From: a virus | Lineage: Duplodnaviria; Heunggongvirae; Uroviricota; Caudoviricetes | Virus record (IMG/VR): IMGVR_UViG_3300043466_002831 | Location: 57,364-121,363 of that record | DNA length: 64,000 bases | Direction: 5' to 3' (one strand) | In this document: piece after piece, positions 1 through 64,000 of the stretch | Numbering within the stretch: position 1 is the first letter of the stretch | Layout of the letters: every line of letters starts with the position of its first letter | Notes under the pieces: model-generated | The model's input: the letters and a program-made list of their open reading frames with translations, nothing else | What the model was told of the DNA's origin: nothing | Databases searched by the model: none | Made by a program: the position numbers and the translations under genes

Positions 1-227
1 TGTGTGTTCTCATCCATTTCTTTCCATCCATCTTCACCATCCATATAAGTGAAGGCTAATGTTACGATACAACTCCTTAAACCATCCAACTCTCTTTGGA
101 TATAGTCAGCATCAATAGTGATTTGTGAGTCACTACCTGAATCAGTAATTTTACTATTTAATTTTTCTGTGAGGGAGTTGTAGTTCCTTAACAACTGTCT
201 CCTCAATCCGTCCATACTTACTGTCAT
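1..227 (-). CDS. hypothetical protein, partial (continues beyond window start)
   Basis: Minus-strand open frame from ATG at 225-227 to the window edge (MTVSMDGLRRQLLRNYNSLTEKL...), abutting the stop of the next minus gene. Confidence 0.4.
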   Translation of the reverse strand, partial: MTVSMDGLRRQLLRNYNSLTEKLNSKITDSGSDSQITIDADYIQRELDGLRSCIVTLAFTYMDGEDGWKEMDENT

Positions 228-231
228 AATT

Positions 232-906
232 TTAATCTAAAGAGTTGGGGTAATATAATAAAGTTGGGTTCTTCTTTTGAATATCAGGAACATCTCCGCC
301 TAAAAAAGTTTTCTTGAATTCCATAACATCAAATCGTTCAGTGATTACATGGTAACCACTTTTGGTTGGAATAACCTCAATAACTTTTGGAACATAGTCA
401 TAAGTAATCTCAACAGTTCCATCCGACCGATGAAAGTGGTTTTCTGATTTTGTAACAAATGGACGACAAAACTTATTAATGATGGTAATTATTTTCATTA
501 ATACATCTTCATCTTTAATATCCACATCAACAATCCATCTTTTCTCTGAGGTTTTGATTTGACCAACAACTGAATCGAATAAACCTTTTTGGTTAGTTTG
601 ACCACTCTGTATTCTTTGAGCCAATTCAACCATCATATTCAAAGAAACATCTTTATGGTTTTGTTTCTGAACATGGATATATGCACGAGCCTTAAACATC
701 TCACAAAGTTGTTTAATCTCATCATACCTACGTTCAAGGTGGTCAATACTTTCAATACAATAAGTTTTAATGGTCCTTACCGATTGGTGGTTATCTCTTT
801 CACCTTCAGGTTGGTCTTTCTTTCTCTTAAACACATAGAGCATGTAGAAGTCACCTTCATCATCGAAGTTCAAAAGTGGTTTGATTATTTCTAAATTGTC
901 AATCAT
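232..906 (-). CDS. hypothetical protein
   Basis: 224-aa ORF with balanced composition; the overlapping plus ORF 589-894 looks spurious. Confidence 0.6.
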   Translation of the reverse strand: MIDNLEIIKPLLNFDDEGDFYMLYVFKRKKDQPEGERDNHQSVRTIKTYCIESIDHLERRYDEIKQLCEMFKARAYIHVQKQNHKDVSLNMMVELAQRIQSGQTNQKGLFDSVVGQIKTSEKRWIVDVDIKDEDVLMKIITIINKFCRPFVTKSENHFHRSDGTVEITYDYVPKVIEVIPTKSGYHVITERFDVMEFKKTFLGGDVPDIQKKNPTLLYYPNSLD

Positions 907-954
907 TTTACAAATATACTCAAAATCTTTACACTACCAAAGTATTTATAGGGA

Positions 955-2250
955 ATGAGAATAATAATCACAGAAGAGCAATTCAACCGATTTAATTTAC
1001 AGTTGTCTGAGCAAGGTATGGGCACAATGTTCACACCTCAATATCATGCAATGGAAATGTCTAAAATTGTTAAAATGCCAACTCATGAATTAAATGCTAT
1101 TTTAGGATTGGCAACCGCCTTTATACCTGTTATAGGACCTTTTATTAGTGCTGGAATTGGAGCGTTAGATGCTCTCCAATATTATCAAGAAGGTGATAAT
1201 AAAAGCGCAGCTATTGCCACAGGATTTTCATTACTCCCATTTATAGGTCCTGTAGTATCTAAAATACCAGGAGTTAAGCAATTAGGTGCGAAGGGTATGG
1301 CTGCGTTGGCATCAAAAGTTGGAAAAACCTCCAAATTTACACAAACTGAAGCACAAGTTTTAAAATCAATCAACGCCAATAAATCACTTGTGACGAATGA
1401 ATTAAAGGCGACTAGTAGTATATTAAATAGTTTAAAAGGTAGTGTTAGTCAATTTAAACCAAGCTATGTTCAAAGATTTGGTAAAAGTGCTTATGATGAT
1501 TTATTAAAGAAATTGGTATCAAAAAAAATAACTAAAGAACAGTTTATTGGTACTTTGAAAAAGGGTAAAGTTGCGTCCCCCAAGTTATCTAATTTTGCTA
1601 CAAAATTTGGAGTGAAATTTTCACAAGAAGAGTTACAGAGTATTAAAGCCATGACAAATGGAATTAAAACAGGTAAAACAACCCAAATTGTGTCAATTAA
1701 TACCAAGAATGGTGTAAAACAAGTTAAAATAAATGTTTTTGACCCAAATATGTATGCCAAAACTAGACCTGAATTAAAAAATATTGATGCGTTTGCTAAA
1801 GGTGATGGTATTTTTGTAAATAAAAACATTGTTGGGAAAGCCGATTTAGATGAATTAATAGGACATGAGTTGGCTCATATTAAAGACCCATCAATGGTTA
1901 GTAGTAAATTAAATAAAACATATAATACCAGTAGTGTTAAAAACTATAACTTACACCCATATGAGATAAATGCGGTTACATCGGCAGCACTTCAAACTTT
2001 AACTAACACAACTAAAAGTTGGATGAAGTATTTACCTAAAGAGCAATTAATGGGTTATTTAGATGATATTCTTAGATATACAAAAGGTGAAAAAGTTTTT
2101 GATGCGAATAGCTTAAAAATGATTGGTAAAGATGGATTAGACCAATTAATATTATATTATAAAAATGATAAAAAAACTTACCGTAATGTTTTAACCAAGA
2201 TAGCTAAACAAGCTAACTATCTAAAATCACAAGTTAACATTGCAATGTAA
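955..2250 (+). CDS. N-terminal-motif (NTM) family protein with HExxH motif (putative Zn-metallopeptidase) and a hydrophobic segment
   Basis: N-terminus MRIIITEEQFNRFN matches the recurring family motif. Contains LIGHELAHIKD (HExxH) and a hydrophobic stretch LGLATAFIPVIGPFISAGIGAL. Confidence 0.65.
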   Translation: MRIIITEEQFNRFNLQLSEQGMGTMFTPQYHAMEMSKIVKMPTHELNAILGLATAFIPVIGPFISAGIGALDALQYYQEGDNKSAAIATGFSLLPFIGPVVSKIPGVKQLGAKGMAALASKVGKTSKFTQTEAQVLKSINANKSLVTNELKATSSILNSLKGSVSQFKPSYVQRFGKSAYDDLLKKLVSKKITKEQFIGTLKKGKVASPKLSNFATKFGVKFSQEELQSIKAMTNGIKTGKTTQIVSINTKNGVKQVKINVFDPNMYAKTRPELKNIDAFAKGDGIFVNKNIVGKADLDELIGHELAHIKDPSMVSSKLNKTYNTSSVKNYNLHPYEINAVTSAALQTLTNTTKSWMKYLPKEQLMGYLDDILRYTKGEKVFDANSLKMIGKDGLDQLILYYKNDKKTYRNVLTKIAKQANYLKSQVNIAM

Positions 2251-2263
2251 TAAGTAATTAATA

Positions 2264-2836
2264 ATGAAGATAATAATCACAGAAGAACAATTCAATCGAT
2301 TCAATAGAAGTAGCGGTGCGTTACAGAATGGGATTATTAAATATTTGAATCTTTTATTCTCAGAGGGTGAAAGGACTTTTAGTACTAAAAACAACAATCT
2401 TGGTAGTCTTTCAGAAAATTGGTGTATAGATGGTAAAAATCATTTCATGATAAATTATTATTTTGAAGATGGTAAGTTTAATGTTGGTAAGTTAATTGTG
2501 TCTATGACGATTGTTGACCAAATTAGAAATATATTCAGTATCAAAAAATCATATGCTCTCCATGTTATTGAAGAGTGGTATGAAGACGTAATGGTTCCAA
2601 AATTTGAGGAGTTGGTTGATGAAAAAGGATTAAGTATCGATGAAATTATGATTAGTACAAATATAGATAGTCCTTGTAAACCTAAATTTGTCAGACCTGA
2701 TGATTTAACGGATGATGAAATGATTGATTATATTGTGGCACACACTTTATTTAAAAGACAGGATGTTATACGACAACTTGAAGGTGGTAGAGACCTTGAT
2801 GTGATGTACGCAGATATTCTTTATAGAGACAAATAG
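2264..2836 (+). CDS. NTM family protein
   Basis: N-terminus MKIIITEEQFNRFN is nearly identical to the preceding gene's N-terminus. Confidence 0.7.
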   Translation: MKIIITEEQFNRFNRSSGALQNGIIKYLNLLFSEGERTFSTKNNNLGSLSENWCIDGKNHFMINYYFEDGKFNVGKLIVSMTIVDQIRNIFSIKKSYALHVIEEWYEDVMVPKFEELVDEKGLSIDEIMISTNIDSPCKPKFVRPDDLTDDEMIDYIVAHTLFKRQDVIRQLEGGRDLDVMYADILYRDK

Positions 2837-2839
2837 TAT

Positions 2840-3151
2840 ATGAAATACATTATAACAGAAGAACAATTACGAAATACGATTAAAAAATTCAATAGAGAAC
2901 ATATTGAACGAGATAAATTAAGTGTCATTATGGAAGAACTTGTTTTACGTTTTTTTGAAAACAAAATTCCTATTTGTGATGTAGTTGCCACAAAAACATC
3001 TGACTATATTGTTTTAGTATTAACTCCCAAATATATTGGTAATAGTATCGAAACTAGAATCGCCAAATATATTGAAGATTATATTGGTATTAGACCAATG
3101 GTTTTAGTTAATACGTCTCAAGATTGTATGGAAGAAGATACTATAGAATAA
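2840..3151 (+). CDS. NTM family protein (small)
   Basis: N-terminus MKYIITEEQLRNTIKKFN. Confidence 0.7.
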   Translation: MKYIITEEQLRNTIKKFNREHIERDKLSVIMEELVLRFFENKIPICDVVATKTSDYIVLVLTPKYIGNSIETRIAKYIEDYIGIRPMVLVNTSQDCMEEDTIE

Positions 3152-3152
3152 A

Positions 3153-3341
3153 ATGGAAGACAATAATAGAATTGACGGAATATATGTCCCATTAAAGATT
3201 GGGGACACAATCTATACAGGTAGATTTAAAAACAAAAAAACAACCGTTAAGAGTATTGGTAAGGATGAATACGGAATGCCAACTGTTAATGGTAAGAGAG
3301 TTCTTGCTTTTAGAATCATTCCCAAAGGAAAAAAATCTTAA
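3153..3341 (+). CDS. hypothetical small protein
   Basis: 62-aa ORF tightly packed after the previous gene. Confidence 0.4.
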   Translation: MEDNNRIDGIYVPLKIGDTIYTGRFKNKKTTVKSIGKDEYGMPTVNGKRVLAFRIIPKGKKS

Positions 3342-3368
3342 TTTATTGTTTCTTGTTATTTAATTTTC

Positions 3369-3376
3369 TACATTTG
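3369..3376 (+). promoter_or_regulatory. -7 promoter box TACATTTG, 4 nt upstream of ATG 3381
   Basis: TAnnTTTG-N4-ATG. Confidence 0.5.
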
Positions 3377-3380
3377 TATT

Positions 3381-4529
3381 ATGGAGAAAATTGTCAACAC
3401 ATTAATCGACGAGGCAGTACAGAAAGTCGATACATATACTAATAATGGTTCAACTTGGCTCATTTTTACAGATGATAAAAGATGGGTTATTGAACTTACC
3501 AAAGATGGTACGTTATGGTATAACTACAATTTCTTTAATAGTTTATTTGCATATACCTCAATGGATGTAATTGAAAACCAACATTATATTACAAAGTGGG
3601 TTGAGAACAATGTCATCAATAAGAAAAAACCTGTCAAAAATGAGGTGAAAGACACTGAAGTGCGGAAGCGTCATTTGGTCCAACAGGTTGAAGACACCAT
3701 TCAAAATGGGGTGAAGCATACCTCTGGGGGTAGAAATTATGGTCCGTATAGAGTTGAAGACACCATACATAATGGGGTGAAGGAAACTATTGACCTTGAG
3801 ATGGATGACGAAGATGTTATTGAATACATGATTGAAACAGGTGTTAAAGAAACCATTGAATTGGTTAACTCTCAACTTGAGGAAGTTGAAGATACCATTC
3901 AAAATGGGGTGAAGAACACCCAACTTTGGTTAAATACCAGAGATACAGTAGTTGAAAGCGCTATTCAAAATGGGGTGAAAAATACCTACTCAGATAAAAT
4001 TCCTCATGAATATGATTGGACTGACCAATTTGATGTTAAAGAAGTTATTGAGACTGGTGTGAAACACACCGAAAAATCACTACAAATTGATGGTTCTTGT
4101 GTTATTGAAGATGTTATAAAGGAAGGAGTGAAACATACTGAGTATGGTGATTGGGAGGATGGTGATGAGAGATTGGATGATATCATTAAGAATGGGGTTA
4201 AACAAACCTGTGCTCAGATTCCCTCAATAGATGCTGTAGTAGAAAGAGTGGTTGAGGAAGGGATAAAAGAAACTAACATGGAAGAACATCATCGATTACG
4301 AGAAGTAGTTCAAACGGTTAAGAATGGTGTCAAAGAAACTCATGATGATGTTTATCCTCATACTGCCCGAATTGAAGGTGTGATTAAAAATGGAATTAAA
4401 GAAGTTCAACCATTACCAGCACAAGATGGCAACAGAGATTGGGGGATTTATTATTATAGAAAAGAAGATATAACCAAACCTCATACTCAATATGTGAATG
4501 ATGTAATTGAAAACGGAGAAAAATTTTAA
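3381..4529 (+). CDS. repeat protein with about 12 copies of an (I/V)xNGVKxT motif
   Basis: Peptide repeats such as EDTIQNGVKHT, IHNGVKET, IETGVKET, IQNGVKNT, IKEGVKHT, IKNGVKQT, VKNGVKET. The nucleotide repeat AATGGGGTGAA recurs. TACATTTG-N4-ATG promoter box directly upstream. Confidence 0.7.
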   Translation: MEKIVNTLIDEAVQKVDTYTNNGSTWLIFTDDKRWVIELTKDGTLWYNYNFFNSLFAYTSMDVIENQHYITKWVENNVINKKKPVKNEVKDTEVRKRHLVQQVEDTIQNGVKHTSGGRNYGPYRVEDTIHNGVKETIDLEMDDEDVIEYMIETGVKETIELVNSQLEEVEDTIQNGVKNTQLWLNTRDTVVESAIQNGVKNTYSDKIPHEYDWTDQFDVKEVIETGVKHTEKSLQIDGSCVIEDVIKEGVKHTEYGDWEDGDERLDDIIKNGVKQTCAQIPSIDAVVERVVEEGIKETNMEEHHRLREVVQTVKNGVKETHDDVYPHTARIEGVIKNGIKEVQPLPAQDGNRDWGIYYYRKEDITKPHTQYVNDVIENGEKF

Positions 4530-4531
4530 AT

Positions 4532-4927
4532 ATGAAAATAGGAATAACTGCAAGTGCATTTGATTTATTACATGCGGGACACGTTTTAATGTTAAAAGAG
4601 GCAAAATCGGTGTGTGACCACCTGATTGTCGCTTTACAAGTAAATCCAACATTAGATAGACCTGATAAGAATAAACCAATTCAATCTTTTTATGAGAGAT
4701 GGACTCAATTATCTGCGGTGAAATATGTGGATGAAATTATACCATATGAATCGGAAAAAGAACTTATGACAATCCTTCAAAATAATAATATTGATATTCG
4801 AATATTAGGTGATGAATATCGAAACAAAGTTTTCACGGGTTGCAACTTAGAAATGGAATACTACTTCAATAAAAGAACCCACAAATATAGTTCAACAGAA
4901 TTAAGAAAACGTCTCGGTGGTATTTAA
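4532..4927 (+). CDS. cytidylyltransferase (TagD/glycerol-3-phosphate cytidylyltransferase-like nucleotidyltransferase)
   Basis: HxGH motif FDLLHAGH near the N-terminus, and overall similarity in pattern to TagD-family enzymes (MKIGITASAFDLLHAGHVLMLKEAK...YVDEIIP). Confidence 0.65.
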   Translation: MKIGITASAFDLLHAGHVLMLKEAKSVCDHLIVALQVNPTLDRPDKNKPIQSFYERWTQLSAVKYVDEIIPYESEKELMTILQNNNIDIRILGDEYRNKVFTGCNLEMEYYFNKRTHKYSSTELRKRLGGI

Positions 4928-5108
4928 TTACATGAGAGATGCATTTATAATTAAAGGTAAAGAGATAAACTACATGGACACAAATTGGGTCATAACTGAA
5001 TTATATTACGTGCCAAACAATCCAAATTTATATGTTGAATTGTATGATGGTAAGTCAAGGATGAATGTGATATTGGACTCAATAAAGGATTTAATTATAA
5101 GAGAGTAA
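4917..5108 (+). CDS. hypothetical small protein
   Basis: 63-aa ORF between two enzyme genes. Confidence 0.35.
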   Translation: MVFNYMRDAFIIKGKEINYMDTNWVITELYYVPNNPNLYVELYDGKSRMNVILDSIKDLIIRE

Positions 5109-5109
5109 T

Positions 5110-5832
5110 ATGAAATTAAATGATTTATTAACTATTGTAATCCCTTGTAAAAACGAGAAGGATATTATATCTAAAACATTAGATTTATTAAATCATCAAA
5201 CAAATATTAAAGGGGTTAAAGTTATTGTTTGTGATTCATCTGATGATTTATATACCAAATTAGTTTTATTTAATAAATCAGAATATAACTCAAATGAGTA
5301 TGATTTTAAATTAGAAGTAATTGAAGGTGGTTTACCTGCTAAAGCAAGAAACAATGGATTTAACTTAGTTACTACACCATATGTTTTATTTATGGACGCT
5401 GATATATTCCTGTTGGACAGTAATCTTTTGGTTAATACTGTTTCAAAAATAAAAGACGAAGATTTAGATTTAGTCAGTGTTAGGTTTAGAACTGACAACG
5501 GAGACTACAATTACGTTTATAAAGTTTTTGATATTCTACAAAAACTATCAATGTTAATTTCACCATTCTGTTTGGGTGGATTCATGTTAACCAAATCATC
5601 GAAGTTTAAAGAGATTGGTGGATTTGATGAAGAAGTTAAAGTTGCTGAGGATTATGTTTATTCCAAACAAATAAAAAGTAATATGTTTAAAATACATAAT
5701 GCTTTTGTATATACACCGCCACGAAGATTCCACAATAAAGGTTTGTGGTATATGACCAAATTAATGATTGGGTCAGTCCTAAATAAAAACAATAAAGAAT
5801 ATTTTAAAGATAGTAAGAGTTATTGGTCATGA
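5110..5832 (+). CDS. family 2 glycosyltransferase
   Basis: LTIVIPCKNE...VIVCDSSDD...FMDADI pattern typical of GT-A/GT2 enzymes. Confidence 0.65.
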   Translation: MKLNDLLTIVIPCKNEKDIISKTLDLLNHQTNIKGVKVIVCDSSDDLYTKLVLFNKSEYNSNEYDFKLEVIEGGLPAKARNNGFNLVTTPYVLFMDADIFLLDSNLLVNTVSKIKDEDLDLVSVRFRTDNGDYNYVYKVFDILQKLSMLISPFCLGGFMLTKSSKFKEIGGFDEEVKVAEDYVYSKQIKSNMFKIHNAFVYTPPRRFHNKGLWYMTKLMIGSVLNKNNKEYFKDSKSYWS

Positions 5833-6545
5833 ACACATGGAGAACAATAATAATGAGTGATTTGCATCTTGGTGCACGACAATCACAAACAGATAAGATT
5901 ATCAAATTCTTGGAAGAAAATGAATCTGAGACATTAATTTTAAATGGTGACATCATTGACGGATGGGCACTTAAAAGTGGAGGAAAATGGAAAAAAGAAT
6001 GTTCCAAGATATTCCGAAGATTTATGAAAAGGAGTGAAATGGGTACAAAGGTGGTTTACCTCAGAGGTAATCACGATGACTTTTTAAAACCATTTGTTCC
6101 GTTCTTCATGAATAACATTCAAATTGTAAGAAAATATACACACATCGGAGCTGATGGTAGAAAGTACTACTGTTTCCATGGAGACGTTCTTGACTTTGTG
6201 ATTATGAAAGTAAGATGGTTAGCGGTACTTGGCGGTATATCTTATGACTTTGTAATCAAATTGAATACGATGTATAATTTCATCAGGAGGAAGTTTAATC
6301 TACCTTATCATTCTTTGGCGAATGATATTAAGCAAAGTGTTAAGGGTGCGATTAATTTTGTTTCTGACTTTGAAGAAAATGCTAAAGGATTAACAAAAAG
6401 TAAGGGCTGTGATGTTGCGGTTTGCGGTCACATACACCAACCAAAGTTAACTGAAGATTATATGAATTCAGGTGATTTCTGTGAGAACTCAACTTGTTTG
6501 GTTGAGGATTTTGAAGGTAAATGGTCGATAATTAATATGGGTTAA
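5829..6545 (+). CDS. LpxH-family calcineurin-like metallophosphoesterase
   Basis: SDLHLG...ILNGDIIDGW...LRGNHDDF...FHGDVLD...CGHIHQP matches metallophosphoesterase motifs in LpxH-like order. The track start 5823 is TTG; the ATG at 5829 overlaps the upstream stop (ATGA). Confidence 0.6.
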   Translation: MNTWRTIIMSDLHLGARQSQTDKIIKFLEENESETLILNGDIIDGWALKSGGKWKKECSKIFRRFMKRSEMGTKVVYLRGNHDDFLKPFVPFFMNNIQIVRKYTHIGADGRKYYCFHGDVLDFVIMKVRWLAVLGGISYDFVIKLNTMYNFIRRKFNLPYHSLANDIKQSVKGAINFVSDFEENAKGLTKSKGCDVAVCGHIHQPKLTEDYMNSGDFCENSTCLVEDFEGKWSIINMG

Positions 6546-6868
6546 TGATTGTACCCATATTCTGAGCTAAAAACAAATCCTTGACCATCACCACAATCAA
6601 AGAAAGAAGATACTTTAGGTTCTTTATTGTACATTTGTTTGTCAGGTGACAACATTTTAAACAAAGTTTTAACCTCGGAATCTATCTCCATTTGTTTTTT
6701 TGTTGATAAACATTCTGATGTGTAAAAATCAACAACATAACTATAACCTAAAAATAGTTCCATATTTTCATCGGCAAATAAATCTCGAACCTCAAATTCA
6801 GTTAATTCAGGGTATTGAGGTATGATTAATTTTTTAATTACAGTTTCTATTTGTGGAATAAGACTCAT
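6542..6868 (-). CDS. hypothetical protein
   Basis: 108-aa minus ORF. Confidence 0.5.
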   Translation of the reverse strand: MSLIPQIETVIKKLIIPQYPELTEFEVRDLFADENMELFLGYSYVVDFYTSECLSTKKQMEIDSEVKTLFKMLSPDKQMYNKEPKVSSFFDCGDGQGFVFSSEYGYNH

Positions 6869-6890
6869 ATCAGTTATAAATACTACTCAA

Positions 6891-7154
6891 TTATACAATT
6901 TCTTGGATTTTAAGGTTATACGCTTTACTGAACCACGCATTAATTACTGTAATCATAATTTTATCAATAAATTCTTTACCAAACTTTTTGTTAAGAGTTG
7001 ACTTAACCTCATCACTAACATACATGGTCGATGTTTTTATATCAAACAGGAAGAACTCATTCGCCCACGTCTGTTCTACTTTATCATAATAAAGATAAGG
7101 GAAACTAAACTTATCTTCAATGAACTTCACTATGTGTTTTTCAATTGTTGTCAT
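6891..7154 (-). CDS. hypothetical protein
   Basis: 87-aa minus ORF. Confidence 0.5.
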   Translation of the reverse strand: MTTIEKHIVKFIEDKFSFPYLYYDKVEQTWANEFFLFDIKTSTMYVSDEVKSTLNKKFGKEFIDKIMITVINAWFSKAYNLKIQEIV

Positions 7155-7209
7155 AACTTTAAAGATAATAAAGATTCATTATTAAACAAATATCTATATA
7201 TTTATTATC

Positions 7210-8421
7210 ATGAGATTAGATGAAAACATACTTAGAATAAAGGAAGTTATGGGATTGATTACCGAGGCGGAAGTAAATCCTCAAGGTGTTGAAATTAATC
7301 TTGGTAACTTATTTAAATCAGGTAAATATATTATAACACCTGAAATTGGTACTAAAATTAATTCTGCTATTAATCAAATCAAAGCATTTATTACTAAAAA
7401 TCCAGGTAAACCTGTTGTAGTTACAATAGAATCATCGGAATCAAAAGTACCTAATTATGACAGAGAAAAATTCCCATCAACTGGGAATAATGAGGTTGAT
7501 TTTACTAAAGAGAAAAAAATGGTGGTTGGAGCACTATCAAAAATTAGGGCAAATAATTTATCAACATATTTAAAACCTAAATTACCTAAAAGTGCTCAAA
7601 TAGTTATCAATGACAAGGGTGCTCAAGGACCTACTTGGGATGGCGTGAATGCGGATGCTGAAAAATATACTCAAAAACAATATGTTAAATTATTTGCAAA
7701 ACTTAACACTACCCAACCAACAACAAGTACGCCTAAAACAGACCCTAAATTTTGTACACAAGAAATAGAAAGTTCTGGTGGAAAGGGAAACCCAAGTAAT
7801 GGTTTTATCTCCGAGGTAAAAACTATTGAACTAGGTGAAGGTGAAAATACATTTAAATTCTTTATTGATTCTATAAGTGTACCTGATATTATGATTGTTG
7901 AATATAATGGGGTTACACAAACTACGGGATTTGTTGGTAGTGATACTGAATTATACCAAACTTTATTAGGGACTATAATTTATAACCGTTACGATAATTG
8001 GGGTAACCCAAGACCGTGGTGGTTCAAAAACCTTAAATTAGTTGGAGTACAACCATATCACGCTGACCAAGTTTTAAAAAAATATTCAGGTGATTGGACA
8101 CCTGATGATTTATCACACATCTATCCAAAGGCTCCTAAATTAAGTACTACTTTTTTTCAAACAATGACTAAAAATCCTGACGAATATGTTGGGAATTTTA
8201 AAGTATATAAATTAGGCTACGATTCAATTAGAACGATGGCGGCGGGAGTTGATGCTTGGAACGGTCCATCAAGTATAACTATTAATAAAGTTGCTGGTGT
8301 GAATACTGCCAAAGTTACTATCATTGGATTGATAGGTCAAACAAAATGGAAATTATATGTTAAGTGTGGTAACATTGCACCAATGTTAACAACTGCGGGT
8401 GGTTCAGGTGGGGATGCTTAA
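7210..8421 (+). CDS. hypothetical protein with variant NTM-like N-terminus
   Basis: MRLDENILRIKEVMGLITE resembles the MNLREDIERIQEVMGIE variant of the family motif. Confidence 0.55.
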   Translation: MRLDENILRIKEVMGLITEAEVNPQGVEINLGNLFKSGKYIITPEIGTKINSAINQIKAFITKNPGKPVVVTIESSESKVPNYDREKFPSTGNNEVDFTKEKKMVVGALSKIRANNLSTYLKPKLPKSAQIVINDKGAQGPTWDGVNADAEKYTQKQYVKLFAKLNTTQPTTSTPKTDPKFCTQEIESSGGKGNPSNGFISEVKTIELGEGENTFKFFIDSISVPDIMIVEYNGVTQTTGFVGSDTELYQTLLGTIIYNRYDNWGNPRPWWFKNLKLVGVQPYHADQVLKKYSGDWTPDDLSHIYPKAPKLSTTFFQTMTKNPDEYVGNFKVYKLGYDSIRTMAAGVDAWNGPSSITINKVAGVNTAKVTIIGLIGQTKWKLYVKCGNIAPMLTTAGGSGGDA

Positions 8422-8532
8422 CTTATTCGGTGAAAACTGTTGAATACTAAAAATATTATTAGTATTATTCATTGACCACACCAAAATGGTGTTTTTACGT
8501 CTATCGTGTAATTTACAAAACTACTTATCATT

Positions 8533-10752
8533 ATGAGATTATTAACTATTTTATTTTTGACCCTATTAACGTCAATAGGGTATACACAGTATTGCCCTGC
8601 ATTAGGTCCTGACCAATTACTTCCATGTGGTGTTGGTACAACAACATTAACCGCTGACCTATCCCAATGTGGTGGAGGTGGGGCAAACCCAAATCAAACA
8701 ACAAACTACGGTGTAACTAATATACCTTACGTTGCTCAAACAAACACAGGAACAAATTTGTTTATGACGGATGACTCCCAACAAGGGCCGTTCAGTATTG
8801 GATTTAACTTCTGTTTCTTTGGTACGACATACACTCAATTCTATGTTGGCTCTAACGGGTGGATTTCATTCGGAGCGGGACAACCAACAACCTTTACGTC
8901 TCAACCAATCCCAACAGGTAATGGTTTGGTACCTAAAAATTGTATCATGGGTCCTTGGCAAGATTGGCATCCTGGTCTTGGAGGTCAAATAAAATACCAA
9001 GTTCAAGGAGTTGCACCATGTAGAAAACTTGTAGTTAGTTGGATTAACATGCCGATGTTTTCATGTACAGGTAATCAAGGTACATTCCATATTGTAATAT
9101 ATGAATCGTCTAACTATATTGAGAATTATATTCAAAATAAACCTGCGTGTTTGCAGTGGCAAGGTGGGACTGCGACACAAGGAATTCATAATTCATTAGG
9201 TACTATTGGTATTGCGGTTGCTGGTAGAAACTCAACTGCGTGGACAGCAACAAACGATGCGTACAGATGGACACCAAGTGGTCCTGTAGTTACACCAACA
9301 TTAACTTGGTATCAGGTAGGTAATCCAACTCCAATAGGAACGGGACCAACAATTACGGTGACACCACCTGCGGCAGGAGCACAATATACTTGTAAATTTG
9401 TTTATCCTATTTGTAACGCGGGATGGTCAAATTGTAATTTAAGTACAGGTAACTTAGGACCCGATACGGTCTTTGTTGTGCCAGGTCCACCAAACTTACC
9501 ACCACCAATTGTTACGACATTCAACCCAAATTGTGAGGGTAGTTGTGATGGTGCAATCAATGTGGTTTCAAATGGAGGAACAGGTGTAAGTACCATTTCT
9601 TGGAATGGACAACCACCATTATTTACATTAACCAACTTATGTTCGGGAATTTATTCATTTACTATTGTGGATGCGGCAGGTTGTAATGTTTCAGGTACGG
9701 CAACTTTAGTTAATCCACCACCTGTAATCGCAAATCCAATCATTGCGTCAGATACGGTATGTTATCAGTCAAACAATATGGTATATACTACAACTGATTT
9801 AGGTGTGGGATATACATATCAATGGTCATCTGTTGGTAATATTGTGTCAGGTCAAGGGAATGATACGGTTGTTGTTGATTGGTCAGTATTACCTGCGGGG
9901 TTTATACCAAATGCTGTTGACATGATTGCCGTCAGTCCAAATGGATGTTTAAGTTTCCCCGTATCGTTTGACATCACAATATTCAATGTACTTCCTGTGA
10001 TAACACCTGTTGGACCATTCTGTTCTAACGATGAGTTCACTACGTTAAATGCAACACCAATAGGCGGAGTATTCAGTGGAACAGGGGTAATGGGTAATGA
10101 CTTTTATCCGTCTAATGCGGACACATTAAACAATATTATCACCTACACCTATACTCAAAGTGGATGTATCTTTGATACCACTACGGACATCATAGTATAT
10201 GAGCAACCAATCTTATCTCAAATCACTCCATACAACGAGTTCTTTGAAGTTTGTGACGGTGATTCAATACCAAGTATATATAGTGTAACTTCAACCGTTC
10301 TTGGTGGATATAATGAATGGACATTATTGGGTAACACAACTGAGTCGGATAACTTTAACATTGCTTGGGATGCATTTGGAACATTTGTATTATCAGTTGT
10401 AAGTTATGTTAATGGATGTGCATCACCACAACAACAAACAACAATCACAATTGCTCAATGTCCTCAAGAATTATTATACATTCCAAATTCATTTACACCT
10501 GATGGTAATGAGTTTAATAATACATGGAGACCCATAATTACTTCAGGGTTTGATAACACAGAATACCGAATGACGTTATATAATAGATGGGGTGAAATTA
10601 TATGGGAATCTCAAGACATCAACGAAGGATGGGATGGAACTTATAATAATAGTATAGTTCCTGTTGGTTCATATGTTTGGACGGTACAACTCAAGGCGTT
10701 AAAGACCGATTATAGACAGATATTGTCAGGTAGTTTGAATGTTTTAAAATAA
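8533..10752 (+). CDS. large secreted surface protein with T9SS type-B (gliding-motility-associated) C-terminal sorting domain
   Basis: Signal peptide MRLLTILFLTLLTSIGYTQ. C-terminus YIPNSFTPDGNEFNNTWRPI...YRMTLYNRWGEIIWESQDINEGWDG...GSYVWTV fits the T9SS type-B C-terminal domain pattern. Terminator follows. Confidence 0.7.
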   Translation: MRLLTILFLTLLTSIGYTQYCPALGPDQLLPCGVGTTTLTADLSQCGGGGANPNQTTNYGVTNIPYVAQTNTGTNLFMTDDSQQGPFSIGFNFCFFGTTYTQFYVGSNGWISFGAGQPTTFTSQPIPTGNGLVPKNCIMGPWQDWHPGLGGQIKYQVQGVAPCRKLVVSWINMPMFSCTGNQGTFHIVIYESSNYIENYIQNKPACLQWQGGTATQGIHNSLGTIGIAVAGRNSTAWTATNDAYRWTPSGPVVTPTLTWYQVGNPTPIGTGPTITVTPPAAGAQYTCKFVYPICNAGWSNCNLSTGNLGPDTVFVVPGPPNLPPPIVTTFNPNCEGSCDGAINVVSNGGTGVSTISWNGQPPLFTLTNLCSGIYSFTIVDAAGCNVSGTATLVNPPPVIANPIIASDTVCYQSNNMVYTTTDLGVGYTYQWSSVGNIVSGQGNDTVVVDWSVLPAGFIPNAVDMIAVSPNGCLSFPVSFDITIFNVLPVITPVGPFCSNDEFTTLNATPIGGVFSGTGVMGNDFYPSNADTLNNIITYTYTQSGCIFDTTTDIIVYEQPILSQITPYNEFFEVCDGDSIPSIYSVTSTVLGGYNEWTLLGNTTESDNFNIAWDAFGTFVLSVVSYVNGCASPQQQTTITIAQCPQELLYIPNSFTPDGNEFNNTWRPIITSGFDNTEYRMTLYNRWGEIIWESQDINEGWDGTYNNSIVPVGSYVWTVQLKALKTDYRQILSGSLNVLK

Positions 10753-10758
10753 TCTTAA

Positions 10759-10787
10759 CCCTCACAGAAATGTGGGGGTTTTTATTT
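10759..10787 (+). terminator. rho-independent terminator
   Basis: CCCTCACA-GAAA-TGTGGGGG followed by TTTTT. Confidence 0.75.
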
Positions 10788-10793
10788 AGTAAA

Positions 10794-10805
10794 GTATTTA
10801 TTAAT
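10794..10805 (+). promoter_or_regulatory. conserved upstream motif GTATTTATTAAT abutting ATG
   Basis: Identical 17-mer AAGTATTTATTAATATG also occurs at 18119-18135 and 34354-34370, each directly after a terminator. Confidence 0.5.
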
Positions 10806-11120
10806 ATGAACTTACGAGAAGACATAGAAAGAATTCAAGAGGTAATGGGTATTGAGGTATCAAATCTATTCAAACGAAAAATGCATATTGTTGACCGACT
10901 AATATATACTTTGATTGAAGATTCAATGTATCCATGTGATTATGATAATGAGGAAGAGTTTTATGAGGGAGTTATTTATGAACTCAGTTGGTTAGTTAAA
11001 AACAAGGACTTTGGTTTAGATGATGTTGAATGGTTAGATATCTATGATTACATAACAAATTTCAAAGAAGAAGAACTCAAAGGTTATTATAAAGAACGTT
11101 GTGGTGACAAAGATGTTTAA
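10806..11120 (+). CDS. NTM family protein (MNLxE variant)
   Basis: Real start is the ATG at 10806 (MNLREDIERIQEVMG). The track start 10770 lies inside the upstream terminator hairpin. Conserved GTATTTATTAAT motif immediately upstream. Confidence 0.65.
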   Translation: MNLREDIERIQEVMGIEVSNLFKRKMHIVDRLIYTLIEDSMYPCDYDNEEEFYEGVIYELSWLVKNKDFGLDDVEWLDIYDYITNFKEEELKGYYKERCGDKDV

Positions 11121-11176
11121 GAACGAAAATATCGACCTTAAAAAATGTTTGTTGTTTATCAAAATTATACTTAACT

Positions 11177-11431
11177 TTGTACACTATGGGAAAGATAATA
11201 TTAGAATTTGATTCATTTGAAGAAAAAGTTGAGGCAAACGATGCACTCAACGGTACTAAGTGGAGACTCGCAATGTGGGACTTAGACCAAGTATTACGTT
11301 CTGTGGTAAGGAACGATGTCAGTATGTTTGGTAATTACGAAGCATCTGAAGAGGAATACAAAATTGCCGAAAAAATCAGGGAAGAGATGAGAAAGATTTT
11401 GAATCAGGCTAATCTTGATTTAGAAGATTAA
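11177..11431 (+). CDS. hypothetical protein
   Basis: 84-aa ORF. Confidence 0.5.
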   Translation: MYTMGKIILEFDSFEEKVEANDALNGTKWRLAMWDLDQVLRSVVRNDVSMFGNYEASEEEYKIAEKIREEMRKILNQANLDLED

Positions 11432-11444
11432 AGTATTTAATACT

Positions 11445-13205
11445 ATGAAGATTATTGTCACCAAGGAACAGCATAATATTATTAAGGAGGCGTTAGGTGT
11501 TCCTGATTCAATTTTAGATGCTGCGGAAGAACTATATGATGTATTTGCGGATAACTTAAAGAGCATTACAGATAAAGAATCATCTTATGAATTTAGAGAT
11601 GATATTGATGTGGTATTGGGTGACAAGAAGAAGATTACAATTGATGGATATACTTTAGAGGTTGAAATTGAAGAAGTTGATGATTTCCACGAAAGAGTTA
11701 CTCCTGATAGAAACGTAACAATATCTTCAATGGGTATGTCACAACAATTTAGATTTAACCGTGACACCATGATGAAAGAAATACAACCATCAACAAGTGC
11801 TGGATTCAATATTGTTTATTATGCTTCACCTGAATGGGAACCTCAAGATTTGTATGATGAATTCATTAGAGAGAAAAGTAAAAGTATTGGTTCTTTAGCC
11901 CATGAATTAAAACACAAATACGATAAACAAGCCAAACGAATTGATTTAATTGGTAAAGACGCTGAATATAGTGCGGTAGATAAACTACCATCGTTTCACG
12001 TCCCTGAGGTTGATGACCAATTTGTTCGTTATTTGTATTTTACAGATGGAACTGAGGATTTAGTTAGAACAACAGAGGTTGCTTCCAACATGAGAAGTGA
12101 AGGTATTAGTAAATCTCAATTTAGAGAATTCTTACAAAACAATAAAACCTTTAAAACTTTGGTCGATATTAAAAACTTTACCTTTGAAAAATTAATCAAA
12201 GGGATTTACAATAATCTTGACACAGTTGATAAAATCTTTGATGCTATTGATGTGGATACTGATGGAATGTCTGATAAAGATAAGGTGGAAAAGTTCTTGA
12301 AAATAATTTATGTCAATCTTTCCAATATGAAATTGCGTACATTTGAAGATTATGTTGGTAGTAGTGAAAATATGTTCGCACAATTTCTTAGAGCGATGGG
12401 ACAACTAGGTATTGCCGATGATGAAGAAGAGATTAAACTTAACAAGATTAAAACAAAATTTCAAAATCACGTTTTAAAATATAGAGATAATCCAATACAA
12501 TTCTTTAAGAGTGAAATAGACCGATTCCATAGAGTTTCAGACCAAGCAATGAAAAGAATAAGTAAACTATATGCGATGGCAAAAGACGATACAGAAATGA
12601 CAGAATCGATTATTGATTGGGAACTTCACAGACAACTGATGGAGAAGAAACACGGGAAACGACCAATAGAAACTAATTTTAAATTTATTAGTGAAGATAG
12701 AGAATCCAAAATTGAAAACATCAGACAATTAATAAAAGACCCTAACCAATTTGAAACAATGGTTAAAGTAATGGGTATTGAAAATATAATTAAAATTGCT
12801 TATGATGGCGACATAATTAAGTTCAGTGAAGACACAACTACTCCACTTGCTTATATGTCTACAGACAGAATGAATTTATATATACATAAGGCGTTAGTTG
12901 ATGAACTTGGACTAAAAGACATAGGGTGGGCTGGTCGTAATGAAAAAGAATTAGGTAAATTCGCATATGGTTCCAAGAATGGTCTGAGATACGCATTCAA
13001 CGCTACATTAGCTCCAACAAGACTTCCAAGACTTCATAACCAAAACTATTATAGAGTTGTTGGAACAAGTGGTGATTCAGGATTTGGTTATAGTTTTATT
13101 AATAAAAAAAACATATTAGGTGTAAGATATAGGCAACAAATCTTCAAACAGATAATTGACAAATACGATTTATCAAAATACATGAATGTGAAAACTTTTT
13201 ATTAA
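11445..13205 (+). CDS. NTM family protein, large (586 aa)
   Basis: N-terminus MKIIVTKEQHNIIKEALG. Terminator follows. Confidence 0.65.
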   Translation: MKIIVTKEQHNIIKEALGVPDSILDAAEELYDVFADNLKSITDKESSYEFRDDIDVVLGDKKKITIDGYTLEVEIEEVDDFHERVTPDRNVTISSMGMSQQFRFNRDTMMKEIQPSTSAGFNIVYYASPEWEPQDLYDEFIREKSKSIGSLAHELKHKYDKQAKRIDLIGKDAEYSAVDKLPSFHVPEVDDQFVRYLYFTDGTEDLVRTTEVASNMRSEGISKSQFREFLQNNKTFKTLVDIKNFTFEKLIKGIYNNLDTVDKIFDAIDVDTDGMSDKDKVEKFLKIIYVNLSNMKLRTFEDYVGSSENMFAQFLRAMGQLGIADDEEEIKLNKIKTKFQNHVLKYRDNPIQFFKSEIDRFHRVSDQAMKRISKLYAMAKDDTEMTESIIDWELHRQLMEKKHGKRPIETNFKFISEDRESKIENIRQLIKDPNQFETMVKVMGIENIIKIAYDGDIIKFSEDTTTPLAYMSTDRMNLYIHKALVDELGLKDIGWAGRNEKELGKFAYGSKNGLRYAFNATLAPTRLPRLHNQNYYRVVGTSGDSGFGYSFINKKNILGVRYRQQIFKQIIDKYDLSKYMNVKTFY

Positions 13206-13210
13206 CCAAA

Positions 13211-13237
13211 CCCTCACATAAAGTGGGGGTTTTTTTG
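13211..13237 (+). terminator. rho-independent terminator
   Basis: CCCTCAC-ATAAA-GTGGGGG followed by TTTTTTT. Confidence 0.75.
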
Positions 13238-13245
13238 TATATTTG
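13238..13245 (+). promoter_or_regulatory. Bacteroidota-type -7 promoter box TATATTTG, 4 nt upstream of ATG
   Basis: Matches the TAnnTTTG consensus; its spacing to the ATG implies a leaderless transcript. Confidence 0.55.
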
Positions 13246-13249
13246 TAGT

Positions 13250-13528
13250 ATGAAGAAACTACTTAAACACATAATCATACTTGCAATCGTTAGAAATGAG
13301 AGAAAGGCTCAGATGATTATCGATATCCTATACGACCAAACAACAACAATAACCAAAGACAATAAGGTTGTTGTGATGAAAGGTGAGACTAAAAATGTTA
13401 TGACACCACCGAACAACAAAAGACAAGAAGTTTTGGACGCCATTCAGTTCCTCAAGAATAAAGAAACAAAGACCAAAGCTGACCGAGAAAAGATTCAAAT
13501 GTTGGAAGTGGTTCTTAAAACCGTATAA
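13250..13528 (+). CDS. hypothetical small protein
   Basis: ATG at 13250 is preceded by TATATTTG-N4. The track start lies within the upstream terminator T-run. Confidence 0.5.
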   Translation: MKKLLKHIIILAIVRNERKAQMIIDILYDQTTTITKDNKVVVMKGETKNVMTPPNNKRQEVLDAIQFLKNKETKTKADREKIQMLEVVLKTV

Positions 13529-13537
13529 TGGTTTTTA

Positions 13538-14038
13538 CTAAGATAACTCGTTGTGATATGGAAATGCATATTGAAAAGATTCTGTATAATCTTCATTATT
13601 TGCCATTCTCTGAACCATATCAAAATCAGACATAGCTCTGTTGTAGAAATCTTTACCTCGTGATACAATCTCAGACCTCAAGTCACCCCAACTATCATCA
13701 CCAACATTATAAATGTCATCACCCCATTTTTTCTCAAGAGCTTCTATTTTTGAATAGAAGCATGTTTTAAGTGCGAGAAGTACATCTGAATCTATACCAC
13801 AATAACGATTTAGATTCAAGAATATATTTCTTATCCTTTGATAATCATTATCTGATGGATAGTCCACAAAATCAATAACTTGCCAAAAGAATTTGTCCAT
13901 ATGAACTGCGTACCATTTTTCGTCTCTAATTTTAACATTATCATCAGGTAGTTTGAAATCCTTAAACAACGGAAGACAGGTAATAAAGTCTTCGGTCTCT
14001 TCTTTTAATACTTTTCTGATGGATTCTTTTAGGTTCAT
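13538..14038 (-). CDS. NTM family protein (MNLKESIR variant)
   Basis: N-terminus MNLKESIRKVLKEE on the minus strand. Confidence 0.65.
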   Translation of the reverse strand: MNLKESIRKVLKEETEDFITCLPLFKDFKLPDDNVKIRDEKWYAVHMDKFFWQVIDFVDYPSDNDYQRIRNIFLNLNRYCGIDSDVLLALKTCFYSKIEALEKKWGDDIYNVGDDSWGDLRSEIVSRGKDFYNRAMSDFDMVQRMANNEDYTESFQYAFPYHNELS

Positions 14039-14107
14039 ATATGATAAATACTATAATAAATAAAAAAGGGGGTTGGGGGATTTGATGCCAGCCACACAAC
14101 GACAGAT

Positions 14108-14638
14108 TTACTGTTCTTCCTCAACAGGTTCGGTATACTTAACACGAACAGGTGCGACAAATGACATATCGAAGTTCTCCAACTCCAATTTCATTTCTTC
14201 TATTTCTTCTTTAGAATAGAATGGTGCGAAGTACGGTCGTTGGTTAAACGGAACATTATCACGGTTATCCCAAACCCTCCAAGCTTCCTCATATTCGGGT
14301 ATTGTTCTTACCAAACGATTGTGAGACAACCATTTTTCATGGTCCTCAACGGTGGGAACATACATAACATCACCATAGTTATCAATGTCGCCCAAATTAG
14401 GATTGTTAGAAACCACATCGACAATCCCTTCATCACCATTGTATTGGTAACACAAATCCTGAAGAGTGTAGGTATTGTAGATATAATTCTCTTTCCAATT
14501 ACGACCATAAGAGCGAACATTACAGAGATAGAAATACCCATCCTTATAATTGTGAATGCGACAATCAATTTCGTCTCGCATTTTAACAAGTTCCTTTATT
14601 GTAAATTCCTCCTTCGTCATAATAAAGCAAAGATACAA
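14108..14638 (-). CDS. hypothetical protein
   Basis: 176-aa minus ORF with protein-like composition. Overlapping plus and minus ORFs 14240-14662 and 14308-14589 are low-complexity. Confidence 0.55.
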   Translation of the reverse strand: MYLCFIMTKEEFTIKELVKMRDEIDCRIHNYKDGYFYLCNVRSYGRNWKENYIYNTYTLQDLCYQYNGDEGIVDVVSNNPNLGDIDNYGDVMYVPTVEDHEKWLSHNRLVRTIPEYEEAWRVWDNRDNVPFNQRPYFAPFYSKEEIEEMKLELENFDMSFVAPVRVKYTEPVEEEQ

Positions 14639-14658
14639 AAATATCTTAATACTACAAT

Positions 14659-15036
14659 TTAATTTATGGGAATTGTTAAGTTGTCAAAAATGGTAACGGA
14701 ATCAATGTCGGGGTAGAATAAGAATTTAATTCTACTTTCATCAGCATCAGGAATAATAGATTTAATCATGGATGAGGTTTCCCTCAGCATATAACTATTC
14801 ATTTTAACATCAACTCTATTGTCCATGAGTTCACAGAAATGTGATGGGGAAACATATATGGAAATACGTAACTCAAGATTAAAATCCCTATCTTTAGAAT
14901 ACCTACGAACTCTAACAGGTTCAACCTCCGATACGTTAATAATAAATGGGAACATCTTCCTCATATATTTGTCCAACATTTTAGTTTCGGTTTCCATATG
15001 GATAATGATAATGATAAAATATATAACATCCAACAT
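14659..15036 (-). CDS. hypothetical protein
   Basis: Minus ORF; the true start may be the internal METETK. Confidence 0.45.
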   Translation of the reverse strand: MLDVIYFIIIIIHMETETKMLDKYMRKMFPFIINVSEVEPVRVRRYSKDRDFNLELRISIYVSPSHFCELMDNRVDVKMNSYMLRETSSMIKSIIPDADESRIKFLFYPDIDSVTIFDNLTIPIN

Positions 15037-15076
15037 CCTATTGATTTTACGGTAAATAAGTTTTAAGTTTGTAGGA

Positions 15077-15469
15077 ATGGAACATCAGTCATCAAATCAA
15101 TCACGGTCAAGAAACGGAAACGATTTCGAGAAGGTATTCACCGAAAGGACGGGGATTACCAAGATGAAGAAGAAGGACAAACCAAGTTTCATTAACTCTC
15201 ACGGAATACACCAATTAATTGATTTTGACTTCGCCACAGAGATTAACGGTACCAAAGTATATATAGATGTCACAACAACATATAGAAGTGACAGACAGAA
15301 ACAAAAAGCATACAACGCATTAATGATGAAGAATGAAGTGAATGTGAACTGTAAGTTCTACATGGTAATCAAATCATTAGTGGAGAACGGTAAACCAAAG
15401 ACCGTAAACTTATTAGAGGGAATGGATGGGGTGATGGAGATAAATGATTTTATTAGCTTAATTAAATAG
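15077..15469 (+). CDS. hypothetical protein
   Basis: 130-aa ORF. Confidence 0.5.
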   Translation: MEHQSSNQSRSRNGNDFEKVFTERTGITKMKKKDKPSFINSHGIHQLIDFDFATEINGTKVYIDVTTTYRSDRQKQKAYNALMMKNEVNVNCKFYMVIKSLVENGKPKTVNLLEGMDGVMEINDFISLIK

Positions 15470-15751
15470 ATGGAACCAATATATAGAGTTGTTAGACATA
15501 AATTATATGAAAAGTGTAATTTGAAATATGAGTATTTTACCATACAAAAACAGGTAAATGTTTTGTGGTTTAAATGGTGGAGAACTATTAGTGGAACAGA
15601 TTCTCATCATGAATATTCCAGTACATATAACATAACATTTGATAATGAATCGGATGCTATATCAGCAATAAAGAAATTACAAAACGGAAACATACCTGAA
15701 GGGTGGGTATCGGAAGTATCAACAATATTAGATTTTAACAAGAAAACATAA
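15470..15751 (+). CDS. hypothetical protein
   Basis: 93-aa ORF. Confidence 0.45.
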   Translation: MEPIYRVVRHKLYEKCNLKYEYFTIQKQVNVLWFKWWRTISGTDSHHEYSSTYNITFDNESDAISAIKKLQNGNIPEGWVSEVSTILDFNKKT

Positions 15752-16389
15752 TGGCATTTTTAAACGCAAACTTACCAATAATAAACTGTTTAATAAGGAA
15801 CGAATTTTTATTTAACCATAAAAAAGGAATTGGTGAGTTCACACCATGTGATGTTCATTCGGTGGCATCAATTCAAGGTAGGACACCTTTATTTGAGGCG
15901 TTCTTGGAAAACGGAGTTAATTGGACAAGAAGACCAATACATGCATTTGTATGGAAAGAAGATGCTGAAGTATTAGATTTAACTGAATACATCTATTGGG
16001 ATTGTTTTAGTCCTTACATTGACGTAAAAGTTAGGGAGAGACTATCGGGGTTAAGAGCAGATTTAATATCCATCACAGGGGTTAAAAGACAGGGGACATA
16101 TCTATTCACGCTTGATTGGTCTCACGAAAATAGAAACAATCTTGATTTGGGGTTTTCTGAAACACCTGAACACAAATGTGGGCACGTATTTAAAATGGAT
16201 AATGGGAATTATTTTATATATCCTAACAACAGGATAATTTGGTTTGATAGAGCTTGGACATTTAATAGGATAGATAAGAATCCTGGATACGAAATAGATT
16301 TGAATATTTATTCGGTGGAGAATAAAACATATCACTCAACTGATTATTCATATATGACAGAATTTACAAAAGAACAAGATAATGATTAG
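15751..16389 (+). CDS. hypothetical protein
   Basis: 212-aa ORF. Confidence 0.5.
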   Translation: MAFLNANLPIINCLIRNEFLFNHKKGIGEFTPCDVHSVASIQGRTPLFEAFLENGVNWTRRPIHAFVWKEDAEVLDLTEYIYWDCFSPYIDVKVRERLSGLRADLISITGVKRQGTYLFTLDWSHENRNNLDLGFSETPEHKCGHVFKMDNGNYFIYPNNRIIWFDRAWTFNRIDKNPGYEIDLNIYSVENKTYHSTDYSYMTEFTKEQDND

Positions 16390-16699
16390 TTTAGAAACAT
16401 ATAAGGAGTTAGAAGAGAACGGTGTGTATATTCATTACATTCCTGAACATTATAATGATGGTACCAATCTAAACTTTTCAATAGAGTTTCGTAAATACAA
16501 AACTCAAACAGGATGGTATAATGACAACCACGAGTTTGGGGATGTATTAGATACAATGACTTCATCCATATTATTAGCCAAGTGGTATTTGGAAAATCCG
16601 AGAAGAATAGAACTAATCAATGGTAGTATTACTGACCCTGAGCATTATCAGTACGGTGAAGACCTTATGGAGTTTTTAAATCCTATTTTTAAGGTTTGA
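16382..16699 (+). CDS. hypothetical protein
   Basis: 105-aa ORF. Confidence 0.45.
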   Translation: MISLETYKELEENGVYIHYIPEHYNDGTNLNFSIEFRKYKTQTGWYNDNHEFGDVLDTMTSSILLAKWYLENPRRIELINGSITDPEHYQYGEDLMEFLNPIFKV

Positions 16700-16731
16700 G
16701 AAAACTCGGTTAGGAAGGAGAGAAAGACCTT

Positions 16732-18087
16732 ATGGATAAACGTCATTACAATAGATGGTCTGATGAAGACTTAAAAAAAGAAGCGTTAAAGTATTCAACA
16801 TTATCGGATTTCAAAAATAACGCTAGTTCACAGTATAGGCAATCTTTAAAAAGGGGTAAAGAATTTTTTGATAACATAACATCTCACATAACAAGAAAAT
16901 GTGCGAATCTTTCTAAAAATGAATTAAAACAAATTGCTTTGAGATATGAATATAAAGGAGAATTTCAAAAATATGATAAAGCGGCATATCTTTCGGCGTT
17001 AAGAAGAGGACGTGAATTTTTTAACGACATTACTTCTCACATGAAAAATAAGTTAAATTATTGGACTGATGAGATTTTAAGAAATGAAGTACTTAAATAC
17101 CAAACGAAACTTGAATTCAAAAAAAACAATTTTAAAGCGTATCAGGCTGCAATGTCTAAAGGTAAAAATTTTTGGTATGATGTAACATCTCATATGGATA
17201 ATAGTCATTTTACAAGATGGACCAAAGAATTATTAACACAAGAAGCTTTGAAACATAATACTTTAACTGATTTTAAGCAAAAAAGTAAAGGTGCTCATAG
17301 TGCTGCAAAAAAAATAGGTATCGATTTCTTTAATTTAATAACTTCACATATGCCACAACCTAAAAGGTGGACCTACGAAGAATTAAAAAATGAAGCCTTG
17401 AAATATACCACAAAGTCAGACTTCCGAAAAAACAATAGGAATGCATATCAAGTTTCAAAAGAAAGAAAGATATTAAATGATATTTGTACACACATGGAAA
17501 AAATAGGTAGCAAATACTCAAGAATTATTTATACGTATGAATTTTCCGATAATAGTGTTTACGTAGGATTGACCTACAAACCATCTCAAAGACATAGTGA
17601 CCACATGAGCAAAAAAAATTCTGCGGTTTTCCTTTATATGGAAAAAACAGGGTTAGTACCTATAAAAAAAATAATGACCGATTTTTTAAATAAAGATGAT
17701 GCATCTGAGATGGAAACTGAAATACTGAACAAATACCGTAATGAAGGATGGAAAATTTTAAATCGTACTAAAACTGGAGGGTTGGGTGGATTTACAAGAC
17801 GTTGGACACCCGAAAACATAGAAAAAGAAGCACTTAAGTATGATACACTAACTGAATTTTATAAAAATTCACGCGCAGTAACTGTCGCCGCCAAAAAAAT
17901 AGGTGAAGACTTTTATAAAAAAATTATTTCTCATATGAAACGAACTACAGTTTGGACCGAAGAACTTTTAAGAGAAGAATCCCAAAATTATAAAACTAGA
18001 ACTCATTTTGCAAGGGGAAGTACGAGCGCATATTATACTTCTAAAAAGAGAGGATTATTAGATAAGTTTTTTCCGAGAAAGAAATGA
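16732..18087 (+). CDS. GIY-YIG homing-endonuclease-like protein embedded in seven ~48-aa tandem repeat modules
   Basis: GIY-YIG core IYTYEFSDNSVYVGLTYKPSQRHSDH...N. Seven repeats of the pattern W(T/S)xEEL(K/R)xEALKYxT(K/L)xxFxKNxxxAYxxxxK(R/K)GxxFFxxITSHM, five before and two after the nuclease core. Confidence 0.7.
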   Translation: MDKRHYNRWSDEDLKKEALKYSTLSDFKNNASSQYRQSLKRGKEFFDNITSHITRKCANLSKNELKQIALRYEYKGEFQKYDKAAYLSALRRGREFFNDITSHMKNKLNYWTDEILRNEVLKYQTKLEFKKNNFKAYQAAMSKGKNFWYDVTSHMDNSHFTRWTKELLTQEALKHNTLTDFKQKSKGAHSAAKKIGIDFFNLITSHMPQPKRWTYEELKNEALKYTTKSDFRKNNRNAYQVSKERKILNDICTHMEKIGSKYSRIIYTYEFSDNSVYVGLTYKPSQRHSDHMSKKNSAVFLYMEKTGLVPIKKIMTDFLNKDDASEMETEILNKYRNEGWKILNRTKTGGLGGFTRRWTPENIEKEALKYDTLTEFYKNSRAVTVAAKKIGEDFYKKIISHMKRTTVWTEELLREESQNYKTRTHFARGSTSAYYTSKKRGLLDKFFPRKK

Positions 18088-18116
18088 CCATCACTATAAT
18101 GGTGGGGGTTTTTCAT
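18088..18116 (+). terminator. terminator-like hairpin (degenerate copy)
   Basis: CCATCACTATAATGGTGGGGG followed by TTTTT. Confidence 0.5.
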
Positions 18117-18135
18117 TATTAAAGTATTTATTAAT

Positions 18136-18447
18136 ATGAATCTAAAAGAATCCATAAGAAGAATAATAAGAGAAGAATTTAAATCGAAATTCTTTATTAG
18201 AAGAGTTGATTTAGATTTAGCTAAAGACATGCTTCCAATTAATGCAGAACAAGTATACCATGAAACTGAAAGTTATGAGCAATTCAAATATGAATTAACT
18301 TTAAGGGTTGTGGAAGCAATTATGTGGAATAAGTATGAACTTGGTTGGGAAGATTTACCTGAACAAGAAGAAATAGAATACGTGACTAAACTTTCGGATG
18401 CATTCGAGAAAACAATTAAACGGTTATATCATATTTATCATAATTAA
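18136..18447 (+). CDS. NTM family protein (MNLKESIR variant)
   Basis: MNLKESIRRIIREEFKSK; the AAGTATTTATTAATATG cassette lies upstream. Confidence 0.65.
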   Translation: MNLKESIRRIIREEFKSKFFIRRVDLDLAKDMLPINAEQVYHETESYEQFKYELTLRVVEAIMWNKYELGWEDLPEQEEIEYVTKLSDAFEKTIKRLYHIYHN

Positions 18448-18451
18448 TAAT

Positions 18452-18530
18452 ACAATTCATTCACTCACTACAAAGGGAGACTCCATTCGGGTCTCCTTTT
18501 TCGTTCACTCATGTATTGTATTATTTATCG
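18452..18530 (+). repeat. ~75-bp direct repeat copy A (contains terminator-like hairpin GGAGAC...GTCTCC + TTTTT)
   Basis: CATTCACTCACTACAAAGGGAGACTCCATTCGGGTCTCCTTTTTCGTTCACTCATGTATTGTATTATTT is nearly identical to the copy at 20808-20880. Confidence 0.8.
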
Positions 18531-18639
18531 TAACGGCCATTACGGTAATCCACATTACGATAATAATGCGTCATAAAAGGAACAAAACATATATACTTTG
18601 TCCCTTATAAGACACATTAAGTTAAATGAGGGGTGGGGA

Positions 18640-19077
18640 TTAATAAGGGTATGAAACAGTACGAGCATTCGTATTGAATACTCCATTAATAATATTCAAT
18701 AAAGGTTTACTCCAAATATTGATATCACCGAATAAACTTTCAAGTCTTTCATACATTTCCTCAGATAATACGATGAGGTCAAACTCCTCGTCACTTACGT
18801 CAGGACTATTTTGGCAAGGTTCAGGTAACTCATCTTTAAGTTCCTGAGGATAATCACCATTATCATCGTAATACTGTCTATTAACCAATTTAAATAGGTA
18901 GTCATCGTATTCCCTATCAGGTAGAACAAACCCTATGGCATAAGGGTCACAACATACACCCATACCACAATTAAAATCAGCCCAATTATAATAACAATTA
19001 TCAAATCCCTCAAAAGAAATATCAATGTAGTTGTGAATAACTTTAGTAAGTTTAGATTCTGAGATAGTTACTTTCAT
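18640..19077 (-). CDS. NTM-like family protein
   Basis: MKVTISESKLTKVIHNYIDISF on the minus strand. Confidence 0.55.
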   Translation of the reverse strand: MKVTISESKLTKVIHNYIDISFEGFDNCYYNWADFNCGMGVCCDPYAIGFVLPDREYDDYLFKLVNRQYYDDNGDYPQELKDELPEPCQNSPDVSDEEFDLIVLSEEMYERLESLFGDINIWSKPLLNIINGVFNTNARTVSYPY

Positions 19078-19386
19078 ATAAAATAAATATAGGTCAACAA
19101 CCTTATATTCCCTTACGGTAATATTCTTTCAGATTACAGTTATACTTTCAGGTATAATACCGTTCGGTATAATACAATTACATCTCTATAAAGGATATGT
19201 GGTAATAATTAGGACATATCCTAAACAGTAATGTATAATTGTTTTACATGATACGGTTCTCATGTATAGAAAGTTTACATACGGTAAATTTAAATGATTT
19301 TACCGTTTACTCTAAATCTGACGGTAAAATATTTGAAGATATAAAAAATATTAATATATTTGTATCATTAACTAACAATAAGAACA

Positions 19387-19614
19387 ATGAGTATAGAGAT
19401 TACTTTACCACCATTTGATGAATCAAGTGCATTCCACAAAGCGGATACGATTGATGGTCAATGGTTATCATTGGTCAAAACTGAAAGGGAATGGCAAAAA
19501 CAAAAACTGATTGAGATATTCGGACATGAAAACGCAGGACCAAGATGGCAATACATGAACGGATTGATTGATATGGCATTACGATATATTGAATTAACTA
19601 AAGAGGAAGAATAA
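19387..19614 (+). CDS. hypothetical small protein
   Basis: 75-aa ORF. Confidence 0.45.
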   Translation: MSIEITLPPFDESSAFHKADTIDGQWLSLVKTEREWQKQKLIEIFGHENAGPRWQYMNGLIDMALRYIELTKEEE

Positions 19615-19653
19615 TATTAAAATAAGAATGTTTTGTCTTAACAATATTTATAC

Positions 19654-19661
19654 TATATTTG
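19654..19661 (+). promoter_or_regulatory. -7 promoter box TATATTTG, 4 nt upstream of ATG 19666
   Basis: TAnnTTTG-N4-ATG. Confidence 0.5.
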
Positions 19662-19665
19662 TACT

Positions 19666-19842
19666 ATGATGACTACAATACACTCCATGACAGAAGAACA
19701 GGCGATTAAGAACAAGGAACGTTTTAATTCCAAACGAGAACAGATTAAAGAATCCGACATAGCACTATGGAATTATTTGTGCGGGGATGGAGATACCCAA
19801 CACCTGTTTGACTATTACGAACTTTTAGAACAAGGTAAGTAA
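19666..19842 (+). CDS. hypothetical small protein (58 aa, below ORF-track cutoff)
   Basis: ATG preceded by TATATTTG-N4; a perfect terminator hairpin follows. Confidence 0.4.
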   Translation: MMTTIHSMTEEQAIKNKERFNSKREQIKESDIALWNYLCGDGDTQHLFDYYELLEQGK

Positions 19843-19856
19843 AAAAATATTTAAAA

Positions 19857-19882
19857 CCTCACTGTAATGGTGAGGTTTTTTT
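19857..19882 (+). terminator. rho-independent terminator
   Basis: CCTCAC-TGTAATG-GTGAGG perfect stem followed by TTTTTTT. Confidence 0.8.
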
Positions 19883-19883
19883 G

Positions 19884-19891
19884 TATATTTG
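19884..19891 (+). promoter_or_regulatory. -7 promoter box TATATTTG, 4 nt upstream of HNH ATG
   Basis: TAnnTTTG-N4-ATG. Confidence 0.55.
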
Positions 19892-19895
19892 TATT

Positions 19896-20804
19896 ATGTT
19901 AGTTCGCGAGTGTCCATCATGTAATAGTAATATCACATATTCTAATAAGGATAATTTTAATAGTGCCAATAAAAAAGGTAGTTTGTGTAAAAAGTGTGCC
20001 GAGGCAGAGAAACACGGTAGAAAAACTATTACGGACATAAATACATTTTTTAGACTCTATAGCGAAGAACGTAGAAGTGTGGAGGATATTGCAAAACACT
20101 TTGAAGTGTTACCTAGCACTGTTAAAAATTATGCCAACCATAATAAAATAAACAGACGAGATTACGATATTATTATGGAAAAAGAAGGTAAAAAAAGGTG
20201 TCATGGATGTAAATCTTTTTATGTCTTTGATGACTTTCATAAAAACAATAACACTAGAGATGGATTGGTAACCAAGTGTAAAAAATGTATGTGTGAGAAA
20301 TCAAATGATTATAAAGATAAAAATCTTGAACGAGTGTTAAAATCTACAAAGGAATATTCAAAACGAATGAAAGAAGAAAATCCTGAGACCTTTAAAAAGT
20401 GGAGAAAAACCGCTAAAAAAAATTACTTAAACAGTGAGATTGGTAAGTGGGATAGTAAATGTCGTTCTATATTAAAAAGAGCTTTATCTAAAATGGGTTT
20501 AACTAAAAATGATACCACTAACAAATTATTAGGGTATTCACCTAAACAACTTCTTGATTATTTAAAAACTTTTGATTTATATTATGAGGGTGGATATGAA
20601 GTTGACCACAAAGTACCTATTAGTTATTTTAAATTAGGAACTCACCCAAGTATCATTAATTCATTATGTAATTTACAATTAACCACCATTAAATATAATC
20701 AAAATAAAAGTAATAAGTTTGCCGACCCAATTACTATTGATTATTATGATAATATTAAACTACATATTAAAGAAGAATGTCTTAATAAACTTATTGTGAA
20801 ATAA
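19896..20804 (+). CDS. HNH homing endonuclease with two N-terminal Cys4 zinc-finger-like modules
   Basis: CPSCNS...CKKC and CHGCKS...CKKCMC; C-terminal HNH signature YEVDHKVPISYF...N. ATG at 19896 preceded by TATATTTG-N4. Flanked by a 75-bp direct repeat. Confidence 0.7.
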   Translation: MLVRECPSCNSNITYSNKDNFNSANKKGSLCKKCAEAEKHGRKTITDINTFFRLYSEERRSVEDIAKHFEVLPSTVKNYANHNKINRRDYDIIMEKEGKKRCHGCKSFYVFDDFHKNNNTRDGLVTKCKKCMCEKSNDYKDKNLERVLKSTKEYSKRMKEENPETFKKWRKTAKKNYLNSEIGKWDSKCRSILKRALSKMGLTKNDTTNKLLGYSPKQLLDYLKTFDLYYEGGYEVDHKVPISYFKLGTHPSIINSLCNLQLTTIKYNQNKSNKFADPITIDYYDNIKLHIKEECLNKLIVK

Positions 20805-20807
20805 TAC

Positions 20808-20880
20808 ATTCCATTCACTCACTACAAAGGGAGACTCCATTCGGGTCTCCTTTTTCGTTCACTCATGTATTGTATTATTT
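20808..20880 (+). repeat. ~75-bp direct repeat copy B
   Basis: Same sequence as 18452-18530, immediately downstream of the HNH endonuclease gene. Confidence 0.8.
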
Positions 20881-21490
20881 CCCCCGCCTAATAGTCGGGT
20901 CCCCACCTAAACGAATAGACAGGTGAGATGTGATGTAGTGGATTATATGAGATTACATATAAGATAAGACCTTCGGTAAGAATTATATGTAATAAGATAT
21001 AATCCATAGAGTGTGGGTCAGGGATGGACTCGTAAGATAAGACCTACGGTCTATAATTAGAGAGTCCATTATTCTCCCACTTTCCTCCACTACGAGTTGT
21101 CTCCACTACGAAGGGACATAGATTGTCCACCTAACGAGGGGGTTTAATAACAAGTCGGTTCCCTCGTTGAAGGGGGATAAAATCCCTCTGAAACACTCCC
21201 TACGGTCGTTTCCCCGCCCTCTACACTTAGTGTTCCTTTTTTATCTGGAAATCGTATATAGTAAAAAAATGGTCCTCCTGATAGTGTCAGGGGGAAAAAA
21301 GTGGTCTTAATACTATCGTAATAAAGGAAATGGTGGTAGAAAGTGGGGGGAATTAGTACATAGGTGGGGAACCAAAAACCCGTCAAGGGATTATCCCCAA
21401 TGCAACGAGTCCCCTGACATTTTGACATTTCCAAATTTTTACCCCTAAAGTTATCAACAATCGACATTTATTTTCCCCCCTGACATAGTG
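20881..21490 (+). ncRNA. GC-enriched structured non-coding element (candidate structured RNA, intron-like or ribozyme-like; or replication-origin structure)
   Basis: Nested perfect hairpins: 20941-21004 (GATTATAT / TTACATATAA arms with a UUCG loop) and 21024-21069 (ATGGACTC / GAGTCCAT enclosing AGACC-UACG-GGTCT). Further helices AACGAGGG / CCCTCGTT and GGGGAT / ATCCC. No convincing ORF. Confidence 0.4.
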
Positions 21491-21554
21491 TCATGTGGAT
21501 AACTTAATTGTTAATAACTTTATTTTTATATGTTCCCCAACTATAATTAACGTC

Positions 21555-21797
21555 ATGAAGTATGTACTGACAGAAATAGATGACAGGATTAGAGTGACCA
21601 TCTCTAATGACGATAAAGAAATAGGTCTCCTTTATTTCGAGAAGGCTAAACTCAACTTTACAAATAAACCATTAAGCATGGGGTCATGGGCATGTGTCGA
21701 TGCCAAGATAGAAGATGATAGTATATTCCATGAAGGGTTCACCCCCAAACAAATGGTGGGGGAATGTCAGGACCTGATTAAAGCGGCGGGGTATTAA
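21555..21797 (+). CDS. hypothetical small protein (uncertain)
   Basis: ORF downstream of the structured non-coding region; MKYVLTEIDD is the more likely start than the track start 21495. Confidence 0.3.
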   Translation: MKYVLTEIDDRIRVTISNDDKEIGLLYFEKAKLNFTNKPLSMGSWACVDAKIEDDSIFHEGFTPKQMVGECQDLIKAAGY

Positions 21798-22262
21798 TTG
21801 TCCTTCTTAAAGAACATATTATATATCCCCACGACTAACCATCCCATGAATAGGTAAAACAAAATCTTTCTCATTAGAGTCTCTCTTTAATAAGTTTCTT
21901 AATATCATCCAAAGTGGTGACCTCTTTGTCCCCCAACATATCCTTAATAGAATTGTAAGCCCAAAGAACTGCGTAACCGATAACAACTGCTTTAATGAAT
22001 TTTTTCATGGTATATATATTTTCAACAAATATATGGAATAGTTGACACTATTCCAAATAAATTCAAACAATATTTCAATCCACCAAAGGGGCGGGGAAAA
22101 AAGATTAACCTCCTATAAAAAAATATAGGACGAGCTGCCTCTGATTAAGCTCCAAGGTATGTTCCACCTAGCCCTTCCTACTCCATCTTTCAGACAATAC
22201 AAAGGTACGGATTATATTTGACAACCCCAAACCTAAACACGAATATTTATTAATATATTTAA

Positions 22263-22700
22263 ATGACCATGACAGAAGAAGAACTATATGACAACTATGA
22301 ATTTAAGGTGACCAAGAGAGCCCTGATGAGAGAGTTTCCATTCATTAAGAATGTGTATGTGAAAGACCCCGCCACTATTGACCAATACAAGTCCTTCATC
22401 TTCTTAGATGCCGATATTAATCCCTATGAGTTCTCACATATGTATGGACTTAAGGTGGACAGGATAACAGACAAATACCTAAGACGAGGTGAACCTTATT
22501 GGGGACCATACCTTTCCCTGTTCATTACAGGTGGGGTTGATGATACATGGCCCATTAAGAAAGCCATTGGTGATTTGATTGATGGTATTCATAAGTCACC
22601 TGCCATACCACAAGAACTAAAGTTGGATAGGGAACTTGAGATATCATCTTACCATGCCAATCCTGATACTCTACCACGTGACATCATGTCATACAAATAA
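22263..22700 (+). CDS. hypothetical protein
   Basis: 145-aa ORF within the non-coding-rich hub. Confidence 0.5.
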   Translation: MTMTEEELYDNYEFKVTKRALMREFPFIKNVYVKDPATIDQYKSFIFLDADINPYEFSHMYGLKVDRITDKYLRRGEPYWGPYLSLFITGGVDDTWPIKKAIGDLIDGIHKSPAIPQELKLDRELEISSYHANPDTLPRDIMSYK

Positions 22701-22856
22701 AAGTTATTAACAATGGGAGGGGAGGGATAAAAGTTATTAACATGTCCCCCCTTTGGCATGGGGGCATACCCCCCTATGGGTACCCCCTCCCCCCCGTATC
22801 CCCCCTTACATACTGTCATATTGTCAGTTTAGGGGGGATAATCCCCTGTATAACGG

Positions 22857-22901
22857 GAAATAAAATTTTGGGAAAAAAATGTTCCTTTTTTGACTATTTA
22901 T
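22857..22901 (+). repeat. 45-bp direct repeat copy 1 (promoter-region repeat)
   Basis: GAAATAAAATTTTGGGAAAAAAATGTTCCTTTTTTGACTATTTAT is 43/45 identical to the copy at 23079-23123. Confidence 0.75.
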
Positions 22902-23007
22902 CTTATAGTAAAACTTATATATATGAAAAAGAATATCTGTTTATTGATTAAAAAAATTACTTTCGGGAAAGTTTGTCTCGGATGGTGTAAAATTTAATTA
23001 ACTTTAA

Positions 23008-23032
23008 CCCCTCCCACAAAGAGGGGTTTTTT
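23008..23032 (+). terminator. rho-independent terminator
   Basis: CCCCTC-CCACAAA-GAGGGG followed by TTTTTT. Confidence 0.7.
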
Positions 23033-23078
23033 ATTTCCTATAAACACGACCCCCTGTTTCGATTTAGTCCTATATACT

Positions 23079-23123
23079 GAAATAAAATTTTGGGAAAAAA
23101 ATGTCCCTTTTTTGACTATTTAT
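23079..23123 (+). repeat. 45-bp direct repeat copy 2
   Basis: GAAATAAAATTTTGGGAAAAAAATGTCCCTTTTTTGACTATTTAT, immediately upstream of the gene starting at 23129. Confidence 0.75.
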
Positions 23124-23128
23124 ATATT

Positions 23129-23428
23129 ATGGAAAAAGCGTTTGAGAAACTTCTTAGGAAATTGTTGTTAGAAAAGTATCCGATTTATTTGGATGTCCAT
23201 GTTTCCGAATCGGGAAAGTATACCCCTAATAAAAGAATTTGTTATGAGGTATTTCTTATTATTTTTGATGAATATTATGGAACATCTTGGAGTACAAAAC
23301 AAATTGATGAGGTTAAAGAATATGTTAATACTCTTGCAAAATATATGGATATAAATATTTGTGGGATTTATCATGAAGTTGTTAATGAGCAAGAATGGGA
23401 AGAAATGAAATTACCTATTAAAAATTAA
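23129..23428 (+). CDS. hypothetical protein
   Basis: ATG at 23129 (MEKAFEKLL...). The track start lies in the upstream 45-bp repeat. Terminator follows. Confidence 0.5.
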   Translation: MEKAFEKLLRKLLLEKYPIYLDVHVSESGKYTPNKRICYEVFLIIFDEYYGTSWSTKQIDEVKEYVNTLAKYMDINICGIYHEVVNEQEWEEMKLPIKN

Positions 23429-23430
23429 AC

Positions 23431-23455
23431 CCCCTCCCAACAGAGGGGTTTTTTT
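23431..23455 (+). terminator. rho-independent terminator
   Basis: CCCCTC-CCAACA-GAGGGG followed by TTTTTTT. Confidence 0.75.
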
Positions 23456-23505
23456 ATAATCCTCCAAATGTATGTTATAAAGGTGGGATTTGGAGGATTA
23501 TAACT
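23453..23505 (+). other. 13-bp perfect inverted repeat hairpin
   Basis: TAATCCTCCAAAT ...22 nt... ATTTGGAGGATTA, directly after a terminator. Confidence 0.6.
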
Positions 23506-23795
23506 TTTGTATTATATTTGTGGGATGGAAATATAGGGGTACATTTGGGGTTTCCAAAACACGACCCCCCTTTTGAAAAAGGTCCTAATATGTCAAAAAA
23601 AATTTTTGGGATTTTTTCTGTAAAATGGAACTCTACTAATTTGTAAAGTAAAACCCTTATAATATGTAAAGTGTGGGATTTTCCCCAACGGTAATATCCT
23701 GATAAATTAGGGGTGTATTATATTAAAGATTACCGAACGGGAATATCATTAACGGAGGGGTTTTTTATTTCAATTAATTTTATTATCTTTGTCTT

Positions 23796-24014
23796 ATGGA
23801 ACCTGATGAAAATGGATTAACCCATGTTACCTTACCTGAATTTATAAATACCATTTATGATATGAATGGGGAATTCAAATTAGATTGTTTGGATTTGGAT
23901 GGTATAGGTTTAGATACGAATATAGTATTGGTAAAATTAAAGGAGGTTGCACAAAGAAGTAAGATGGGGGGTAATAAAGGAATACATTTAACTTATGAAA
24001 AAGAAGGGGTATAG
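23796..24014 (+). CDS. hypothetical small protein
   Basis: 72-aa ORF. Confidence 0.4.
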   Translation: MEPDENGLTHVTLPEFINTIYDMNGEFKLDCLDLDGIGLDTNIVLVKLKEVAQRSKMGGNKGIHLTYEKEGV

Positions 24015-24160
24015 TTATTTGGACTATTATGGTCTTAGTCAGTATCGTGATGTAATTGAGGATGCCAAGGAAAAACTCAGGGAACAAATTAGACTTCAAA
24101 AGATTGAGGAGAGTAGAAGATTACTCGGAGGTAAAGAAGGTATACACTTAAAAGATAAAG

Positions 24161-24508
24161 ATGGATAAAGAAAAATTATTGGTTGGGGTTTTGTTTGGAG
24201 TTATTGCACAGACAATGACATTCTTTCAACTTCAAGGTCAATTAAAATATGAGTGGTTTAAGAATCATTATTGGTTGGTTGTTTTAATGGGGATTCCAAT
24301 CTCCATGTTATTCATGTTCTCTGTAAAGAATATGATTCTTGCTTATGGTGGGGAAATGTGGCCTTCAAGGTTAATTGGGTTTTCGATTGGGGCAATTGTC
24401 TTCACATATTTTAGTTGGTCGTTGTTTGGTGAACCCCTAACTTTGAAAACCATTATATGTTTGATGTTGGCTGTTTCCATATTGATGGTACAATTAATTA
24501 TGAGGTGA
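24161..24508 (+). CDS. small multi-pass membrane protein (SMR/DMT-like)
   Basis: Four hydrophobic helices in 115 aa. Confidence 0.5.
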   Translation: MDKEKLLVGVLFGVIAQTMTFFQLQGQLKYEWFKNHYWLVVLMGIPISMLFMFSVKNMILAYGGEMWPSRLIGFSIGAIVFTYFSWSLFGEPLTLKTIICLMLAVSILMVQLIMR

Positions 24509-24627
24509 TGGAAGAGGAAGATGACCAATGGTGTTATTATAGTGGCATGCCATCACCGATGGCTTATGCGAAATGTGATAAGTGTGGGGAGTTGTTGGAT
24601 GAATGTGAATGTGAAGAAAAAATATAA
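24508..24627 (+). CDS. tiny Cys-rich peptide (39 aa)
   Basis: TGATG overlap with the upstream gene; CDKCGELLDECEC. Terminator follows. Confidence 0.3.
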   Translation: MEEEDDQWCYYSGMPSPMAYAKCDKCGELLDECECEEKI

Positions 24628-24639
24628 AAATTAAAATAC

Positions 24640-24666
24640 CCCCATCTTTTTTAGGTGGGGTTTTTT
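24640..24666 (+). terminator. rho-independent terminator
   Basis: CCCCATCT-TTTTT-AGGTGGGG followed by TTTTTT. Confidence 0.7.
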
Positions 24667-24669
24667 GTT

Positions 24670-24677
24670 TATCTTTG
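24670..24677 (+). promoter_or_regulatory. -7 promoter box TATCTTTG, 4 nt upstream of ATG 24682
   Basis: TAnnTTTG-N4-ATG, immediately after a terminator. Confidence 0.5.
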
Positions 24678-24681
24678 ATGT

Positions 24682-25014
24682 ATGATAGAAGATATAAAAG
24701 TAATTCACCTCAAAAGTAATGCTCAACAACTTGAAACATGGATTGCCATGTTGAATGGGGAAATTGTGGGACACATCTATATGGAACGTGAAGAAAAGGA
24801 AAAGATTAAGTTTTTGGATGCTTGGGTTCATGAGGAACATAGATTGAAAGGTGTATTTAGAAAGTTGTGGGACACAAGATGGGAGTATGTTAAAAACCGT
24901 TATGCTGGTTATACTGTATATGCTTGGTGTAAACCAGGTTCATTGCCATTACTTTTGGAAAAAGGGTTTAGTGAAGGTGAAACATGTACGTATGTTGAAA
25001 AAATTGTAGAGTAA
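24682..25014 (+). CDS. GNAT-family N-acetyltransferase-like protein
   Basis: HRLKGVFRKL resembles GNAT motif A. TATCTTTG-N4-ATG upstream. Confidence 0.45.
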   Translation: MIEDIKVIHLKSNAQQLETWIAMLNGEIVGHIYMEREEKEKIKFLDAWVHEEHRLKGVFRKLWDTRWEYVKNRYAGYTVYAWCKPGSLPLLLEKGFSEGETCTYVEKIVE

Positions 25015-25018
25015 GATT

Positions 25019-25282
25019 ATGGAAGAAATTAAATATCAGGTGGGTGTTGACCTAACCATTAGAGATGGAAGATACTATTTTAAAATCTTGGCACAAGAAG
25101 GTCTTGATGTTGAAAATATACGTTCCGTCTTGGCTGGTGGATTATCTCTAACAATCCTATCAGAAAAAACTCCTGAGAAACAGGGTCAGGCTCTTCGTGG
25201 TGTTATTAAGTATTTGGAGAGTGAGTTGGTTAATATTGATTCGTTCACTGATATTGGTGGACCAGTTGTACCAAACGAATAG
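25019..25282 (+). CDS. hypothetical protein
   Basis: 87-aa ORF. Confidence 0.45.
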   Translation: MEEIKYQVGVDLTIRDGRYYFKILAQEGLDVENIRSVLAGGLSLTILSEKTPEKQGQALRGVIKYLESELVNIDSFTDIGGPVVPNE

Positions 25283-25299
25283 TCAGTATATTTATTGAC

Positions 25300-25617
25300 A
25301 TGAAGTACCTCATCACCGAATCCAGGTTGGAAAACTTAATATACAAGTATCTTGAATCGAAAAGTCTTTATTTGTTAAGCACGGTTAATTCACGTCATTT
25401 TTTTCCTTCCCGTAAATCTATTGATGATGGTGAGTACCCGATTATATCCTACGATAATAAGAACAAAGATTGTTTTGTTAGTTCCACTTTTGTTGAGGAT
25501 GTATGTTCTTTGTTTTCCATTGACCCCGAATATTCTTTGAAGGTTATATCTGAATGGGTTGGAAATAAATTGGATGTTGAAATTGAATCATATAATTCCG
25601 ACTTTGGTGCCGACTAA
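25300..25617 (+). CDS. NTM family protein (array member 1)
   Basis: MKYLITESRLENLIYKYLES. Confidence 0.7.
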   Translation: MKYLITESRLENLIYKYLESKSLYLLSTVNSRHFFPSRKSIDDGEYPIISYDNKNKDCFVSSTFVEDVCSLFSIDPEYSLKVISEWVGNKLDVEIESYNSDFGAD

Positions 25618-25632
25618 CAAATATTTATTGAC

Positions 25633-25872
25633 ATGAAATATATTATTACCGAATCACAACATCAAAACATTATTCATGATTATTTGGAAAAGTATATTGA
25701 TTCGGATTGCGTTAGAATTAAAAAAACCCCTAACTATATTAGTGTTGATGTTGAAAGTCCAAGTTATTTTGAAGAACAGGGATTTGATAAATCTGATGTT
25801 GTCAGAATAAAAAACTTTCTGAAAAAGAACTCTTTTCAGTATGCGTTTGGAGAATACATTAAAAAAATATGA
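25633..25872 (+). CDS. NTM family protein (array member 2)
   Basis: MKYIITESQHQNIIHDYLEKY. Confidence 0.7.
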   Translation: MKYIITESQHQNIIHDYLEKYIDSDCVRIKKTPNYISVDVESPSYFEEQGFDKSDVVRIKNFLKKNSFQYAFGEYIKKI

Positions 25873-26534
25873 AGTATATCATCACCGAATCTCAGCGTCA
25901 AACATTATTGATGGAAACCGTATCTCCTCCGATTCGTAGAAGGTTGAGTTTTGAGAATATGAAAGATGAGATGGATTCCATTATTGAACATACTTTGAAT
26001 CCCTGTGATTTTGATAATGCTGGAACTTTTATTGAGGATGCCTGTGATATGTTTGTTTATATCTATCTTGAAGATTTGCAAGCATCATCTAAAGATAAGG
26101 ATTCTCTTTATTATTATGCCGTTGACGTATTTGGAAAATATCTTGTGGAAGTTTATAATGAGAGATGTGGTGGCAAAGATGGTTTAAACGAATCGGTAGG
26201 TGATTTAAGTAGGAAGGCCAAAATTTTAAAAAGATATACAGAAGATATGTTATCTGAGAAACCATGGTTTAATGGTTTGGATATTACCATATCTAACTAT
26301 CAAACATCACATAAAGACGAAAATGGTCGTCGTTATTTAACCACAATCCCCATCTTTACATTTAAGATTAATACAAGTGGTATTCCTAAAAGTATTTCAT
26401 ATAATGATGTTATTAAACTTGAAAATGAGGTTTCGGACATTGTTGTTCCGTTATTTACTTCTTTGTTCCCTTATGAAGATGAAGATGACAACTTGGATGC
26501 GGTTTGGGATACAAAATTTGATTTTCACTTATGA
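25869..26534 (+). CDS. NTM family protein (array member 3)
   Basis: MKYIITESQRQTLLMETVS; ATGA overlap with the upstream gene. Confidence 0.7.
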   Translation: MKYIITESQRQTLLMETVSPPIRRRLSFENMKDEMDSIIEHTLNPCDFDNAGTFIEDACDMFVYIYLEDLQASSKDKDSLYYYAVDVFGKYLVEVYNERCGGKDGLNESVGDLSRKAKILKRYTEDMLSEKPWFNGLDITISNYQTSHKDENGRRYLTTIPIFTFKINTSGIPKSISYNDVIKLENEVSDIVVPLFTSLFPYEDEDDNLDAVWDTKFDFHL

Positions 26535-26860
26535 AATATATAATTACAGAATCAAAATTGGACATGCTCATGACAAACTACATGGACAATTTTCTTGCCA
26601 GTAAAAAAGTATCCGATGGAGGTGATGTCCTTATTATCTATGATAATTTGGGTGAAGATTATGAATATGAGGAAGAAGTTTCTATTGATTATACGTATGA
26701 TGATTCTGAGATGTCCATTAGAATGGACTTAATTAACATGTTTACGTCTATGTTTTCTCGTGATATAGAACAAGCTAAAGAATTCATTAAGAATTGGTTT
26801 GAAAATAAATTTAACCTTGAGGTCGGGTATGTGGATACTTTCAAATCACCTAATTTTTAG
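26531..26860 (+). CDS. NTM family protein (array member 4)
   Basis: MKYIITESKLDMLMTNYMDNF; ATGA overlap. Confidence 0.7.
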   Translation: MKYIITESKLDMLMTNYMDNFLASKKVSDGGDVLIIYDNLGEDYEYEEEVSIDYTYDDSEMSIRMDLINMFTSMFSRDIEQAKEFIKNWFENKFNLEVGYVDTFKSPNF

Positions 26861-26868
26861 TAAAAACT

Positions 26869-27288
26869 ATGAAATATATTATAACAGAATCTAAATTGAA
26901 TTCCGCCATCTATGAATTTATAGACCAAGCGTTTGCATCAAAAGATGGGAATACGGAAATTAATACATTACCCGCATTAGATGAAAACGGTGAGGAGATT
27001 AATAATGCTTATGATTTTGTGAATGATGACTATTATAGTGACTCTGGTTCTGATTATCTTTTTGCTTGGACTGGAGAAAAGTATTACGAATCACTAACCC
27101 CTAGTTATATAACAGGAAGTGAATTCGAAAGACTTGCATCACAATCACCCCTTGTTGAAATTTATGACAAAGATATCTTGAATAAACTTAATGGTTATTT
27201 CGGAGATGCGTGGAAGCCAGTATTTAAACAATGGTTTAAAGATAAAACGGGAATGGATTATAAAACAATATATGAAGTACCTAATTAG
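26869..27288 (+). CDS. NTM family protein (array member 5)
   Basis: MKYIITESKLNSAIYEFIDQAF; C-terminal GYFGDAWKPVFKQWFKDKTG. Confidence 0.7.
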   Translation: MKYIITESKLNSAIYEFIDQAFASKDGNTEINTLPALDENGEEINNAYDFVNDDYYSDSGSDYLFAWTGEKYYESLTPSYITGSEFERLASQSPLVEIYDKDILNKLNGYFGDAWKPVFKQWFKDKTGMDYKTIYEVPN

Positions 27289-27577
27289 TGAATCAAAAAT
27301 AGAATCTGTTATCCGAAAATATTTGGATGATAATTATTATCCTGACTATGGTTGGTTAGAACCTGAACAGTATAAAGAAGAATATGAAAAATGGGATGAA
27401 GTTTATTTTGACATTGATGACCATATTCGATATAAGTATGTTTCAGGAAAATTAACTGTTGGTGAATCCCCTGACCTTGATGGGTATTTTGGTGATGTGT
27501 GGAGACCTGTATTTCTTTCATGGTTTGAAGACCATACGGGATTAAAAGTTTATGAATATAAAGTACTTGACGAATGA
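27272..27577 (+). CDS. NTM family protein (array member 6)
   Basis: MKYLISESKIESVIRKYLDD from the internal ATG at 27272; C-terminal GYFGDVWRPVFLSWFEDHTG is paralogous to member 5. Confidence 0.65.
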   Translation: MKYLISESKIESVIRKYLDDNYYPDYGWLEPEQYKEEYEKWDEVYFDIDDHIRYKYVSGKLTVGESPDLDGYFGDVWRPVFLSWFEDHTGLKVYEYKVLDE

Positions 27578-27867
27578 AATATCTAATTAAAGAATCACAA
27601 ATTAAAAGGTTTATATGGGATTATTTTAATTCAGAGGATTATGATATTTCCGAAGATGATAATGATATTTTTCTTCTTGATGATTATGGTAATTTTGATT
27701 GGAATTATACTTTTGATAATAGACGATTGTTGGTTGCAAATGACATAATTGTTTCAGTTGAAAGTATGTTTAGTATTTCATATGACGATGCATTGGAATA
27801 TGCTGGTCAGTGGTTTGAAGAAAAGTATGGTTATATTGTTGAGGAAATTCTTAATTGGGATTTGTAA
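27574..27867 (+). CDS. NTM family protein (array member 7)
   Basis: MKYLIKESQIKRFIWDYFNSEDY; ATGA overlap. Confidence 0.7.
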   Translation: MKYLIKESQIKRFIWDYFNSEDYDISEDDNDIFLLDDYGNFDWNYTFDNRRLLVANDIIVSVESMFSISYDDALEYAGQWFEEKYGYIVEEILNWDL

Positions 27868-28869
27868 TTAAAAAAACTCTATTGTATTTTTAACGTCCAC
27901 ACAATATTCTTCGAACAAAAATCCATTTTCATTATATACCTCCATTTTTTTTATGTTGTTTGGATAACCGTATAAATTCCATATTCCGTAACCATCAAAA
28001 CTTTGGAATAGTTCCGTTTTTGTTTCATCATTAAATGTTATTATGATTTGTCTTGTTGTTGGTTCAGATTTTGTATTATAACTATAGATGAAAATTTCGT
28101 CAGGATTTTTTTGATTTAAATAAAATTTGGTATAACACCCTTTATATTTTTGGTCGTAATAAACTCTGGTGTGTTTTGAATTCCATAATGTGTCTGAAAA
28201 TTCTTGTACAAAATTATGGTGAACAATTATTTCATTTTGGTTAACTTTTTTTAAGTTCTCACACATAAATTCTTCCATAAGAAGAAAATTCCGATTGTTA
28301 TAGTTTGTTTGAAGAAAGTCAATATAGTCCTGTTCGCATGTTATGTTCCAGAAGTTATCTAAAAAATAATCTATTTCACACAAAAAATAATGTACGTTCA
28401 TAAAGGTTGGTTCGTTCATAAAGAAAACCCCTTTCTTTCCGTTTGATATACAGTCCTGATTTAATTCCTTGATTTTATTTGTTGTGTGATTTCCGAGAAT
28501 TGCGTCATATTCCATTTTATAAAAATGTGTATAACCTAAATCTTTTGCAATTTTCACAGAACGAAATAAACTAATTAATACCGATAGACCGTGTGGTTGA
28601 GTATGTGGAAATATATTTGATACTCTAAAAAATTCGTAAAGGTTATAATATGAAACATCTTGGTAATTGTCATACTTTTCTTTAAATAATTGATTCCTTT
28701 TATCGTAGAAAAAATAGTTAACCTTATCTTGAATTGTTTTTGATATGTTGGTATTTGACATTAATAATATGTCATCGCCAATATTTCTTGATGAATCTAT
28801 AAAATTACTTAAACGTGTTTCATCTGCCTCATCATTTATAAATGCATCTAGGATTAGTATTGTTTTCAT
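27868..28869 (-). CDS. hypothetical protein (possible nucleotide-sugar transferase-like fold; not established)
   Basis: 333-aa minus ORF, the only minus gene in a long plus block. N-terminus MKTILILDAFIND... Confidence 0.5.
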   Translation of the reverse strand: MKTILILDAFINDEADETRLSNFIDSSRNIGDDILLMSNTNISKTIQDKVNYFFYDKRNQLFKEKYDNYQDVSYYNLYEFFRVSNIFPHTQPHGLSVLISLFRSVKIAKDLGYTHFYKMEYDAILGNHTTNKIKELNQDCISNGKKGVFFMNEPTFMNVHYFLCEIDYFLDNFWNITCEQDYIDFLQTNYNNRNFLLMEEFMCENLKKVNQNEIIVHHNFVQEFSDTLWNSKHTRVYYDQKYKGCYTKFYLNQKNPDEIFIYSYNTKSEPTTRQIIITFNDETKTELFQSFDGYGIWNLYGYPNNIKKMEVYNENGFLFEEYCVDVKNTIEFF

Positions 28870-28944
28870 GATTAAATAATAGACAACCTTTTATATTTTT
28901 AAATGTTGAAGTATGAATTTATTCATCTTTTTAACCAGAACGCG

Positions 28945-29022
28945 CCGACGAAAACCGACTTCGTCGGATATTTTCCCTCATTTTTTCTCGTTTTTGGACC
29001 GCCGTTTCCGACCTTCGGTCGG
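28945..29022 (+). other. pair of GC-rich hairpins in a divergent intergenic region
   Basis: CCGACGA-AAACCGACT-TCGTCGG and CCGACC-TTCG-GGTCGG (UUCG-type loop) between minus gene 27868-28869 and plus gene 29097. Confidence 0.5.
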
Positions 29023-29096
29023 TTCGAAATCCTTTGTTATATGGTCATCTCGTTGGTGTCATCTAAACAAATGGTCGGGTCATTATATTTATTATT

Positions 29097-30020
29097 ATGA
29101 AGTACATTATCACTGAATCACAGTATAAGAATTTAATTGAATCTGATGACCGCTTAACCAAAATGGTTAATAGGTATTTGGACATGACATTCGGAAACAT
29201 GGTTCGAGTTGATACAAAGTTTGGTTCAGGTTATAAGTTTGACGGAGATGACCAATATCAACTTAATGTTTTCAAAAATGATTCAGGTAAATTGCAATTG
29301 GCAATTTCATCATCATTTATTAAACACCTTACCTCAATGTTTGATGTTTATAAATCTGAGGCGAGTGAACTTATTGCAGAATATTGTGAAGATGTTTTGG
29401 GTATGGAATTTGATTTTATACGAATTTGGCCAATTAAAATAACTGAATCAGATTTAACTCGAATAATTGAGAGAATCATACAAGAACAAGTTGCAACTGA
29501 ACCAATTAATTTTGATAAAGTATATAAATCCACTTATCCTAGTATGTTTAGACAAGTTTGTATGAAATATGCAAACGGAGATTATGACTTGGCATCTGAA
29601 TATTGCCAACTTGGATATTTGAGAGTTAACGATAAACTCCACACATTTAAGGGTGAAGGTAGTTTGGAGGGTTGGATTCGTCGTGTGATTACAACAACAA
29701 TCATCAATGAGTTCAGAGCTAAGAAAAGAAAAATCGACACAACAAGTGATTTTGATTTTGAAAGAAACGATGTTTCAGATGAACCTGAAGAAAAATATGA
29801 AGATATTGAGTTTATGGGTAAGTATACCGTGGCAGATATTAAAAACGCCATTGATTCTCTCCCTAAAGGTTATCAATTTGTTTTCTACCAATATTTCTAT
29901 AAAGACAAATCTCATAAGGAAATTGCTGACGCTTTGGGAATTGACGAAGGTACATCAAGGTCCCAATTGTCAAAAGCTAAAAAGAAGATTAAGGATTACT
30001 TGGAAAGTTTAAAAAGATAA
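29097..30020 (+). CDS. ECF-type sigma-70 family factor fused to an NTM-family N-terminal region
   Basis: N-terminus MKYIITESQYKNLIESDD. The C-terminal half has a region-2-like segment (LEGWIRRVITTTIINEFRAKKRK) and a region-4 helix-turn-helix (LPKGYQFVFYQYFYKDKSHKEIADALGIDEGTSRSQLSKAKKKIKDYL). Confidence 0.7.
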   Translation: MKYIITESQYKNLIESDDRLTKMVNRYLDMTFGNMVRVDTKFGSGYKFDGDDQYQLNVFKNDSGKLQLAISSSFIKHLTSMFDVYKSEASELIAEYCEDVLGMEFDFIRIWPIKITESDLTRIIERIIQEQVATEPINFDKVYKSTYPSMFRQVCMKYANGDYDLASEYCQLGYLRVNDKLHTFKGEGSLEGWIRRVITTTIINEFRAKKRKIDTTSDFDFERNDVSDEPEEKYEDIEFMGKYTVADIKNAIDSLPKGYQFVFYQYFYKDKSHKEIADALGIDEGTSRSQLSKAKKKIKDYLESLKR

Positions 30021-30030
30021 AATAATTTAA

Positions 30031-30055
30031 CCTATCTCACAAGGATGGGTTTTTT
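30031..30055 (+). terminator. rho-independent terminator
   Basis: CCTATC-TCACAAG-GATGGG followed by TTTTTT. Confidence 0.7.
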
Positions 30056-30084
30056 ATTTGATTTTATTTTCTTATGATTATTGT

Positions 30085-30498
30085 ATGAGTGATTTTAAAA
30101 TTTCTGACATTCCCCCTACAATTACAACAAATAATAGTGCCAGGTACGAAGTATTTGATAATTCCATGTTGGTAATGCCAAAAGTTCTTGATGTGTTAAT
30201 TAAAAAAACACATCCTGAGATTATTAGTGTGAGTATTAAAGATGTGGATTCTTCCTTAACGTATAATCCAATGGATTTTAGTGCTATTGAGAGATTTCGA
30301 CTACATATTTCGGTGTCATTTAAACAAGGTATTCAACCTAAAGGAGTGATGGAATATTATTCAGAATCAATCCAAGACTTGTTTAAATATACTTACCCCG
30401 AACATGACTTCGTTAAATTTAATGTGATTGAAATGAATATCCCAAACCCACCATCAAATCGAGAACTTTTTGGTAGATTGTTCTTACCTGAACAATAA
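30085..30498 (+). CDS. hypothetical protein
   Basis: In-frame ATG at 30085; the track start is TTG inside the terminator T-run. Confidence 0.45.
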   Translation: MSDFKISDIPPTITTNNSARYEVFDNSMLVMPKVLDVLIKKTHPEIISVSIKDVDSSLTYNPMDFSAIERFRLHISVSFKQGIQPKGVMEYYSESIQDLFKYTYPEHDFVKFNVIEMNIPNPPSNRELFGRLFLPEQ

Positions 30499-30518
30499 TT
30501 TTATTATATTTGTAAAAT

Positions 30519-30719
30519 ATGGAACCTGAATATTGGAGTTATTCTGTTGTTGATAATCGTACATACGATTATGTGAGTTATAACTACGTGGACATATCTG
30601 ACAAAGATTTATTCTACTATGAATACAATAACAGTTATTCCGATGATATGACATGGAAATATAAAAATACGGTAAAACGTATGAAGTTAACCAATAAAGA
30701 CGCTCACCCAATCGATTAA
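30519..30719 (+). CDS. hypothetical small protein
   Basis: TATATTTG-N6-ATG; ends KDAHPID. Confidence 0.4.
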   Translation: MEPEYWSYSVVDNRTYDYVSYNYVDISDKDLFYYEYNNSYSDDMTWKYKNTVKRMKLTNKDAHPID

Positions 30720-30721
30720 TT

Positions 30722-30886
30722 ATGAATGATAATCCATTATACGAAATGTTTTCCATGTCAGGAGGTAGTTTACATACTGAAGAATGGAATTGGGAGGAAC
30801 TCAAAAAAGCTCAAAAAATAATGGAGGTTGATATATTCCGAGCAGTAAATAATTTACACCCTAAAGATGTACACCCAATAGATTAA
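30722..30886 (+). CDS. hypothetical small protein (54 aa)
   Basis: Ends KDVHPID, so it shares a C-terminal motif with the preceding small ORF. Confidence 0.35.
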   Translation: MNDNPLYEMFSMSGGSLHTEEWNWEELKKAQKIMEVDIFRAVNNLHPKDVHPID

Positions 30887-30888
30887 AA

Positions 30889-31281
30889 ATGACAATACAA
30901 GAAGTAAGAGTAGGAAATTTGGTTCATCATCCAATCTTTGGTGATTATACGGTTATTCGTGCAACCGCATTTAATGGGTTTTATATTGGAACTCCTCAAG
31001 GTAATCCGATTCATGTTGATGACTTTACACCCGTAAAAATTACCGATGTATTGTTGGAACAAATGGGATTCAAGTATATGGAAGACCATGCACCTGGTAT
31101 TGGTAATTATGGTTGGTGGGAGAACGATGAGATATCATTAACACATTTTCACGAGGGTTTATATGGTATTGAGGGGATGAGCATAATGAAACCTATAAAA
31201 TATGTTCATCAATTACAAAATGCGTATTTTGTTATTACAGGGATGGAATTATCTACAAAAGATGTTGAAAGGATTTGGTAG
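30889..31281 (+). CDS. hypothetical protein
   Basis: 130-aa ORF. Confidence 0.5.
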   Translation: MTIQEVRVGNLVHHPIFGDYTVIRATAFNGFYIGTPQGNPIHVDDFTPVKITDVLLEQMGFKYMEDHAPGIGNYGWWENDEISLTHFHEGLYGIEGMSIMKPIKYVHQLQNAYFVITGMELSTKDVERIW

Positions 31282-31321
31282 ATTCAAAAAAACCTATTAT
31301 CTTTGTATCAAATTAGAAGAT

Positions 31322-31546
31322 ATGTTAAAGAAATTTATTTTTAGTGGTTGGGGATTATTCTGTCTCACATTTATCTACTTACACGTGTTATCGATATACT
31401 TTGAGTATGTTGTGAATCGAGAAGTAGCAAAAGAATTACAGCTTGTATTGACGTTGGGAGTTTTGGTCAGTACAGCTTTTTTATTAAAACTCATAGTTAA
31501 TTTCATTCAAAACAATTTAAAACAAAACGAAAAACAAAATGATTAG
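31322..31546 (+). CDS. small membrane protein
   Basis: Two hydrophobic helices (GWGLFCLTFIYLHVLSIYF; LVLTLGVLVSTAFLLKLIV), from the internal ATG. Confidence 0.45.
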   Translation: MLKKFIFSGWGLFCLTFIYLHVLSIYFEYVVNREVAKELQLVLTLGVLVSTAFLLKLIVNFIQNNLKQNEKQND

Positions 31547-32483
31547 TACTTTAATTTTTTTAGGATTTTTAATCGCCGCAGCTCTTGTTGCAATTAAAAC
31601 AAAAGACAAAATGTTCGTTACCACTCAAACACGATATGGTGACGAAAATGATTTTCAACCTATGTGGTTAGTAAAACCTATCGGGTTATTTTTAGCAGGT
31701 ATTATCCTTGCATCAGTTCAACCATACTCAATTGAGAAAATCGATGCGGGTCACAAAGGTTTGAAAATCAATTTGATTGGTGACCAACGTGGTGTGTCAA
31801 GTTACCAATACAAAACAGGTTGGGTAGTTTATAATACATGGACAGAACAAGTATTGGAGTTTCCAACATACCAACAACACATCGAGTATGAGAATCAGGG
31901 TGTAATCCTTAAAGGTGGATTCTCTGCAAGTATCAAACCAACATTTAACTATTCTTTGAAAGAAGATGCGATTGGTGAGATGTTCGTTAACTTACGTAAA
32001 GACATTCGTGAGGTAGAACAAAACTGGTTGAAAAACGCAATCATCGGAGCGGTTAATGACGTGGCGAATACATGGGAGGTAGATAGTATCTTTAATCACC
32101 GTCAACAATTCGAATCTTCAATTGTTATTGAGTGTAATAAACGACTATCAAAATGGTTTAATGTGAGTCAGTTGAGAACTAACATCGTTCCACCTGAATC
32201 TCTACAAGAAGCAATTATCGCTAAAACCAAAGCAATTCAACAAGCGGAAGCTGCCGAACAACAAGCACTTACAGCATTTGCTGACGGTAAACGTAAGGTT
32301 GCTGTGGCACGAGCTGACTCCGCAGAAACAATCATCAAGGCGAACGCATCGGCAATGTCCATGAAGATTAAACAACGAGAACTTACTCCACTATACGTTG
32401 AGTTCTTAAAGGCTCAGGCTTGGGATGGAAAACTCCCGACAACTGTGGCGGGAAGTTCAGGAACATTTTTGAATATAAAATAA
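31539..32483 (+). CDS. SPFH/band-7 (prohibitin/stomatin-like) domain protein with N-terminal membrane anchor
   Basis: N-terminal TM segment ISTLIFLGFLIAAALVAI. C-terminal Ala/Gln-rich helix AIQQAEAAEQQALTAF...KVAVARADSAE typical of the SPFH family. Confidence 0.6.
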   Translation: MISTLIFLGFLIAAALVAIKTKDKMFVTTQTRYGDENDFQPMWLVKPIGLFLAGIILASVQPYSIEKIDAGHKGLKINLIGDQRGVSSYQYKTGWVVYNTWTEQVLEFPTYQQHIEYENQGVILKGGFSASIKPTFNYSLKEDAIGEMFVNLRKDIREVEQNWLKNAIIGAVNDVANTWEVDSIFNHRQQFESSIVIECNKRLSKWFNVSQLRTNIVPPESLQEAIIAKTKAIQQAEAAEQQALTAFADGKRKVAVARADSAETIIKANASAMSMKIKQRELTPLYVEFLKAQAWDGKLPTTVAGSSGTFLNIK

Positions 32484-32490
32484 CCTTAAA

Positions 32491-32516
32491 CCCCACTCAC
32501 AATGTGGGGTTTTTTA
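32491..32516 (+). terminator. rho-independent terminator
   Basis: CCCCAC-TCACAAT-GTGGGG followed by TTTTTT. Confidence 0.8.
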
Positions 32517-32549
32517 ATTTCAATATATTTATAATAAACGAAATTAAAA

Positions 32550-33296
32550 ATGAAAAAAATTATAAGATTAACTGAAGCCGATTTAACACGCATCGTTAAA
32601 CGAGTGATTAGTGAACAAAATACTGGCAAATTTGACCCTCAAGTATCGAAATTTACTAAAGATATTGCGGCTAAATTGATTGGTAAACAAATTTGTGCCG
32701 AAGATGGTGATGACTCATCAAATTACGAATGTTATTTTTTAGATACCCTTAAAGAAGAACCCATATATATGTCTTATGATACTAACGCTAAAAGTACGAA
32801 GGATATTAAATTTATTAATATGAGTTTCAGGGGAAGATTTTATCCAAGTAAAGCTGGAAGTAATATCATGAAAATGTCATTAGATATTGGTATTAATTTA
32901 GAAAATGGAGTTCCAGTATCGGTAAGTAGAACATTTGTTTTCCCTGAGAAAGGTGAGTTGATTAGATTAAATGATGAAGAAGTAACAAAAAAAACAATAC
33001 CGTTAATTAAAAATATTCGTGTTGCTGAACCACCAAAAGTAGCAAATCCTTGTTTTAAAGGATATAAATGGGGTAAAGTAAACTATATGAGAATCCCTAA
33101 ACATTTTGAGGGTCAGGTATTTACTAAAGAGAATAGTGACGGGTCTGAAACATACTTATTCAAGACAGGGAGTGATTGGTCAAGAGGTAGTGGTGTCATC
33201 GATAAGGGTGAAGTTAAAAATAGTATACAACAAATTAATTGGGTTTGTTCATCGGGTAAATTAACAATTACTAATAAAATTCCCACACGAGATTAA
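32550..33296 (+). CDS. NTM family protein (RLTE variant)
   Basis: MKKIIRLTEADLTRIVKRVISEQ. Confidence 0.65.
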   Translation: MKKIIRLTEADLTRIVKRVISEQNTGKFDPQVSKFTKDIAAKLIGKQICAEDGDDSSNYECYFLDTLKEEPIYMSYDTNAKSTKDIKFINMSFRGRFYPSKAGSNIMKMSLDIGINLENGVPVSVSRTFVFPEKGELIRLNDEEVTKKTIPLIKNIRVAEPPKVANPCFKGYKWGKVNYMRIPKHFEGQVFTKENSDGSETYLFKTGSDWSRGSGVIDKGEVKNSIQQINWVCSSGKLTITNKIPTRD

Positions 33297-33317
33297 TAAT
33301 AACTTATAAAATTTTAA

Positions 33318-33344
33318 ACCCCATCTTTAACAGGTGGGGTTTTT
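33318..33344 (+). terminator. rho-independent terminator
   Basis: CCCCATC-TTTAACA-GGTGGGG followed by TTTTTT. Confidence 0.75.
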
Positions 33345-33533
33345 TGTTTCATATTATATTTGTATATTTGTAAAAACTTTGTATTATGGAAATCGGAAAA
33401 ATGACAATTAGTGAAGCATATCCACACTTAAAACCAATCGCTCTTGCTTATGGATTGAAACTAAATCGAGCCAAAGATTTTAGATTTGCGAGAATTATTT
33501 TGGCGAACTTGTATAACCGAGAATTATCGTAAA

Positions 33534-33809
33534 ATGAAGGAGATGGATGAGTATTTCCAAGAGAGCGAAATACAAAGATTGGAAGGTGAGATTTTTGAAC
33601 TTCAGTTCAAACTTAAAGAATGTCATGACAAAGAATTGGCATACAAACAACTTTTGTCTGAAATTAGAAACTCCATTGACGAAATAATTGAACTTGAAAT
33701 GGAAAACGAAAGATTTAGATTGGATGCTGAAATCGATTATAAATCATGCATCACTAACCTTAAGAACTATTTACAGGAATATAAACGAGTTTATAAATTA
33801 CGATTTTAA
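33534..33809 (+). CDS. coiled-coil small protein
   Basis: MKEMDEYFQESEIQRLEGEIFELQFKLKE... Confidence 0.4.
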   Translation: MKEMDEYFQESEIQRLEGEIFELQFKLKECHDKELAYKQLLSEIRNSIDEIIELEMENERFRLDAEIDYKSCITNLKNYLQEYKRVYKLRF

Positions 33810-33810
33810 T

Positions 33811-34059
33811 ATGAAAACACCTGCAGAGATTATATACGAACAATTTAATTTGTTGTCTGACCGAGATTTTAAAACTTGGATGTTGAATAACTATGAGGAA
33901 TTAACCCCAAGTACTTATGTCTTGGTTAGAAAAGATTCTTTGGAAGAGTTGAAAGATTTTGATATTTGGAAAATGTGGAAACATGGTGAATATCAGTTGG
34001 ACGACAATTGGGATGAAGACCACGCTTTGGACCAAGCATTAAATAAAATGGTTGAATAA
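33811..34059 (+). CDS. hypothetical small protein
   Basis: MKTPAEIIYEQFNLLSDRDF...; terminator follows. Confidence 0.4.
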   Translation: MKTPAEIIYEQFNLLSDRDFKTWMLNNYEELTPSTYVLVRKDSLEELKDFDIWKMWKHGEYQLDDNWDEDHALDQALNKMVE

Positions 34060-34067
34060 GATAAAAA

Positions 34068-34092
34068 CCCATCTTTTTTTAGGTGGGTTTTT
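34068..34092 (+). terminator. rho-independent terminator
   Basis: CCCATC-TTTTTTTA-GGTGGG followed by TTTTTT. Confidence 0.65.
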
Positions 34093-34324
34093 TGTTTATT
34101 ATAAAATTATTCGTACATTTGTTTAAACAATTAAAAACTTATACAAATGACACAAGCGATTTATGAGAAGGTAGAGGAGTACGTAAGAAAGAAGTATTTC
34201 TTGATGTTTAAAAAAGAGGATAACTTGATTATCCACGAACACGAGAATTTTTTCACGGTCAAAAAACATGAGACCGCATCCCCATTAATCTTGGGGAAAG
34301 AGATTCTCTCCTAATATAAATAAA

Positions 34325-34349
34325 CCCCATCTAATCGGTGGGGTTTTTT
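34325..34349 (+). terminator. rho-independent terminator
   Basis: CCCCATC-TAATC-GGTGGGG followed by TTTTTT. Confidence 0.75.
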
Positions 34350-34370
34350 GTTTGTTAAGTATTTATTAAT

Positions 34371-35408
34371 ATGAAGTATATTATCACAGAATCACAATAT
34401 AAAATATTGATTGGGGAGGATGACCATGTGGAACCATCAAAAACTGCAATAAAAAATATCTGTGATAGTAAAAAGTTTTGTAGTGCTCAAGGTAAAATTA
34501 CTTTTGGACAACTAAAAGAATTGGTTAAAGCAGCTTCCAAAACTCGTTTGTATAAACATATGGGTGAAGGTGGATTTAAAGCAACAATTAGATTAATTCC
34601 ATTCTTTTTACCGCAATTGATGATTCCTGGTATTGTTGCAGGAGCTGCAAGAGCAATCAATAAGATATTAAAACCAGGTCTTACTGAGACCGAAAGTTAT
34701 AAAACATTTTGGGGTAAATCCATATTAAGAGCGTTTAAAATTGCTGAAGGCGATATTGACCTTGAAGACCCATTATCCAAAATATTTTTTATTTCAGATG
34801 GTTTGATGACCATGATGGATGATAAATATAAAGTTAAATTCGCTCGTTATGTTGCAGATTTGGCGGATGAGAAACCCGATGATGAGGAGGTTCCTGAATA
34901 TTTTGTTGAGAATGAATTAAGAAAATGGATTAATGATAAATTTTTATTGGACCCACCAATTCCATCAAAAACATTTAATAGAAAGTTATTACCAAAAGAT
35001 ATTGATAATACTGACGAAACACTAACTGAACAAAAGTTGAGTAAAAAAGAACTATTCCAAGACATGGTAAATGAAAAGTTGGAATATATTAAAAAACGTT
35101 GTGTCGATGCTGATGATGTAACTTTCCCAAATGACATTTCATTTAGTACTTGTGACACTGTTGATTTGGTTGATAGTATAACCGTTGCCGAACTTAATGT
35201 TATGTCAAGTGCAAGAACTGATATGTCAGGAGAATTATATAATGTAACACCTAGTATTTACATTAAACTAATTATTAATTTTTCATCTGCAAAAAAAATA
35301 TTTGATTTTGATGATTTGGTTTATGATATAAAACATATGTTAAGAAAATCAACAGGCGGATTAATGGTTGTATTTGATTATGATATTAACAACACATTTA
35401 ACGATTAA
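34371..35408 (+). CDS. NTM family protein
   Basis: MKYIITESQYKILIGEDD; the AAGTATTTATTAATATG cassette lies upstream. Confidence 0.7.
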   Translation: MKYIITESQYKILIGEDDHVEPSKTAIKNICDSKKFCSAQGKITFGQLKELVKAASKTRLYKHMGEGGFKATIRLIPFFLPQLMIPGIVAGAARAINKILKPGLTETESYKTFWGKSILRAFKIAEGDIDLEDPLSKIFFISDGLMTMMDDKYKVKFARYVADLADEKPDDEEVPEYFVENELRKWINDKFLLDPPIPSKTFNRKLLPKDIDNTDETLTEQKLSKKELFQDMVNEKLEYIKKRCVDADDVTFPNDISFSTCDTVDLVDSITVAELNVMSSARTDMSGELYNVTPSIYIKLIINFSSAKKIFDFDDLVYDIKHMLRKSTGGLMVVFDYDINNTFND

Positions 35409-35432
35409 CTTATATTTATATTAAAAGAAATT

Positions 35433-35786
35433 ATGAAACATATATTAAACGATTTATCAAACGAAGAAAAAAATAGTATTCGTGAACAACATACTGGAGG
35501 AATGAAGGTTATGACCGAAAGTTTCTCAAGATTGTTAAACGCCAAACTTGGTGATGCAAAACCATTAGTTAATGAAGCTGAGGAAGATGATGACTCAGGT
35601 GTGGTTGTTGATTCAACCAAAATTGAATCTGAAGACATGAAGTGTTTTGTTGACATTAGTGCTGAAGAAGCAAAAAAAGTTGGTTTGAATCATGGTGGAA
35701 AATACAAAGTAAAGAAAAAAGGTTGTCGTACCAAAGTTAAATACAAAGGTCCAAAACAAAAATATTACAATAACAATGGATTTTAA
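35433..35786 (+). CDS. hypothetical protein
   Basis: 117-aa ORF with a Lys-rich C-terminus. Confidence 0.45.
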   Translation: MKHILNDLSNEEKNSIREQHTGGMKVMTESFSRLLNAKLGDAKPLVNEAEEDDDSGVVVDSTKIESEDMKCFVDISAEEAKKVGLNHGGKYKVKKKGCRTKVKYKGPKQKYYNNNGF

Positions 35787-35803
35787 ATAAAACAAAATAA
35801 AAT

Positions 35804-36754
35804 ATGAAAAAATTAGTAAGATTAACTGAATCAGATTTAGTTAGAATCATTGAAAAAGTAATTTCCGAACAAGATACTGTTGGAGGTAATTTCCAACAAG
35901 GCGTACAATCGGGTCAACAAGCGGGTCAACAAGCAAGACAGGCGGTTAATAAAGTTGCTGGAGATGTTGCTCAAGGGGCTAAAAAAGTTGGGACTGCGGC
36001 GGTACAAGCTGGAGTTGCAACATTACAAGGAGCAAAACAAGTTGCAATCACTATTGGTAAAGTTACATTTTATGCGGTTATAACTGCAGGTGTTGTGGTG
36101 TTTTTGATTGGTAAAGGAATTTATAAAGTTGGTGCTGCCGTTGGTAATGCAATTATTAAATTTTTAGCTGCGACAGGTAAGGCAACCGTATCAGCAGCAA
36201 CCGCAGTTGGTCAAAAAGCCCTTGGAGGTTTACAGGCGGCAGGGATTGCAATTGGTAAAGGAGCTCAATTTGTGGCACAACAATTAGGTCAAATGAAAGA
36301 CTCTACAGTTTCTTTTGTTAAATGGATGATTAACCAATTTAAACAATTTGGTACTGCTGCTTGGGCAAAGATTTTGGTTGCTGCAAGTCAAGTTAAAGAA
36401 TGGGGTTCTGCTCTTGCAGGATTTCTAAAACAAAGTTGGAATACCATTGCAAGTAAAGTTGGTGTTGCTTGGGACCAAGCGGCCAATTGGGCATCAGGTA
36501 AATTAAATCAAATCAAACAGGGTGTACAAACCGCAGCATCAGCAGTTAAATCAGGTGTGAAAAATGCGGCATCCGCAGTTAAGTCAGGAGTTCAAAACGT
36601 CGCAAACAGTGCGGCAAATGCAGCTGGAAATGTTTGGGGTGGCGTTAAAGGATTCTTTACTGAAATGTTTGAAAGATACCTTTCATTTGAAGGAACAAAT
36701 ATATTAGAAATAATCTCTGAAGCGGCAGCTTATAACGGTAAATCAATTTTATAA
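35804..36754 (+). CDS. NTM family protein (RLTE variant) with Ala/Gly/Gln-rich helical repeats and one TM segment
   Basis: MKKLVRLTESDLVRIIEKVISEQ; repeated AAVKSGVKNAASAVKSGVQNV; hydrophobic VTFYAVITAGVVVFLIG. Confidence 0.65.
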   Translation: MKKLVRLTESDLVRIIEKVISEQDTVGGNFQQGVQSGQQAGQQARQAVNKVAGDVAQGAKKVGTAAVQAGVATLQGAKQVAITIGKVTFYAVITAGVVVFLIGKGIYKVGAAVGNAIIKFLAATGKATVSAATAVGQKALGGLQAAGIAIGKGAQFVAQQLGQMKDSTVSFVKWMINQFKQFGTAAWAKILVAASQVKEWGSALAGFLKQSWNTIASKVGVAWDQAANWASGKLNQIKQGVQTAASAVKSGVKNAASAVKSGVQNVANSAANAAGNVWGGVKGFFTEMFERYLSFEGTNILEIISEAAAYNGKSIL

Positions 36755-36755
36755 T

Positions 36756-37193
36756 ATGAAACGAGTGGTAAAATTAAATGAGAGTGATATCGCTCGAATT
36801 GTAAATAAAGTTATTAGCGAACAAGAAGATAGAACAGGTGATTTATACGCATCAATCAATAGTTTAATTGATGATGAGTATAATGATGTTAATTATGAAG
36901 ATGTTGCAAATGTTCTTGAAAATATTTTAAGAGGTATTAAGGCACAAGCTCACAGAAACAAAAAAGGTATGAAACCAATTTCAAAAGATGATATTTTGAA
37001 AAACTGGGGTTTAAATGAACAGGAAGAGGAATCAAGACCTTTCCTTAAAAGAATTATTGCGAAGTTAAAGGGCGTATCAGAAAAACAAATTAGATATAAT
37101 ATGGAACATGATTTACCTTGGGATTGGAATGGTTCAAAAGAAGGTTACTATGAAAAAATGGAACCAAGAAAAAGACACACAGGTTCAAACTAA
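36756..37193 (+). CDS. NTM family protein (RLTE variant)
   Basis: MKRVVKLNESDIARIVNKVISEQ. Confidence 0.65.
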   Translation: MKRVVKLNESDIARIVNKVISEQEDRTGDLYASINSLIDDEYNDVNYEDVANVLENILRGIKAQAHRNKKGMKPISKDDILKNWGLNEQEEESRPFLKRIIAKLKGVSEKQIRYNMEHDLPWDWNGSKEGYYEKMEPRKRHTGSN

Positions 37194-37200
37194 TATTATA

Positions 37201-37226
37201 ACCCATCTCACAAGGATGGGTTTTTT
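37201..37226 (+). terminator. rho-independent terminator
   Basis: CCCATC-TCACAAG-GATGGG followed by TTTTTTT. Confidence 0.75.
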
Positions 37227-37357
37227 TATTTCTTTTCTTGAGATTCTTTGATTCTGATTGCTTCTTCAATCATTCTACCTTCATCTCCACCGTATTTGCA
37301 AGAACAGGTACTTCTTCCATTCTCAGCCAAAATTTGTTTTGCTTCTTGTATTGTCAT
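37226..37357 (-). CDS. hypothetical small protein (about 43 aa)
   Basis: Minus-strand MTIQEAKQILAENGRSTCSCKYGGDEGRM... preceded, on the minus strand, by the conserved TATTTATTAATATG motif. Confidence 0.4.
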   Translation of the reverse strand: MTIQEAKQILAENGRSTCSCKYGGDEGRMIEEAIRIKESQEKK

Positions 37358-37430
37358 ATTAATAAATATTATTGGAAATTTTTTTATAAACATTTGGAAA
37401 AAATAAATCTTATAACTATTTTTAGGTAAT

Positions 37431-37652
37431 ATGAAAATAGAAATTACAAAAAACTGCACATGTGAACACTACCTTCACGAAATCATGAACTATCCAAGGC
37501 CAGGTTTGGGTAAACTTAAAAAAGATTTTAAGGTTGGAGAACAATATGAAGTGGACACTAAATGGAGTAATTTCTATGGGGAATATTATAGAGTAAAAGG
37601 AGACGGATTTTATCATGATGTCTCTGTAAGTAATTGTAAACTTTTAAATTAA
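37431..37652 (+). CDS. hypothetical small protein
   Basis: 73-aa ORF. Confidence 0.45.
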   Translation: MKIEITKNCTCEHYLHEIMNYPRPGLGKLKKDFKVGEQYEVDTKWSNFYGEYYRVKGDGFYHDVSVSNCKLLN

Positions 37653-37896
37653 ATAAAATGGATAACTACCCTAAATGGATTAATAACCTAATCTACTTTT
37701 TAGCAGGTATTGGTTTTTATGGAACCCTAATAACCTTTTTGTAATGAAAATATTATTAGGAATTTTATTAACCCCAGCTATACTATGGGGATGGATTGTC
37801 ACAGTAACTTACCTGTATCATCGATTTAAATCGAAAGGATAGACCCTGAACATAAAGTTTGGGGTTTTTTTATTTTTAAGGTATTTATTGATAACA

Positions 37897-38730
37897 ATGG
37901 TAAGGAATTATAATACTATATTAAACGAAGAATTGGATTTATCTGGATACTCTGACGAGGACTTCATTGAAGTTTTTGTTGAATACTTTAGACCATGGAT
38001 TAGAAAAACTCATGGTGATGAGATTGGTAAGTATCCTATGTCATTATTGGTTAAAAAATACCTTGAAGAGTTTAATCAAGATTATGGTGTCGATAGTTAC
38101 TTAGGATATGGTAATATGTTAGGTAAAATGGCTAAGGTTGGTTTTGCCTTGGCACAAAAAGGCGTTAAAGAACTTCCATCACTTAACAAAGGGTTTTTAT
38201 TCACTGAGAAATTTAAAAAAATTATTGACCATTTCTTTTCTCAGTATAATTTTCCTGATTTTGTGAAAATGCATTTTGAGGAAAATTCACCATTTAACGT
38301 GTATGGGTATTTGGTGGTTGAATTTGAACCAGCAATGAAATATGAAGGTAATTTGAATGAGATTAGTAAATTTGGAACAGAGTTTGTAAAATTTATTGAA
38401 AATTATTTAGGTTTTGAACGTGGAAGTACCGCTCATGGTAAATTAAATATTAACATGGGAACCCCAAGATTTGTTGGGCAAGAAGAATGGATTAATAAGT
38501 TTTTTAATAAAACATTTAAAAAAGAAATTAAAAAACTTCCATATACTCAATCATATTTACACTCAGTCAAATTAGAAATTCAAGCATATCATGGTGTATA
38601 TAGTAAAATACTTTTAACATTTAAAAGGAGTGCCAGTTGGACTGCCGAAAATAGAATTAGTGAGGAAATTAAAGGTTATCTACAAGGTTTAGGATATAAC
38701 ACCAATAACTTACGAGTTGAAAAAAAATAA
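37897..38730 (+). CDS. hypothetical protein
   Basis: ATG at 37897 (MVRNYNTIL...); the track start is TTG. Confidence 0.5.
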   Translation: MVRNYNTILNEELDLSGYSDEDFIEVFVEYFRPWIRKTHGDEIGKYPMSLLVKKYLEEFNQDYGVDSYLGYGNMLGKMAKVGFALAQKGVKELPSLNKGFLFTEKFKKIIDHFFSQYNFPDFVKMHFEENSPFNVYGYLVVEFEPAMKYEGNLNEISKFGTEFVKFIENYLGFERGSTAHGKLNINMGTPRFVGQEEWINKFFNKTFKKEIKKLPYTQSYLHSVKLEIQAYHGVYSKILLTFKRSASWTAENRISEEIKGYLQGLGYNTNNLRVEKK

Positions 38731-38735
38731 GACTT

Positions 38736-38873
38736 ATGGAAGAGTGGGATGTAAATGAATATCAAGGTCGAAGACGAGACCAAGTTGAAAAATCTTACAA
38801 AATAACCTTTGCGTCTTTGGGTTTGTTTCTATCAGGAGTAATTGCAATATTATTGTATTTATATATAAAATAA
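38736..38873 (+). CDS. tiny membrane peptide (45 aa)
   Basis: MEEWDVNEYQGRRRDQVEKSYKITFASLGLFLSGVIAILLYLYIK. Confidence 0.25.
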   Translation: MEEWDVNEYQGRRRDQVEKSYKITFASLGLFLSGVIAILLYLYIK

Positions 38874-38876
38874 ATC

Positions 38877-38996
38877 ATGGCAAAAGCACGAAAAGAAGGT
38901 AAAAAGAAAAGGAATCGAGGTAATTTGACTAAAAACCTTAAAAGAATCCAAAAAGTTAATGAATTATTGAATAAATTAAAGAAACCCCTTAAATAA
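38877..38996 (+). CDS. tiny basic peptide (39 aa)
   Basis: MAKARKEGKKKRNRGNLTKNLKRIQK...; the stop is embedded in the terminator hairpin. Confidence 0.25.
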   Translation: MAKARKEGKKKRNRGNLTKNLKRIQKVNELLNKLKKPLK

Positions 38997-39006
38997 GGGG
39001 TTTTTT
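38985..39006 (+). terminator. rho-independent terminator
   Basis: CCCCTT-AAAT-AAGGGG followed by TTTTTT. Confidence 0.75.
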
Positions 39007-39047
39007 ATTTGATAAAAAATCACTATATTTTAAAAAAGTACTAAAAT

Positions 39048-39494
39048 ATGAGTGAAAATATCGTTACATGGGATTTTATGGGTTGGCAAGAAACCACCGC
39101 ACCTGATGTTGGTGTTCAATTGAACTGGAATAAGACATTATTGGAGAAATTTACCCAAATTTCTGCTCAAATTAACCGAAATTCACGAAGAGGTGGTGTG
39201 GATACTATCACAATGTACCCAGCTCTTGAGGGATTACTCCATCCAGATTACTATGACAACCATAGAAAGGTGTTAATGGGCAGTATTAATGTCATTTTGG
39301 ACGAAAATGTTGACAAATACGCCATAAAACTCGAAAATTTAACAATTTTAGAGAATTTAAAGACAATTCCCGACACAAGTATACCTGGTGAAATTACTTT
39401 TAAACCATTAAATGAATGTTCAGAAGAACAAGTCGTTAACTACATTGAGGGATTAATTGGATTTGTGATTATTGAAAATTTAACCGTAAATTAA
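39048..39494 (+). CDS. hypothetical protein
   Basis: 148-aa ORF. Confidence 0.5.
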   Translation: MSENIVTWDFMGWQETTAPDVGVQLNWNKTLLEKFTQISAQINRNSRRGGVDTITMYPALEGLLHPDYYDNHRKVLMGSINVILDENVDKYAIKLENLTILENLKTIPDTSIPGEITFKPLNECSEEQVVNYIEGLIGFVIIENLTVN

Positions 39495-39500
39495 AGAATT

Positions 39501-39686
39501 ATGACAAAAACCATCACAATAGAGGGTGAGGACTATACTATTACTGACGAACAAACAATTCATTCGGGTGAATTGTTAGTTTTTGAGATTAGAAATTATC
39601 GAGACGAAAAATCTGAATTTGTTATTGGTAACTTTGACGACTTACTTGGTTCTCCAATCAAGAAAGTTTGGAAAATATTACAATAA
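39501..39686 (+). CDS. hypothetical small protein
   Basis: 61-aa ORF. Confidence 0.35.
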   Translation: MTKTITIEGEDYTITDEQTIHSGELLVFEIRNYRDEKSEFVIGNFDDLLGSPIKKVWKILQ

Positions 39687-39719
39687 GAATGATATTTATT
39701 ATAGAATTAAATTTCTATA

Positions 39720-39971
39720 ATGAAAAGAACAATTAAATTACGTGAATCCGAAATGGTGTCTCTTATTAAACAAGTGTTGAGTGAGGAGTATAACCCTGAA
39801 AAACTTTACAGTCGTAATTATGTTGTTTTTAAATTAAAACAAGGTCCAAGGGAACTAAAAAGATTCATTAAAGATTTACCACATATTGATTGTGTTGATG
39901 GTAGTGGTAATCCACATACTTGCACAAAAGTACCTGAAGTAGTTCACGTTTTTTTACAAGGGAGGTACTAA
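39720..39971 (+). CDS. NTM family protein (RLTE variant, small)
   Basis: MKRTIKLRESEMVSLIKQVLSEE. Confidence 0.6.
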   Translation: MKRTIKLRESEMVSLIKQVLSEEYNPEKLYSRNYVVFKLKQGPRELKRFIKDLPHIDCVDGSGNPHTCTKVPEVVHVFLQGRY

Positions 39972-39972
39972 A

Positions 39973-40290
39973 ATGAAAGAAAAATTAATTAAAGGATTTG
40001 AAAAATTAATTAATTCGGATGTTATTAAAAATATATATCCGATGATTGACCATATTGATATTGATAGTGTCGATGAACATCCTTTGTATGTAGGATATAT
40101 AATGTTCATTAAAATTTATTTAAATGACCCATCAATTAATGAGGACAATATGTATGAATTAAATTTTGACCCACATTATTTGGCGGAACACCATATCAAA
40201 CAATTTTCAAAATATCTTGGATTAGACTTACCTACTGTTAACTTTGCGGTATATGGTCCTGATAAGAATTTAATCACATATTGGGGTTAA
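39973..40290 (+). CDS. hypothetical protein
   Basis: 105-aa ORF. Confidence 0.45.
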   Translation: MKEKLIKGFEKLINSDVIKNIYPMIDHIDIDSVDEHPLYVGYIMFIKIYLNDPSINEDNMYELNFDPHYLAEHHIKQFSKYLGLDLPTVNFAVYGPDKNLITYWG

Positions 40291-40351
40291 TTTTTTTTTA
40301 CATTTCCAAGACACACTTTCCAACTTTTCTTGTCTATATTTGTATTCGTAA

Positions 40352-40747
40352 ATGAAAAAAATATTACTACTAACCTTATTACTCCCAATACAACTGTTAT
40401 CACAGTATGTAAAAACACCAACTCACTTTGATAGTGAGGGAACATCCAAAAACATTATCAAGGGACATGTTAAAATGTTTTTAAAAGACACTGTTGTATA
40501 TACTGTTGAGAAAAAAAATGAAAGGTTTGTAACCAGTTGGTTACCACCATCTCAAGTAGAAAATAAATTGAACAAAGTTTTCGATTTAGGTAAGTTAGAA
40601 TACGTTAGTCGAACTAACGGGGGTTACATTTTTTCTATTGCGGTCATTAACAAAACTGATGATACAAAGGTAATCAACTATTGTAAGTTCCATGTTGATA
40701 GGATAACACAAAAGATTGAAGAGATAGAGATTTTAATTGGTGAATAA
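40352..40747 (+). CDS. secreted protein or lipoprotein
   Basis: Signal peptide MKKILLLTLLLPIQLLSQ. Confidence 0.5.
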   Translation: MKKILLLTLLLPIQLLSQYVKTPTHFDSEGTSKNIIKGHVKMFLKDTVVYTVEKKNERFVTSWLPPSQVENKLNKVFDLGKLEYVSRTNGGYIFSIAVINKTDDTKVINYCKFHVDRITQKIEEIEILIGE

Positions 40748-40750
40748 TAC

Positions 40751-41866
40751 ATGAAAAAAATAATAATGCTGTTAATGCTTTTGGTCTCCTTAGCAACGGC
40801 GAATGCAAAATGTGATTGGAGCTCACTAAAACTCCAACAATGGAACAATCGTAATGTTTATAAATGGTACGTAAGTGGTCAAGCACTTGACGACACTTGT
40901 GTTGATTGGATGTTTATGGTTTACGATTTTCAAACCAAGAAAACAGATACTGTGTATGATAACAAAGGCATTTGTGAGGTTCAATTTAATGTTAAAGGTA
41001 AATACAAAATGTATTTGAAGGTATGGAACAAATGTGAAAAATGCGACACTACCCTTTACCGTGAAGTAAACATTATTCAATTTCCAGGTGCTAAAGTAAC
41101 TAGTACCCCATCAACTTTAAATTGTAAAAAATATAAGTTTGAGTTGAGTTACATTAAAGGTTTTTCAGTTAAAGACACTTGTATGGATTACTATTTAGTG
41201 TTTTATTCAGGACCTTGGATGGCTAAGATGACTCAAAGTGAGTGGGATAATTTAACTGATTACCAAATCGGAATGGAGTATGATTTTCCAGATGCTGACT
41301 TTATAGATTATACTGAAACACGAATTGTAGATTATACTTTTAAAAACTCAGGTCGTGTGTTGATGATTGCTCAGTGGTATAATAAATGTATTGGTCAGGA
41401 TACATTCATGTTTAGGAAGTTAGATGTTTGTGGAACAACTACAAAGCCTAAATGTGATTGGTCTAAAGTGAAATTAGCCTATAATAACAAATGTAATACT
41501 TATGTTTTTGAATTAGGTTCACTTGATACTTGTATTAGTTATACAACTTATATTTACAATTTCAAAACTCAAAAATGGACCGATACATTTAAAACAAGAA
41601 TTTTTACTAAAACATTTGCCGATACTGGTAAGTATAAATTATATGTTGTAGGCAGAAATAAATGTGGTGGATGTGATACTGCTTATTCTAATTTTGTAAC
41701 CGTAACTTGTCAACCAACATCAAGTGTTAATGAAGTTATTAAAGGTGAACCTAAATTGATTGGAATGTATGATATGATGGGTCGTCCTGTCCATAATGTT
41801 CGTAAAGAAGATATTATAATTTATCTTTACGATAACGGTACAACCAAAAAAGTATTGATACCCTAA
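40751..41866 (+). CDS. secreted protein with duplicated Cys-containing ~90-aa domain and T9SS type-A C-terminal sorting tail
   Basis: Signal peptide MKKIIMLLMLLVSLATANA. Internal duplication KCDWS...KWY...KGKYKMYLKVWNKCEKCDT versus KCDWS...GKYKLYVVGRNKCGGCDT. C-terminus KLIGMYDMMGRPVHNVRKEDIIIYLYDNGTTKKVLIP resembles a Por secretion tail. Confidence 0.6.
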   Translation: MKKIIMLLMLLVSLATANAKCDWSSLKLQQWNNRNVYKWYVSGQALDDTCVDWMFMVYDFQTKKTDTVYDNKGICEVQFNVKGKYKMYLKVWNKCEKCDTTLYREVNIIQFPGAKVTSTPSTLNCKKYKFELSYIKGFSVKDTCMDYYLVFYSGPWMAKMTQSEWDNLTDYQIGMEYDFPDADFIDYTETRIVDYTFKNSGRVLMIAQWYNKCIGQDTFMFRKLDVCGTTTKPKCDWSKVKLAYNNKCNTYVFELGSLDTCISYTTYIYNFKTQKWTDTFKTRIFTKTFADTGKYKLYVVGRNKCGGCDTAYSNFVTVTCQPTSSVNEVIKGEPKLIGMYDMMGRPVHNVRKEDIIIYLYDNGTTKKVLIP

Positions 41867-41900
41867 TCTTTTTTACCTATCATTATCAAAAATACGAGAT

Positions 41901-42332
41901 ATGAGTAAAGTAAAAATTTCTACAAGTAAAGGTGATATGATTGCCGAGTTGTATGACAACGAAACACCAATCACCACAGACAACTTTAAAAGTTTGATTA
42001 GTAAAAAATTCTATGACGGATTGAACTTCCACAGAGTTATTCCAAACTTCGTGGTTCAAGGTGGATGTCCAAATGGAATGGGTAATGGTGGACCAGGATA
42101 CAACATCCCATGTGAAGTAACCGCACCAAAACAATTTCACGAAAAAGGTGTGTTGTCAATGGCTCACGCTGGACGTAATACAGGTGGTTCTCAGTTCTTC
42201 ATCTGTCATAACAGACAAGGAACACAACACCTTGACGGAAACCACACATGTTTTGGTAAAGTTATGGAAGGTCTTGACATCATCGACCAAATCCAACAAG
42301 GAGATAAAATCAATTCAATCGAAATGATTTAA
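41901..42332 (+). CDS. ppiB: cyclophilin-type peptidyl-prolyl cis-trans isomerase
   Basis: FHRVIPNFVVQGG...GPGY...KGVLSMAHAGRNTGGSQFFI...HTCFGKV cyclophilin signature blocks. Confidence 0.8.
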   Translation: MSKVKISTSKGDMIAELYDNETPITTDNFKSLISKKFYDGLNFHRVIPNFVVQGGCPNGMGNGGPGYNIPCEVTAPKQFHEKGVLSMAHAGRNTGGSQFFICHNRQGTQHLDGNHTCFGKVMEGLDIIDQIQQGDKINSIEMI

Positions 42333-42339
42333 TAACTAA

Positions 42340-42364
42340 CCCCACTCAAAAGGTGGGGTTTTTT
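42340..42364 (+). terminator. rho-independent terminator
   Basis: CCCCAC-TCAAAAG-GTGGGG followed by TTTTTT. Confidence 0.8.
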
Positions 42365-42387
42365 GTTTATTAATGTATTTATAGAAT

Positions 42388-43065
42388 ATGGCAAGAGTAG
42401 TAAGACTTACGGAACAAGAATTAACTGGATTACTTCAGAACATTATAAATATGGCTTTTAATCCAAGTAAGTCGTCATCAACAAGTAGTACAAGCTCTAC
42501 GGATTCAGGTGACGATATTGAGGGTACTCCAAAAGACACTTCAATAGGTAAGGTATCTGCCAAAGGACAAGCGTTATTAAATAATCCAATTTTTAAGAAA
42601 AAATTAAAAGAAATATCAAACGCAATTCATATTGATGAAAACTCAATCATTAAATTAATGAAACATGAATCAGGTCTTAATCCTGAAATTAAAAATAGTA
42701 TTGGGTGTGTTGGGTTGATTCAGTTTTGTCCTGGTGGAGGAATGCCAAAAACAATTAATGGTAAGTCATACACTTTGGATGAATTAAGATACGACTTGGA
42801 AGCTCAGATGGATGCGATTAAAGAATTTTGGACTAAAGGATATAACAATGGTAAAATAAAACAACCTGCAGACTTGTATCTTTATAATTTCTTCCCTGTT
42901 GCTGCAGGAAAACCTGATGATTTTGTATTACAAGCTAAAGGGTTATCGGCATCAACTGTGGCTAAGGCTAATCCAGGATTTAATAAAAAATTGGGTAAAC
43001 CTGCTTCATCACCATTAACTGTTGGTGATATGAAACAATATTACCGACAAACAGGGATGGCATAA
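42388..43065 (+). CDS. lytic transglycosylase (SLT domain) with NTM-family N-terminus
   Basis: MARVVRLTEQELTGLLQNIINMA, then an STSSTSSTDS linker, then HESGLNPEIKNSIGCVGLIQF (SLT catalytic-region pattern ES...N...S..GA.GLMQ). Confidence 0.6.
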   Translation: MARVVRLTEQELTGLLQNIINMAFNPSKSSSTSSTSSTDSGDDIEGTPKDTSIGKVSAKGQALLNNPIFKKKLKEISNAIHIDENSIIKLMKHESGLNPEIKNSIGCVGLIQFCPGGGMPKTINGKSYTLDELRYDLEAQMDAIKEFWTKGYNNGKIKQPADLYLYNFFPVAAGKPDDFVLQAKGLSASTVAKANPGFNKKLGKPASSPLTVGDMKQYYRQTGMA

Positions 43066-43067
43066 TC

Positions 43068-43265
43068 ATGTCATTTTTTCAATATTCGATAAGATGGATT
43101 GGTTCTAATATGGCGATGCCATTTTGGATTGTTGGTCACATTCACCTAACAATGAATATCTATGAGGACATTTATGAAGTTATCGCATCGGTTGGGATGA
43201 ATATTATTGTTGGTCTTGCATTTTGGATGGAGTGGAATGACCACAGAAAAAATAAAATCTCTTGA
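43068..43265 (+). CDS. small membrane protein
   Basis: Hydrophobic 65-aa ORF directly after the transglycosylase. Confidence 0.4.
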   Translation: MSFFQYSIRWIGSNMAMPFWIVGHIHLTMNIYEDIYEVIASVGMNIIVGLAFWMEWNDHRKNKIS

Positions 43266-43305
43266 TATACTTTAAATAAGAATTATAATATAAAAAAAAC
43301 ATACA

Positions 43306-43503
43306 ATGGGAGCACAACATTTAACACAACAAGAAAAGGCAAGACTGTACGATGATATGATTATGAGGTATCAAAGACTTGAAGAACAAGTTAGACAAAT
43401 TAAGGCTAAAAACTTCGAAGTTTCTGATGAAGACCAAAGACAAATCAATATCATTGAATCATCAATGAAAAAACTTTTCAACGATAGTCAAAAATTGTTT
43501 TAA
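43306..43503 (+). CDS. small coiled-coil protein
   Basis: 65-aa charged helical ORF. Confidence 0.4.
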   Translation: MGAQHLTQQEKARLYDDMIMRYQRLEEQVRQIKAKNFEVSDEDQRQINIIESSMKKLFNDSQKLF

Positions 43504-43555
43504 TCTAATTTAGGTTTATTTGAATCTAATAAACAAAAACAACATATTTATTAAT

Positions 43556-44056
43556 ATGGGAAAAAGATTTCAACTTACAGAATCAGATAAAGACCAAATT
43601 AAAAAACTTTATCTTATAGAACAGTCCGAAACAAAAGAAGATGACCGTAAATTCTGCCATGGCGGAAACGTAAAGTCTCTTGAAGAAATTGTTGGGGGTG
43701 ACGAAGCCGAAGATTATATTGAAGGTGTTCAGATTAGACCAAATGGTGTTAACGGTTTGGTGGATAAACTTGAGTTATTAAAAACTCTTAGATTACACCC
43801 AAAAGTTTCTGATGGAGGTGAACACTTGGCAAGTGAGATTATGAATCACTTAAAAGGTTTTAAACCTTACAACTATTTTGATGAAACAAAAAAAGAGTGT
43901 GGTTCTGCAATGGATAAGATTATCGAACTTTACAAAGAAAACGAACACGGAGAAGAACTTGTTAAAGACATCGAAAAAGTATATTCAATGAATCACGTGT
44001 CAGCAAGAGCTAAAGAATTTTTAAAACACGGAATGGGAATGATTAAAGGTCATTAA
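43556..44056 (+). CDS. NTM-like family protein
   Basis: MGKRFQLTESDKDQIKKLYLIEQSE from the ATG at 43556, with ATATTTATTAAT upstream. A terminator that overlaps the next track start follows. Confidence 0.55.
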   Translation: MGKRFQLTESDKDQIKKLYLIEQSETKEDDRKFCHGGNVKSLEEIVGGDEAEDYIEGVQIRPNGVNGLVDKLELLKTLRLHPKVSDGGEHLASEIMNHLKGFKPYNYFDETKKECGSAMDKIIELYKENEHGEELVKDIEKVYSMNHVSARAKEFLKHGMGMIKGH

Positions 44057-44088
44057 TTTGATTTTTAAATAAAAAATATCTATATTAA

Positions 44089-44117
44089 TGTCTCACACTT
44101 GTGGGACATTTTTTTTT
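44089..44117 (+). terminator. rho-independent terminator
   Basis: TGTCTCAC-ACTT-GTGGGACA followed by TTTTTTTTT. Confidence 0.65.
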
Positions 44118-44498
44118 ATGGATACTAAGAAACCTGATAACGTTGCGGACAACCCTGGATTATTACCATACGGTACTAATGTCAGTGCACCGTCCATTAA
44201 ACCGACCGATTTAACGACGTTTAAGAAAAACGGTCTCGACAAAGTCACCAAAGTTTTTGACCGACGATACAAAGAAATTGTAGAACAAGCAGAAACCCTC
44301 CAAAAAACGTTTTTAATAACTCAGACGGTATATGAGTCCAAATATAAATTTGAACCGATTATAGGTGAAATATATCACTTATATGAGGATTCAGATGGTG
44401 GGTATTCATTATCAATAATTTCACCGTCAGAGTGGAACAAGAAACATGTTTATTCTGTGGTATTAAATTCAGATATGACATGGACGAAAATCGATTAA
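44118..44498 (+). CDS. hypothetical protein
   Basis: MDTKKPDNV...; the track start 44088 lies inside the terminator hairpin. Confidence 0.45.
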   Translation: MDTKKPDNVADNPGLLPYGTNVSAPSIKPTDLTTFKKNGLDKVTKVFDRRYKEIVEQAETLQKTFLITQTVYESKYKFEPIIGEIYHLYEDSDGGYSLSIISPSEWNKKHVYSVVLNSDMTWTKID

Positions 44499-44503
44499 GA
44501 AAA

Positions 44504-44731
44504 ATGTACCAAAGATTGTTGGACGATTCATATAACAATAGAATGGTCATAACTGAGTTCAGAACATTACCTACAAGTGTATATGATAATGAAAAAGGTG
44601 AATGGGTTCCTGACTCGTATTCTATTTGTGTGACATTAAGAGATAAAAATCCTGAATCGATGAGAGAGTTGGGTATTTGTAACTTATTAGAAAGTACATT
44701 TGGTTTTGAATGTATACTCGATTTTGCCTAG
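44504..44731 (+). CDS. hypothetical small protein
   Basis: MYQRLLDDSYNN... from the internal ATG; the track start is GTG overlapping the upstream gene. Confidence 0.35.
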   Translation: MYQRLLDDSYNNRMVITEFRTLPTSVYDNEKGEWVPDSYSICVTLRDKNPESMRELGICNLLESTFGFECILDFA

Positions 44732-44794
44732 AACTAGTACTAGACTAGTATTTTCATTTTTTATAATATTTTAAGATTTTTATATATTATATTA

Positions 44795-44817
44795 TTATTC
44801 TATAAGAATAATAATTA
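44795..44817. other. perfect 10-bp-arm palindrome TTATTATTCT-ATA-AGAATAATAA in an AT-rich spacer
   Basis: Read directly from the sequence. The nearby ACTAGTACTAGACTAGT is also a near-palindrome. Confidence 0.6.
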
Positions 44818-44898
44818 TTTCGTCACCGACCAAAAGACAAAAAACTTTTTTAACGACACTTTTTATTTGTTAGTCATATTTATTATAAAAACTAAAAT

Positions 44899-45210
44899 AT
44901 GGAGAGTCAATCATCACTTTGGGCAGTAATCGTTACACTTATTACAGTATTAGGAAGCACGGCAGCTTGGAGATTTTATGAAAAGAGAGCCATGCAGAGA
45001 GATAAAGACGAAGATTTCATTCGTCATGACTGCAGAGATAGAATATCGAAATTAGAAGCCCTATTGATTGCAAGTTCTCAGGAAAAAGATAATATGAGAC
45101 AAACAATTTTAGAATTAACAGAAAAAGTTGCCCAACTTACGGTTAAAGTTGAATATCTACAAAAAGAAAACGTTGAGTTGATGAACTCAATTATTAAGAA
45201 AAACTCTTAA
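44899..45210 (+). CDS. membrane-anchored coiled-coil protein
   Basis: N-terminal TM WAVIVTLITVLGSTAAW followed by a coiled coil. Confidence 0.45.
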   Translation: MESQSSLWAVIVTLITVLGSTAAWRFYEKRAMQRDKDEDFIRHDCRDRISKLEALLIASSQEKDNMRQTILELTEKVAQLTVKVEYLQKENVELMNSIIKKNS

Positions 45211-45491
45211 ACGTCCCATCTAATTAAAGTTTTGATTTTTTTCTCAGGAAAGAAATAAACAAGAGCTTCTTGAATTAGGATTTCCGCCAAAGACGAATCC
45301 AAAGTATCTTCATTTATAGTATCACCCAAAACAACGACAAGTTCAATCAATACACTATTATCGGAAACTCCGAAAGTTACGGTGTGAACTTTAATCCTCG
45401 ACCTATTACCATAGATAGATTCAACCATCTCACCCTTAAATTCATTTAGGTATACTTCGATTAGGCGATAGATTCTTCTCTTATTATCCAT
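45207..45491 (-). CDS. hypothetical protein
   Basis: 94-aa minus ORF. Confidence 0.45.
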   Translation of the reverse strand: MDNKRRIYRLIEVYLNEFKGEMVESIYGNRSRIKVHTVTFGVSDNSVLIELVVVLGDTINEDTLDSSLAEILIQEALVYFFPEKKIKTLIRWDV

Positions 45492-45534
45492 GATGATAAT
45501 AATATAATCAAAATCACAAAAAAATGTAGTTTAA

Positions 45535-45687
45535 TTAACCTTGTCCTCGACTAATCTTCTTGTAGTTCTTAGAGCTTTTTAACTTCGAAGTTTTACATTT
45601 AGAATGAATTCCAGGTCTTGAAACTTTTCTTTTATCTTTCTTTACCGAAGTTGTAGATGAACCTTTAGATTTTGTTGCTTTTGCCAT
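45535..45687 (-). CDS. small Lys/Ser-rich basic protein (50 aa)
   Basis: MAKATKSKGSSTTSVKKDKRKVSRPGIHSKCKTSKLKSSKNYKKISRGQG on the minus strand. Confidence 0.35.
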   Translation of the reverse strand: MAKATKSKGSSTTSVKKDKRKVSRPGIHSKCKTSKLKSSKNYKKISRGQG

Positions 45688-45731
45688 AACTTTAATTTTA
45701 TTTACTATTAAATATTCATATATTTATTATT

Positions 45732-46025
45732 ATGAGAATCACAGAAGCTGAGAAAAAAGAAATCATGTCCAAGTACGATGGGAATACTTCTGATGAATTA
45801 TTGACTCATTTAAAAAGACATTTTCCCGTTATTGAAATTAAATTAGATTGGATGGAAAAACCACTCAAACAAATTTCAATTGATTACAAGACATATATGT
45901 TGGAACACAACAAAAAATACTTGGTCGGAAAATTGTTTAATTATCTTGAAAGTGATTGGGTTCATTTAGGAGAACCAACATTAAGAAGAACAATTAAGAA
46001 ATATTTGGACGGGATTACATTATAA
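45732..46025 (+). CDS. hypothetical protein
   Basis: 97-aa ORF; terminator follows. Confidence 0.5.
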   Translation: MRITEAEKKEIMSKYDGNTSDELLTHLKRHFPVIEIKLDWMEKPLKQISIDYKTYMLEHNKKYLVGKLFNYLESDWVHLGEPTLRRTIKKYLDGITL

Positions 46026-46029
46026 AAAA

Positions 46030-46055
46030 AGAGGGGTAGCGAATCCCTCTTTTTC
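46030..46055 (+). terminator. rho-independent terminator
   Basis: AGAGGG-GTAGCGAAT-CCCTCT followed by TTTT. Confidence 0.65.
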
Positions 46056-46143
46056 GTGTTACCATAACAGTAACGGTCCTAAAAGTCCCAACTTAGTTGG
46101 GGGGCTTGTTTTAACATAAATATTTGATTACATTTGAAACATT

Positions 46144-46746
46144 ATGGCGAAGTATAAATTAAATTGTTATGGATGGTCGTTGGAAGCGATTGGTAAATCA
46201 CTTACAGATGAACAAGTTAAAAAAATTGAAGACTTAATGAAAAAGGCTGGTTATGAAGAACTTTGGGAAGTTCGTCATGACTTAGATGAATTGTTGGACA
46301 TCGAAATTTGGGATGGTGATTTATTCCATGTTTCAAAAGCTTTCGATAATGGAACCATGTATTTCACCGTTGAAGATGATATGGAAAAAGAAGTTTTGGC
46401 TTTTGACATTGACGAAACTGGTGAGTTGGATGAAAACTATTATGAAGAAAACAATTACGTTGGATATGATGCGTTTCCAAAAGAAGATGAACCAAGAAAC
46501 GTTTACTTAAGTGTTGATGAAAACAAAGGTGGTTTGTACTACATGGAATTTGAAACTGATGAAGTCCCAAGTCCCAATGACTTTACTTATACCACAGGGA
46601 GTATTGAAACACCTAATGGAGATTGGGATTTTATTGATAAAGTTTTCTACAAAGGAGAAGAACTTGAAATTGTTGATTGGTTAGACAACAGTGGTAAATC
46701 ATCCACTTTGGAGATTTTTACTCACGACGATAGAATACTTAAATAA
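46144..46746 (+). CDS. acidic hypothetical protein
   Basis: 200-aa Asp/Glu-rich ORF; terminator follows. Confidence 0.5.
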   Translation: MAKYKLNCYGWSLEAIGKSLTDEQVKKIEDLMKKAGYEELWEVRHDLDELLDIEIWDGDLFHVSKAFDNGTMYFTVEDDMEKEVLAFDIDETGELDENYYEENNYVGYDAFPKEDEPRNVYLSVDENKGGLYYMEFETDEVPSPNDFTYTTGSIETPNGDWDFIDKVFYKGEELEIVDWLDNSGKSSTLEIFTHDDRILK

Positions 46747-46748
46747 AA

Positions 46749-46776
46749 GGAGGGGGATTTAGTCCCCCTTTTTTTG
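46749..46776 (+). terminator. rho-independent terminator
   Basis: AGGAGGGGG-ATTTAGT-CCCCCTT followed by TTTTTT. Confidence 0.7.
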
Positions 46777-46810
46777 TTTCTATATATTTATAGATAATTA
46801 AGAAAATACC

Positions 46811-49516
46811 ATGTCCATTATTCAACAATTATTTGCATACAATACAGGTTCCACTATTTCAGGGACAATTCAAGTTGGCTTAGTTGCCATAATTGAAGAT
46901 ATAACAAATTATAGTCCTAATTTGGGTGATTTACGATGGTGGGCAGGTCCAGATGAATCTTTGGGATATGTTATTGTATATCCTGTTCCCGCTGGAGACC
47001 ATCCAACACCTGTTCCTGGTGAAACAGCATTTATTGGTTTTTTAGGTACCAAAAACATGGCAAACCCATTTAACGAATCAACATTTGTTGAATTGGTTAA
47101 TAATTCATTTAATCAAAATTTTACAAATGGTAATGATGCATCAACATGGTTAACAACTAATGGTTATTGGAATTCATGGGTATCCATAACCCCAACGCCA
47201 ACGGCAACTCTTGGAGTAACTCAAACTCCAACTGTGACTTCAACACAAACACCAACAGTAACACCTGAAACCACACTGACACCAACACCTACTGAAACAG
47301 AAACTCCAACACCAACGCCTGAATCAACAACAACTCCAACTCCTACTGAAACAGAAACTCCAACTCCTACTGAAACTCCAACTAATACACCAACACCAGA
47401 ACCTACAACTACACCAACTAATACCGAAACTCCGACCGAAACCCCTACAGAAACTCCAACACCAGAACCTACAACTACACCAACTAATACCGAAACTCCG
47501 ACCGAAACCCCTACAGAAACTCCAACACCAGAACCTACAACTACGACAACTAATACCGAAACTCCTACTGAAACACCAACTAATACTCCAACACCTTCTG
47601 TAACACCAATACCTGTTACAGGATATGGATTTAATTTAGTGGCAACACCTTACAATACACCAACAATATCAGGAACAAGTATTATAAATAATGTTGCACC
47701 AATAAATAGTGGTGACACTAATCCTAACGTATTCGCAAATGGAGTACCAAATCCTCAAGGATTCTACTTTAACCCAATTGACAATACAGGTGTTGATAGA
47801 ACTAATTATTTCTCAGGATTTACAGGACAAAGTATTACAATAACATTTAATCAAACAGGAAGTACATCTATCTATTCGGGTGATACTAACTCATTACAAA
47901 CTTGGTCGTCATCAGGAGTTACTGGATTTGTATTTGGTGAAGGTATTACCACTGGACCATCAGGATTAACAGGTAACGCAATTTTAATTCAATCAGCAAC
48001 AACTCAATGGACAATTGGCATTCCTGTGTATGTTAGTGTTGAAATTAATAACCCAATAACCCCAACTCCTACTAATACTAACACCCAAACACCGACTGAA
48101 ACACCAACAGAAACTCCTACACCAGAACCTACAACAACTCCAACAAATACCGAGACTCCGACTGAAACACCAACAGTTACACCAACATTAACACAAACAC
48201 CAACTTCAACTGATTTAAGTACGATTACCACTTACACCATCTCAGGATGTAGTAGTTCAAATGTTATTGTCGCTGATTTAGGACCAGGAGCATTTTTCCC
48301 TGGTGATACATTCTATTTGGACTTTACAGGAGCGACTGCAACTGAATGTTACACAATTATCAATAAAATCAACGCAACACCTACAGATGGTGGTAACCCA
48401 ATATCTTCCTATCCTAATTGTGCCGATTGTATTGACGGAACAACCACAACTTACACAATTTCAGGATGTACTACTTTGAATGTATTAGTCGCTGATTTAG
48501 GACCAGGAGCATTCGGTGCTGGTGATATATTCAACATGACATTTACAGGAGCAACTCCAAGTGGATGTTACAGAATTGTCAATAAGATTGTTGCTACCCC
48601 AACAGATACAGGAGCACCACTAACTTTCTATTTAAATTGTGATGATTGTGAGGCTTCATTGGTAACACCAACACCTACGGCAACACCAACAAATACTGAA
48701 ACACCAACTGAGACTCCTACACCTACGGTAACAGAAACTCCGACAGGAACTCCATCGGTGACAGAAACTCCAACTGAGACTCCTACACCGACAGTGACGG
48801 AAACACCAACTAATACTCCAACAGAGACGGAAACACCAACACCAACTCCGACAGGAACAATTGGAGCGACACCTACTGAAACGGAAACTCCTACTCCAAC
48901 ACCAACTGAGACTCCAACAGGAACTCCTGAGGTAACACAAACAAATACTCCAACAGAGACGGAAACACCAACACCTACTCCGACAGGAACACCAGCGGTA
49001 ACACCAACAAATACGGAAACACCAACTGAGACTCCTACACCTACAGTAACGGAGACACCAACAAACACTCCAACAAATACGGAAACACCAACTGAGACTC
49101 CAACACCAACACCAACATCAGGGGCAACACCAGTTGGTACTTGGTTCTTCTATTCACCTGATAATGAACCTGCACCAGCACCAGTAAACAACGGTAATGC
49201 GTTATTTACTTATGGAACCGCACCTGCAATAGGTACGTATAATCCAAACTATACGGGTGGAACATTTAACATATATTTTAACAATAATAGTAGTGAACCA
49301 ATAAGTTACTTATCACAATTCTCAGGATTGAATACGACAGGTGGAACAATAACCATAAGTCAAGGAGGTAGTACCGCAATATACTCAGGAACTTCTGAAA
49401 ATTATAATCCAGGTTCGAGTTGGATAAACCTTAATGTAACTGGGTCAACACAAATGATTCAATCGGCATCAACATCGTTTGTCTTTGGAATTCCAATCAA
49501 TGTTGTGGTAAGTTAA
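46811..49516 (+). CDS. large Thr/Pro-repeat protein with duplicated Cys-containing domain (putative virion surface/fibre or adhesin-like protein)
   Basis: Long [13 protein letters not shown]-type linkers. Duplicated domain [20 protein letters not shown]...FTGAT...CY.I.NKI.ATPTD. 66-nt tandem repeats at the DNA level. Confidence 0.65.
47389..47586 (+). repeat. 66-bp tandem repeat (about 2.8 copies) inside the Thr/Pro-repeat gene
   Basis: Unit CCAACACCAGAACCTACAACTACACCAACTAATACCGAAACTCCGACCGAAACCCCTACAGAAACT, encoding [22 protein letters not shown]. Confidence 0.75.
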
Positions 49517-49619
49517 CAACTTTAGTGATATTTATCAGTATAAACCCAACGTTTAATTGTGGAGGACTTGCAATATTGGCTGGTGATAAAATTGATATTA
49601 TTATTGACTAATTTATTAT

Positions 49620-49898
49620 ATGAAAAATAAATGGTTTTTTGGTTGGACAAACATTAAATGGTTAATTAAGGAATTAATTAATTTATATAGTAATACAAGC
49701 TCTTATTTCTCTAAAAAAAGAATTGAGTCGGGAATTGCATTTCTTGTTGGTCAATGGGGTATGATTTACTTTTTAGTTATCAATATTGATAAATTGACAA
49801 CATCTGACATAGCTCTTTGGGCTGGTGTTGAGTTTGCAATTGCAGGATATATTGTAAATCAAATTCAAAAAGAGAAAAAAACTGAAGATACTCTATAA
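49620..49898 (+). CDS. small membrane protein
   Basis: Two hydrophobic helices in 92 aa. Confidence 0.45.
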   Translation: MKNKWFFGWTNIKWLIKELINLYSNTSSYFSKKRIESGIAFLVGQWGMIYFLVINIDKLTTSDIALWAGVEFAIAGYIVNQIQKEKKTEDTL

Positions 49899-49916
49899 TT
49901 GGGGTATTTAATATAT

Positions 49917-51113
49917 ATGAGGGATTTAATCAGACGAATTCTTAAGGAACAAGAAGAAAATTACGACACACTTGAAATGATTAGAGATTATTCAGGTAGT
50001 AATGACTTTCTTAATGATTTAAGGAGGAAATTAAAAATTAAGGGTAGTTTAACGGATAAACAAATTCAAGCGGCAATTAAAACTTTCAAGAGAGAACATT
50101 GGTCAGGTACAATAGCCTCTAAAATTGGGTTATATGAGTACAAACATCTAAAAAGTTTAGTAATAAAATTAGGTATTGAAACTTACAATAGAATGATTAG
50201 AAGTGAAAAGAAATTTTTTTTCACGCAAACTATTGATAGTGAAGATAAAACTGTTGTAGGTAAACCAAGTTCAGAATGGATTGATAGAAATGAGAACGAT
50301 TTAGATTTTTTTAAAACTCATATTGTTGATTCAGGTAAAAGATTCAAATTTCCTGATAGAGAAAAGTCAGTTACTATAACTGATGAAATTTATTACTTAT
50401 TTTATTTATTGGAAATAAATGATTTTTCAGGGTTTATTGAAAAGGGTGAATGGTCAATATTAAATAGACTTGGAAGTAACTGGTCAAATTGGGCAAAAAT
50501 GATTGGAATTAGAGAAAGGGATGGATATTTGGGATATGGTGACGACACATCAAAAATTGAAAAGTATTTTGAACAACAACCGATTACTGATATAATTGAC
50601 ACGAATAATTTATCAAGTAGAACTATTAATAGATTCCCAACAATGAGTTTTGCCGAATTTGATTTGGCTGAAGCTTTTCACGAAGTTGATGAAAATTTAA
50701 AAAGTACTCAATTAGAAAAAATTAAAAACAGAATTAGGTCCACAACTGAAAGTGGTGAATCGGTTGAAAGAGAATTTATTTCTTGGTTAGAAGAAAACGG
50801 AGTCACTGAAATTAGAAATTTTTCATCATTTGGTAATGTTGTTGATATTACATTTTCTGTTGATTTGATGGCGAAATTAAATAATAAATGGGTGCCAATT
50901 CAAGTAAAAAGTACTGAAAGTTCTGCTGCAACTTCTCAAATACATAAATTTGATATTGGTGGTATTGCGGTATATCCCGCTCCGAAAAAAATGCAGTGTG
51001 GTAATTGGATTTATATTAAATCGAATAGAGGTTTAAAAAATCAAGGTTCATTTGACGAAGACTTTTTAAATTTTCAATGTGAAAGAAACGACTACGAAGA
51101 CATTGAAGATTAA
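49917..51113 (+). CDS. NTM-like (MRDLIRRILKEQ) protein; C-terminal region possibly nuclease-like (speculative)
   Basis: ATG at 49917 preceded by GGTATTTAATATAT. N-terminus resembles the MNLKESIRRIIREE variant. Confidence 0.5.
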   Translation: MRDLIRRILKEQEENYDTLEMIRDYSGSNDFLNDLRRKLKIKGSLTDKQIQAAIKTFKREHWSGTIASKIGLYEYKHLKSLVIKLGIETYNRMIRSEKKFFFTQTIDSEDKTVVGKPSSEWIDRNENDLDFFKTHIVDSGKRFKFPDREKSVTITDEIYYLFYLLEINDFSGFIEKGEWSILNRLGSNWSNWAKMIGIRERDGYLGYGDDTSKIEKYFEQQPITDIIDTNNLSSRTINRFPTMSFAEFDLAEAFHEVDENLKSTQLEKIKNRIRSTTESGESVEREFISWLEENGVTEIRNFSSFGNVVDITFSVDLMAKLNNKWVPIQVKSTESSAATSQIHKFDIGGIAVYPAPKKMQCGNWIYIKSNRGLKNQGSFDEDFLNFQCERNDYEDIED

Positions 51114-51124
51114 AAATATTTTAA

Positions 51125-51132
51125 TATCTTTG
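51125..51132 (+). promoter_or_regulatory. -7 promoter box TATCTTTG, 4 nt upstream of ATG 51137
   Basis: TAnnTTTG-N4-ATG. Confidence 0.5.
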
Positions 51133-51136
51133 TATT

Positions 51137-51361
51137 ATGTCACAAAAACCAGAAAAAGTAACTAAATTCGAAAGAGTATATGAGGACGAGTATTGTACCT
51201 CTATTTGGAAATATGATTATTCCAAAACTACGTCAGGTCCTGTGTCTGTAGAGCACAAATGGAAAAAGGGGTTTGATGCACCCAATACAAAAAAGAAAAC
51301 TTTGGGTGATTTGGTTAGTGAATCTAATCCAAAAAAGAAATCAAAGGGACCTAAGTCTTGA
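51137..51361 (+). CDS. hypothetical small basic protein
   Basis: TATCTTTG-N4-ATG upstream. Confidence 0.45.
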   Translation: MSQKPEKVTKFERVYEDEYCTSIWKYDYSKTTSGPVSVEHKWKKGFDAPNTKKKTLGDLVSESNPKKKSKGPKS

Positions 51362-51979
51362 ATCAATAATTGATTTTAATTTTAATAATGTTTGTCTGTC
51401 TAAAGACGAAACAACTTCACTTGTATTTTCAATAACCAATCTATCTAATAAAGATTCCTTAAGAGATGATTCACTAACAGGTTGAACATTGTCAAAATTA
51501 TAATCTGATTCTTCAAAATTATCGTATGTCGTGTCTCTTAAATTGTTTCCATTGTATAAATCCCAATTACCATCATTTCTTTGTTGTTCGGCAGAATCTT
51601 GAACCCAATCCATATCATAAGAATCAAATTTTTGGCTCATATAATCATCATAAGTACAATGTCCCCAAACACTATAAGTTAATTCATATGTTTGTGCAAC
51701 AGGAATTATAAGTTTGTCATATAAAGTTTTGTCTCCTGTCTCAAATATGTTAGCAAGAACGTCATCATTCATCTCAAGAAATTTTGAGAAGAACTCAACA
51801 TCTTCATGAACTACCGAAATACTAAAATATTTGCCAATATTTTCTAACTTATTATAAGAATTAGAAAAATCATAACTACCGTAAGGATTTCCTTGTGGAA
51901 AATCCTCATCAACTAATTTTTCTGCAATTAGTACTAATTGTTTTTTTGGTAATTTTGAAAATTGACTTTGTTCTGCCAT
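51341..51979 (-). CDS. acidic hypothetical protein
   Basis: 212-aa minus ORF. Confidence 0.55.
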   Translation of the reverse strand: MAEQSQFSKLPKKQLVLIAEKLVDEDFPQGNPYGSYDFSNSYNKLENIGKYFSISVVHEDVEFFSKFLEMNDDVLANIFETGDKTLYDKLIIPVAQTYELTYSVWGHCTYDDYMSQKFDSYDMDWVQDSAEQQRNDGNWDLYNGNNLRDTTYDNFEESDYNFDNVQPVSESSLKESLLDRLVIENTSEVVSSLDRQTLLKLKSIIDSRLRSL

Positions 51980-51989
51980 AACAATAAAT

Positions 51990-52020
51990 ATAAAAAAAGG
52001 TGATAATTTCTTATCACCTT
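51990..52020 (-). terminator. rho-independent terminator (minus strand)
   Basis: Perfect 11-bp inverted repeat AAAGGTGATAA / TTATCACCTTT. The minus-strand reading is followed by TTTTTTT, downstream of minus gene 52025-52345. Confidence 0.65.
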
Positions 52021-52024
52021 TAAT

Positions 52025-52345
52025 TTATTCTTCTTCAGAATCCCAACCGTCCTCTTCGTACCAATATTCGGCACAAGGATATTCTCTTCCTTGTTCATCA
52101 ATATGACACCAATGAGTTTTACTTTCATCCAACCATTTCCAATCTTTTCCCTCATCACCTTCAGGTAAATCGGGGTGTTCTAATGGTGGATGGTATGAAT
52201 TGACATCAACGTATCTGTAATTGCAATCGCATCCACGAGGAACACAATCATCACAAAAGTTTGGATTATCCCCGCCTGAAAACCCAGGACCATAACTCCA
52301 AATTGCAACTTTTCCGCAATCACACAAATCTTTAGACATACTCAA
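52025..52345 (-). CDS. Cys-rich small protein
   Basis: CDCGK...CDDC...CDCNY; hairpin terminator downstream on the minus strand. Confidence 0.5.
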   Translation of the reverse strand: MSMSKDLCDCGKVAIWSYGPGFSGGDNPNFCDDCVPRGCDCNYRYVDVNSYHPPLEHPDLPEGDEGKDWKWLDESKTHWCHIDEQGREYPCAEYWYEEDGWDSEEE

Positions 52346-53006
52346 TTTCTTTTGTTTCAGGATTATACTCCATCACAATTGGTTTGTTTTGGTACTGATA
52401 TCTTTCATTTAGAACACTGGCATTTAAGAACTCAACACCATGAAATGACTTCTGACCATACGCCCAATGGATATGACCACAAACATGGATTTTTGGTTGA
52501 ACTTCCATTATTCTATCGAACAAATCTTCACACCCAACATTTAGACCTTGAATTGTGTGGTCGACCATTTTATGTGCTGGACCATGAGTAACCAAGATAT
52601 CAAGACCCTCAGGGATTTTTGACCACTTCTCAGCGAGTTTTTCTCCTCTTGGTAGGTTGAATGCCCAATCGTAGAATTCAGGTTGCCACGGACTTCCGTA
52701 GATTTTAACTCCATCGACTTCAACCATACTATCAAAAAGGTAGTGAACACCCTTTTCTTTGTATTCAGGTGCAATGTCGTGGTTTTTCACAAATCCCCAA
52801 TCATGGTTACCTGCAATGAATACCTTATGAGTAAACGGTGTGTTAGAAAACCAATCCAAAAACTCTTTAACTTCGTGAGTTTTTCCTACGTTGGTACAAT
52901 CTCCCGCATGGACAAGGATATCTCCCTCACCCAAGATGTTGTTATATGCCTTGGTTGTTAAAACTTCATGTTTTCCGTGTGTGTCGCTGATGAATACTAT
53001 TTTCAT
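52332..53006 (-). CDS. calcineurin-like metallophosphoesterase
   Basis: MKIVFISDTHGKH...VHAGDCTNVG...FIAGNHD...VTHGP...CGHIH motif series. Confidence 0.7.
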   Translation of the reverse strand: MKIVFISDTHGKHEVLTTKAYNNILGEGDILVHAGDCTNVGKTHEVKEFLDWFSNTPFTHKVFIAGNHDWGFVKNHDIAPEYKEKGVHYLFDSMVEVDGVKIYGSPWQPEFYDWAFNLPRGEKLAEKWSKIPEGLDILVTHGPAHKMVDHTIQGLNVGCEDLFDRIMEVQPKIHVCGHIHWAYGQKSFHGVEFLNASVLNERYQYQNKPIVMEYNPETKEIEYV

Positions 53007-53043
53007 GACTTAAAATATTAGAATACAAATATACAACTTTTTA

Positions 53044-53667
53044 TCAATCCCACCAACCTTTTATTCCAGAACCATCAAACCAATTATCCCAAGCACTTCC
53101 TTTATCTTCAGATTTGTCAAGAAACATTTGATATTCGGTAGGACTTTGACCTTTCAAGATTTCAAATAATTCTTTCCATTCTTTTTCTTCAATCTCACGA
53201 GCTCGGTCAAATACTTTACGGTTGTGGATTTTTTCTTCCTCAGTATCTCTATCGATTATTCTTGAATATTCAGGTTTATCAGGAACAGGTTCAAATTCCC
53301 ATTCATGAAGAGCTAACGGACCCAATTCAGACTCCGCCATTTCGATGTATTTGTCCTCATTATAGTTTTTAATTAGTTCAATTGCTCTACGCATTTTGGC
53401 AACTTTCTTTAAACGCGGACCATCAACTTCGTTACCATATTTTTCAACGGTATCTGAAATATTGGTTAAACCTGTTTCAAGAAACATTAAAGTTCCGTGA
53501 TGGTCAAACCAATAATGGTTCCATAATGCCTTTCTAAATGTCCAAACATTTTTGAAAAATCGAGGTAGGTCGTGACGAAACAAGGAGTATGTTTGATACC
53601 ACCAAGTTTGATGACGTATTAGTGTTCTTAGACTATCTGTAAAAGTGTCTGCAAATTGTATCTTCAT
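53044..53667 (-). CDS. hypothetical protein
   Basis: 207-aa minus ORF. Confidence 0.5.
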   Translation of the reverse strand: MKIQFADTFTDSLRTLIRHQTWWYQTYSLFRHDLPRFFKNVWTFRKALWNHYWFDHHGTLMFLETGLTNISDTVEKYGNEVDGPRLKKVAKMRRAIELIKNYNEDKYIEMAESELGPLALHEWEFEPVPDKPEYSRIIDRDTEEEKIHNRKVFDRAREIEEKEWKELFEILKGQSPTEYQMFLDKSEDKGSAWDNWFDGSGIKGWWD

Positions 53668-53903
53668 GATAATTGATTTTTTAAAAGTTCGTCACGTTTG
53701 TCATCTAATTGTAATTTCAATGGTCGGATAACATCGTAAAAGTAATTTGGCCAATAATCAGCAGGATATTTACTAATTAATGTATCCTCGAAATTCCTTA
53801 ATAGTTTATCGGCAGTTCTTGTTTGTTGTCTTGTTTCGCAAGATTCAATAACTTTTTCAATCCAAGTTGAAATATCCCCGTAATGATTACTTTGTGCTCC
53901 CAT
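53664..53903 (-). CDS. hypothetical small protein
   Basis: 79-aa minus ORF. Confidence 0.4.
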   Translation of the reverse strand: MGAQSNHYGDISTWIEKVIESCETRQQTRTADKLLRNFEDTLISKYPADYWPNYFYDVIRPLKLQLDDKRDELLKNQLS

Positions 53904-53937
53904 AGTTTTTATATTTCTACAAATGTAATAAAAAAAT

Positions 53938-53970
53938 AAGACCCGTCAAAATAAATTCACGGGTCTTTTG
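53938..53970. terminator. bidirectional terminator-like hairpin
   Basis: GACCCGT...ACGGGTC stem flanked by an A-run on one side and a T-run on the other; downstream of minus gene 54056-54496. Confidence 0.55.
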
Positions 53971-54055
53971 GAAAAGGTATATATGAGAACACTCCCTATG
54001 GAGCGATGTAATAAATAAATATAGTCAATTTTTAAAAAAAACCTACTTATTGGTA

Positions 54056-54496
54056 TTAAGAAAAGTAATTTTTTACTCTTTCTAATAAATTTTCGTTAAA
54101 CTTGATACCGTGACGAGTTTTAAAATATTTTAATAATTGTTTGAGGGATTCGTTTTTATCTGATTGTTTTAATAAAATATATGCACCTAAATCGGCATCT
54201 ATCTCATCATCCTCATTTCTTGGACCATCATGACCCATGATAATATGAGATACTTCATGAGCTTCAATGAACTTTAAAACATCGAAATTTTCGACTTGTT
54301 CGCCATCAATAACAATAAGATTTTTACCAGGAACCATAAATCCATAACCATACTCATCAAAAAGTGGTTTTAAATCTTGGTATTGTTGATTGTCTTCAGA
54401 CACCACGGCAATTTGGACATTTGGTAAAAATTCACTCTCGTAAAATAATGGTTCAGATTCTTCCATATTATTGTTTATCATAAATACTATAAACAA
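54056..54496 (-). CDS. HExxH-motif protein (possible ImmA/IrrE-like metallopeptidase)
   Basis: FIEAHEVSHIIMGHD; terminator hairpin downstream on the minus strand. Confidence 0.4.
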   Translation of the reverse strand: MFIVFMINNNMEESEPLFYESEFLPNVQIAVVSEDNQQYQDLKPLFDEYGYGFMVPGKNLIVIDGEQVENFDVLKFIEAHEVSHIIMGHDGPRNEDDEIDADLGAYILLKQSDKNESLKQLLKYFKTRHGIKFNENLLERVKNYFS

Positions 54497-54532
54497 GTAT
54501 AATCGAAGTATTTATAATAAAATACCTATAAT

Positions 54533-55156
54533 ATGAATTTAAAAAAATTAATCAGAGAATCTTTAGAACGACACCTTGACCAAACTTTAATATTAAAAGA
54601 GAATGTTGAAATTTCAGAAGCTCTACAATATCACATTGATAATGATTTATCATTAACTGATAATGTATTCAGAGTTTATTCTGAAAGTTATTTTGATTTA
54701 GTTAATGAGGTTAGAGGATTATATAACGAAGGTGTGATTGACTTAAATGAAGAAGACAAACTCATGGTTGAGTCTGATTTAGGTAAAAGGGTTAAGATTG
54801 GTAATGAAATTGTATATCTTGATGCCCCTTATATCTATGAGACGGAAACTGAAGAAGATATTTTAGCCGAAGCCAAACACAGAGGAAAAAATGTGAATAT
54901 CGGAAAACCATTTAGAACACCAGGTGGACCCAAAAAATTTGCAGTATATGTTAAAAGTAAAAATGGTGGTGTTAAAAAAGTTACTTTTGGTGACCCAGGT
55001 TTACGAGTTAAAAATGCAAATAAAAAAGCTGCAAAATCTTTTAGAGCAAGACATAATTGTAAAGATAAAAAAGATAGAACAACCGCAGGATATTGGTCTT
55101 GTAATGTTGGTCGTTATGCAAAACAATTAGGTTTATCATCTTCAAATTCTTGGTAA
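54533..55156 (+). CDS. NTM-like (MNLKKLIRESLERHL) protein with basic C-terminus
   Basis: N-terminus resembles the MNLKESIR variant. Confidence 0.5.
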   Translation: MNLKKLIRESLERHLDQTLILKENVEISEALQYHIDNDLSLTDNVFRVYSESYFDLVNEVRGLYNEGVIDLNEEDKLMVESDLGKRVKIGNEIVYLDAPYIYETETEEDILAEAKHRGKNVNIGKPFRTPGGPKKFAVYVKSKNGGVKKVTFGDPGLRVKNANKKAAKSFRARHNCKDKKDRTTAGYWSCNVGRYAKQLGLSSSNSW

Positions 55157-55449
55157 TGGATATCGATAAGATTGAAAAATATTTACAGACTTATTTGGAT
55201 GAAGTAATCTCACCTGAAATTAATAGTGAGTTGGTTGGTGAAGACGATGAACCAATTAAACTTACGATATATAAAATAACTTTTGGTGATGCAAATCCTA
55301 ATAGGATGAATTTCTTTTTAGATATGGACCCTGATTATTCAAAAGGGAGTATCACCAATAGAATAAATCTTGAGTTATCAAGATTTGCTAATATGTTAGG
55401 TATAGAAAAAAATCTACACGTTTATTGGAATAAAAGACCTTTACATTAA
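55150..55449 (+). CDS. hypothetical protein
   Basis: 99-aa ORF. Confidence 0.45.
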   Translation: MVMDIDKIEKYLQTYLDEVISPEINSELVGEDDEPIKLTIYKITFGDANPNRMNFFLDMDPDYSKGSITNRINLELSRFANMLGIEKNLHVYWNKRPLH

Positions 55450-55450
55450 T

Positions 55451-55720
55451 ATGGATTTCCCATTTGAACAAATAGAAAAAGAAGGTAAGTTAGTTAGAAC
55501 ATTCAGTCCTGATGTGGATGAGGACGAACTTCAATGGCATCAAGATTTAAAAGACCGAGAAGTTACCGTAGTTGAAGGTAATGGATGGTTATTTCAAATG
55601 GAAAATGAATTGCCAATCAAATTAGAAGATGCCAAACAAATATTCATTCCGAAACTTGCTTGGCATCGTGTTCTAAAAGGTTCGGGTAACTTAATAGTCG
55701 AGATTAAAGAATTTGATTAA
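55451..55720 (+). CDS. hypothetical protein
   Basis: 89-aa ORF. Confidence 0.45.
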   Translation: MDFPFEQIEKEGKLVRTFSPDVDEDELQWHQDLKDREVTVVEGNGWLFQMENELPIKLEDAKQIFIPKLAWHRVLKGSGNLIVEIKEFD

Positions 55721-56832
55721 CCTGCTTGGTCGGGATAATCGTAACCAACAACTTCCTCATCTTGACTTTCCACATCAACCAATCTATGAAGTTCATTAAT
55801 AAATTCACGATTAAGTTCGTGGTTCATAATTTCAGTTAATTCCTCCTCAGCTGTAAGTCCTTGTTCGATATCACGAGCTCTCATAGGTATTAATCTTCTA
55901 ATATTTCGTAATCTAGGTCTCACTTCCACTTCGTCAGTTGGAATTGCTTCCTCAGAATATTTGTTTTTTCGACCCTCCAATTCTATAAGTTGTCGGTTTC
56001 TTTCTTCATCAGATAATAATTCAAAGTTAGCTTTAACTTGTTCTTTAAATTCTTTTCTAATTACATCCATTACAACAATAGGTAATCCACTGTCCATTGA
56101 ATCGATTCTTTGGTCTACAATATCCCAAAATGATGTCTCTTTTTCATGTTGGTCAAGGCTTTTAAATGCCCCAACTTTATCACCCGTAATTTTGTTAATA
56201 CAATAAATCAAAATACCTCTTCTCGAATATCTCAAGTAATAATCGGGATTTTCTTTTGAGGCGGTACACCATTTGGTGCTTGCACCATATTTTAAAGATG
56301 CTTGGTATGACATAGGTTTAATAACCAACCACTCATTATCTTCATATAACTTATGAGTTTGTTTAGATAATTCTTTATCCATATTCTTAAGTTCTGACAA
56401 AGAAATTTGTAATTCGATATCCCTAAAAGTTTTGTATTTGGTTACGTCATTTTGAGTAATTAAGTTTCGTTCATTTAAATCTATAAACTCTTTAAACATT
56501 CTGTAATTATTATACCCAATAAAATGACCCATGAATAATGTTAGTTTCATTAATTCTGCGGTATCCATATTTTTGAGTACCTCTTCATCATAACCAAATT
56601 CTCTCAACTCATATACATAATCGTTTCGACGATTATCATTATCGTGTTCTTTCATTCGGTCATTTTTAATTAAATTAACCAACATCTCTGTGTATTTACT
56701 TTTACCCACAAAATCGTTGATGATTTCAATACCATCGATGGTTAAGAACGGGTTTTGTTTTTTAAGTTCATTAATTCGTGACATATTTTCTTTTGTTTTT
56801 TTAATTATAGTAAAATAAAAATTTAAGTTCAA
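55717..56832 (-). CDS. hypothetical protein
   Basis: 371-aa minus ORF. Confidence 0.55.
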   Translation of the reverse strand: MNLNFYFTIIKKTKENMSRINELKKQNPFLTIDGIEIINDFVGKSKYTEMLVNLIKNDRMKEHDNDNRRNDYVYELREFGYDEEVLKNMDTAELMKLTLFMGHFIGYNNYRMFKEFIDLNERNLITQNDVTKYKTFRDIELQISLSELKNMDKELSKQTHKLYEDNEWLVIKPMSYQASLKYGASTKWCTASKENPDYYLRYSRRGILIYCINKITGDKVGAFKSLDQHEKETSFWDIVDQRIDSMDSGLPIVVMDVIRKEFKEQVKANFELLSDEERNRQLIELEGRKNKYSEEAIPTDEVEVRPRLRNIRRLIPMRARDIEQGLTAEEELTEIMNHELNREFINELHRLVDVESQDEEVVGYDYPDQAG

Positions 56833-56842
56833 ACTTTTTTTG

Positions 56843-56850
56843 TATCTTTG
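56843..56850 (+). promoter_or_regulatory. -7 promoter box TATCTTTG, 4 nt upstream of ATG 56855
   Basis: TAnnTTTG-N4-ATG; supports the revised start of the signal-peptide gene. Confidence 0.5.
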
Positions 56851-56854
56851 TTAT

Positions 56855-57292
56855 ATGAAAACGATACTCACAACAATATTACTTCTTTTATCATTGACTG
56901 TCAAGTCCCAACAGTGTGATGTTTTATATGTCCCAAGTCAAAAAAGTTTGGTTGCTTCATACAATTATAAACAAATTGGTTTATATGTTGGAGGGTATTA
57001 TGTGACGACTTTTCCACAACCATTTATCTACACAACACCTTTGTCTATTGTAAACCGTGTTGGATTAACGTTTGTAAATAAAAACAATACGTTTAGTGTT
57101 ATGGGTGGTGCATATCTTAAAACTTACTTTGACCGTGTAGAGATGACACCTGATATTTGGGTTAAAATTTACCCGATTAGAATGTTGACTGGAGATAAAT
57201 CCAATCTTGATTTTGCTGTAGGCGTAAATTATATGAACGGATTTAGACTAGGAATTGGATTATCTATTCCATATTGGAGTATTTATAAGTAA
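56855..57292 (+). CDS. small secreted, possibly outer-membrane beta-barrel-like protein
   Basis: Signal peptide MKTILTTILLLLSLTVKSQQ from the ATG at 56855 (TATCTTTG-N4 upstream); alternating-hydrophobic, aromatic-rich body. Confidence 0.45.
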   Translation: MKTILTTILLLLSLTVKSQQCDVLYVPSQKSLVASYNYKQIGLYVGGYYVTTFPQPFIYTTPLSIVNRVGLTFVNKNNTFSVMGGAYLKTYFDRVEMTPDIWVKIYPIRMLTGDKSNLDFAVGVNYMNGFRLGIGLSIPYWSIYK

Positions 57293-58296
57293 TGAACATA
57301 ATTGATTTCCCTATAGAACGTCTTAATGAATTTTTAAGTAACCATTCATTTGTGGTTACAAAGCCGTTGGGCGAAAACATAGAAATTGGAGGTAACGTAA
57401 CAGTCAAGGTTAAATTAACGGGAATTAAACCAATGATTTCAGTTGGTGATTGGAAAGATTTTATTGAATATACAATAATAATAGAGGATATTGATGATTC
57501 TTATCTTAAAGGAATTTTTGGTCATTTATTTGCCGCAGTTAAAACACAAGATTATGCTATTGCGAATACCGATACAACATTTTACCTGATTACATCACAA
57601 GTTAATGGATTATTACGTAATTTTCTAAGATATTTTAACATCGACAACTATGTGACTTGTACTAGAATTATTGACAAAGCAACAAACATTGACCCAAAAT
57701 ATATGACCGAAAGTATAATCACTGAAGATAAATATGATAATGCCATTAGACAAGTGGTTAGGGATATTATGTCAGTTTTTAAATATCAAAAAGAAGGTGA
57801 TTATCAATTACCTGAGGATATTTCAACTGATGAAAATGACATGGTTTATGATTTTCCTGAATTAGGTTCTAGTTTTACCGTTAATTTAATAATGAGTTTA
57901 AATGATGACATAGACACTATAGACGTTGATGCTGAATACTATGGAGACGATGATTCAATAGACGTTAGAATAGAGTCAAATCCAAATTTAGACCGAGAAA
58001 CTTTGCAAGAACTTTATTATGAATTAAATGAATTAGTTGCTCATGAATTACAACATTTAGTTCAAAATGATGAAGGATATAAGTTTCCAAAAAGAGAAAC
58101 AAAAAAATCTTTGAAGTATTATACTCAACCTCATGAAATAGAAGCTCAAATTACTGGTTTTAAACGAAGAGCAAAAAAAGAACAAAAACCTTATGAGGAT
58201 GTAGTTAGAAGTTGGTTTAAACGAAATCAGTTAAAACACAATTTAAATCCAAAACAAACTGAAATTGTGATAAATAAATTACTTGGGTCTGAATAA
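57292..58296 (+). CDS. HExxH-motif protein (putative metallopeptidase)
   Basis: VAHELQHLVQNDEGY. Confidence 0.45.
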   Translation: MNIIDFPIERLNEFLSNHSFVVTKPLGENIEIGGNVTVKVKLTGIKPMISVGDWKDFIEYTIIIEDIDDSYLKGIFGHLFAAVKTQDYAIANTDTTFYLITSQVNGLLRNFLRYFNIDNYVTCTRIIDKATNIDPKYMTESIITEDKYDNAIRQVVRDIMSVFKYQKEGDYQLPEDISTDENDMVYDFPELGSSFTVNLIMSLNDDIDTIDVDAEYYGDDDSIDVRIESNPNLDRETLQELYYELNELVAHELQHLVQNDEGYKFPKRETKKSLKYYTQPHEIEAQITGFKRRAKKEQKPYEDVVRSWFKRNQLKHNLNPKQTEIVINKLLGSE

Positions 58297-59036
58297 TGTT
58301 TGTTACTGCTAAAGTTGCCAAAAAATTTTTAATGCATGAACCATTCTTTGTTGAGGGTTTTGAATATCAATTTATATCGGTAGAACCCCATGAAGATTGG
58401 GCGATAGATATTGTGGTTAATGTTGTTTTACCAAAAAAAGGTCAATCATTTGTCACAGAAAAATTTAGTTATGATATCCACTACATTATTAAAAGGTTTG
58501 GAGATTACTTTGGTTCTGGAATATCGTATAATGAAAAAATATTAGTTGATGGTAAACCAGTACCTGAAAAAGGTGTTTATATTAATGAAGAAGACCAAGA
58601 TGAAATAATAAATTCATTGAATGGTAACATGTCAAATTTCTCAATTATGAATATGAACACCAATTATGACACTTATAGAGTTAGAGGTAGTTTAACTTGG
58701 GAAAAACCAAACAAAAGATTTTATCAAGTTAATGAAGAGATTGATTTCTATTTTTATTATAACGTATCCGATGTTGTTGTGAATAATGGTGAATTAAATG
58801 TTAACCCAACTAAAATTAATGAATTCGCATCGACACTTAATGATAGATTACAAGATAATGACCAATTTAGGGACAAAATAGTCGATAATATCTATATGGT
58901 TTTAGAACCTAGTACTAAGATAGAAAATCTTGAAGTTTATTTTAATGCGAATTATTTCCTTAAAAGAATTAATGGTGAAGAGTACAATCCTACATCTCCT
59001 GAAATGGGATTTAAATGGAATATGTTTATCGAGTAA
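58296..59036 (+). CDS. hypothetical protein
   Basis: 246-aa ORF with ATGA-type coupling to the upstream gene. Confidence 0.5.
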   Translation: MFVTAKVAKKFLMHEPFFVEGFEYQFISVEPHEDWAIDIVVNVVLPKKGQSFVTEKFSYDIHYIIKRFGDYFGSGISYNEKILVDGKPVPEKGVYINEEDQDEIINSLNGNMSNFSIMNMNTNYDTYRVRGSLTWEKPNKRFYQVNEEIDFYFYYNVSDVVVNNGELNVNPTKINEFASTLNDRLQDNDQFRDKIVDNIYMVLEPSTKIENLEVYFNANYFLKRINGEEYNPTSPEMGFKWNMFIE

Positions 59037-59649
59037 ATTTCTTGACTAATTTCTTGATTGTGTCAGTTAAAACTGCCTGACTAACAATTACAACACCTGA
59101 AGCGATTAATCTTTTTGCAATTGTTTTTGCAATTGTTGTGGCGTCACCACCATTCATTACACCATTTAAAATATCCGTAATAATTGGAATTAAAAATGAG
59201 TATGCAACCAAATCCAAACTTGAACTTATTGTTACGTTAGCTGAAGATAAGAATTTTGAAAATGAATTTTTTAAATTTTTAGATTTGATTAGAACTTCTT
59301 TAAACGTGTCTTCAAGACCCTGTTCTTTAATTTTTTTATAAATTAGTTTTAATGCTCTTGAATTATCATAAAAAACTGAACATGCAATTCCAACCAATAT
59401 TAATGTTTGTTCTGTCTCATTTAATTCAAATCTACCTGTCCTAATGAATTTGTCTAATGGTAATACAAAACCACCAACTGACGCACCCCAAGTCAAAAGT
59501 AATTTAAGGTTTAACCCATAAATTGACTTAGCTCTATCAACAAGATTAGAAGTATATGAATACATCTCTTTCATGTAATCACTCATCTTAGATTGGTCTT
59601 GTTCCTGAAGTATTAATCTCAATTGAGATTCGTTAATTAAAAAATCCAT
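59026..59649 (-). CDS. NTM-like membrane protein
   Basis: MDFLINESQLRLILQEQDQ on the minus strand; several hydrophobic segments. Confidence 0.5.
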   Translation of the reverse strand: MDFLINESQLRLILQEQDQSKMSDYMKEMYSYTSNLVDRAKSIYGLNLKLLLTWGASVGGFVLPLDKFIRTGRFELNETEQTLILVGIACSVFYDNSRALKLIYKKIKEQGLEDTFKEVLIKSKNLKNSFSKFLSSANVTISSSLDLVAYSFLIPIITDILNGVMNGGDATTIAKTIAKRLIASGVVIVSQAVLTDTIKKLVKKFTR

Positions 59650-59682
59650 ATACTTATAAATATATCAAAGATATTTAATGTT

Positions 59683-60294
59683 ATGAGTAAACCAAGAAGA
59701 GAATTAAATCCGAAAGTAACAAATGGTGATAGAGTTATGTGTTTACACATGGATGGTGAGATATCCATACCCCCAATGACATTAGGAACCGTTAGAAATG
59801 TTGTTAGAGACCCTTTTGAGGACGATGCAGAGATTATTAATGTTACGTGGGATAATGGTAGTTCTTTAAGTTTATTATCACTTACAGATAGTTGGGTTAA
59901 AGAGCCCAAAGAACAAATTGAAGAACAGACAGGTTCAAGAGAATATGATTTCTTTTCGAAAAACCCTGAAATATTTGAAAACTTTGATTATAAGTTTTTA
60001 GTGAAATATTTGTATAAACTTAGAAAGTCTGGGGTTATTAATATGTTTCAATCTGCGGCATTTTTATATTCAGGTAGAGAGTGGATTGACAGATATTATG
60101 GTGAAAATGAGGAAGACAATGAATCATTTCAAGAACTTTTAGACATGGCTGAAGAATGTAGAAATAAAATGATTCAAGGTCTCATGAAATATATGGAATC
60201 CAAAAATATGGAGTTAGACGATATGAGTAGAGTTAATTCACTATTGAAAAGACTTGCCGACAAAATCGTCCAACTATATATAGCATTCGCTTAA
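59683..60294 (+). CDS. hypothetical protein
   Basis: 203-aa ORF. Confidence 0.5.
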   Translation: MSKPRRELNPKVTNGDRVMCLHMDGEISIPPMTLGTVRNVVRDPFEDDAEIINVTWDNGSSLSLLSLTDSWVKEPKEQIEEQTGSREYDFFSKNPEIFENFDYKFLVKYLYKLRKSGVINMFQSAAFLYSGREWIDRYYGENEEDNESFQELLDMAEECRNKMIQGLMKYMESKNMELDDMSRVNSLLKRLADKIVQLYIAFA

Positions 60295-61388
60295 TTGGAT
60301 AAAGGAGCTTTAATTGACTGATGGGATTGATAATCCTTTAAAGTAAAATCACCAACAACGTACGATTCAAAACCTGGTCTTGTTCCTGAATAAGTTGGGA
60401 ATTGATTTAAAGTCGGTAACTCAAATGGTTCTCTTGTAATCTGTTCTTTTGCTTGTTCAATGTGGTTAAGGTAAAGGTGTGTATCTCCCAAGTTTCCAAT
60501 TAACTGGTCAGGAACCATATTAACTTCTTTCGCTAAAATTGTTAATAAAAGTCCGTATGATGCAATGTTGAATGGTAAACCTAAAAACGTATCTACTGAA
60601 CGTTGATTCCACATTAAAGAGATTGCTCGTTTAGGAACATTATTCTCATTCATTTCTTGTTCAATGTGGTCATGATGCATGTGAGAACCTATTTTGTTTC
60701 CATACCAATTAAATCTTTCACTTTCGCTCAACTCTCTTGTATAAACTTGAAAGCCATAATGACAAGGAGGAAGTACCATTTGGTCTAATTCACCTACATT
60801 CCAAGCATTAACCATTAATCGTCTTGAGTCTGGATTTGTCTTAAGGTCGTTGATTAGGTTTGTGATTTGGTCTATTTTTTTTGTAAAAGTAAGGTATCTT
60901 CGGTTTTCATCAATATACCACTTTTCCCAACTTCTCCATTGTTTACCATAAATTGACCCTAATTCACCCCATTTCTTAGCAAACTCATCATCGGTTTTGA
61001 TTTTGTCAATGAATTCTTCTATTGTAAATGGTTCAGTTAATGTTCTATTTTTCTTAGAATTCTCTAATAATTTGGTTTTACCAACATATTCACCTTTATT
61101 ATATCTTTTAATATAGGCTTGGTAGGCATCACCATCCCAAATATGACATCTATTATCAACCAAATACTTGATGTTTGTATCACCACGTAGGAACCACAGT
61201 AATTCAGTTACCATAGTTTTCCAAGCCATCTTCTTGGTTGTAAGTAATGGAAACCCCTCTGACATATTATGACGGATTGTATAACCAAAGATTGATTTGG
61301 TTCCTGTTCCTGTACGGTCTTGTTTTTCAACTCCATAATCTAAAATTGACTGAAGTAAATCTTGATATTGTTTGTCTAATTTATTCAT
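60291..61388 (-). CDS. thyA: thymidylate synthase (ThyA family) with an insertion of about 50 aa
   Basis: DRTGTGTKSIFG, LLWFLRGDTN, YGKQWRSW, DSRRLMVNAWNVGELDQMVLPPCH (catalytic Cys; AWN fits dUMP specificity), FLGLPFNIASYGLL. The insertion lies between the GDAYQ and YGKQWR blocks. Confidence 0.8.
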   Translation of the reverse strand: MNKLDKQYQDLLQSILDYGVEKQDRTGTGTKSIFGYTIRHNMSEGFPLLTTKKMAWKTMVTELLWFLRGDTNIKYLVDNRCHIWDGDAYQAYIKRYNKGEYVGKTKLLENSKKNRTLTEPFTIEEFIDKIKTDDEFAKKWGELGSIYGKQWRSWEKWYIDENRRYLTFTKKIDQITNLINDLKTNPDSRRLMVNAWNVGELDQMVLPPCHYGFQVYTRELSESERFNWYGNKIGSHMHHDHIEQEMNENNVPKRAISLMWNQRSVDTFLGLPFNIASYGLLLTILAKEVNMVPDQLIGNLGDTHLYLNHIEQAKEQITREPFELPTLNQFPTYSGTRPGFESYVVGDFTLKDYQSHQSIKAPLSN

Positions 61389-61391
61389 TTG

Positions 61392-61604
61392 TTAATCTTG
61401 TTTTGTTCCTAAAGCCCAAACCGAGTTTGGGAATAACTCTTTTCTTAATTTTAATATAGTATCTCTATGTTCTTGGAATTTATCTCCCATAACAGATTTG
61501 TGTCCATTTAAAACTGCTTTGGTTATTTCATAATCTAATTTTGATATTAGAGCTGATTTTTCAATGTCAGTCATATTATTCAAATATTTGTATTTTGGCA
61601 TCAA
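61392..61604 (-). CDS. hypothetical small protein
   Basis: 70-aa minus ORF. Confidence 0.4.
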   Translation of the reverse strand: MMPKYKYLNNMTDIEKSALISKLDYEITKAVLNGHKSVMGDKFQEHRDTILKLRKELFPNSVWALGTKQD

Positions 61605-62202
61605 CCTCTTTAAGTTCAGACCATGTACCCAAATAAGTTACTGCTCTAACTTTTCGGTTATCAATCCAAACATATTCTTGATTATCTTTTATTCTTGGTT
61701 TGTCCATAACAAGTCCATGGTATTTGAACCCATTATTTTTTAACCAAGTTTCAGTAACTTCTTTGTCCTTACTTTCACGTGCGGTGAAGAATGTGATAAC
61801 ATGACCCTCATCGTACCACTTGTTGATTATCTCTAACGCTGAAAGGTACAATTGAGCTGTTGAGTACAAATGACTATCTTCATTCTTAATGTCGTCACAG
61901 ATTGTCCCATCAATGTCAATCATGAATACTTTGGTGAATTGTTTATCGTCCACCAATATTCTTGCAACTGCAGAATGACTAACAATGTTTTTATCTGTTA
62001 CATAACAATCAGGTTCAATTTCAAATTCAACCTCATCACCATCTTTTAGGTTATATTTCCCACTATTAATTTTTTTGACAGATGATTCAGATACTCTATA
62101 TGAGTAATCCGAATGAATAAACCAACCTTCAACCGAGTTGATGAAGGTTGGGTCAGATTCAGAATATGTTAATTTACCCTTCATGGTTTGTTTTAAATTC
62201 AT
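61576..62202 (-). CDS. HAD-superfamily phosphatase (nucleotidase or polynucleotide 3'-phosphatase-like)
   Basis: HAD motif I FMIDIDGTI; downstream FFTARE and K...D motifs. There is no P-loop kinase domain. Confidence 0.6.
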   Translation of the reverse strand: MNLKQTMKGKLTYSESDPTFINSVEGWFIHSDYSYRVSESSVKKINSGKYNLKDGDEVEFEIEPDCYVTDKNIVSHSAVARILVDDKQFTKVFMIDIDGTICDDIKNEDSHLYSTAQLYLSALEIINKWYDEGHVITFFTARESKDKEVTETWLKNNGFKYHGLVMDKPRIKDNQEYVWIDNRKVRAVTYLGTWSELKEVDAKIQIFE

Positions 62203-62596
62203 TTATTAATCTTTCAATTCGAACTCTTCCCTTTTCACCAATCGGAATTGGGTTTCCTTCTTCATCAATTCTAACAAATCTTATGTTAGTTTTCAAGACC
62301 ACAACCTGATTTCCAGTATAAACATTGTGAGCTCTTGCTTCCATGTATAATGTAATTGAGGTATTACCTAATTTGCTTGGATGTCCATAAATTTTTAACA
62401 ATTGACCTTCTCTTGCTGGTTTCTCAAAATAACATTTATCTATAGATACGGTAACCATTCTTGGGTTATCGCATAATTGCATTGAGTATCCTGCAGCTGC
62501 AGCGTCAATCCATGCCAATAATTTTCCACCAAATAAGTTTCCGTGAAATCCTAAATCAGATTTCTTAATTGGGTGCGTGTTCAGTAATTCCATCAT
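62174..62596 (-). CDS. hotdog-fold acyl-CoA thioesterase (YciA-like)
   Basis: LGFHGNLFGGKLLAWIDAAAAGY...VTVSIDKCYF pattern typical of hotdog-fold thioesterases. Confidence 0.55.
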   Translation of the reverse strand: MMELLNTHPIKKSDLGFHGNLFGGKLLAWIDAAAAGYSMQLCDNPRMVTVSIDKCYFEKPAREGQLLKIYGHPSKLGNTSITLYMEARAHNVYTGNQVVVLKTNIRFVRIDEEGNPIPIGEKGRVRIERLINEFKTNHEG

Positions 62597-62771
62597 TCGT
62601 TTCTTTTAACCATTCTTGTTTATATTCTTCGCAAACCTCTTCATACACTTTGTAGTGGTCTGCCTTTGGGTTTATTTTAAAGATATCTTTCACTCTTTCC
62701 ATAACCTTATAGTAATATCCTCTTTCATGTGCGTGAATCAATCGTTCTTCGATTCTTTCTTCATTTGTCAT
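62565..62771 (-). CDS. hypothetical small protein
   Basis: 68-aa minus ORF. Confidence 0.4.
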   Translation of the reverse strand: MTNEERIEERLIHAHERGYYYKVMERVKDIFKINPKADHYKVYEEVCEEYKQEWLKETNDGITEHAPN

Positions 62772-62782
62772 AGTAAGTTGTT

Positions 62783-63838
62783 TTAAAGTTTTTTAAATTC
62801 AGGTTTAAGTATATTCCATATTAATTTATCGTATGGTTTTTCGTCCCACATTGCAAACATAACAGAACGATATGGTGGATGTGAATTTGTCATCACATGC
62901 TCCGCAAATTCTTTTTTAGTTGGTTCAGTTTCACGGTCACCGTATTTTCCATAACGGAAGTAATCGTGAGCTTTACCGCAGTGTTCAGAAACTTGGTAAA
63001 AACCATACTTTAATGTATCGGCATAGTCCTTAACTTTTTTGTAAAATTCGTCAGGAACATCTTTCAAAAATTCGTTAACATCACCACCATTAGATATGAA
63101 ATCCCATATACCAGTAGTTGATACGTTGGTCATTATCTTATGAAGTCGTAGGTATTCTTCACCTTTGATTTTCATTCGGTCTCCATTTGAAAACTTCACA
63201 ACAAATCCTTCGGCATTGCTCTCAACCATACCTTTCAAAGTGGTGTAATCTTTTATACCGTCATATCTTTTAACAACAGGGATACCTGACACGCTGTGCA
63301 TATTAACAACCGCCTCATAATCCAACTCTTTACCTGATACACGACTGGTCATACCTAACACAACCAATTTTTCCTCATCACCATAATCAACTACGATACG
63401 GTTCTCAGGATATATGATTTCAAATAAAGTGGCATAACCTTTTGGTATTGACTCCAAGTTGTATTTGGTATCCAACATCTCTCTTGCTTTAACGGCTTGA
63501 GTTGAAGTGAATGAACCTCTTGTAGCAACAACCCATTTACCCTCATAGAAAAACAAGATACCCAAAGAACCATCCATCTTTTCGTAAACCTCAAATTTTT
63601 CAGTTGGGGTGTGTCGGTTTTCCTCTATGTTGAAGAATTTCTTGAATGGGTATGCAACTATATTACCTTCGTTGTCAGTTACCAAACCACGACATTGTAA
63701 AGTTACTTCATCCCATTTTTGATTGTATTGAACGTCAGGAGAATAATTCCATATAGACAATGGCAAAGTTCGGTGGGTCTGTTTAAACAGGTGACCAGTT
63801 CTACTGTATTGCTCCAAAGTGTATAAGAATTCGTTCAT
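62783..63838 (-). CDS. rnlA: ATP-dependent RNA ligase (T4 RnlA-like)
   Basis: CRGLV...KFFNIEEN...EKMDGSLGI (nucleotidyltransferase motif I, KxDG); the pattern parallels T4 RNA ligase 1 (CRGIMF...KFFNLNEN...TKEDGSL). Confidence 0.7.
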   Translation of the reverse strand: MNEFLYTLEQYSRTGHLFKQTHRTLPLSIWNYSPDVQYNQKWDEVTLQCRGLVTDNEGNIVAYPFKKFFNIEENRHTPTEKFEVYEKMDGSLGILFFYEGKWVVATRGSFTSTQAVKAREMLDTKYNLESIPKGYATLFEIIYPENRIVVDYGDEEKLVVLGMTSRVSGKELDYEAVVNMHSVSGIPVVKRYDGIKDYTTLKGMVESNAEGFVVKFSNGDRMKIKGEEYLRLHKIMTNVSTTGIWDFISNGGDVNEFLKDVPDEFYKKVKDYADTLKYGFYQVSEHCGKAHDYFRYGKYGDRETEPTKKEFAEHVMTNSHPPYRSVMFAMWDEKPYDKLIWNILKPEFKKL

Positions 63839-63916
63839 GGGACAAAGATACGAATTTTTTGCATAAAAAAAATCCCCACCTGTAAAAAAGATGGGGAATT
63901 CAGTAATTAAATTTGA

Positions 63917-64000
63917 TTATTTTTCGATAATCATGTTTGTGGTTGGGATTCCAAGTCTCATCACAGGAATTGCCGAATTGGTATCCATGTCCTGTTTTTG
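63917..64000 (-). CDS. hypothetical protein, partial (C-terminal end only)
   Basis: Minus-strand open frame running to the window end, with a stop near 63917. Confidence 0.25.
   Translation of the reverse strand, partial: QKQDMDTNSAIPVMRLGIPTTNMIIEK

What the first reader, a model, noticed from the sequence alone, without database searches (positions are those of the whole stretch)
20881..21490. 600-bp ORF-free, GC-enriched region with nested hairpins and UUCG/UACG loops: candidate structured RNA
The region is folded into long, perfectly paired nested hairpins (20941-21004 and 21024-21069) that share the core AAGATAAGACCT[TA]CGGT. Further GC helices follow (AACGAGGG / CCCTCGTT; GGGGAT / ATCCC; CTCCACTACGA repeated twice). 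Its GC content clearly exceeds the genome background, and the only ORF in it (21144-21467, minus strand) has aberrant composition. Its position directly downstream of an HNH endonuclease gene is the classical arrangement for group I intron-encoded homing nucleases, although no split host gene is evident here. Alternatives are a large regulatory ncRNA or a replication-origin secondary structure.
Basis: partly seen in the sequence, partly recalled or inferred. Interest (0 to 1): 0.75.

Follow-up and report, generated by a model that had tools for sequence, protein, structure and literature searches.

The report
Conserved folded non-coding locus in phages
The flagged stretch is a real, about 680-base non-coding locus shared by many uncultured freshwater phages: a Y-shaped multi-hairpin domain followed by an array of promoter- and operator-like DNA motifs, matching no described RNA family and unrelated to the neighbouring HNH gene.

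Summary
Window 20878-21554 is ORF-free and GC-enriched, and it contains two about 68-nt hairpins that share an apical core. It is one member of a large family: at least 143 loci and 76 distinct full-length copies, almost all from lake metagenomes and IMG/VR phage contigs. The non-coding blocks are better conserved than the gene that follows them.

The left half (20899-21230) folds. A closing helix with compensatory changes encloses two or three hairpins. Their stems differ between lineages, but they keep one design: A-rich internal loops, a 3-4 bp apical stem and a C-TTC-G or C-TAC-G triloop. This design occurs 55 times inside the element and nowhere in 714 kb of flanking phage DNA.

The right half (21230-21554) is an array of sequence-conserved motifs at fixed spacing: a TTGACA-N18-TAAAGT promoter-like site, DnaA-box-like 13-15-mers, palindromes and AAARTGGTC repeats. 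It lies upstream of a conserved 80-aa gene.

There is no Rfam, tRNA or tmRNA hit. The HNH gene is a window-specific insertion, so the intron idea is refuted.

My best reading is a novel structured RNA plus a promoter/operator region. A replication origin with hairpins that fold as single-stranded DNA is a serious rival. Strand and chemistry remain unresolved.

The parts
20809..20866 (+). Boundary module: TTCACTCAC, then hairpin GGGAGAC-TCCATTCGG-GTCTCC (20829-20850) followed by T5, then TTCACTCAT. It acts as an intrinsic terminator for the upstream plus-strand gene and is part of the 81-nt repeat 20800-20880.
   Evidence: (D10). It is conserved in many relatives such as L006 and L022 and is replaced by another hairpin in L001 and L004.
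20878..20921 (.). Conserved C-rich blocks TTTCCCCCGCCT (20878-20889) and GTCCCCACCTAAACGAATAGAC (20899-20920). The last bases form the 5' strand of the closing helix P1 (20916-20921).
   Evidence: Conservation profile of 76 copies; alignments; coordinates.
20916..21103 (.). Y-shaped domain. Closing helix P1 pairs 20916-20921 with 21098-21103, and an inner helix pairs GTAGTGG (20935-20941) with CCACTAC (21087-21093). Together they enclose H1 and H2.
   Evidence: RNAalifold pairs 59-63/339-343, with G-C changing to A-U in 4 sequences. Variants are GAGACA/TGTCTC, AAGACA/TGTCTT and GGACAT/ATGTCC. Pair counts: covariation 0.213 against 0.140+-0.020 in shuffles (0 of 500 as high), 78.9% of cells paired against 35-56% when the partner is slid. 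The inner helix changes to ATGGTG/CACCAT or GGTGGTA/TACCACT in other clades.
20940..21005 (.). Hairpin H1: outer stem GGATTATAT/ATATAATCC, middle stem ATTACATATAA/TTATATGTAAT, internal loop GATAAG/AAGAA, apical stem ACC/GGT and triloop TTC (20972-20974).
   Evidence: z -6.3. Relatives carry hairpins of different sequence but the same design.
21013..21080 (.). Hairpin H2: GTGGG/CCCAC, then GGACTC../..GAGTCC, then apical GACC-TAC-GGTC (triloop 21045-21047). It has the same apical core as H1.
   Evidence: z -4.3. A different hairpin occupies this position in L004, L016 and L018.
21086..21168 (.). Repeated (T)CCAC(C)TA(A)CGA motifs (21086, 21101, 21127), small hairpin H3 (GGACA-TAGAT-TGTCC, 21114-21128) and H4 (AACGAGGG...CCCTCGTT, 21133-21168) ending in the invariant TCGTTGAAG.
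   Evidence: The interior of H4 differs between clades while ACGA/TCGT is kept.
21172..21242 (.). Hairpin/palindrome GGGGGAT-AAA-ATCCCTC (21172-21188), a second TTTCCCCGCC block (21209-21220) and the conserved GTTCCTTTTTT (21232-21242).
   Evidence: (D12).
21258..21350 (.). Array of AAA(A)RTGG(T/G) repeats (21262-21274, 21294-21306, 21326-21337, 21338-21350) with small hairpin H6 (21274-21294) between the first two. Spacing is fixed across the family.
   Evidence: D8, D11; H6 z -3.7. L001 has two further copies.
21387..21398 (.). Invariant palindrome GGGATTATCCCC. It is one of three GGGAT-n-ATCCC palindromes in the 64-kb window, all within 20.85-23.8 kb.
   Evidence: Note that this motif was part of the search pattern, so its invariance in the collected set is by construction.
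21411..21459 (+). CCCCTGACATTTTGACA followed by a sigma-70-like promoter: TTGACA (21422), 18-nt spacer, TAAAGT (21446-21451). It overlaps box 1, AAAGTTATCAACA (21447-21459).
   Evidence: Promoter scan, 10 of 12 matches. Near-invariant in the family.
21481..21536 (.). Palindrome TGACATAGTGTCA (21481-21493), a perfect DnaA-box sequence TGTGGATAA (21494-21502, minus sense), box 4 TGTTAATAACTTT (21509-21521) and the conserved AT-rich stretch CTTTATTTTTATATGTTCC (21518-21536).
   Evidence: (I5). Boxes within one mismatch of TTATCCACA: at least 2 in 55 of 76 copies, and a perfect box in 51 of 76. The extended consensus is ATAAAGTTATCCACA.
21555..21797 (+). Gene c0 (80 aa), always immediately downstream of the element. 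It is followed by c1 (22263-22700).
   Evidence: Synteny in 7 of 9 long loci. More than 422 homologues, all hypothetical. Model pLDDT 83, with weak resemblance to a GNAT core.

Best explanation
Window about 20878-21554 is one copy of a composite non-coding control locus. It is conserved in a lineage of uncultured, AT-rich, large freshwater phages (contigs up to 163 kb).

Left half (about 20899-21230). This part acts as a folded single strand, most probably a new structured RNA of about 300 nt. A closing helix (P1, with an inner helix) holds two or three long hairpins in a Y shape. Each hairpin presents the same apical module: A-rich internal loops, a 3-4 bp G/C stem and a UUC or UAC triloop. 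I infer that this module is the recognition site for a phage or host factor.

Right half (about 21230-21554). This part acts as double-stranded DNA: repeated AAARTGGTC sites, GGGATTATCCCC and TGACA-n3-TGTCA palindromes, and AAAGTTATCCACA boxes arranged around a TTGACA-N18-TAAAGT promoter. I infer that this promoter drives the conserved early-type genes c0 and c1.

Shown: family-wide conservation, conservation of structure with compensatory change, exclusivity of the hairpin motif to this locus, and lack of coding capacity.

Inferred: that the folded species is RNA, which strand it is, what binds it, and that the right half is a regulated promoter.
For: Family and conservation:
- The non-coding blocks are more conserved than the c0 coding sequence.
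- Positions 20899-21175 differ at only 2 of 277 positions from L001-L003, whose c1 protein is only 73-75% identical.

Folding:
- H1 and H2 fold well (z -6.3 and -4.3).
- Relatives carry different-sequence hairpins of the same design at the same places.
- Apical stems covary: ACC/GGT, TCC/GGA, CCC/GGG, GAC/GTC, CAC/GTG, CTC/GAG.
- P1 covaries.
- A closing helix that spans about 185 nt around two hairpins is typical of a folded single strand and cannot be explained by a simple inverted repeat.

Specificity and orientation: the motif occurs 55 times on the plus strand inside the element. Outside it, 714 kb of flanking phage DNA searched on both strands holds none. The single other hit is an inverted hairpin at a contig end, still inside the element.

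Not coding.

Right half as DNA sites:
- Blocks are conserved in sequence with fixed spacing and variable spacers.
- The same motifs recur in a second intergenic region at 22700-22910.
- In the window, all four boxes, which lie up to 1.3 kb apart, changed together to TTAT(C/T)AACA. This fits co-evolution with a binding protein.
- A promoter-like site is present.
Against: - No sigma-70-like promoter or intrinsic terminator brackets the folded domain on either strand. No transcript data are available.
- The strand is unresolved. In hairpin stems, isolated A.C and G.T mismatches (plus-strand reading) are about equally frequent: 25:24. With tandem mismatches allowed the counts are 52:38, or 38:25 for cluster representatives. 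Typical RNA families show a strong excess of G.U over A.C on the transcribed strand.
- P1 favours the minus strand (A.C at its end pair, and AAGACA/TGTCTC intermediates). H4 and H5 show G.T on the plus strand.
- Triloops are unusual for RNA. On the minus strand they read C-GAA-G and C-GTA-G, the G-N-A class that makes exceptionally stable DNA hairpins such as N4 promoter hairpins (PMC4496689).
- No Rfam relative was found.
- c0 looks like a mini-GNAT, not a DNA-binding regulator, so the protein that would bind the right-half motifs is unidentified.
Confidence: 0.4

Rival explanations
1. Origin of replication. The right half supplies initiator sites (AAARTGGTC iteron-like repeats and DnaA-box-like AAAGTTATCCACA boxes) next to an AT-rich unwinding stretch (21518-21536). 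Once the duplex is opened, the left-half hairpins fold in the exposed minus strand as single-stranded DNA with G-N-A triloops. There they would serve as priming or helicase-loading signals, as the ssi hairpins of iteron plasmids and G4-type origins do (comparison from my own knowledge).
For: - DnaA-box-like sequences cluster: at least 2 within one mismatch in 55 of 76 copies, a perfect TTATCCACA in 51 of 76, sharply localised 60-140 nt after GGGATTATCCCC.
- The window has a perfect TGTGGATAA at 21494.
- There are 4-6 same-orientation AAARTGGTC repeats plus one inverted copy.
- Blocks at fixed spacing with variable spacers resemble the architecture of oriC-type origins.
- The locus is unique: one copy per contig, and 28 of the window's 47 C5/G5 runs fall within 3 kb.
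- Minus-strand loops are C-GAA-G and C-GTA-G, the stable DNA triloop class (PMC4496689).
- Near-symmetric tolerance of A.C and G.T fits DNA better than RNA.
- No promoter or terminator brackets the folded part.
Against: - Cumulative GC skew shows no inflection at 21 kb, and genes run in the same direction on both sides.
- No initiator, helicase or primase gene is adjacent; the neighbours are ORFans and c0 is GNAT-like.
- The box consensus extends well beyond the DnaA 9-mer (ATAAAGTTATCCACA). In the window the boxes changed in concert to TTATYAACA, including two boxes 1.3 kb away. This points to a phage regulator rather than host DnaA.
- The AT-rich stretch is only about 19 bp.
- A closing helix around two hairpins is harder to form in duplex DNA.
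Confidence: 0.3
2. Transcriptional boundary only. The hairpins act at the RNA level on transcripts from both directions, as terminators, insulators or RNase III-type processing sites. They separate an upstream module from the early-type genes, and the right half is simply a set of promoters.
For: - The element always sits between a variable upstream module and c0-c1.
- An intrinsic terminator lies at its left edge.
- Symmetric mismatch tolerance would fit hairpins that are used on both strands.
- Neighbouring small genes each have their own terminator.
Against: - H1 and H2 have no U-runs on either strand.
- The hairpin motif is absent from all other intergenic regions in 714 kb of related phage DNA, whereas terminators or processing sites should recur.
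- The conserved asymmetric apex, its fixed orientation and the P1 closing helix are not needed for termination.
Confidence: 0.12
3. DNA hairpin promoters of the N4 type. Supercoil-extruded hairpins with a 3-nt G-N-A loop would be recognised by a phage RNA polymerase to start early transcription.
For: - On the minus strand, triloops closed by C:G have G first and A third, the loop class that gives N4 promoter hairpins their stability (PMC4496689).
- Two or three copies lie just upstream of early-type genes.
- The stems are AT-rich, which favours extrusion.
Against: - N4 promoters are 5-7 bp stems with a central purine and specific stem bases. Here the apical stem is 3-4 bp on top of a large internal loop, the centre base is A or T, and the hairpins are about 30 bp long.
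- No giant virion RNA polymerase gene is seen in the window; the largest ORF is 901 aa with no match.
- The element is internal in contigs of 89-163 kb, not at a genome end.
Confidence: 0.05
4. A recombination-shuffled or mobile DNA segment, either a homing-endonuclease co-conversion tract or a MITE-like element. In this reading the conservation reflects recent transfer rather than function.
For: - Near-identity of 20899-21175 between genomes whose genes differ by 20-27%.
- Mosaic exchange of hairpin modules among lineages.
- HNH and GIY-YIG genes lie next to it in the window.
- Many contigs break at or near the element.
Against: - The locus keeps the same position relative to c0/c1 in all lineages, with one copy per contig.
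- Distant members (45-65% identity) retain the block order, the spacing and the hairpin design with compensatory changes. That pattern requires long-term selection.
- There are no terminal inverted repeats or target-site duplications around the element itself.
Confidence: 0.05
5. One reading: a group I (or group II) intron or other ribozyme associated with the upstream HNH homing endonuclease.
For: An HNH-family gene (19881-20804) lies directly upstream in the window.
Against: - No intron or any other Rfam model matches at E<=10.
- No flanking exon halves are present.
- Relatives carry the element without the HNH gene. That gene lies in a cassette bracketed by an 81-nt repeat.
Confidence: 0.01

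Closest known systems
Large phage-associated structured RNAs of unknown function (GOLLD, ROOL and similar 'ornate' RNAs found by comparative metagenomics)
   Same: A several-hundred-nucleotide conserved non-coding locus carried by phages and abundant in lake metagenomes. It has a multi-helix junction with covarying stems and conserved unpaired A-rich segments. It has no known function and was detected only by comparison of sequences.
   Different: No match to the Rfam models of these or any other families. There is no adjacent tRNA. About half of the locus looks like DNA-binding sites. Mismatch tolerance is nearly symmetric between strands, and the terminal loops are triloops.
Iteron/DnaA-box replication origins with single-strand initiation hairpins (for example RSF1010 oriV with ssiA/ssiB, R6K, and the G4 complementary-strand origin; comparison from my own knowledge)
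   Same: Short repeated sites, DnaA-box-like sequences, a G+C-rich part next to an A+T-rich stretch, and long strand-specific hairpins beside them.
   Different: No initiator or primase gene is nearby and there is no skew inflection. The box consensus is longer than a DnaA box and co-varies with copies in another intergenic region. Both hairpins lie on the same strand rather than on opposite strands.
Bacteriophage N4 early promoter hairpins (PMC4496689)
   Same: DNA-type 3-nt loops with G first and A third, closed by C:G (minus-strand reading). Several copies sit ahead of early-type genes. Stem sequence is free to vary as long as pairing is kept.
   Different: N4 has a 5-7 bp stem, a purine at the loop centre, fixed stem bases and a location at the genome end, and it needs a virion RNA polymerase. 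Here a 3-4 bp apical stem sits on about 30-bp hairpins with internal loops, the loop centre is A or T, the location is internal and no such polymerase is seen.
Free-standing homing endonuclease cassettes of T4-like phages (relevant to the HNH gene only; from my own knowledge)
   Same: HNH (19881-20804) and GIY-YIG (16732-18087) genes are inserted between genes. They are present in one genome and absent in close relatives.
   Different: They are not part of the conserved element. The cassette is bounded by an 81-nt duplication of the boundary hairpin module.

Membership tests
Group I intron | Conserved catalytic core (P3-P9) detectable with the Rfam Intron_gpI covariance model | tested here: not met
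   No Rfam match at gathering score in 64 kb, at E<=10 in 20600-21800, or at E<=1 in ten relatives.
Group I intron | Interrupts a host gene (two exon halves); the homing endonuclease travels with the intron | tested here: not met
   The flanks are a complete HNH gene with its terminator and a complete small gene, c0. Relatives have the element without HNH. HNH lies in a repeat-bracketed cassette.
Group II intron / HEARO (IscB omega RNA) / GOLLD / ROOL / tmRNA / RNase P and all other Rfam 15 families | Match to the family covariance model; for tmRNA and tRNA, ARAGORN detection | tested here: not met
   Searches gave only sub-threshold chance hits (18 bits against a 70-bit cutoff, and similar). 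ARAGORN found 0 genes.
Structured non-coding RNA (generic) | Helices supported by compensatory changes across homologues | tested here: met
   P1: 4 of 8 pairs change on both sides; covariation 0.213 against 0.140+-0.020 in shuffles; slid controls are 35-56% paired against 78.9%. Apical and basal stems of H1/H2 differ in sequence but stay paired. The sequences are related, so these counts overstate independence.
Structured non-coding RNA (generic) | Strand-specific signature (G.U tolerated, A.C avoided) and a transcription unit (promoter, terminator, transcript) | tested here: inconclusive
   A.C against G.T counts are 25:24, 52:38 and 38:25. P1 leans to the minus strand and H4/H5 lean to the plus strand. 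No bracketing promoter or terminator was found. Transcript data cannot be tested with these tools.
DnaA-dependent / iteron replication origin | Cluster of DnaA boxes (TTATNCACA) | tested here: inconclusive
   Family: at least 2 boxes within one mismatch in 55 of 76 copies; a perfect box in 51 of 76. Window: one perfect box (21494-21502), the others being TTATCAACA or TTATTAACA. The conserved motif is 13-15 nt long, and copies 1.3 kb away changed in concert.
DnaA-dependent / iteron replication origin | Adjacent AT-rich unwinding element and repeated initiator sites | tested here: inconclusive
   A conserved 19-bp AT-rich stretch lies at 21518-21536, and there are 4-6 AAARTGGTC repeats. Unwinding and binding cannot be tested.
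DnaA-dependent / iteron replication origin | Strand-composition switch and/or adjacent replication initiator gene | tested here: not met
   Cumulative GC skew rises steadily through 21 kb. Neighbouring proteins match no replication families. c0 is GNAT-like.
N4-type hairpin promoter | 5-7 bp stem, 3-nt loop with central purine and a sheared G:A pair, specific stem bases; a virion RNA polymerase encoded by the phage | tested here: not met
   The loop class (G-N-A closed by C:G on the minus strand) is present, but the centre base is A or T, the apical stem is 3-4 bp and large internal loops are present. No giant polymerase ORF is in the window. Features taken from PMC4496689.
Intrinsic terminator | G+C-rich hairpin followed by a U-run | tested here: not met
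   Met only by the boundary hairpin 20829-20850 with its T5 run. It is not met by H1-H6, and the scan found no terminator-like site in 20880-21550.

The most novel reading that the evidence does not exclude
The Y-shaped domain (closing helix plus two or three hairpins tipped with G-N-A triloops on the minus strand) works as folded DNA, not RNA. It would be a structure-specific replication-priming, helicase-loading or promoter signal embedded in an iteron and DnaA-box-like array. That would define a previously undescribed origin or promoter architecture for a widespread lineage of large freshwater dsDNA phages.
Probability: 0.3. Interest if true: 0.8.

Novelty: new member of a known kind. Interest (0 to 1): 0.6.

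Why it matters
The locus is one of the best-conserved sequences in an abundant, uncultured lineage of large freshwater phages. The genes next to it have hundreds of homologues (at least 155 for c1, 422 for c0) and no annotation.

If the left half is an RNA, it is a new family of about 300 nt with a distinctive, repeated hairpin module. It would be a candidate for biochemical and structural study alongside GOLLD and ROOL.

If it is an origin or a DNA-hairpin signal, it gives the first handle on replication or early transcription in this lineage. It would also be a clear example of selection for folded DNA in a dsDNA phage.

In practice, the invariant blocks are a convenient marker for fishing these phages out of metagenomes, and they explain why assemblies break here.

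Tried and rejected
- **Rfam.** Scans of the whole window, the region at E<=10 and ten relatives found nothing.
- **tRNA and tmRNA.** None found.
- **Annotated phage genomes.** DNA similarity for the region and protein searches with c0 and c1 gave no match. The only weak relative of the window is an unannotated 635-kb 'uncultured phage'. Searches with other large ORFs did not place the phage.
- **Coding potential.** The minus-strand ORF 21144-21467 is rejected as a gene because relatives do not keep it open.
- **Long-range inverted repeats.** The repeats proposed by the repeat finder (20871-20885/21346-21360, 20897-20909/21361-21373, 21076-21090/21333-21347) are rejected as helices. They are not nested, and their 3' partners are not conserved or compensated in relatives.
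- **UUCG/UACG tetraloop reading.** Rejected.
- **Genome terminus.** Rejected, because the element is internal in contigs of 89-163 kb.
- **c0 as an autoregulating DNA-binding protein.** Not supported; the model resembles a mini-GNAT fold.
- **Minus-strand leader for gene c2.** Not supported. c2 is adjacent in only some genomes, and in L006 it has its own promoter-like sequence.
- **Host identification.** A scan of 185,579 reference genomes gave only a chance hit in a Vibrio miaA gene.
- **Strand assignment.** Attempts using folding energy, G.U counts and mismatch spectra gave conflicting or weak signals.
- **Inverted hairpin in L133.** It lies at a contig end and may be an assembly artefact.
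- **Literature.** A full-text literature search found no description of this element.
Full report
**What is at the coordinates**

The window is AT-rich, with about 0.26-0.34 GC in 300-nt windows. It rises to 0.41-0.43 across 20900-21500. The interval holds only a 107-aa minus-strand ORF (21144-21467) and a 47-aa plus-strand ORF.

It lies between an HNH-family gene (19881-20804; weak tblastn matches to annotated HNH endonucleases) with a terminator-like hairpin at 20829-20850 plus T5, and a small gene whose ATG is at 21555.

The hairpins are real:
- H1, 20940-21005: -25.5 kcal/mol, z -6.3.
- H2, 21013-21080: -29.4 kcal/mol, z -4.3.
- Smaller helices lie at 21114-21128, 21133-21168, 21172-21188 and 21274-21294.

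The shared core AAGATAAGACCTWCGGT occurs exactly twice in 64 kb, where 0.18 occurrences are expected.

Two descriptive points need correction. The hairpins carry conserved internal loops, so they are not perfectly paired (arms 88% and 74% complementary). Their tips are triloops, not UNCG tetraloops.

**Known families**

No Rfam 15 model matches: not at gathering score in the window, not at E<=10 in 20600-21800, and not at E<=1 in ten relatives. ARAGORN finds no tRNA or tmRNA.

The region and its neighbouring proteins have no match in 50,697 annotated phage records. The only relative of the window there is an unannotated 635-kb 'uncultured phage', which shares a 739-aa protein carrying a type IX secretion sorting domain.

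PHROG and Pfam scans of the larger ORFs give a sigma factor, thymidylate synthase, an RNA ligase and tail-related hits, and otherwise nothing.

**The element is a family**

Exact-pattern scans found relatives in IMG/VR. The metagenome record names and the contig sources point overwhelmingly to lakes.

In all, 143 loci carry the anchor motif, and 76 distinct copies are full length. A scan of 185,579 reference prokaryote genomes gave only a chance hit in a Vibrio gene.

The conservation profile shows that conserved blocks start at about 20855-20880 and run to the ATG at 21555. They are better conserved than the c0 coding sequence that follows. Note that GGGATTATCCCC...CCTGACATT was the search pattern, so its invariance in this set is by construction.

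Against L001-L003, positions 20899-21175 differ at 2 of 277 positions. The c1 protein of those contigs is only 73-75% identical, and c0 is about 80% identical at the DNA level.

The minus-strand ORF is not maintained: only 6 of 76 copies keep a stop-free stretch of 100 aa or more.

**The HNH gene is not part of it**

Relatives have other genes upstream. In the window, an 81-nt direct repeat (18446-18526 and 20800-20880, 98% identical) brackets a 2.35-kb cassette containing the HNH gene. In L006, L016 and L054, a minus-strand gene (c2; window 18640-19077) sits directly beside the element.

Downstream, c0 (80-95 aa) and c1 (about 145 aa) are present in 7 of 9 long loci. Both have hundreds of homologues, and none is annotated.

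The element is internal in contigs of 89-163 kb, so it is not a genome end.

**Left half: a folded domain**

At the positions of H1 and H2, different lineages carry hairpins of unrelated stem sequence. Almost all share one design:
- a basal stem;
- an A-rich 5' internal strand (AAGATAAG, AAAACAAT, CAAAACAA);
- a 3-4 bp apical stem that covaries (ACC/GGT, TCC/GGA, CCC/GGG, GAC/GTC, CAC/GTG, CTC/GAG, GTC/GAC);
- a TTC or TAC triloop closed by C-G;
- an A-rich 3' internal strand.

A strand-aware search finds this design 55 times inside the element on the plus strand. Outside the element, 714 kb of flanking phage DNA holds none on either strand. The one other hit is an inverted hairpin at a contig end, inside the element, and may be an assembly artefact.

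A long-range helix, P1 (20916-20921 with 21098-21103), encloses the hairpins. It reads GAGACA/TGTCTC in one clade, AAGACA/TGTCTT in another and GGACAT/ATGTCC in a third. An inner helix reads GTAGTGG/CCACTAC, ATGGTG/CACCAT or GGTGGTA/TACCACT.

Formal counts on P1:
- 78.9% of cells are paired, against 35-56% when the partner is slid.
- The covariation score is 0.213 against 0.140+-0.020 in shuffles (0 of 500 as high).
- 4 of 8 pairs change on both sides.

The sequences are related, so these numbers overstate independence.

The larger inverted repeats linking the two halves, proposed by the repeat finder, are neither nested nor conserved, and I reject them.

**Right half: DNA-type motifs**

From TCGTTGAAG (21165) onward, the length is nearly constant across the family. 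Conservation takes the form of sequence blocks separated by variable spacers. The blocks are:
- GTTCCTTTTTT;
- ATAGTAAAAAnnTGGTC;
- GTCAGGGGGAAnAAAnTGGTC;
- GGTGGTAnAAAGTGGGGG;
- GGGATTATCCCC;
- CCTGACATTTTGACA;
- a TTGACA-N18-TAAAGT promoter-like site (21422-21451);
- AAAGTTATCCACA boxes in both orientations;
- the palindrome TGACA-n3-TGTCA;
- an AT-rich stretch, CTTTATTTTTATATGTTCC.

Boxes within one mismatch of the DnaA consensus TTATCCACA are sharply localised here. At least 2 occur in 55 of 76 copies, and a perfect box occurs in 51 of 76. The conserved motif is longer than the DnaA 9-mer, however: ATAAAGTTATCCACA.

The same motif set recurs in the next-but-one intergenic region, 22700-22910. 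The 3 kb from 20.85 to 23.8 kb holds 28 of the window's 47 C5/G5 runs.

In the window, four boxes read TTAT(C/T)AACA, including two at 22.7 kb, while most relatives have TTATCCACA. This concerted change looks like co-evolution with a binding protein.

c0 itself is not an obvious candidate for that protein. Its model (pLDDT 83) has four strands and a C-terminal helix and resembles a GNAT core only weakly (Foldseek E about 0.1, TM about 0.5).

**RNA or DNA, and which strand**

This question is not settled.

For a single-stranded fold: covarying stems, the P1 closing helix, and an asymmetric motif kept in a fixed orientation.

For the plus strand:
- Both internal-loop strands are A-rich; unpaired positions are 43% A and 9% G.
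- H1 and H2 are more stable as plus-strand RNA in the window.
- G.T pairs appear in H4 and H5.

For the minus strand:
- Hairpins across the family are more often more stable on the minus strand (74 against 48) and have more G.U pairs there (321 against 198).
- P1 has an A.C end pair (plus-strand reading) that alternates with G-C, and there are AAGACA/TGTCTC intermediates.
- A strand-symmetric recount of mismatches in motif hairpins gives A.C:G.T of 25:24 for isolated mismatches, 52:38 with tandems allowed, and 38:25 for cluster representatives.

This near-symmetry is unlike typical RNA families.

On the minus strand the loops read C-GAA-G and C-GTA-G. This is the G-N-A triloop class with a sheared G:A pair, which underlies the unusual stability of N4 promoter DNA hairpins (PMC4496689).

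No sigma-70-like promoter or intrinsic terminator brackets the domain on either strand. Cumulative GC skew shows no inflection at 21 kb.

**Verdict**

The finding is a genuine, widespread and undescribed conserved non-coding locus. A full-text search turned up no description of it.

I rank the explanations as follows:
- a new structured RNA (left half) coupled to a promoter/operator array (right half): 0.4;
- a replication origin whose hairpins act as folded single-stranded DNA: 0.3;
- a purely transcriptional boundary: 0.12;
- N4-like hairpin promoters: 0.05;
- a functionless recombination or mobile segment: 0.05;
- a group I intron or HNH-associated RNA: 0.01.

Strand-specific transcript mapping and coverage or skew analysis on the full-length contigs would discriminate among these.

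Noticed in passing
window 18446-18526 and 20800-20880: An 81-nt direct repeat (98% identical). Each copy holds TTCACTCAC, the terminator hairpin and TTCACTCAT. The two copies bracket a 2.35-kb cassette: minus-strand gene c2 (18640-19077), two small plus-strand ORFs and the HNH gene (19881-20804). Relatives have c2 directly next to the element and no HNH gene, which suggests insertion by recombination at the hairpin module.
   Followed up: partly
window 16732-18087: A 451-aa ORF with a GIY-YIG nuclease domain (residues 265-337). It is preceded and followed by about five copies of a repeat of roughly 60 aa. It is a second homing-endonuclease-like gene close to the HNH gene.
   Followed up: no
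window 22116-22215: A second ultra-conserved non-coding block upstream of c1. It is 100% identical to L001-L003, although the flanking genes are only 73-80% identical. It is not notably structured (fold z -1.2) and is followed by a TTGACA-N18-AATATT promoter-like site at 22218-22247.
   Followed up: partly
window 21798-22115: An insertion of about 320 nt that L001-L003 lack. It carries a minus-strand 44-aa ORF (21874-22008) with a hydrophobic N-terminus and a hairpin at 22034-22055.
   Followed up: no
window 22700-23130: A second cluster of the same motifs: two AAAGTTATTAACA boxes, TGTCATATTGTCA, GGGGGGATAATCCCC, and GTTCCTTTTTT..TATAGTAAAA. It also holds an extreme C-run tract at 22745-22810 and a 45-nt direct repeat (22857-22901 = 23079-23123). 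The ORF 22742-22951 that covers the C-rich tract is probably not a gene.
   Followed up: partly
window 21274-21294 (hairpin H6), compared with L001 and L006: The core of this small hairpin is GATAGTGT in the window and ACACTATC, its reverse complement, in L001 and L006, as if the hairpin had been inverted. Nine metagenome contigs end within about 15 nt of this position, which suggests a population polymorphism that breaks assemblies.
   Followed up: partly
window 21555-21797 (c0) and 24682-25014: The c0 model (pLDDT 83) resembles a truncated GNAT acetyltransferase core. A separate small ORF 3 kb downstream matches Pfam GNAT families (E 2e-6). Together they make two mini-GNAT-like proteins in the early-type gene block.
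   Followed up: partly
window 29097-30020: A 307-aa ORF matching phage RNA polymerase sigma-factor families (phrog_1740, E 5e-22). It could recognise some of the non-canonical conserved motifs in the 20.9-23.8 kb region.
   Followed up: no
window 8533-10752: A 739-aa protein with a C-terminal CHU_C type IX secretion sorting domain. It is 55% identical to a protein of the 635-kb uncultured phage LR745206.1. This hints at a Bacteroidota host, yet the conserved promoter-like site at 21422-21451 is of the sigma-70 TTGACA/TAnnnT type.
   Followed up: no
L133:1-70 (contig start): One relative carries the H2-position hairpin in inverted orientation, with apex ACC-GTA-GGT on the plus strand. Because it lies at the very end of a contig, it may be an assembly artefact of the inverted repeat rather than a natural flip.
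   Followed up: partly

What the first reader, a model, noticed from the sequence alone, without database searches (positions are those of the whole stretch)
21280..23790. Non-coding hub with repeated short motifs, G/C-tract hairpin, 45-bp repeats and palindromes: putative origin or regulatory centre
CCCC(C)TGACA / TGTCAGGGG(G) occurs four times in both orientations (around 21283, 21414, 21477 and 22812), including the palindrome TGACATAGTGTCA. Palindromic GGGAT-N1-3-ATCCC occurs around 21175, 21390 and 22838. A G-tract/C-tract imperfect hairpin (GGGAGGGGAGGG ... CCCCCTCCCCCCC) lies at about 22714-22800, with a duplicated AAGTTATTAACA. Two 45-bp direct repeats (22857-22901 and 23079-23123) each precede a small gene. 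A 13-bp perfect inverted repeat lies at 23453-23505. Short repeated motifs around 23580-23760 include GGGATTTT and AACGG[TG]AATATC. ORF density is low and strand polarity switches here. Iteron-like repeats plus a high density of palindromes are typical of phage replication origins or packaging sites.
Basis: seen in the sequence. Interest (0 to 1): 0.7.

Follow-up and report, generated by a model that had tools for sequence, protein, structure and literature searches.

The report
Phage genome ends and control region
The motif-rich non-coding stretch is real and is most likely the place where an uncultured freshwater Flavobacterium-type phage cuts its DNA to make about 1.4-kb terminal repeats, which carry host DnaA-box-like sites; it is an unusual version of a known kind of phage element.

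Summary
The motifs exist and occur nowhere else in the 64 kb. About 120 related freshwater metagenome contigs show what they are. Two non-coding blocks, E1 (20881-21554) and E2 (22679-22886), bracket two small conserved genes. Both blocks are more conserved than the proteins. Each carries the same site set: AAGTTATCCACA-type DnaA boxes, TGWCA-N3-TGWCA, and a palindrome GGGGAT-W-ATCCCC.

Six independent contigs start exactly at the centre of the E1 palindrome (21393). Five stop exactly at the centre of the E2 palindrome (22839). Contigs that start at the first read through the second; contigs that stop at the second read through the first. This fits a linear genome with a 1447-bp direct terminal repeat (21393-22839), cut at two copies of one palindrome.

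Upstream lie two long hairpins whose shape is conserved but whose sequence is not; RNA or single-stranded DNA is unresolved. Downstream lie promoter/terminator cassettes; the 45-bp repeats are duplicated promoter-like ends of E2.

The closest analogue is the phage T5 terminal-repeat DnaA-box region. An origin role is neither shown nor excluded. There is no strand switch and there are no true iterons.

The parts
20800..20880 (+). 81-nt terminator module: hairpin 20830-20850 followed by TTTTT. A second copy lies at about 18443-18525.
   Evidence: Read. It is 91-97% identical in all related lineages and often sits 0-2.1 kb upstream of E1.
20881..21106 (.). E1a, a domain conserved in structure. 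It has C-rich boxes TCCCCCGCC and GTCCCCACC and two long three-tier hairpins, HP1 (20938-21007) and HP2 (21013-21080). A tentative closing helix pairs AGACA (20918-20922) with TGTCT (21098-21102).
   Evidence: Every lineage has two hairpins between conserved junction strings, yet the stem sequences are unrelated: 11 sequence families, each with 19-47 predicted pairs. The z-score is -3 to -10 against shuffles on both strands. Apical loops read CC-UNC-GG on the + strand, which is CC-GNA-GG on the - strand. The closing helix shows one G-C to A-U covariation, confined to one group of similar sequences. There is no Rfam match.
21107..21386 (.). Fixed-length conserved flank to the left of the first cut site. 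It contains A-tract + (G/A)TGG repeats (21266, 21298, 21331, 21343, 21364), the palindrome GGGATAAAATCCC (21174-21186), and an inverted repeat 21075-21089 / 21333-21347.
   Evidence: The stretch 21075-21398 is 321-324 nt long in 30 of 34 distinct sequences. The inverted repeat is 98.5% pairable, with 2 pairs that change on both sides. Other predicted RNA pairs lack covariation, and the hairpin at 21279-21293 is broken in roughly a third of the sequences.
21387..21397 (.). pal1, GGGATTATCCC (centre T at 21392): putative left-end cleavage site.
   Evidence: Six contigs from six samples begin at 21393 or 21392 (ATCCCC...). That is 6 of the 74 real left ends lying upstream of the anchor; no other position is shared like this. 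The palindrome was found intact in 93 related contigs spanning all the lineage groups compared.
21393..22839 (.). Putative direct terminal repeat, 1447 nt here and 1169-1447 nt in relatives.
   Evidence: L119, L153 and L200 start at pal1 and read through an intact pal2. L116, L179, L191 and L199 contain upstream sequence and an intact pal1, and stop at pal2.
21411..21554 (.). E1b site array plus leader: CCCCTGACA (21411, 21477), TGACATTTTGACA (21415-21427), box 21448-21459 (+), TGACATAGTGTCA (21481-21493), boxes 21494-21505 (-) and 21509-21520 (-), and the conserved TTTATTTTTATATGTTCC.
   Evidence: The array is conserved even in lineages whose ORF80 is only 47-49% identical. Box spacing is kept to within 1 nt in L136, the one relative compared.
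21555..21797 (+). ORF80, a conserved small gene inside the repeat.
21874..22008 (-). 44-aa ORF in a variable insert (about 21798-22089).
   Evidence: The insert is absent from the L001 lineage and present in others.
22263..22700 (+). ORF145, a conserved small gene inside the repeat. Its last codons contain TGACATCATGTCA.
   Evidence: 155 homologue clusters. The AlphaFold2 model has pLDDT 92.7 with no PDB fold match.
22679..22846 (.). E2 site array: TGACATCATGTCA (22679-22691), boxes at 22701-22712 and 22731-22742, GGGAGGGGAGGG (22715-22726), the hairpin GGGGG-CATA-CCCCC (22760-22774), the near-invariant ACCCCCTCCCCCCCGTATCCCCCCTTA (22782-22808), TGTCATATTGTCA (22814-22826), and pal2 GGGATAATCCC (22835-22845, centre A at 22840).
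   Evidence: The alignment of 20 distinct sequences is. E2 is 89% identical where the adjacent ORF is 66-67%. Five contigs end at 22839 (...GGGGGAT). A 98.8-kb IMG/VR contig ends inside the C-run.
22857..22901 (+). 45-bp repeat, copy 1. Its first 29 nt (to TGTTCC) are the conserved end of E2; the rest belongs to the first cassette. It is promoter-like.
   Evidence: Conservation across lineages stops at TGTTCC.
22923..23028 (+). Cassette 1: a 24-aa micro-ORF (22923-22997) plus an intrinsic terminator (23006-23028).
   Evidence: The cassette has no counterpart in L090, L091, L102, L112 and L113, where E3 follows within about 180 nt of E2.
23079..23123 (+). 45-bp repeat, copy 2: a duplicated promoter-like end of E2.
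23129..23448 (+). Cassette 2: ORF99 (23129-23428) plus an intrinsic terminator (23431-23448).
   Evidence: The cassette is 97% identical in lineages whose core genes are only 66-69% identical, so it has been exchanged as a mosaic unit.
23454..23536 (+). A perfect 16-nt inverted repeat (23454-23469 / 23488-23503) overlaps the -33 TTTG (23489-23492) of a Bacteroidota-type promoter whose -7 box lies at 23513-23520. A truncated ORF follows (ATG GAA ATA TAG, 23525-23536).
   Evidence: L106 keeps the inverted repeat through a compensatory change and has an intact ORF.
23551..23795 (+). E3, a third conserved non-coding block. It holds the GGGATTTT and AACGG[TG]AATATC motifs and ends in the -7 box 23784-23791 of ORF 23796-24014.
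   Evidence: E3 is 80-91% identical in several lineages.

Best explanation
The region is the concatemer junction and terminal-repeat region of a linear double-stranded DNA phage of a Bacteroidota host, probably Flavobacterium-like. The window comes from an assembly in which the two terminal repeats are collapsed into one copy.

Proposed mechanism. A phage nuclease, most likely terminase, cuts replicated DNA at the centres of two copies of one short palindrome, GGGGAT-W-ATCCCC: pal1 at 21392 and pal2 at 22840. Left genome ends begin at 21393 and right ends stop at 22839. Every virion DNA therefore carries the 1447-bp segment 21393-22839 at both ends.

The two edges of this repeat (E1b and E2) are partly mirror images. 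They carry DnaA-box-like 12-mers, TGWCA-N3-TGWCA sites and G/C tracts, so both physical ends present a similar array of protein-binding sites. I infer that these arrays, together with the fixed-length repeat-rich flank left of pal1, are the recognition sites for the packaging and cutting machinery. I also infer that host DnaA acts on the incoming or replicating ends.

Immediately after pal2, promoter-like sequences start short early-type gene cassettes, each closed by an intrinsic terminator.

Shown: motif exclusivity, conservation above coding level, contig ends at the palindromes, overlapping left-end and right-end contig classes, and hairpin structural conservation.

Inferred: which enzyme cuts, how the repeat is duplicated, DnaA binding, and the role of the hairpins.
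For: 1. Contig ends.
- Of 74 real contig left ends lying upstream of the E1 anchor, six fall on one position, the pal1 centre. About 0.2 would be expected from the local density of ends.
- Of 71 real right ends lying downstream of the E2 anchor, five fall on the pal2 centre.
- These contigs come from eleven different samples and carry three different contig-naming styles, which suggests several assemblers.

2. Two overlapping classes of contig.
- Contigs that start at pal1 run through an intact pal2 into downstream genes.
- Contigs that stop at pal2 contain upstream genes and an intact pal1.
- None of 9 contigs retrieved through downstream genes starts at pal2. None of 4 retrieved through the upstream gene ends at pal1.

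3. Both palindromes were found in sequences from all the lineage groups compared, 1169-1447 nt apart.

4. Other palindromes of similar or larger size in the region attract no contig ends. Ordinary graph breaks look different: two contigs from one sample overlap by 127 nt.

5. The edges of the segment share a 24-nt inverted repeat at +115 and +126 nt from the two ends: score 36 against 15.5 +/- 2.2 for shuffles.

6. E1 and E2 are more conserved than the proteins between them. All the motif families are confined to this region.

7. Perfect TTATCCACA boxes occur at 4.2 per kb inside E1/E2 and at most 0.14 per kb outside, over about 270 kb of related DNA.

8. The region lies between a terminator module that closes the upstream genes and a series of promoter/terminator cassettes.

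9. Several long related contigs (20-104 kb) end inside or within about 150 nt of this segment.
Against: - No reads were available, so neither read-start pile-ups nor twofold coverage of the segment could be checked.
- Many contigs read through both palindromes. That is expected for a collapsed repeat or for concatemers, but it also fits a circular map with occasional breaks.
- Retrieval was biased. Nearly all contigs were fetched through genes inside the segment, so the reciprocal ends (stop at pal1, start at pal2) were tested on only 13 contigs.
- No terminase gene was identified in the window.
- One contig (L162) carries 10 unrelated bases after GGGGGGAT.
- DnaA binding is inferred from sequence alone. 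Several lineages, the window included, carry mostly non-consensus boxes such as TTATCAACA and TTATTAACA.
Confidence: 0.55

Rival explanations
1. The region is a DnaA-dependent replication origin. The two DnaA-box clusters (E1b and E2) flanking two small genes would form a bipartite origin like some bacterial oriC regions, with unwinding in the AT-rich stretch next to the tandem boxes. This does not exclude the terminal-repeat reading.
For: - The only perfect DnaA box in the 64 kb lies here.
- Relatives have up to 6 perfect boxes in E1 plus E2, and in L136 the E1 boxes keep the window's spacing to within 1 nt.
- Tandem boxes are followed by the conserved TTTATTTTTAT.
- A-tracts lie upstream.
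Against: - Cumulative GC skew does not turn at 21-23 kb.
- ORF80 and ORF145 matched no Pfam or PHROG family and no known fold, so there is no evidence that either is an initiator.
- There are no regular iterons.
- Several lineages have no consensus box at all.
- In T5 a comparable conserved DnaA-box array lies in the terminal repeat, while the origins map near the genome centre.
Confidence: 0.15
2. The region is purely a transcription-control centre at the junction of late and early genes. The boxes and palindromes would be operators for host or phage regulators of the ORF80-ORF145 operon and of the early cassettes. The contig ends would be incidental.
For: - Promoter-like conserved ends are shared by E1-mid, E1b, E2 and the 45-bp repeat (...TGTTCC).
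- Bacteroidota -7 boxes abut start codons at 23513 and 23784; the window has 11 such sites against 2.1 expected.
- Terminators are enriched: 16 found against 5.6 expected.
- The phage encodes a sigma factor at 29097-30020.
- A 16-nt inverted repeat overlaps a -33 element.
Against: - This does not explain eleven contigs ending exactly at the two palindrome centres, nor the two overlapping contig classes.
- No canonical TTTG-N19-TAnnTTTG promoter was found in E1b or E2 by eye. This was not scanned formally.
Confidence: 0.15
3. pal1 and pal2 are crossover sites for site-specific recombination, so the 1.4-kb segment is invertible or excisable, and the recombination breaks the assemblies.
For: - The contig ends fall at short palindromic cores.
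- One contig (L117) carries an inverted copy of E2 beyond the 16-nt inverted repeat.
- The upstream ORF has a very weak resolvase-type HTH hit, E = 0.06.
Against: - Apart from L117, the contigs compared base by base with the window are colinear with it; none carries the segment inverted or deleted.
- Variant junctions in assembly graphs give contigs that overlap by k-1, as seen at 21861/21987. They do not give contigs that begin at the exact palindrome centre.
- No recombinase was identified nearby.
Confidence: 0.07
4. The main functional element is a large structured non-coding RNA (20881 to about 21400, + strand), and the rest is its promoter and terminator context.
For: - The + strand of 20860-21500 folds at z = -5.1.
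- Two hairpins are conserved in shape across 11 unrelated sequence families.
- A long-range complementarity, 21075-21089 with 21333-21347, is kept at 98.5% with 15 double-change cells.
Against: - Beyond HP1 and HP2 the conservation is at the sequence level, with little covariation.
- The 21279-21293 hairpin is broken in roughly a third of the sequences.
- An AACGAG/CTCGTT segment flips orientation between lineages.
- No promoter is recognisable upstream.
- Strand energetics and G-U counts do not favour one strand.
- The loops are equally GNA triloops on the minus DNA strand.
- There is no Rfam match.
Confidence: 0.1
5. The contig ends are an assembly or library artefact at palindromes and homopolymer runs.
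For: - The region assembles poorly. Most of the several hundred homologue clusters sit on contigs shorter than 3 kb.
- One contig ends in a run of 17 C.
- One contig folds back on itself (L117).
Against: - A 13-nt palindrome is shorter than any k-mer used in assembly.
- The same two positions recur in eleven samples and under three contig-naming styles.
- Neighbouring palindromes, including a perfect 16-nt inverted repeat, show no ends.
Confidence: 0.05

Closest known systems
Direct terminal repeats of T7-, T5- and N4-type phages, and their concatemer-junction processing (my own knowledge of these phages)
   Same: - Fixed genome ends, with the same sequence at both ends.
- One copy of the repeat in concatemers or collapsed assemblies.
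- Early genes and promoters start at or just after the repeat.
- T7 work proposed a hairpin-forming inverted repeat next to the junction as a processing intermediate (Chung, Nardone and Hinkle 1990, from memory). Here two long hairpins lie 310-450 nt left of pal1.
   Different: - Both repeat borders here are copies of one short palindrome, cut at its centre. I know of no such symmetry in T7 or T5.
- The repeat (1.2-1.4 kb) contains two conserved genes.
- There is no sequence or protein similarity to these phages.
[quoted passage not shown]
   Same: - Two non-coding blocks full of direct repeats, inverted repeats and palindromes, separated by genes.
- Both blocks are more conserved than the ORFs.
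- The blocks share inverted-repeat modules with fixed spacing.
- Each holds a consensus DnaA box TTATCCACA plus the same variants: TTATCAACA, TTATTAACA and TTATCCCCA.
- They lie in a terminal repeat.
- An HNH endonuclease gene is inserted nearby.
   Different: - No homologues of the T5 pre-early genes were found.
- The repeat is 1.4 kb, not 10 kb.
- The boxes are spaced 6-7 bp apart, not 3 bp.
- The host is a Bacteroidota member.
- The T5 function (DnaA-mediated injection stop) is itself only a hypothesis.
Terminase recognition regions (lambda cos with cosQ/cosN/cosB; SPP1 and P1 pac)
   Same: - A cut site with twofold symmetry.
- It is flanked by a fixed-length region of repeated short sites and A-tracts.
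   Different: - Lambda-type cos is a single site that gives cohesive ends. Here left and right ends map to two sites 1.45 kb apart.
- The terminase genes and their binding sites were not identified.
DnaA-box origins (bacterial oriC; P1 oriR and iteron plasmids)
   Same: - Clustered DnaA boxes in both orientations.
- They lie next to AT-rich DNA.
- The layout is bipartite around genes.
   Different: There is no initiator gene, no regular iterons and no skew signal. The boxes are degenerate in several lineages.
Nucleic-acid elements conserved in structure but variable in sequence (phi29 packaging RNA; T7 RNase III sites; single-strand origins of rolling-circle plasmids; GNA-triloop DNA mini-hairpins)
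   Same: - Hairpins keep their shape while their sequence turns over.
- A possible three-way junction.
- A location next to a genome end.
   Different: - There is no similarity to any Rfam family.
- The loops are closed stable triloops, not kissing loops.
- Whether the molecule is RNA or DNA, and on which strand, is unresolved.

Membership tests
Phage genome with direct terminal repeats (fixed ends) | Left and right molecule ends fall at fixed nucleotides, and the right end lies downstream of the left end on the collapsed map. | tested here: met
   Six contig starts fall at 21393/21392 and five contig stops at 22839. The two classes overlap. This is indirect evidence, from contigs rather than reads.
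Phage genome with direct terminal repeats (fixed ends) | About twofold read coverage of the repeat, and read-start pile-ups at its borders. | not testable with these tools
   No reads were available.
Phage genome with direct terminal repeats (fixed ends) | A single repeat copy joins genome units in concatemers or collapsed assemblies. | tested here: met
   The window and many other contigs read through both palindromes colinearly.
Lambda-type cos site | One cut site gives both ends, with cohesive overhangs. | tested here: not met
   The two ends map to two different sites 1447 nt apart.
T5-type terminal-repeat non-coding DnaA-box regions (iss) | Untranslated blocks of repeats and palindromes that are conserved more strongly than the neighbouring ORFs. 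| tested here: met
   compared.
T5-type terminal-repeat non-coding DnaA-box regions (iss) | Consensus and variant DnaA boxes lie at fixed positions in two blocks related as inverted repeats. | tested here: met
   The box spacing differs from T5.
T5-type terminal-repeat non-coding DnaA-box regions (iss) | Two-step DNA injection that depends on pre-early proteins A1 and A2. | tested here: not met
   No PHROG match to T5 pre-early proteins was found among 50 neighbouring ORFs. Injection itself cannot be tested here.
DnaA-dependent origin | A cluster of DnaA boxes. | tested here: met
DnaA-dependent origin | An adjacent unwinding element or initiator gene, and a compositional skew switch. | tested here: not met
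   There is no skew turn. ORF80 and ORF145 matched no known family or fold. The AT-rich stretch is short and was not analysed for DnaA-trios.
Iteron-type origin | Three or more regularly spaced direct repeats of about 17-22 bp. | tested here: not met
   There are only two exact AAARTGGTCYT copies, 32 bp apart. The motif is not enriched: 12 copies against 9.9 expected.
Known RNA families (Rfam 15) | A score at or above the family's gathering threshold. | tested here: not met
   No gathering-level hits in the window or in 14 related loci, and only weak chance-level hits at E <= 10.
Bacteroidota sigma-A promoters | A -7 box TAnnTTTG, with or without a -33 TTTG. | tested here: met
   TAnnTTTG-N4-ATG occurs 11 times against 2.1 expected, including 23513 (with TTTG 20 nt upstream) and 23784. 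This is not met for the 45-bp repeats, whose box is AAATTTTG.

The most novel reading that the evidence does not exclude
Both physical ends of this phage's DNA present mirror-image arrays of DnaA boxes, and these capture host DnaA to control DNA entry or the first round of replication. This would be a T5-like two-step or end-anchored strategy that evolved independently in Bacteroidota phages. In addition, the adjacent pair of shape-conserved hairpins would be a new structured nucleic-acid element (a packaging-type RNA or a single-strand DNA primer hairpin) needed to duplicate the terminal repeat.
Probability: 0.15. Interest if true: 0.8.

Novelty: new variant of a known kind. Interest (0 to 1): 0.5.

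Why it matters
- It gives nucleotide-exact termini and a candidate cleavage site, GGGGAT-W-ATCCCC, for a widespread uncultured group of freshwater phages. ORF80 has 422 homologue clusters. The termini come from metagenome contigs alone.
- It explains why this group assembles so badly.
- It shows that a DnaA-box array inside a terminal repeat, so far described only for T5-like coliphages, recurs in an unrelated phage of a different bacterial phylum. That makes the unproven DnaA hypothesis for T5 more worth testing.
- The hairpin pair and the near-invariant C-tract are unexplained conserved elements.

Tried and rejected
- **Known RNAs:** Rfam at gathering and at E <= 10, and a tRNA scan, found nothing.
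- **Cultured relatives:** blastn of the region, and tblastn of ORF80, ORF145 and the 901-aa protein against 50,697 phage records, gave no match.
- **Protein families:** Pfam and PHROGs on about 60 ORFs gave no replication, terminase or T5-like hits near the region.
- **RNA structure for the conserved 21082-21555 part:** rejected. Covariation is weak, one predicted hairpin is broken in many lineages, and one segment flips orientation.
- **G-tract/C-tract long hairpin:** the C-tract is nearly invariant, and G-tract changes are not compensated.
- **Iterons:** not enriched.
- **Strand assignment of HP1 and HP2:** energy and G-U counts were inconclusive. My first reading of the loops as UNCG tetraloops is withdrawn. 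They fold as CC-UNC-GG triloops, which on the other strand are GNA triloops.
- **GC skew:** no inflection.
- **Wasted scan:** one viral-collection scan was lost to a wrong spacer length.
- **Far ends of the 99-104 kb IMG/VR contigs:** the search found nothing.
- **GTDB scans:** the E1 pattern gave no hit. The E2 pattern gave one hit, in a Flavobacterium MAG, of uncertain relevance.
- **Hairpin-telomere (protelomerase) ends:** considered and rejected. The palindromes are only 13 nt and no such gene was seen.

Full report
**Context**

The window is an AT-rich (about 32% GC) phage-like genome. Nearly all genes from 1 to 51 kb are on the + strand. Two results point to a Bacteroidota host. One large protein carries a type IX secretion CHU_C domain. 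The Bacteroidota promoter box TAnnTTTG abuts a start codon 11 times, against 2.1 expected.

The lineage is uncultured. The region gives no nucleotide match in 50,697 phage records, and three proteins give no match there either. Most ORFs have no family assignment.

**Checking the observation**

The motifs are real, and within the 64 kb they are confined to this region.

| Motif | Copies in window | Expected |
|---|---|---|
| CCCCTGACA | 3, all in the region | 0.25 |
| GGGAT-N1-3-ATCCC | 3, all in the region | 0.10 |
| TGWCA-N3-TGWCA | 4, all in the region | 0.52 |
| AAGTTATYMACA (exact) | 6, 5 in the region | – |
| TTATCCACA (perfect) | 1, at 21494-21502 (-) | – |

The 45-bp repeats and a perfect 16-nt (not 13-nt) inverted repeat are confirmed. 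There is no strand switch. The long G/C 'hairpin' is not supported.

**Relatives**

ORF80 (21555-21797) has 422 homologue clusters and ORF145 (22263-22700) has 155. Almost all sit on short freshwater-lake contigs. I collected about 120 related contigs whose ORF80 is 47-100% identical to the window's.

In the contigs compared base by base with the window, the module 20800-22900 is colinear, apart from one fold-back contig, L117. Its non-coding parts are better conserved than its genes.
- A 270-nt stretch is identical but for one base where the adjacent ORF is 85% identical.
- E2 is 89% identical where ORF145 is 66-67%.
- E1b and E2 remain alignable in lineages with 47-49% protein identity.

I distinguish five parts:
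- **E1a** (20881-21106)
- **A fixed-length flank** (21107-21386)
- **E1b** (21387-21554)
- **E2** (22679-22886)
- **E3** (23551-23795)

**The DNA site arrays**

E1b and E2 each contain three elements:
- two TGWCA-N3-TGWCA sites;
- two or three 12-mers, AAGTTATYMACA;
- one palindrome, GGGGAT-W-ATCCCC.

In relatives the 12-mer is AAGTTATCCACA, which contains the consensus DnaA box. One lineage has six perfect boxes and another has four. Over about 270 kb of related DNA, perfect boxes occur at 4.2 per kb inside E1/E2. Outside they occur at no more than 0.14 per kb, and most of the 'outside' cases are E1/E2 copies that my anchor pattern missed. Box spacing in L136, the relative I compared, matches the window's to within 1 nt.

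The window's own boxes are mostly the variants TTATCAACA, TTATTAACA and TTATCCCCA. These are the same variants Davison lists for the conserved DnaA-box array in the untranslated repeat regions of the phage T5 terminal repeat. That array is also more conserved than the neighbouring ORFs, and it lies away from the T5 origins.

**Genome ends**

This is the main result. Contig ends cluster on two nucleotides.
- Of 74 real contig left ends lying upstream of the E1 anchor, six coincide. These contigs begin (T)ATCCCC..., the centre of pal1, at window 21393.
- Of 71 real right ends lying downstream of the E2 anchor, five coincide. These contigs end ...GGGGGAT, the centre of pal2, at window 22839.
- About 0.2 would be expected in each 2-nt window. 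The Poisson probabilities are of order 1e-7 and 1e-6; this estimate is my own.

The eleven contigs come from eleven samples and carry three different contig-naming styles, which suggests several assemblers. They differ in sequence near the ends.

The two classes overlap, which is the key point.
- L119, L153 and L200 start at pal1 and run through an intact pal2 into downstream genes.
- L116, L179, L191 and L199 contain upstream DNA and an intact pal1, and stop at pal2.

This is the signature of a linear genome with a direct terminal repeat. The repeat equals the pal1-pal2 segment: 1447 nt here and 1169-1447 nt in relatives. Both palindromes were found in sequences from all the lineage groups compared.

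Several controls fit this reading.
- Other palindromes in the region attract no contig ends.
- An ordinary graph break looks different, with a 127-nt overlap at 21861/21987.
- None of 9 contigs fetched through downstream genes starts at pal2, and none of 4 fetched through the upstream gene stops at pal1. These reciprocal samples are small.

Both ends lack the central base of the palindrome. That would fit a symmetric cut leaving a 1-nt 3' overhang that is removed in library preparation; this is inference.

Long related contigs (20-104 kb) also tend to end inside or within about 150 nt of this segment. One ends in a run of 17 C in E2.

The two edges of the repeat are partly mirror images. They share a 24-nt inverted repeat (box plus TTTATTT[TG]TAT) at +115 and +126 nt from the ends. 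Both physical ends would therefore present similar site arrays.

**The hairpins**

Between conserved junction strings, every lineage has two long three-tier hairpins. Their stem sequences fall into 11 unrelated families, and each family has 19-47 predicted pairs. They are much more stable than shuffled sequence on both strands. A short helix, AGACA/TGTCT, may close them into a three-way junction; it has one covarying pair, seen in one group of similar sequences only.

Most apical loops are CC-UNC-GG on the + strand, which reads CC-GNA-GG on the - strand. From my own knowledge, GNA triloops closed by C-G are unusually stable in DNA. So the loops do not tell RNA from single-stranded DNA, and neither energies nor G-U counts favour a strand. 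I withdraw my earlier reading of them as UNCG tetraloops.

The rest of E1 (21107-21554) is conserved as sequence, with fixed length and little covariation. One long-range inverted repeat is kept with two covarying pairs. There is no Rfam match.

**The right-hand third of the region**

Conservation of E2 stops at ...AAATTTTGGGAAAAAAATGTTCC. After that, lineage-specific cassettes follow. The 45-bp repeat is this conserved end plus the start of a cassette, duplicated once.

The window has two cassettes, each closed by an intrinsic terminator: a 24-aa micro-ORF and ORF99. In several relatives these cassettes have no counterpart and E3 follows within about 180 nt of E2. The 16-nt inverted repeat overlaps the -33 element of a canonical Bacteroidota promoter whose ORF is truncated here but intact in a relative.

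**Interpretation**

The best-supported reading is a concatemer junction and terminal-repeat region, cut at two copies of one palindrome. Packaging-recognition and host-interaction sites lie at both edges, and early-type transcription units start just beyond. My confidence is about 0.55.

An origin function is possible but unsupported beyond the DnaA boxes. ORF80 and ORF145 gave confident or fair models with no informative fold match, so they add nothing.

Compared with known systems, this is a new variant of a known kind. It has direct terminal repeats like T7, T5 and N4, and a DnaA-box array in the repeat like T5. It differs in having palindromic cut sites at both borders and an unexplained pair of shape-conserved hairpins.

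Noticed in passing
window 18443-18525 and 20800-20880: An 81-nt module (TTCACTCA repeats, a terminator hairpin and a T-run) occurs twice in the window. It is 91-97% identical even in the most distant relatives, more conserved than a plain terminator needs to be. In relatives, 0-2.1 kb of lineage-specific genes are inserted between it and E1.
   Followed up: partly
window 16732-18087 and 19896-20804: A GIY-YIG-domain ORF and an endonuclease VII / HNH-like ORF lie just upstream of the hub. They look like homing-endonuclease insertions in a variable island.
   Followed up: no
window, 11 sites (e.g. 3369, 13238, 19654, 19884, 23513, 23784, 24670, 51125): TAnnTTTG sits exactly 4 nt before ATG, 11 times against 2.1 expected. 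This suggests that many genes are expressed as leaderless or near-leaderless mRNAs from Bacteroidota-type promoters.
   Followed up: partly
window 29097-30020: A phage-encoded RNA polymerase sigma factor (PHROG 1740, E = 5e-22) lies about 6 kb downstream of the hub.
   Followed up: no
L148 5930-7165 (contig CAZDKB010000011.1, 'uncultured Flavobacterium sp.' MAG): An otherwise unrelated contig shares the 19-mer CCCCCCGTATCCCCCCTTA. There it lies inside another 1.2-kb non-coding stretch, with three copies of a long hairpin repeat and an A/T-run like E3. A single 19-mer hit in 596 Gb could be chance, but the context looks similar.
   Followed up: partly
L117 (contig Ga0102920_1025425) 1537-1793: The contig folds back. 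After the homologue of the 16-nt inverted repeat (window 23454-23503) it continues with E2 in inverted orientation. This is either a chimera or a real rearrangement.
   Followed up: no
L001 5535-5561 (homologue of window about 22782-22797): The C-tract of E2 is expanded to a run of 17 C in one 98.8-kb IMG/VR contig, which ends there. The minus strand of E2 (G6-N4-G7-N1-G5-N8-G6) fits a G-quadruplex motif.
   Followed up: no
window 21124-21132, compared with L092, L102 and L114: A short segment reads TAACGAGGGGG in some lineages and TCGTTGGGG in others, as if a 6-7 nt AACGAG element had flipped orientation. AACGAG/CTCGTT also recurs at 21163 and 21404.
   Followed up: no
window 19078-19386: Another gene-free stretch carries hairpins capped by CCGTTCGG- or CCTTACGG-type loops and ATTACGGTAAT palindromes. 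It was not analysed.
   Followed up: no
[not shown]
   Followed up: partly
L162 4269-4279: One contig carries 10 unrelated bases (ATCTCTCTTTC) directly after the GGGGGGAT of pal2.
   Followed up: no

What the first reader, a model, noticed from the sequence alone, without database searches (positions are those of the whole stretch)
25300..27867. Tandem array of seven NTM-family genes with ATGA/overlap coupling
Seven consecutive small genes (79-221 aa) all start with MKY[IL]I[TSK]ES. Several junctions are stop/start overlaps (ATGA at 25869, 26531 and 27574; a 17-nt overlap at 27272). Members 5 and 6 also share a C-terminal block GYFGD[AV]W[KR]PVF..WF[KE]D.TG. This looks like a locally amplifying, diversifying cassette array, possibly translationally coupled.
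Basis: seen in the sequence. Interest (0 to 1): 0.6.

Follow-up and report, generated by a model that had tools for sequence, protein, structure and literature searches.

The report
Phage gene array sharing N-terminal tag
Seven neighbouring small genes of an uncultured large phage are old, diverged copies of an undescribed phage-only protein family. All start with the same eight amino acids, which behave like a tag that only matters at the very start of a protein; its job is still unknown.

Summary
Seven + strand genes (25300-27867) start with MKY[IL]I[TSK]ES, against 0.0003 such matches expected by chance. Independent metagenome assemblies reproduce the array, so it is not a misassembly.

The motif is not confined to the array. 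It also heads an ECF sigma factor (29097-30020), a 345-aa protein (34371-35408) and, in variant form, several other genes.

Five of the seven genes, and probably the N-terminal half of a sixth, share a ~100-aa domain. It has a helical frame with a variable acidic beta insert (AlphaFold pLDDT 93.5) and no match in PDB, Pfam or PHROGs. The family has about 1,100 clusters at 50% identity, all from viral or metagenomic contigs.

The paralogues are old (20-35% identity). Orthologues are under purifying selection (dN/dS 0.03-0.40). Closely related phages differ in which members they carry. The array is therefore a cassette cluster with turnover, not a recently amplifying one.

The octapeptide is unstructured in the models and is usually lost when the domain sits inside a fusion protein, so it depends on N-terminal position. 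My best reading is a set of accessory host-directed proteins carrying a protein-level N-terminal tag. A T4-like capsid-targeting signal is the leading concrete version of that tag (about 0.2-0.25), and a translation-start effect is the main rival.

The parts
24640..24660 (+). Terminator-like hairpin followed by a T run; likely upstream boundary of the transcription unit that contains the array
   Evidence: CCCCATCTTTTTTAGGTGGGG + TTTTTTGTTT. No comparable + strand site lies between here and 27867.
24682..25282 (+). Two context genes ahead of the array: a GNAT-like 110-aa protein (24682-25014) and an 87-aa protein (25019-25282)
   Evidence: Acetyltransf_1, weak. In L109 and L111 the 87-aa gene lies after the array instead of before it.
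25288..25299 (+). Start-proximal element ATATTTATTGAC directly before the m1 ATG
   Evidence: GTATTTATWNNNATG with up to 1 mismatch gives 15 matches against 2.98 expected.
25300..25617 (+). m1, 105 aa, full family domain, pI 4.6
   Evidence: (50.7 bits with the profile lacking the leader; m1 is a row of that profile, so this score is partly circular).
25621..25632 (+). Second copy of the ATATTTATTGAC element, before the m2 ATG
25633..25872 (+). m2, 79 aa; shares the leader and first helix only (profile positions 1-40)
   Evidence: 99% identical orthologue in L109, dN/dS 0.03.
25869..26534 (+). m3, 221 aa; leader, an all-helical N-terminal half that is weakly related to the family, and a C-terminal alpha/beta domain; ATGA overlap with m2
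26531..26860 (+). m4, 109 aa, full family domain, pI 4.1; ATGA overlap with m3
26869..27288 (+). m5, 139 aa, family domain with a long insert and the GYFGDAW block
27272..27577 (+). m6, 101 aa, family domain with the GYFGDVW block; 17-nt overlap with m5
27574..27867 (+). m7, 97 aa, full family domain, pI 4.05; ATGA overlap with m6. The array ends against a convergent 333-aa gene (27868-28869, - strand).
   Evidence: (AF2 pLDDT 93.5).
29097..30020 (+). m8, outside the reported interval: family domain (aa 1-112), an internal ITESDLTRIIERIIQEQ helix, then an ECF sigma factor (aa 140-302). Monocistronic, between terminator-like sites at 28945-28967 and 30029-30051.
   Evidence: TIGR02937, 95 bits against a cutoff of 42.9.
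34371..35408 (+). m9, outside the reported interval: the same leader on a 345-aa protein with no family body. It is a fusion of two modules that are separate genes in L111.
2264..3151 (+). Two further relatives: 2264-2836 (MKIIITEEQF; family body scores 36 bits without the leader) and 2840-3151 (MKYIITEEQL; leader only)
18640..19077 (-). Further relative, MKVTISESKL, 145 aa (30 bits with the full profile)

Best explanation
What the array is (largely shown). It is one co-transcribed cluster of old, diverged paralogues of an undescribed, phage-only protein family. It sits in an accessory, non-structural region of a large uncultured phage whose host is probably a member of the Bacteroidota.

What the proteins look like (shown). 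They are small and very acidic. They share a conserved frame: helix 1, then two C-terminal helices carrying the F..(W/Y)F..K.G motif. A beta insert of variable length and sequence lies between helix 1 and those helices.

What they do (inferred). I think they form a panel of soluble binder or inhibitor proteins aimed at different host targets, for host take-over or counter-defence. Individual cassettes are swapped in and out between related phages while each one stays under purifying selection.

The N-terminal octapeptide. M-K-Y-(I/L)-I-x-E-S is not part of the fold and is kept only when it is the true N-terminus (shown). I infer that it is a protein-level N-terminal tag read by a common partner (about 0.45). 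The leading concrete version is a targeting and processing signal like the T4 capsid targeting sequence. That would mean I-x-E followed by cleavage before Ser8, loading the proteins, including the sigma factor, into the prohead for co-injection (about 0.2-0.25).
For: The genes are real and expressed as a unit:
- The same seven genes occur in five or more independent assemblies.
- dN/dS is 0.03-0.40 against L109 orthologues.
- The genes overlap or abut, with no internal terminator.

The family:
- A profile lacking the leader still scores m1, m4, m5, m6, m7 and the N-terminus of m8 at 32-117 bits. These six are rows of the profile, so those scores are partly circular; leaderless pairwise BLAST links m1/m4/m7/m8 and m5/m6 independently.
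- The profile also finds 2264-2836 and two weaker relatives that are not in it.
- There are 1,093 clusters at E<=1e-3 among 1.84 billion representatives.
- It is absent from GTDB genomes, from deposited phages and from Pfam, PHROGs and NCBIfam.

Variable insert and acidity:
- The 110-sequence alignment needs 198 columns for proteins of ~100-140 aa, and conservation sits at the two ends.
- pI is 4.05-4.6 for six of the seven.

Turnover and setting:
- Gene content differs in L109 and L111, and related contigs carry 1-12 copies.
- Among 126 non-redundant neighbouring ORFs, the 25 most-matched of 50 hit Pfam families include no capsid, portal, terminase or tail family.

The tag:
- Residues 1-6 are coil with low confidence in m7, and residues 1-9 have pLDDT below 50 in m3.
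- In 148 representatives the counts are M1 147, K2 130, Y3 116, I5 133, E7 130 and S8 105.
- In older two-domain fusions the internal copy has lost the octapeptide, and the profile match starts at position 9-11.
- The same leader heads bodies that the family profile does not recognise: m9 and 2840-3151 in the window, and by inspection several distinct body types in related contigs.
- A variant leader heads a lysozyme-LysM protein.
- Synonymous codons vary, and Ser8 uses both TCN and AGT.
- The T4 precedent for a 10-residue N-terminal tag on otherwise unrelated, fast-changing proteins is described in PMC9026906 and PMC3012670.
Against: - No function is demonstrated for any member, and there is no match to any known anti-defence or host take-over protein.
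- The proteins are acidic, whereas T4 internal proteins are basic.
- No T4 gp21-type protease was seen in the 84 kb I could read. The only protease found is a ClpP-family protein about 9 kb beyond the window.
- The arrays do not lie near recognisable head genes.
- Codon use in the leader departs from that of the gene bodies: AAA 89 vs 77%, TAC 55 vs 21%, ATC 34 vs 11%. In addition, K-Y/K-I at the start matches a published motif that raises translation yield (PMC6920384). Part of the conservation may therefore be translational.
- hhalign links the N-terminal half of m3 to the family, so some 'unrelated bodies' may be extreme divergence of one superfamily.
- The fusion sample that shows N-terminus dependence is small (about 10 proteins).
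Confidence: 0.45

Rival explanations
1. The octapeptide has no role after translation. MKY(I/L)I is a translation-start and early-elongation optimum, and T-E-S-x-L merely caps helix 1. Together with the TATTTATT element directly before the ATG, it forms a portable expression module. That module gives any cassette placed behind it efficient synthesis in a host that does not use Shine-Dalgarno pairing.
For: - K|N-Y|I dipeptides at codons 3-5 gave the highest yields in a 250,000-member reporter library (PMC6920384), and residues 2-5 here are K-Y-I/L-I.
- Leader codons are biased relative to the gene bodies.
- The motif depends on N-terminal position.
- Looser MK/MR + hydrophobic + TE(S/E)(Q/D)L starts head about 20 of 109 genes in the window. 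That is an 80-fold N-terminal enrichment, though for a pattern I defined after seeing the data.
- Residue 6 is T, S or N in 82% of representatives, which are good helix N-cap residues.
- The helix starts at residue 7.
Against: - The published effect concerns codons 3-5 only. It does not explain the near-invariant E7 and S8, which internal domain copies do without.
- The codon bias runs towards TAC and ATC, not the U-ending codons of the published motif.
- Recognisable enzymes in the same window (thymidylate synthase, RNA ligase, phosphoesterases, glycosyltransferase) do not carry the motif.
- To my knowledge, no other case is known in which translation constraints hold eight residues fixed across about 1,000 diverged clusters.
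Confidence: 0.3
2. The leader is simply the conserved first structural element of one very divergent superfamily. All leader-bearing proteins descend from one ancestor, and the N-terminus is conserved for folding or stability.
For: - Helix 7-19 packs in a high-confidence model.
- hhalign recovers a family-type C-terminal helix in m3.
- The T-E-S part survives in some internal copies: INESRL, LISESK.
Against: - Residues 1-6 are coil with low confidence in both models.
- Several internal domain copies fold into profile-matching domains without residues 1-8.
- K2, E7 and S8 are polar, yet they are among the most conserved columns.
Confidence: 0.15
3. The shared 5' ends are DNA-level recombination boxes that mediate cassette shuffling, like the promoter/stem-loop cassettes of T4-type phages. 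The protein motif would then be a by-product.
For: - Gene content changes exactly at gene boundaries between close relatives.
- A conserved element lies directly upstream of some members.
- The 5' 53 nt form the only DNA repeat in the array.
Against: - That repeat is only 60-74% identical, with differences concentrated at synonymous sites. This is too diverged for homologous recombination and indicates selection on the peptide.
- Members joined by ATGA overlaps lack the upstream element.
Confidence: 0.05
4. Artefact: a collapsed or chimeric repeat assembly, or non-coding ORFs.
For: None found.
Against: - The array is identical in independent JGI and Logan assemblies.
- There are no long DNA repeats.
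- dN/dS is below 1.
- There are hundreds of homologues.
- The structure prediction is confident.
Confidence: 0.01

Closest known systems
T4 internal proteins (IPI, IPII, IPIII, Alt) and their capsid targeting sequence, MKTYQEFIAE, removed by prohead protease gp21 at (L/I)-x-E
   Same: - A short N-terminal peptide is shared by small proteins that are otherwise dissimilar.
- The genes lie in loci whose content differs between close relatives.
- The peptide begins M-K, contains an aromatic residue and ends in I-x-E followed by a small residue.
- T4 cargo includes a counter-defence protein and an enzyme that reprograms host RNA polymerase. Here one carrier of the tag is a sigma factor.
(PMC9026906 and PMC3012670; sequence comparison is mine.)
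   Different: - There is no sequence homology to T4 proteins (no PHROG hit).
- The proteins here are acidic, not basic.
- Many more genes carry the tag.
- No gp21-type protease was seen in the 84 kb read.
- Packaging and cleavage are untested.
Paralogous head and ejection protein families of giant phages (phiKZ, 201phi2-1, SPN3US), whose propeptides are cut after Glu
   Same: - Large phages with expanded families of paralogous genes.
- N-terminal propeptides removed at x-E sites.
- Proteins delivered into the host.
(Abstracts, plus my own knowledge.)
   Different: - Those proteins were identified by virion mass spectrometry and sit in or near head modules.
- Here there is no proteomic evidence, and the neighbours are accessory or nucleotide-metabolism genes.
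Short translational ramp motif K|N-Y|I (Verma et al. 2019, PMC6920384)
   Same: Lys followed by Tyr or Ile at the very start of the coding sequence; the effect depends on position.
   Different: - The published positions are codons 3-5, whereas here they are codons 2-5.
- The published work was in E. coli, yeast and human cells, not Bacteroidota.
- It does not account for conserved E7 and S8.
ECF (group 4) sigma-70 family factors (applies to m8 only)
   Same: Regions 2 and 4 are present: TIGR02937 at 95 bits; Pfam Sigma70_r2 and Sigma70_r4_2.
   Different: It carries a 112-aa N-terminal domain of the array's family plus a linker helix. To my knowledge, such an N-terminal extension is unusual for ECF sigma factors. 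Stand-alone homologues of that domain in other phages are not next to a sigma gene.

Membership tests
T4-type capsid targeting sequence / internal protein system | A short (10-19 aa) N-terminal peptide shared by proteins whose mature parts are unrelated | tested here: inconclusive
   The octapeptide heads the family domain. It also heads m2, m9, 2840-3151 and, by inspection, several other body types in related contigs. However, hhalign links the N-terminal half of m3 to the family, so some of these bodies may be distant relatives rather than unrelated.
T4-type capsid targeting sequence / internal protein system | (L/I)-x-E cleavage motif at the end of the peptide | tested here: met
   I5-x6-E7 followed by S8. 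Counts in 148 representatives: I5 133, E7 130, S8 105. This shows compatibility at the sequence level only.
T4-type capsid targeting sequence / internal protein system | A gp21-type (Glu-specific) prohead protease encoded by the same genome | tested here: inconclusive
   None was found in the window or in 10 kb on either side. A ClpP-family protease lies at L103:861-1541. The rest of the genome, which is at least 137 kb, could not be read.
T4-type capsid targeting sequence / internal protein system | Proteins present in virions with the peptide removed | not testable with these tools
   This needs virion or viral-fraction proteomics.
T4-type capsid targeting sequence / internal protein system | Sequence homology to T4 IPI, IPII, IPIII or Alt | tested here: not met
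   No PHROG, Pfam or NCBIfam match for any of the seven genes. No tblastn match in 50,697 phage records.
New family defined here (helical frame + variable beta insert, ~100 aa) | Significant match to the family profile after the leader is removed | tested here: met
   Met for m1, m4, m5, m6, m7 and m8 (aa 28-112) at 32-117 bits, though these six are rows of the profile, so the scores are partly circular; leaderless pairwise BLAST supports m1/m4/m7/m8 and m5/m6 independently. Also met for 2264-2836 (36 bits), which is not in the profile. Not met for m2, m3, m9 and 2840-3151. The N-terminal half of m3 is linked only by hhalign.
ECF sigma-70 factor (m8) | Regions 2 and 4 above curated thresholds | tested here: met
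   TIGR02937 at 95 bits against a cutoff of 42.9. Sigma70_r2 at 31.4 against 24. Sigma70_r4_2 at 48.5 against 25.7.
Short translational ramp K|N-Y|I | K or N followed by Y or I at codons 3-5, with raised protein yield | tested here: inconclusive
   K2-Y3-(I/L)4-I5 is present but shifted by one codon. Codon bias is present but not towards the published U-ending codons. Yield cannot be tested here.
Known RNA element or DNA repeat array | An Rfam match, or long near-identical DNA repeats | tested here: not met
   No Rfam match in 23000-36000. The only repeat is the 53-nt 5' end at 60-74% identity.

The most novel reading that the evidence does not exclude
MKY(I/L)IxES may be a portable N-terminal address tag used by a clade of large uncultured phages that probably infect Bacteroidota. 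It would be a functional analogue of the T4 capsid targeting sequence that arose independently. The tag would load a changeable repertoire of small effectors, and even an ECF sigma factor, into the prohead. It would be cut after Glu7, and the cargo would be injected with the DNA, so that host transcription and defences are hit before any phage gene is expressed.
Probability: 0.2. Interest if true: 0.8.

Novelty: new member of a known kind. Interest (0 to 1): 0.45.

Why it matters
The family is large: about 1,100 clusters at 50% identity, with up to 12 copies per 20 kb. It is confined to big uncultured phages, has a confidently predicted fold with no solved relative, and is not in Pfam, PHROGs or NCBIfam. 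Defining it removes a block of 'hypothetical' genes from these genomes.

The more interesting point is the eight-residue tag, which depends on being at the N-terminus. If it is an address signal, it would be only the second well-defined phage packaging tag after the T4 one. It would also be a ready-made handle for delivering proteins into Bacteroidota.

If it is instead a translation element, it would be a natural example of a fixed 'ramp' peptide in a lineage that does not use Shine-Dalgarno pairing.

Either answer can be obtained with a simple reporter experiment or a proteomics run.

Tried and rejected
- A homology search with three concatenated leader variants, meant to list every leader-bearing protein and its Pfam domains, returned only 4 weak hits.
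- tblastn of m7, of the family consensus and of the 316-aa 'leader 2' protein against 50,697 deposited phage genomes gave no match. The transglycosylase matched only through its SLT domain.
- A GTDB genome scan found 18 pattern matches but no relative.
- Literature searches for the peptide strings gave zero papers. A search for a comparable described family found nothing relevant.
- A conserved functional link between the family domain and sigma factors is rejected. Stand-alone homologues of the m8 N-terminal domain in L083 and L090 are followed by a lysozyme-LysM gene, not a sigma gene.
- Recent local tandem duplication is rejected.
- Assigning functions to other leader-bearing bodies failed. 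HExxH-containing and repeat-like proteins gave no Pfam hit above threshold, so I do not call them peptidases or LRR proteins.
- I could not walk the genome to reach the head module. Look-ups are restricted to window-encoded proteins, so only 10 kb on each side could be read.
Full report

Yes. The ORF listing gives seven consecutive + strand ORFs:
- m1: 25300-25617, 105 aa
- m2: 25633-25872, 79 aa
- m3: 25869-26534, 221 aa
- m4: 26531-26860, 109 aa
- m5: 26869-27288, 139 aa
- m6: 27272-27577, 101 aa
- m7: 27574-27867, 97 aa

All begin with MKY[IL]I[TSK]ES. A six-frame scan finds nine such starts in the window, all on the + strand. The expectation is 0.0003 from residue frequencies, and 200 local shuffles gave a mean of 0.01.

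The three ATGA overlaps and the 17-nt overlap are as reported. The GYFGD[AV]W block of m5 and m6 is present.

The array is not an assembly artefact:
- The same genes, in the same order and with the same lengths, occur in independent JGI and Logan assemblies.
- The only DNA repeat in the region is the first 53 nt of each gene, at 60-74% identity.

**2. The motif reaches beyond the reported interval.**

Strict copies also head two genes outside it:
- 29097-30020 (m8, 307 aa).
- 34371-35408 (m9, 345 aa).

Variants head four more genes:
- 2840-3151 (MKYIITEEQL)
- 2264-2836 (MKIIITEEQF)
- 955-2250 (MRIIITEEQF)
- 18640-19077 on the - strand (MKVTISESKL)

m8 is a fusion. Its first 112 residues are a domain of the array's family. 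An internal helix ITESDLTRIIERIIQEQ follows, then an ECF sigma factor (TIGR02937 at 95 bits against a cutoff of 42.9; Pfam regions 2 and 4).

**3. What the proteins are.**

Similarity beyond the leader. With the first 16 residues removed, BLAST still links m1, m4, m7 and m8, and links m5 with m6. A profile built from 110 homologues with the leader cut off gives these scores:

| Protein | Bits (leaderless profile) |
|---|---|
| m5 | 117 |
| m4 | 105 |
| m7 | 80 |
| m8, residues 28-112 | 55 |
| m1 | 51 |
| 2264-2836 | 36 |
| m6 | 32 |

m1 and m4-m8 are themselves rows of that profile, so their scores are partly circular. The hit to 2264-2836 is independent.

m2, m3, m9 and 2840-3151 match through the leader only. 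However, profile-profile comparison links residues 85-107 of m3 to the family's C-terminal helix (95% probability). So five of the seven genes are clear members, m3 is probably a divergent one with an added C-terminal domain, and m2 shares only about 40 residues.

Structure:
- AlphaFold2 on m7 gives pLDDT 93.5. Residues 1-6 are coil. The elements are helix 7-19, four strands, helices 56-66 and 70-85, and a last strand.
- The viral structure library returns only uncharacterised proteins of 'uncultured Caudovirales phage'.
- m3 is modelled less well (pLDDT 77.8). It has an all-helical N-terminal half and a generic alpha/beta C-terminal domain, and residues 1-9 score below 50.

Conservation and charge. 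Conservation lies at the two ends of the domain. The middle varies in length and sequence: 198 alignment columns are needed for proteins of ~100-140 aa. Six of the seven proteins have pI 4.05-4.6.

**4. Distribution.**

- The family profile finds 1,093 clusters (50% identity) at E<=1e-3, and 229 at E<=1e-10, among 1.84 billion representatives.
- Members lie on IMG/VR contigs of 4-326 kb, many of them above 100 kb, with 1 to 12 copies per 20 kb and tandem runs of up to nine.
- None was found in one genome per GTDB species or in 50,697 deposited phage records.
- No Pfam, PHROG or NCBIfam model matches.
- The peptide string appears in no paper of the library.
- A Bacteroidota host is inferred from phage genes that carry type IX secretion C-terminal domains (CHU_C, Por_Secre_tail).

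**5. Evolution of the array.**

- Paralogues are 20-35% identical.
- In 31 arrays, neighbours are not more alike than non-neighbours (p=0.28).
- Against the related contig L109, orthologues are 78-99% identical with dN/dS of 0.03-0.40.
- Content differs between relatives. L109 has m1 m2 m3 m4, then an m5-like gene (42% identity), m6, a new member and another m5-like gene. L111, from a 196-kb contig, starts at m3 and lacks m4. The 87-aa gene that precedes the array in the window follows it in both.
- This is cassette turnover among old paralogues, not recent amplification.

**6. Expression signals.**

- Terminator-like hairpins are enriched in 23000-36000 (22 against 5.4 expected). One lies at 24640-24660. 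None with a T run lies inside the array. m8 and m9 each sit behind their own hairpin.
- A conserved element, (G/A)TATTTAT(T/A)NNN, lies directly before the ATG of m1, m2, m8, m9 and about ten other genes (15 matches against 2.98 expected).
- m3 to m7 lack that element and are joined by overlaps or an 8-nt gap.
- One polycistronic unit with coupled cistrons is therefore plausible, but it is not shown.

**7. The octapeptide.**

Shown:
- It is the most conserved part of the family. In 148 representatives the counts are M1 147, K2 130, Y3 116, I5 133, E7 130 and S8 105.
- It is unstructured in both models.
- In older two-domain fusion proteins the N-terminal copy keeps it. The internal copy has usually lost it, and the profile match starts at position 9-11.
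- It heads bodies that the family profile does not recognise: m9 and 2840-3151 in the window, and by inspection several distinct body types in related contigs. A variant heads a lysozyme-LysM protein.
- Synonymous codons differ between copies. Even so, codon use in the leader is biased relative to the gene bodies.

Inferred: the peptide has a function that depends on being at the N-terminus, and it is not needed for the fold.

**8. Mechanism.**

My best reading has two parts. The array is a panel of small acidic host-directed binders built on a common frame. The tag is a protein-level signal read by a shared partner (about 0.45).

The one established phage precedent for such a tag is the T4 capsid targeting sequence. 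That is a 10-residue N-terminal peptide, cut by the prohead protease, on otherwise dissimilar proteins that vary between related phages (PMC9026906, PMC3012670). The present peptide resembles it in outline: M-K, an aromatic residue, then I-x-E followed by a small residue. I give this concrete version about 0.2-0.25, for four reasons:
- The proteins are acidic.
- No Glu-specific prohead protease was seen in the 84 kb available. Only a ClpP-family protease was found.
- The neighbours of the arrays are accessory genes rather than head genes.
- Nothing shows that the proteins are packaged.

The main rival (0.3) is that MKYII is a translation-start optimum and TESxL a helix cap. It is supported by the published K|N-Y|I effect (PMC6920384) and by the codon bias. 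It does not explain the near-invariant E7 and S8.

A purely structural role (0.15), DNA-level recombination boxes (0.05) and artefact (0.01) are less likely.

**9. Comparison and novelty.**

The array is not a member of any described family. It is a new family of a familiar kind, namely lineage-specific paralogue arrays in large phages. The added feature is a position-dependent N-terminal tag whose nearest functional analogue is the T4 capsid targeting sequence. Membership of that system fails on homology and is untested on its defining biochemical features.

**10. Limits.**

- No experimental data exist for these phages.
- I could read only the window plus 10 kb on each side.
- The fusion-protein sample is small.
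- The looser 'leader' pattern, seen on about 20 of 109 genes, was defined after looking at the data.

Noticed in passing
window 10794-10808, 18124-18138, 34359-34373, 25288-25302, 25621-25635, 29085-29099, 43544-43558, 45720-45734, 51977-51991(-) and others: A conserved element, (G/A)TATTTAT(T/A)NNN, lies directly before the ATG of about 15 genes (15 matches against 2.98 expected). It often follows a GGTGGGG...TTTTTT terminator hairpin. If it is a -10-type or Bacteroidota -7-type promoter box, the transcripts would be leaderless or nearly so.
   Followed up: partly
window 32550-33296, 35804-36754, 36756-37193, 39720-39971, 42388-43065; internal copy in 29097-30020 (aa 115-131): A second N-terminal leader family, M(K/A)(K/R)hh(R/K)L(T/N/R)E(S/A/Q)(D/E)h.R(I/L)(I/V).K(V/I)ISEQ, heads five otherwise dissimilar proteins. 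One of them is an SLT lytic transglycosylase. The same sequence forms the linker before the sigma domain of m8. In L111 a 366-aa protein with this leader occupies the position of m8.
   Followed up: partly
window 18136-18447, 13538-14038(-), 10806-11120, 7210-8421, 54533-55156: A third recurring N-terminus (MNLKESIRRIIREE, MNLREDIERIQEVMG, MRLDENILRIKEVMG) occurs on proteins of 103-403 aa. Recurrent N-terminal helices seem to be a general habit of this genome.
   Followed up: no
window 29097-30020: The phage encodes an ECF-type sigma factor that carries a 112-aa N-terminal domain of the array's family. To my knowledge, such an N-terminal extension is unusual for ECF sigma factors. Stand-alone homologues of that domain occur in other phages (L083:5525-5911, L090:9178-9564).
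   Followed up: partly
window 34371-35408 compared with L111:8988-10850 and L111:10930-11283: m9 is a fusion. Its C-terminal third (from about LFQDMVNEKLEYIKK) is a separate 117-aa gene in the 196-kb relative. Leader-bearing 123-137-aa homologues of that part also exist (L089:6545, L096:1360). The junction in m9 keeps an LTEQKL motif.
   Followed up: partly
window 8533-10752; L106:1-1859; window 40352-41866, 56855-57292: Phage genes carry type IX secretion C-terminal domains (CHU_C, Por_Secre_tail with Cohesin), and several have signal or lipoprotein-like N-termini. This points to a Bacteroidota host and to phage proteins exported by the host's secretion system.
   Followed up: no
L103:861-1541 (about 9 kb beyond the right end of the window): A ClpP-family protease gene (226 aa) lies next to an HNH gene and is followed by convergent 215-, 420- and 377-aa genes of unknown function. 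The 420-aa protein starts MKFNLTEGEV. It could be the prohead protease, but the layout is not the usual portal-protease-capsid order.
   Followed up: no
window 23000-36000: Rho-independent terminator-like hairpins are strongly enriched (22 against 5.4 expected). Many share the stem AAACCCCA...TGGGGTTT, so the region is cut into many short transcription units.
   Followed up: no
proteins P0001, P0010, P0022 (public metagenome proteins): These are in-frame fusions of an m3-like N-terminal domain with m4. The m4 leader is progressively eroded across them (GKYLITESKL, then EVTQSKL, then GIKTTL). They are natural snapshots of how the leader decays once it is internal.
   Followed up: yes
window 60291-61388(-), 62783-63838(-), 16732-18087, 49899-51113: Other recognisable genes: a thymidylate synthase about 100 aa longer than the Pfam model, a T4 Rnl1-type RNA ligase, a GIY-YIG protein, and a protein with an Hjc-like resolvase domain.
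   Followed up: no
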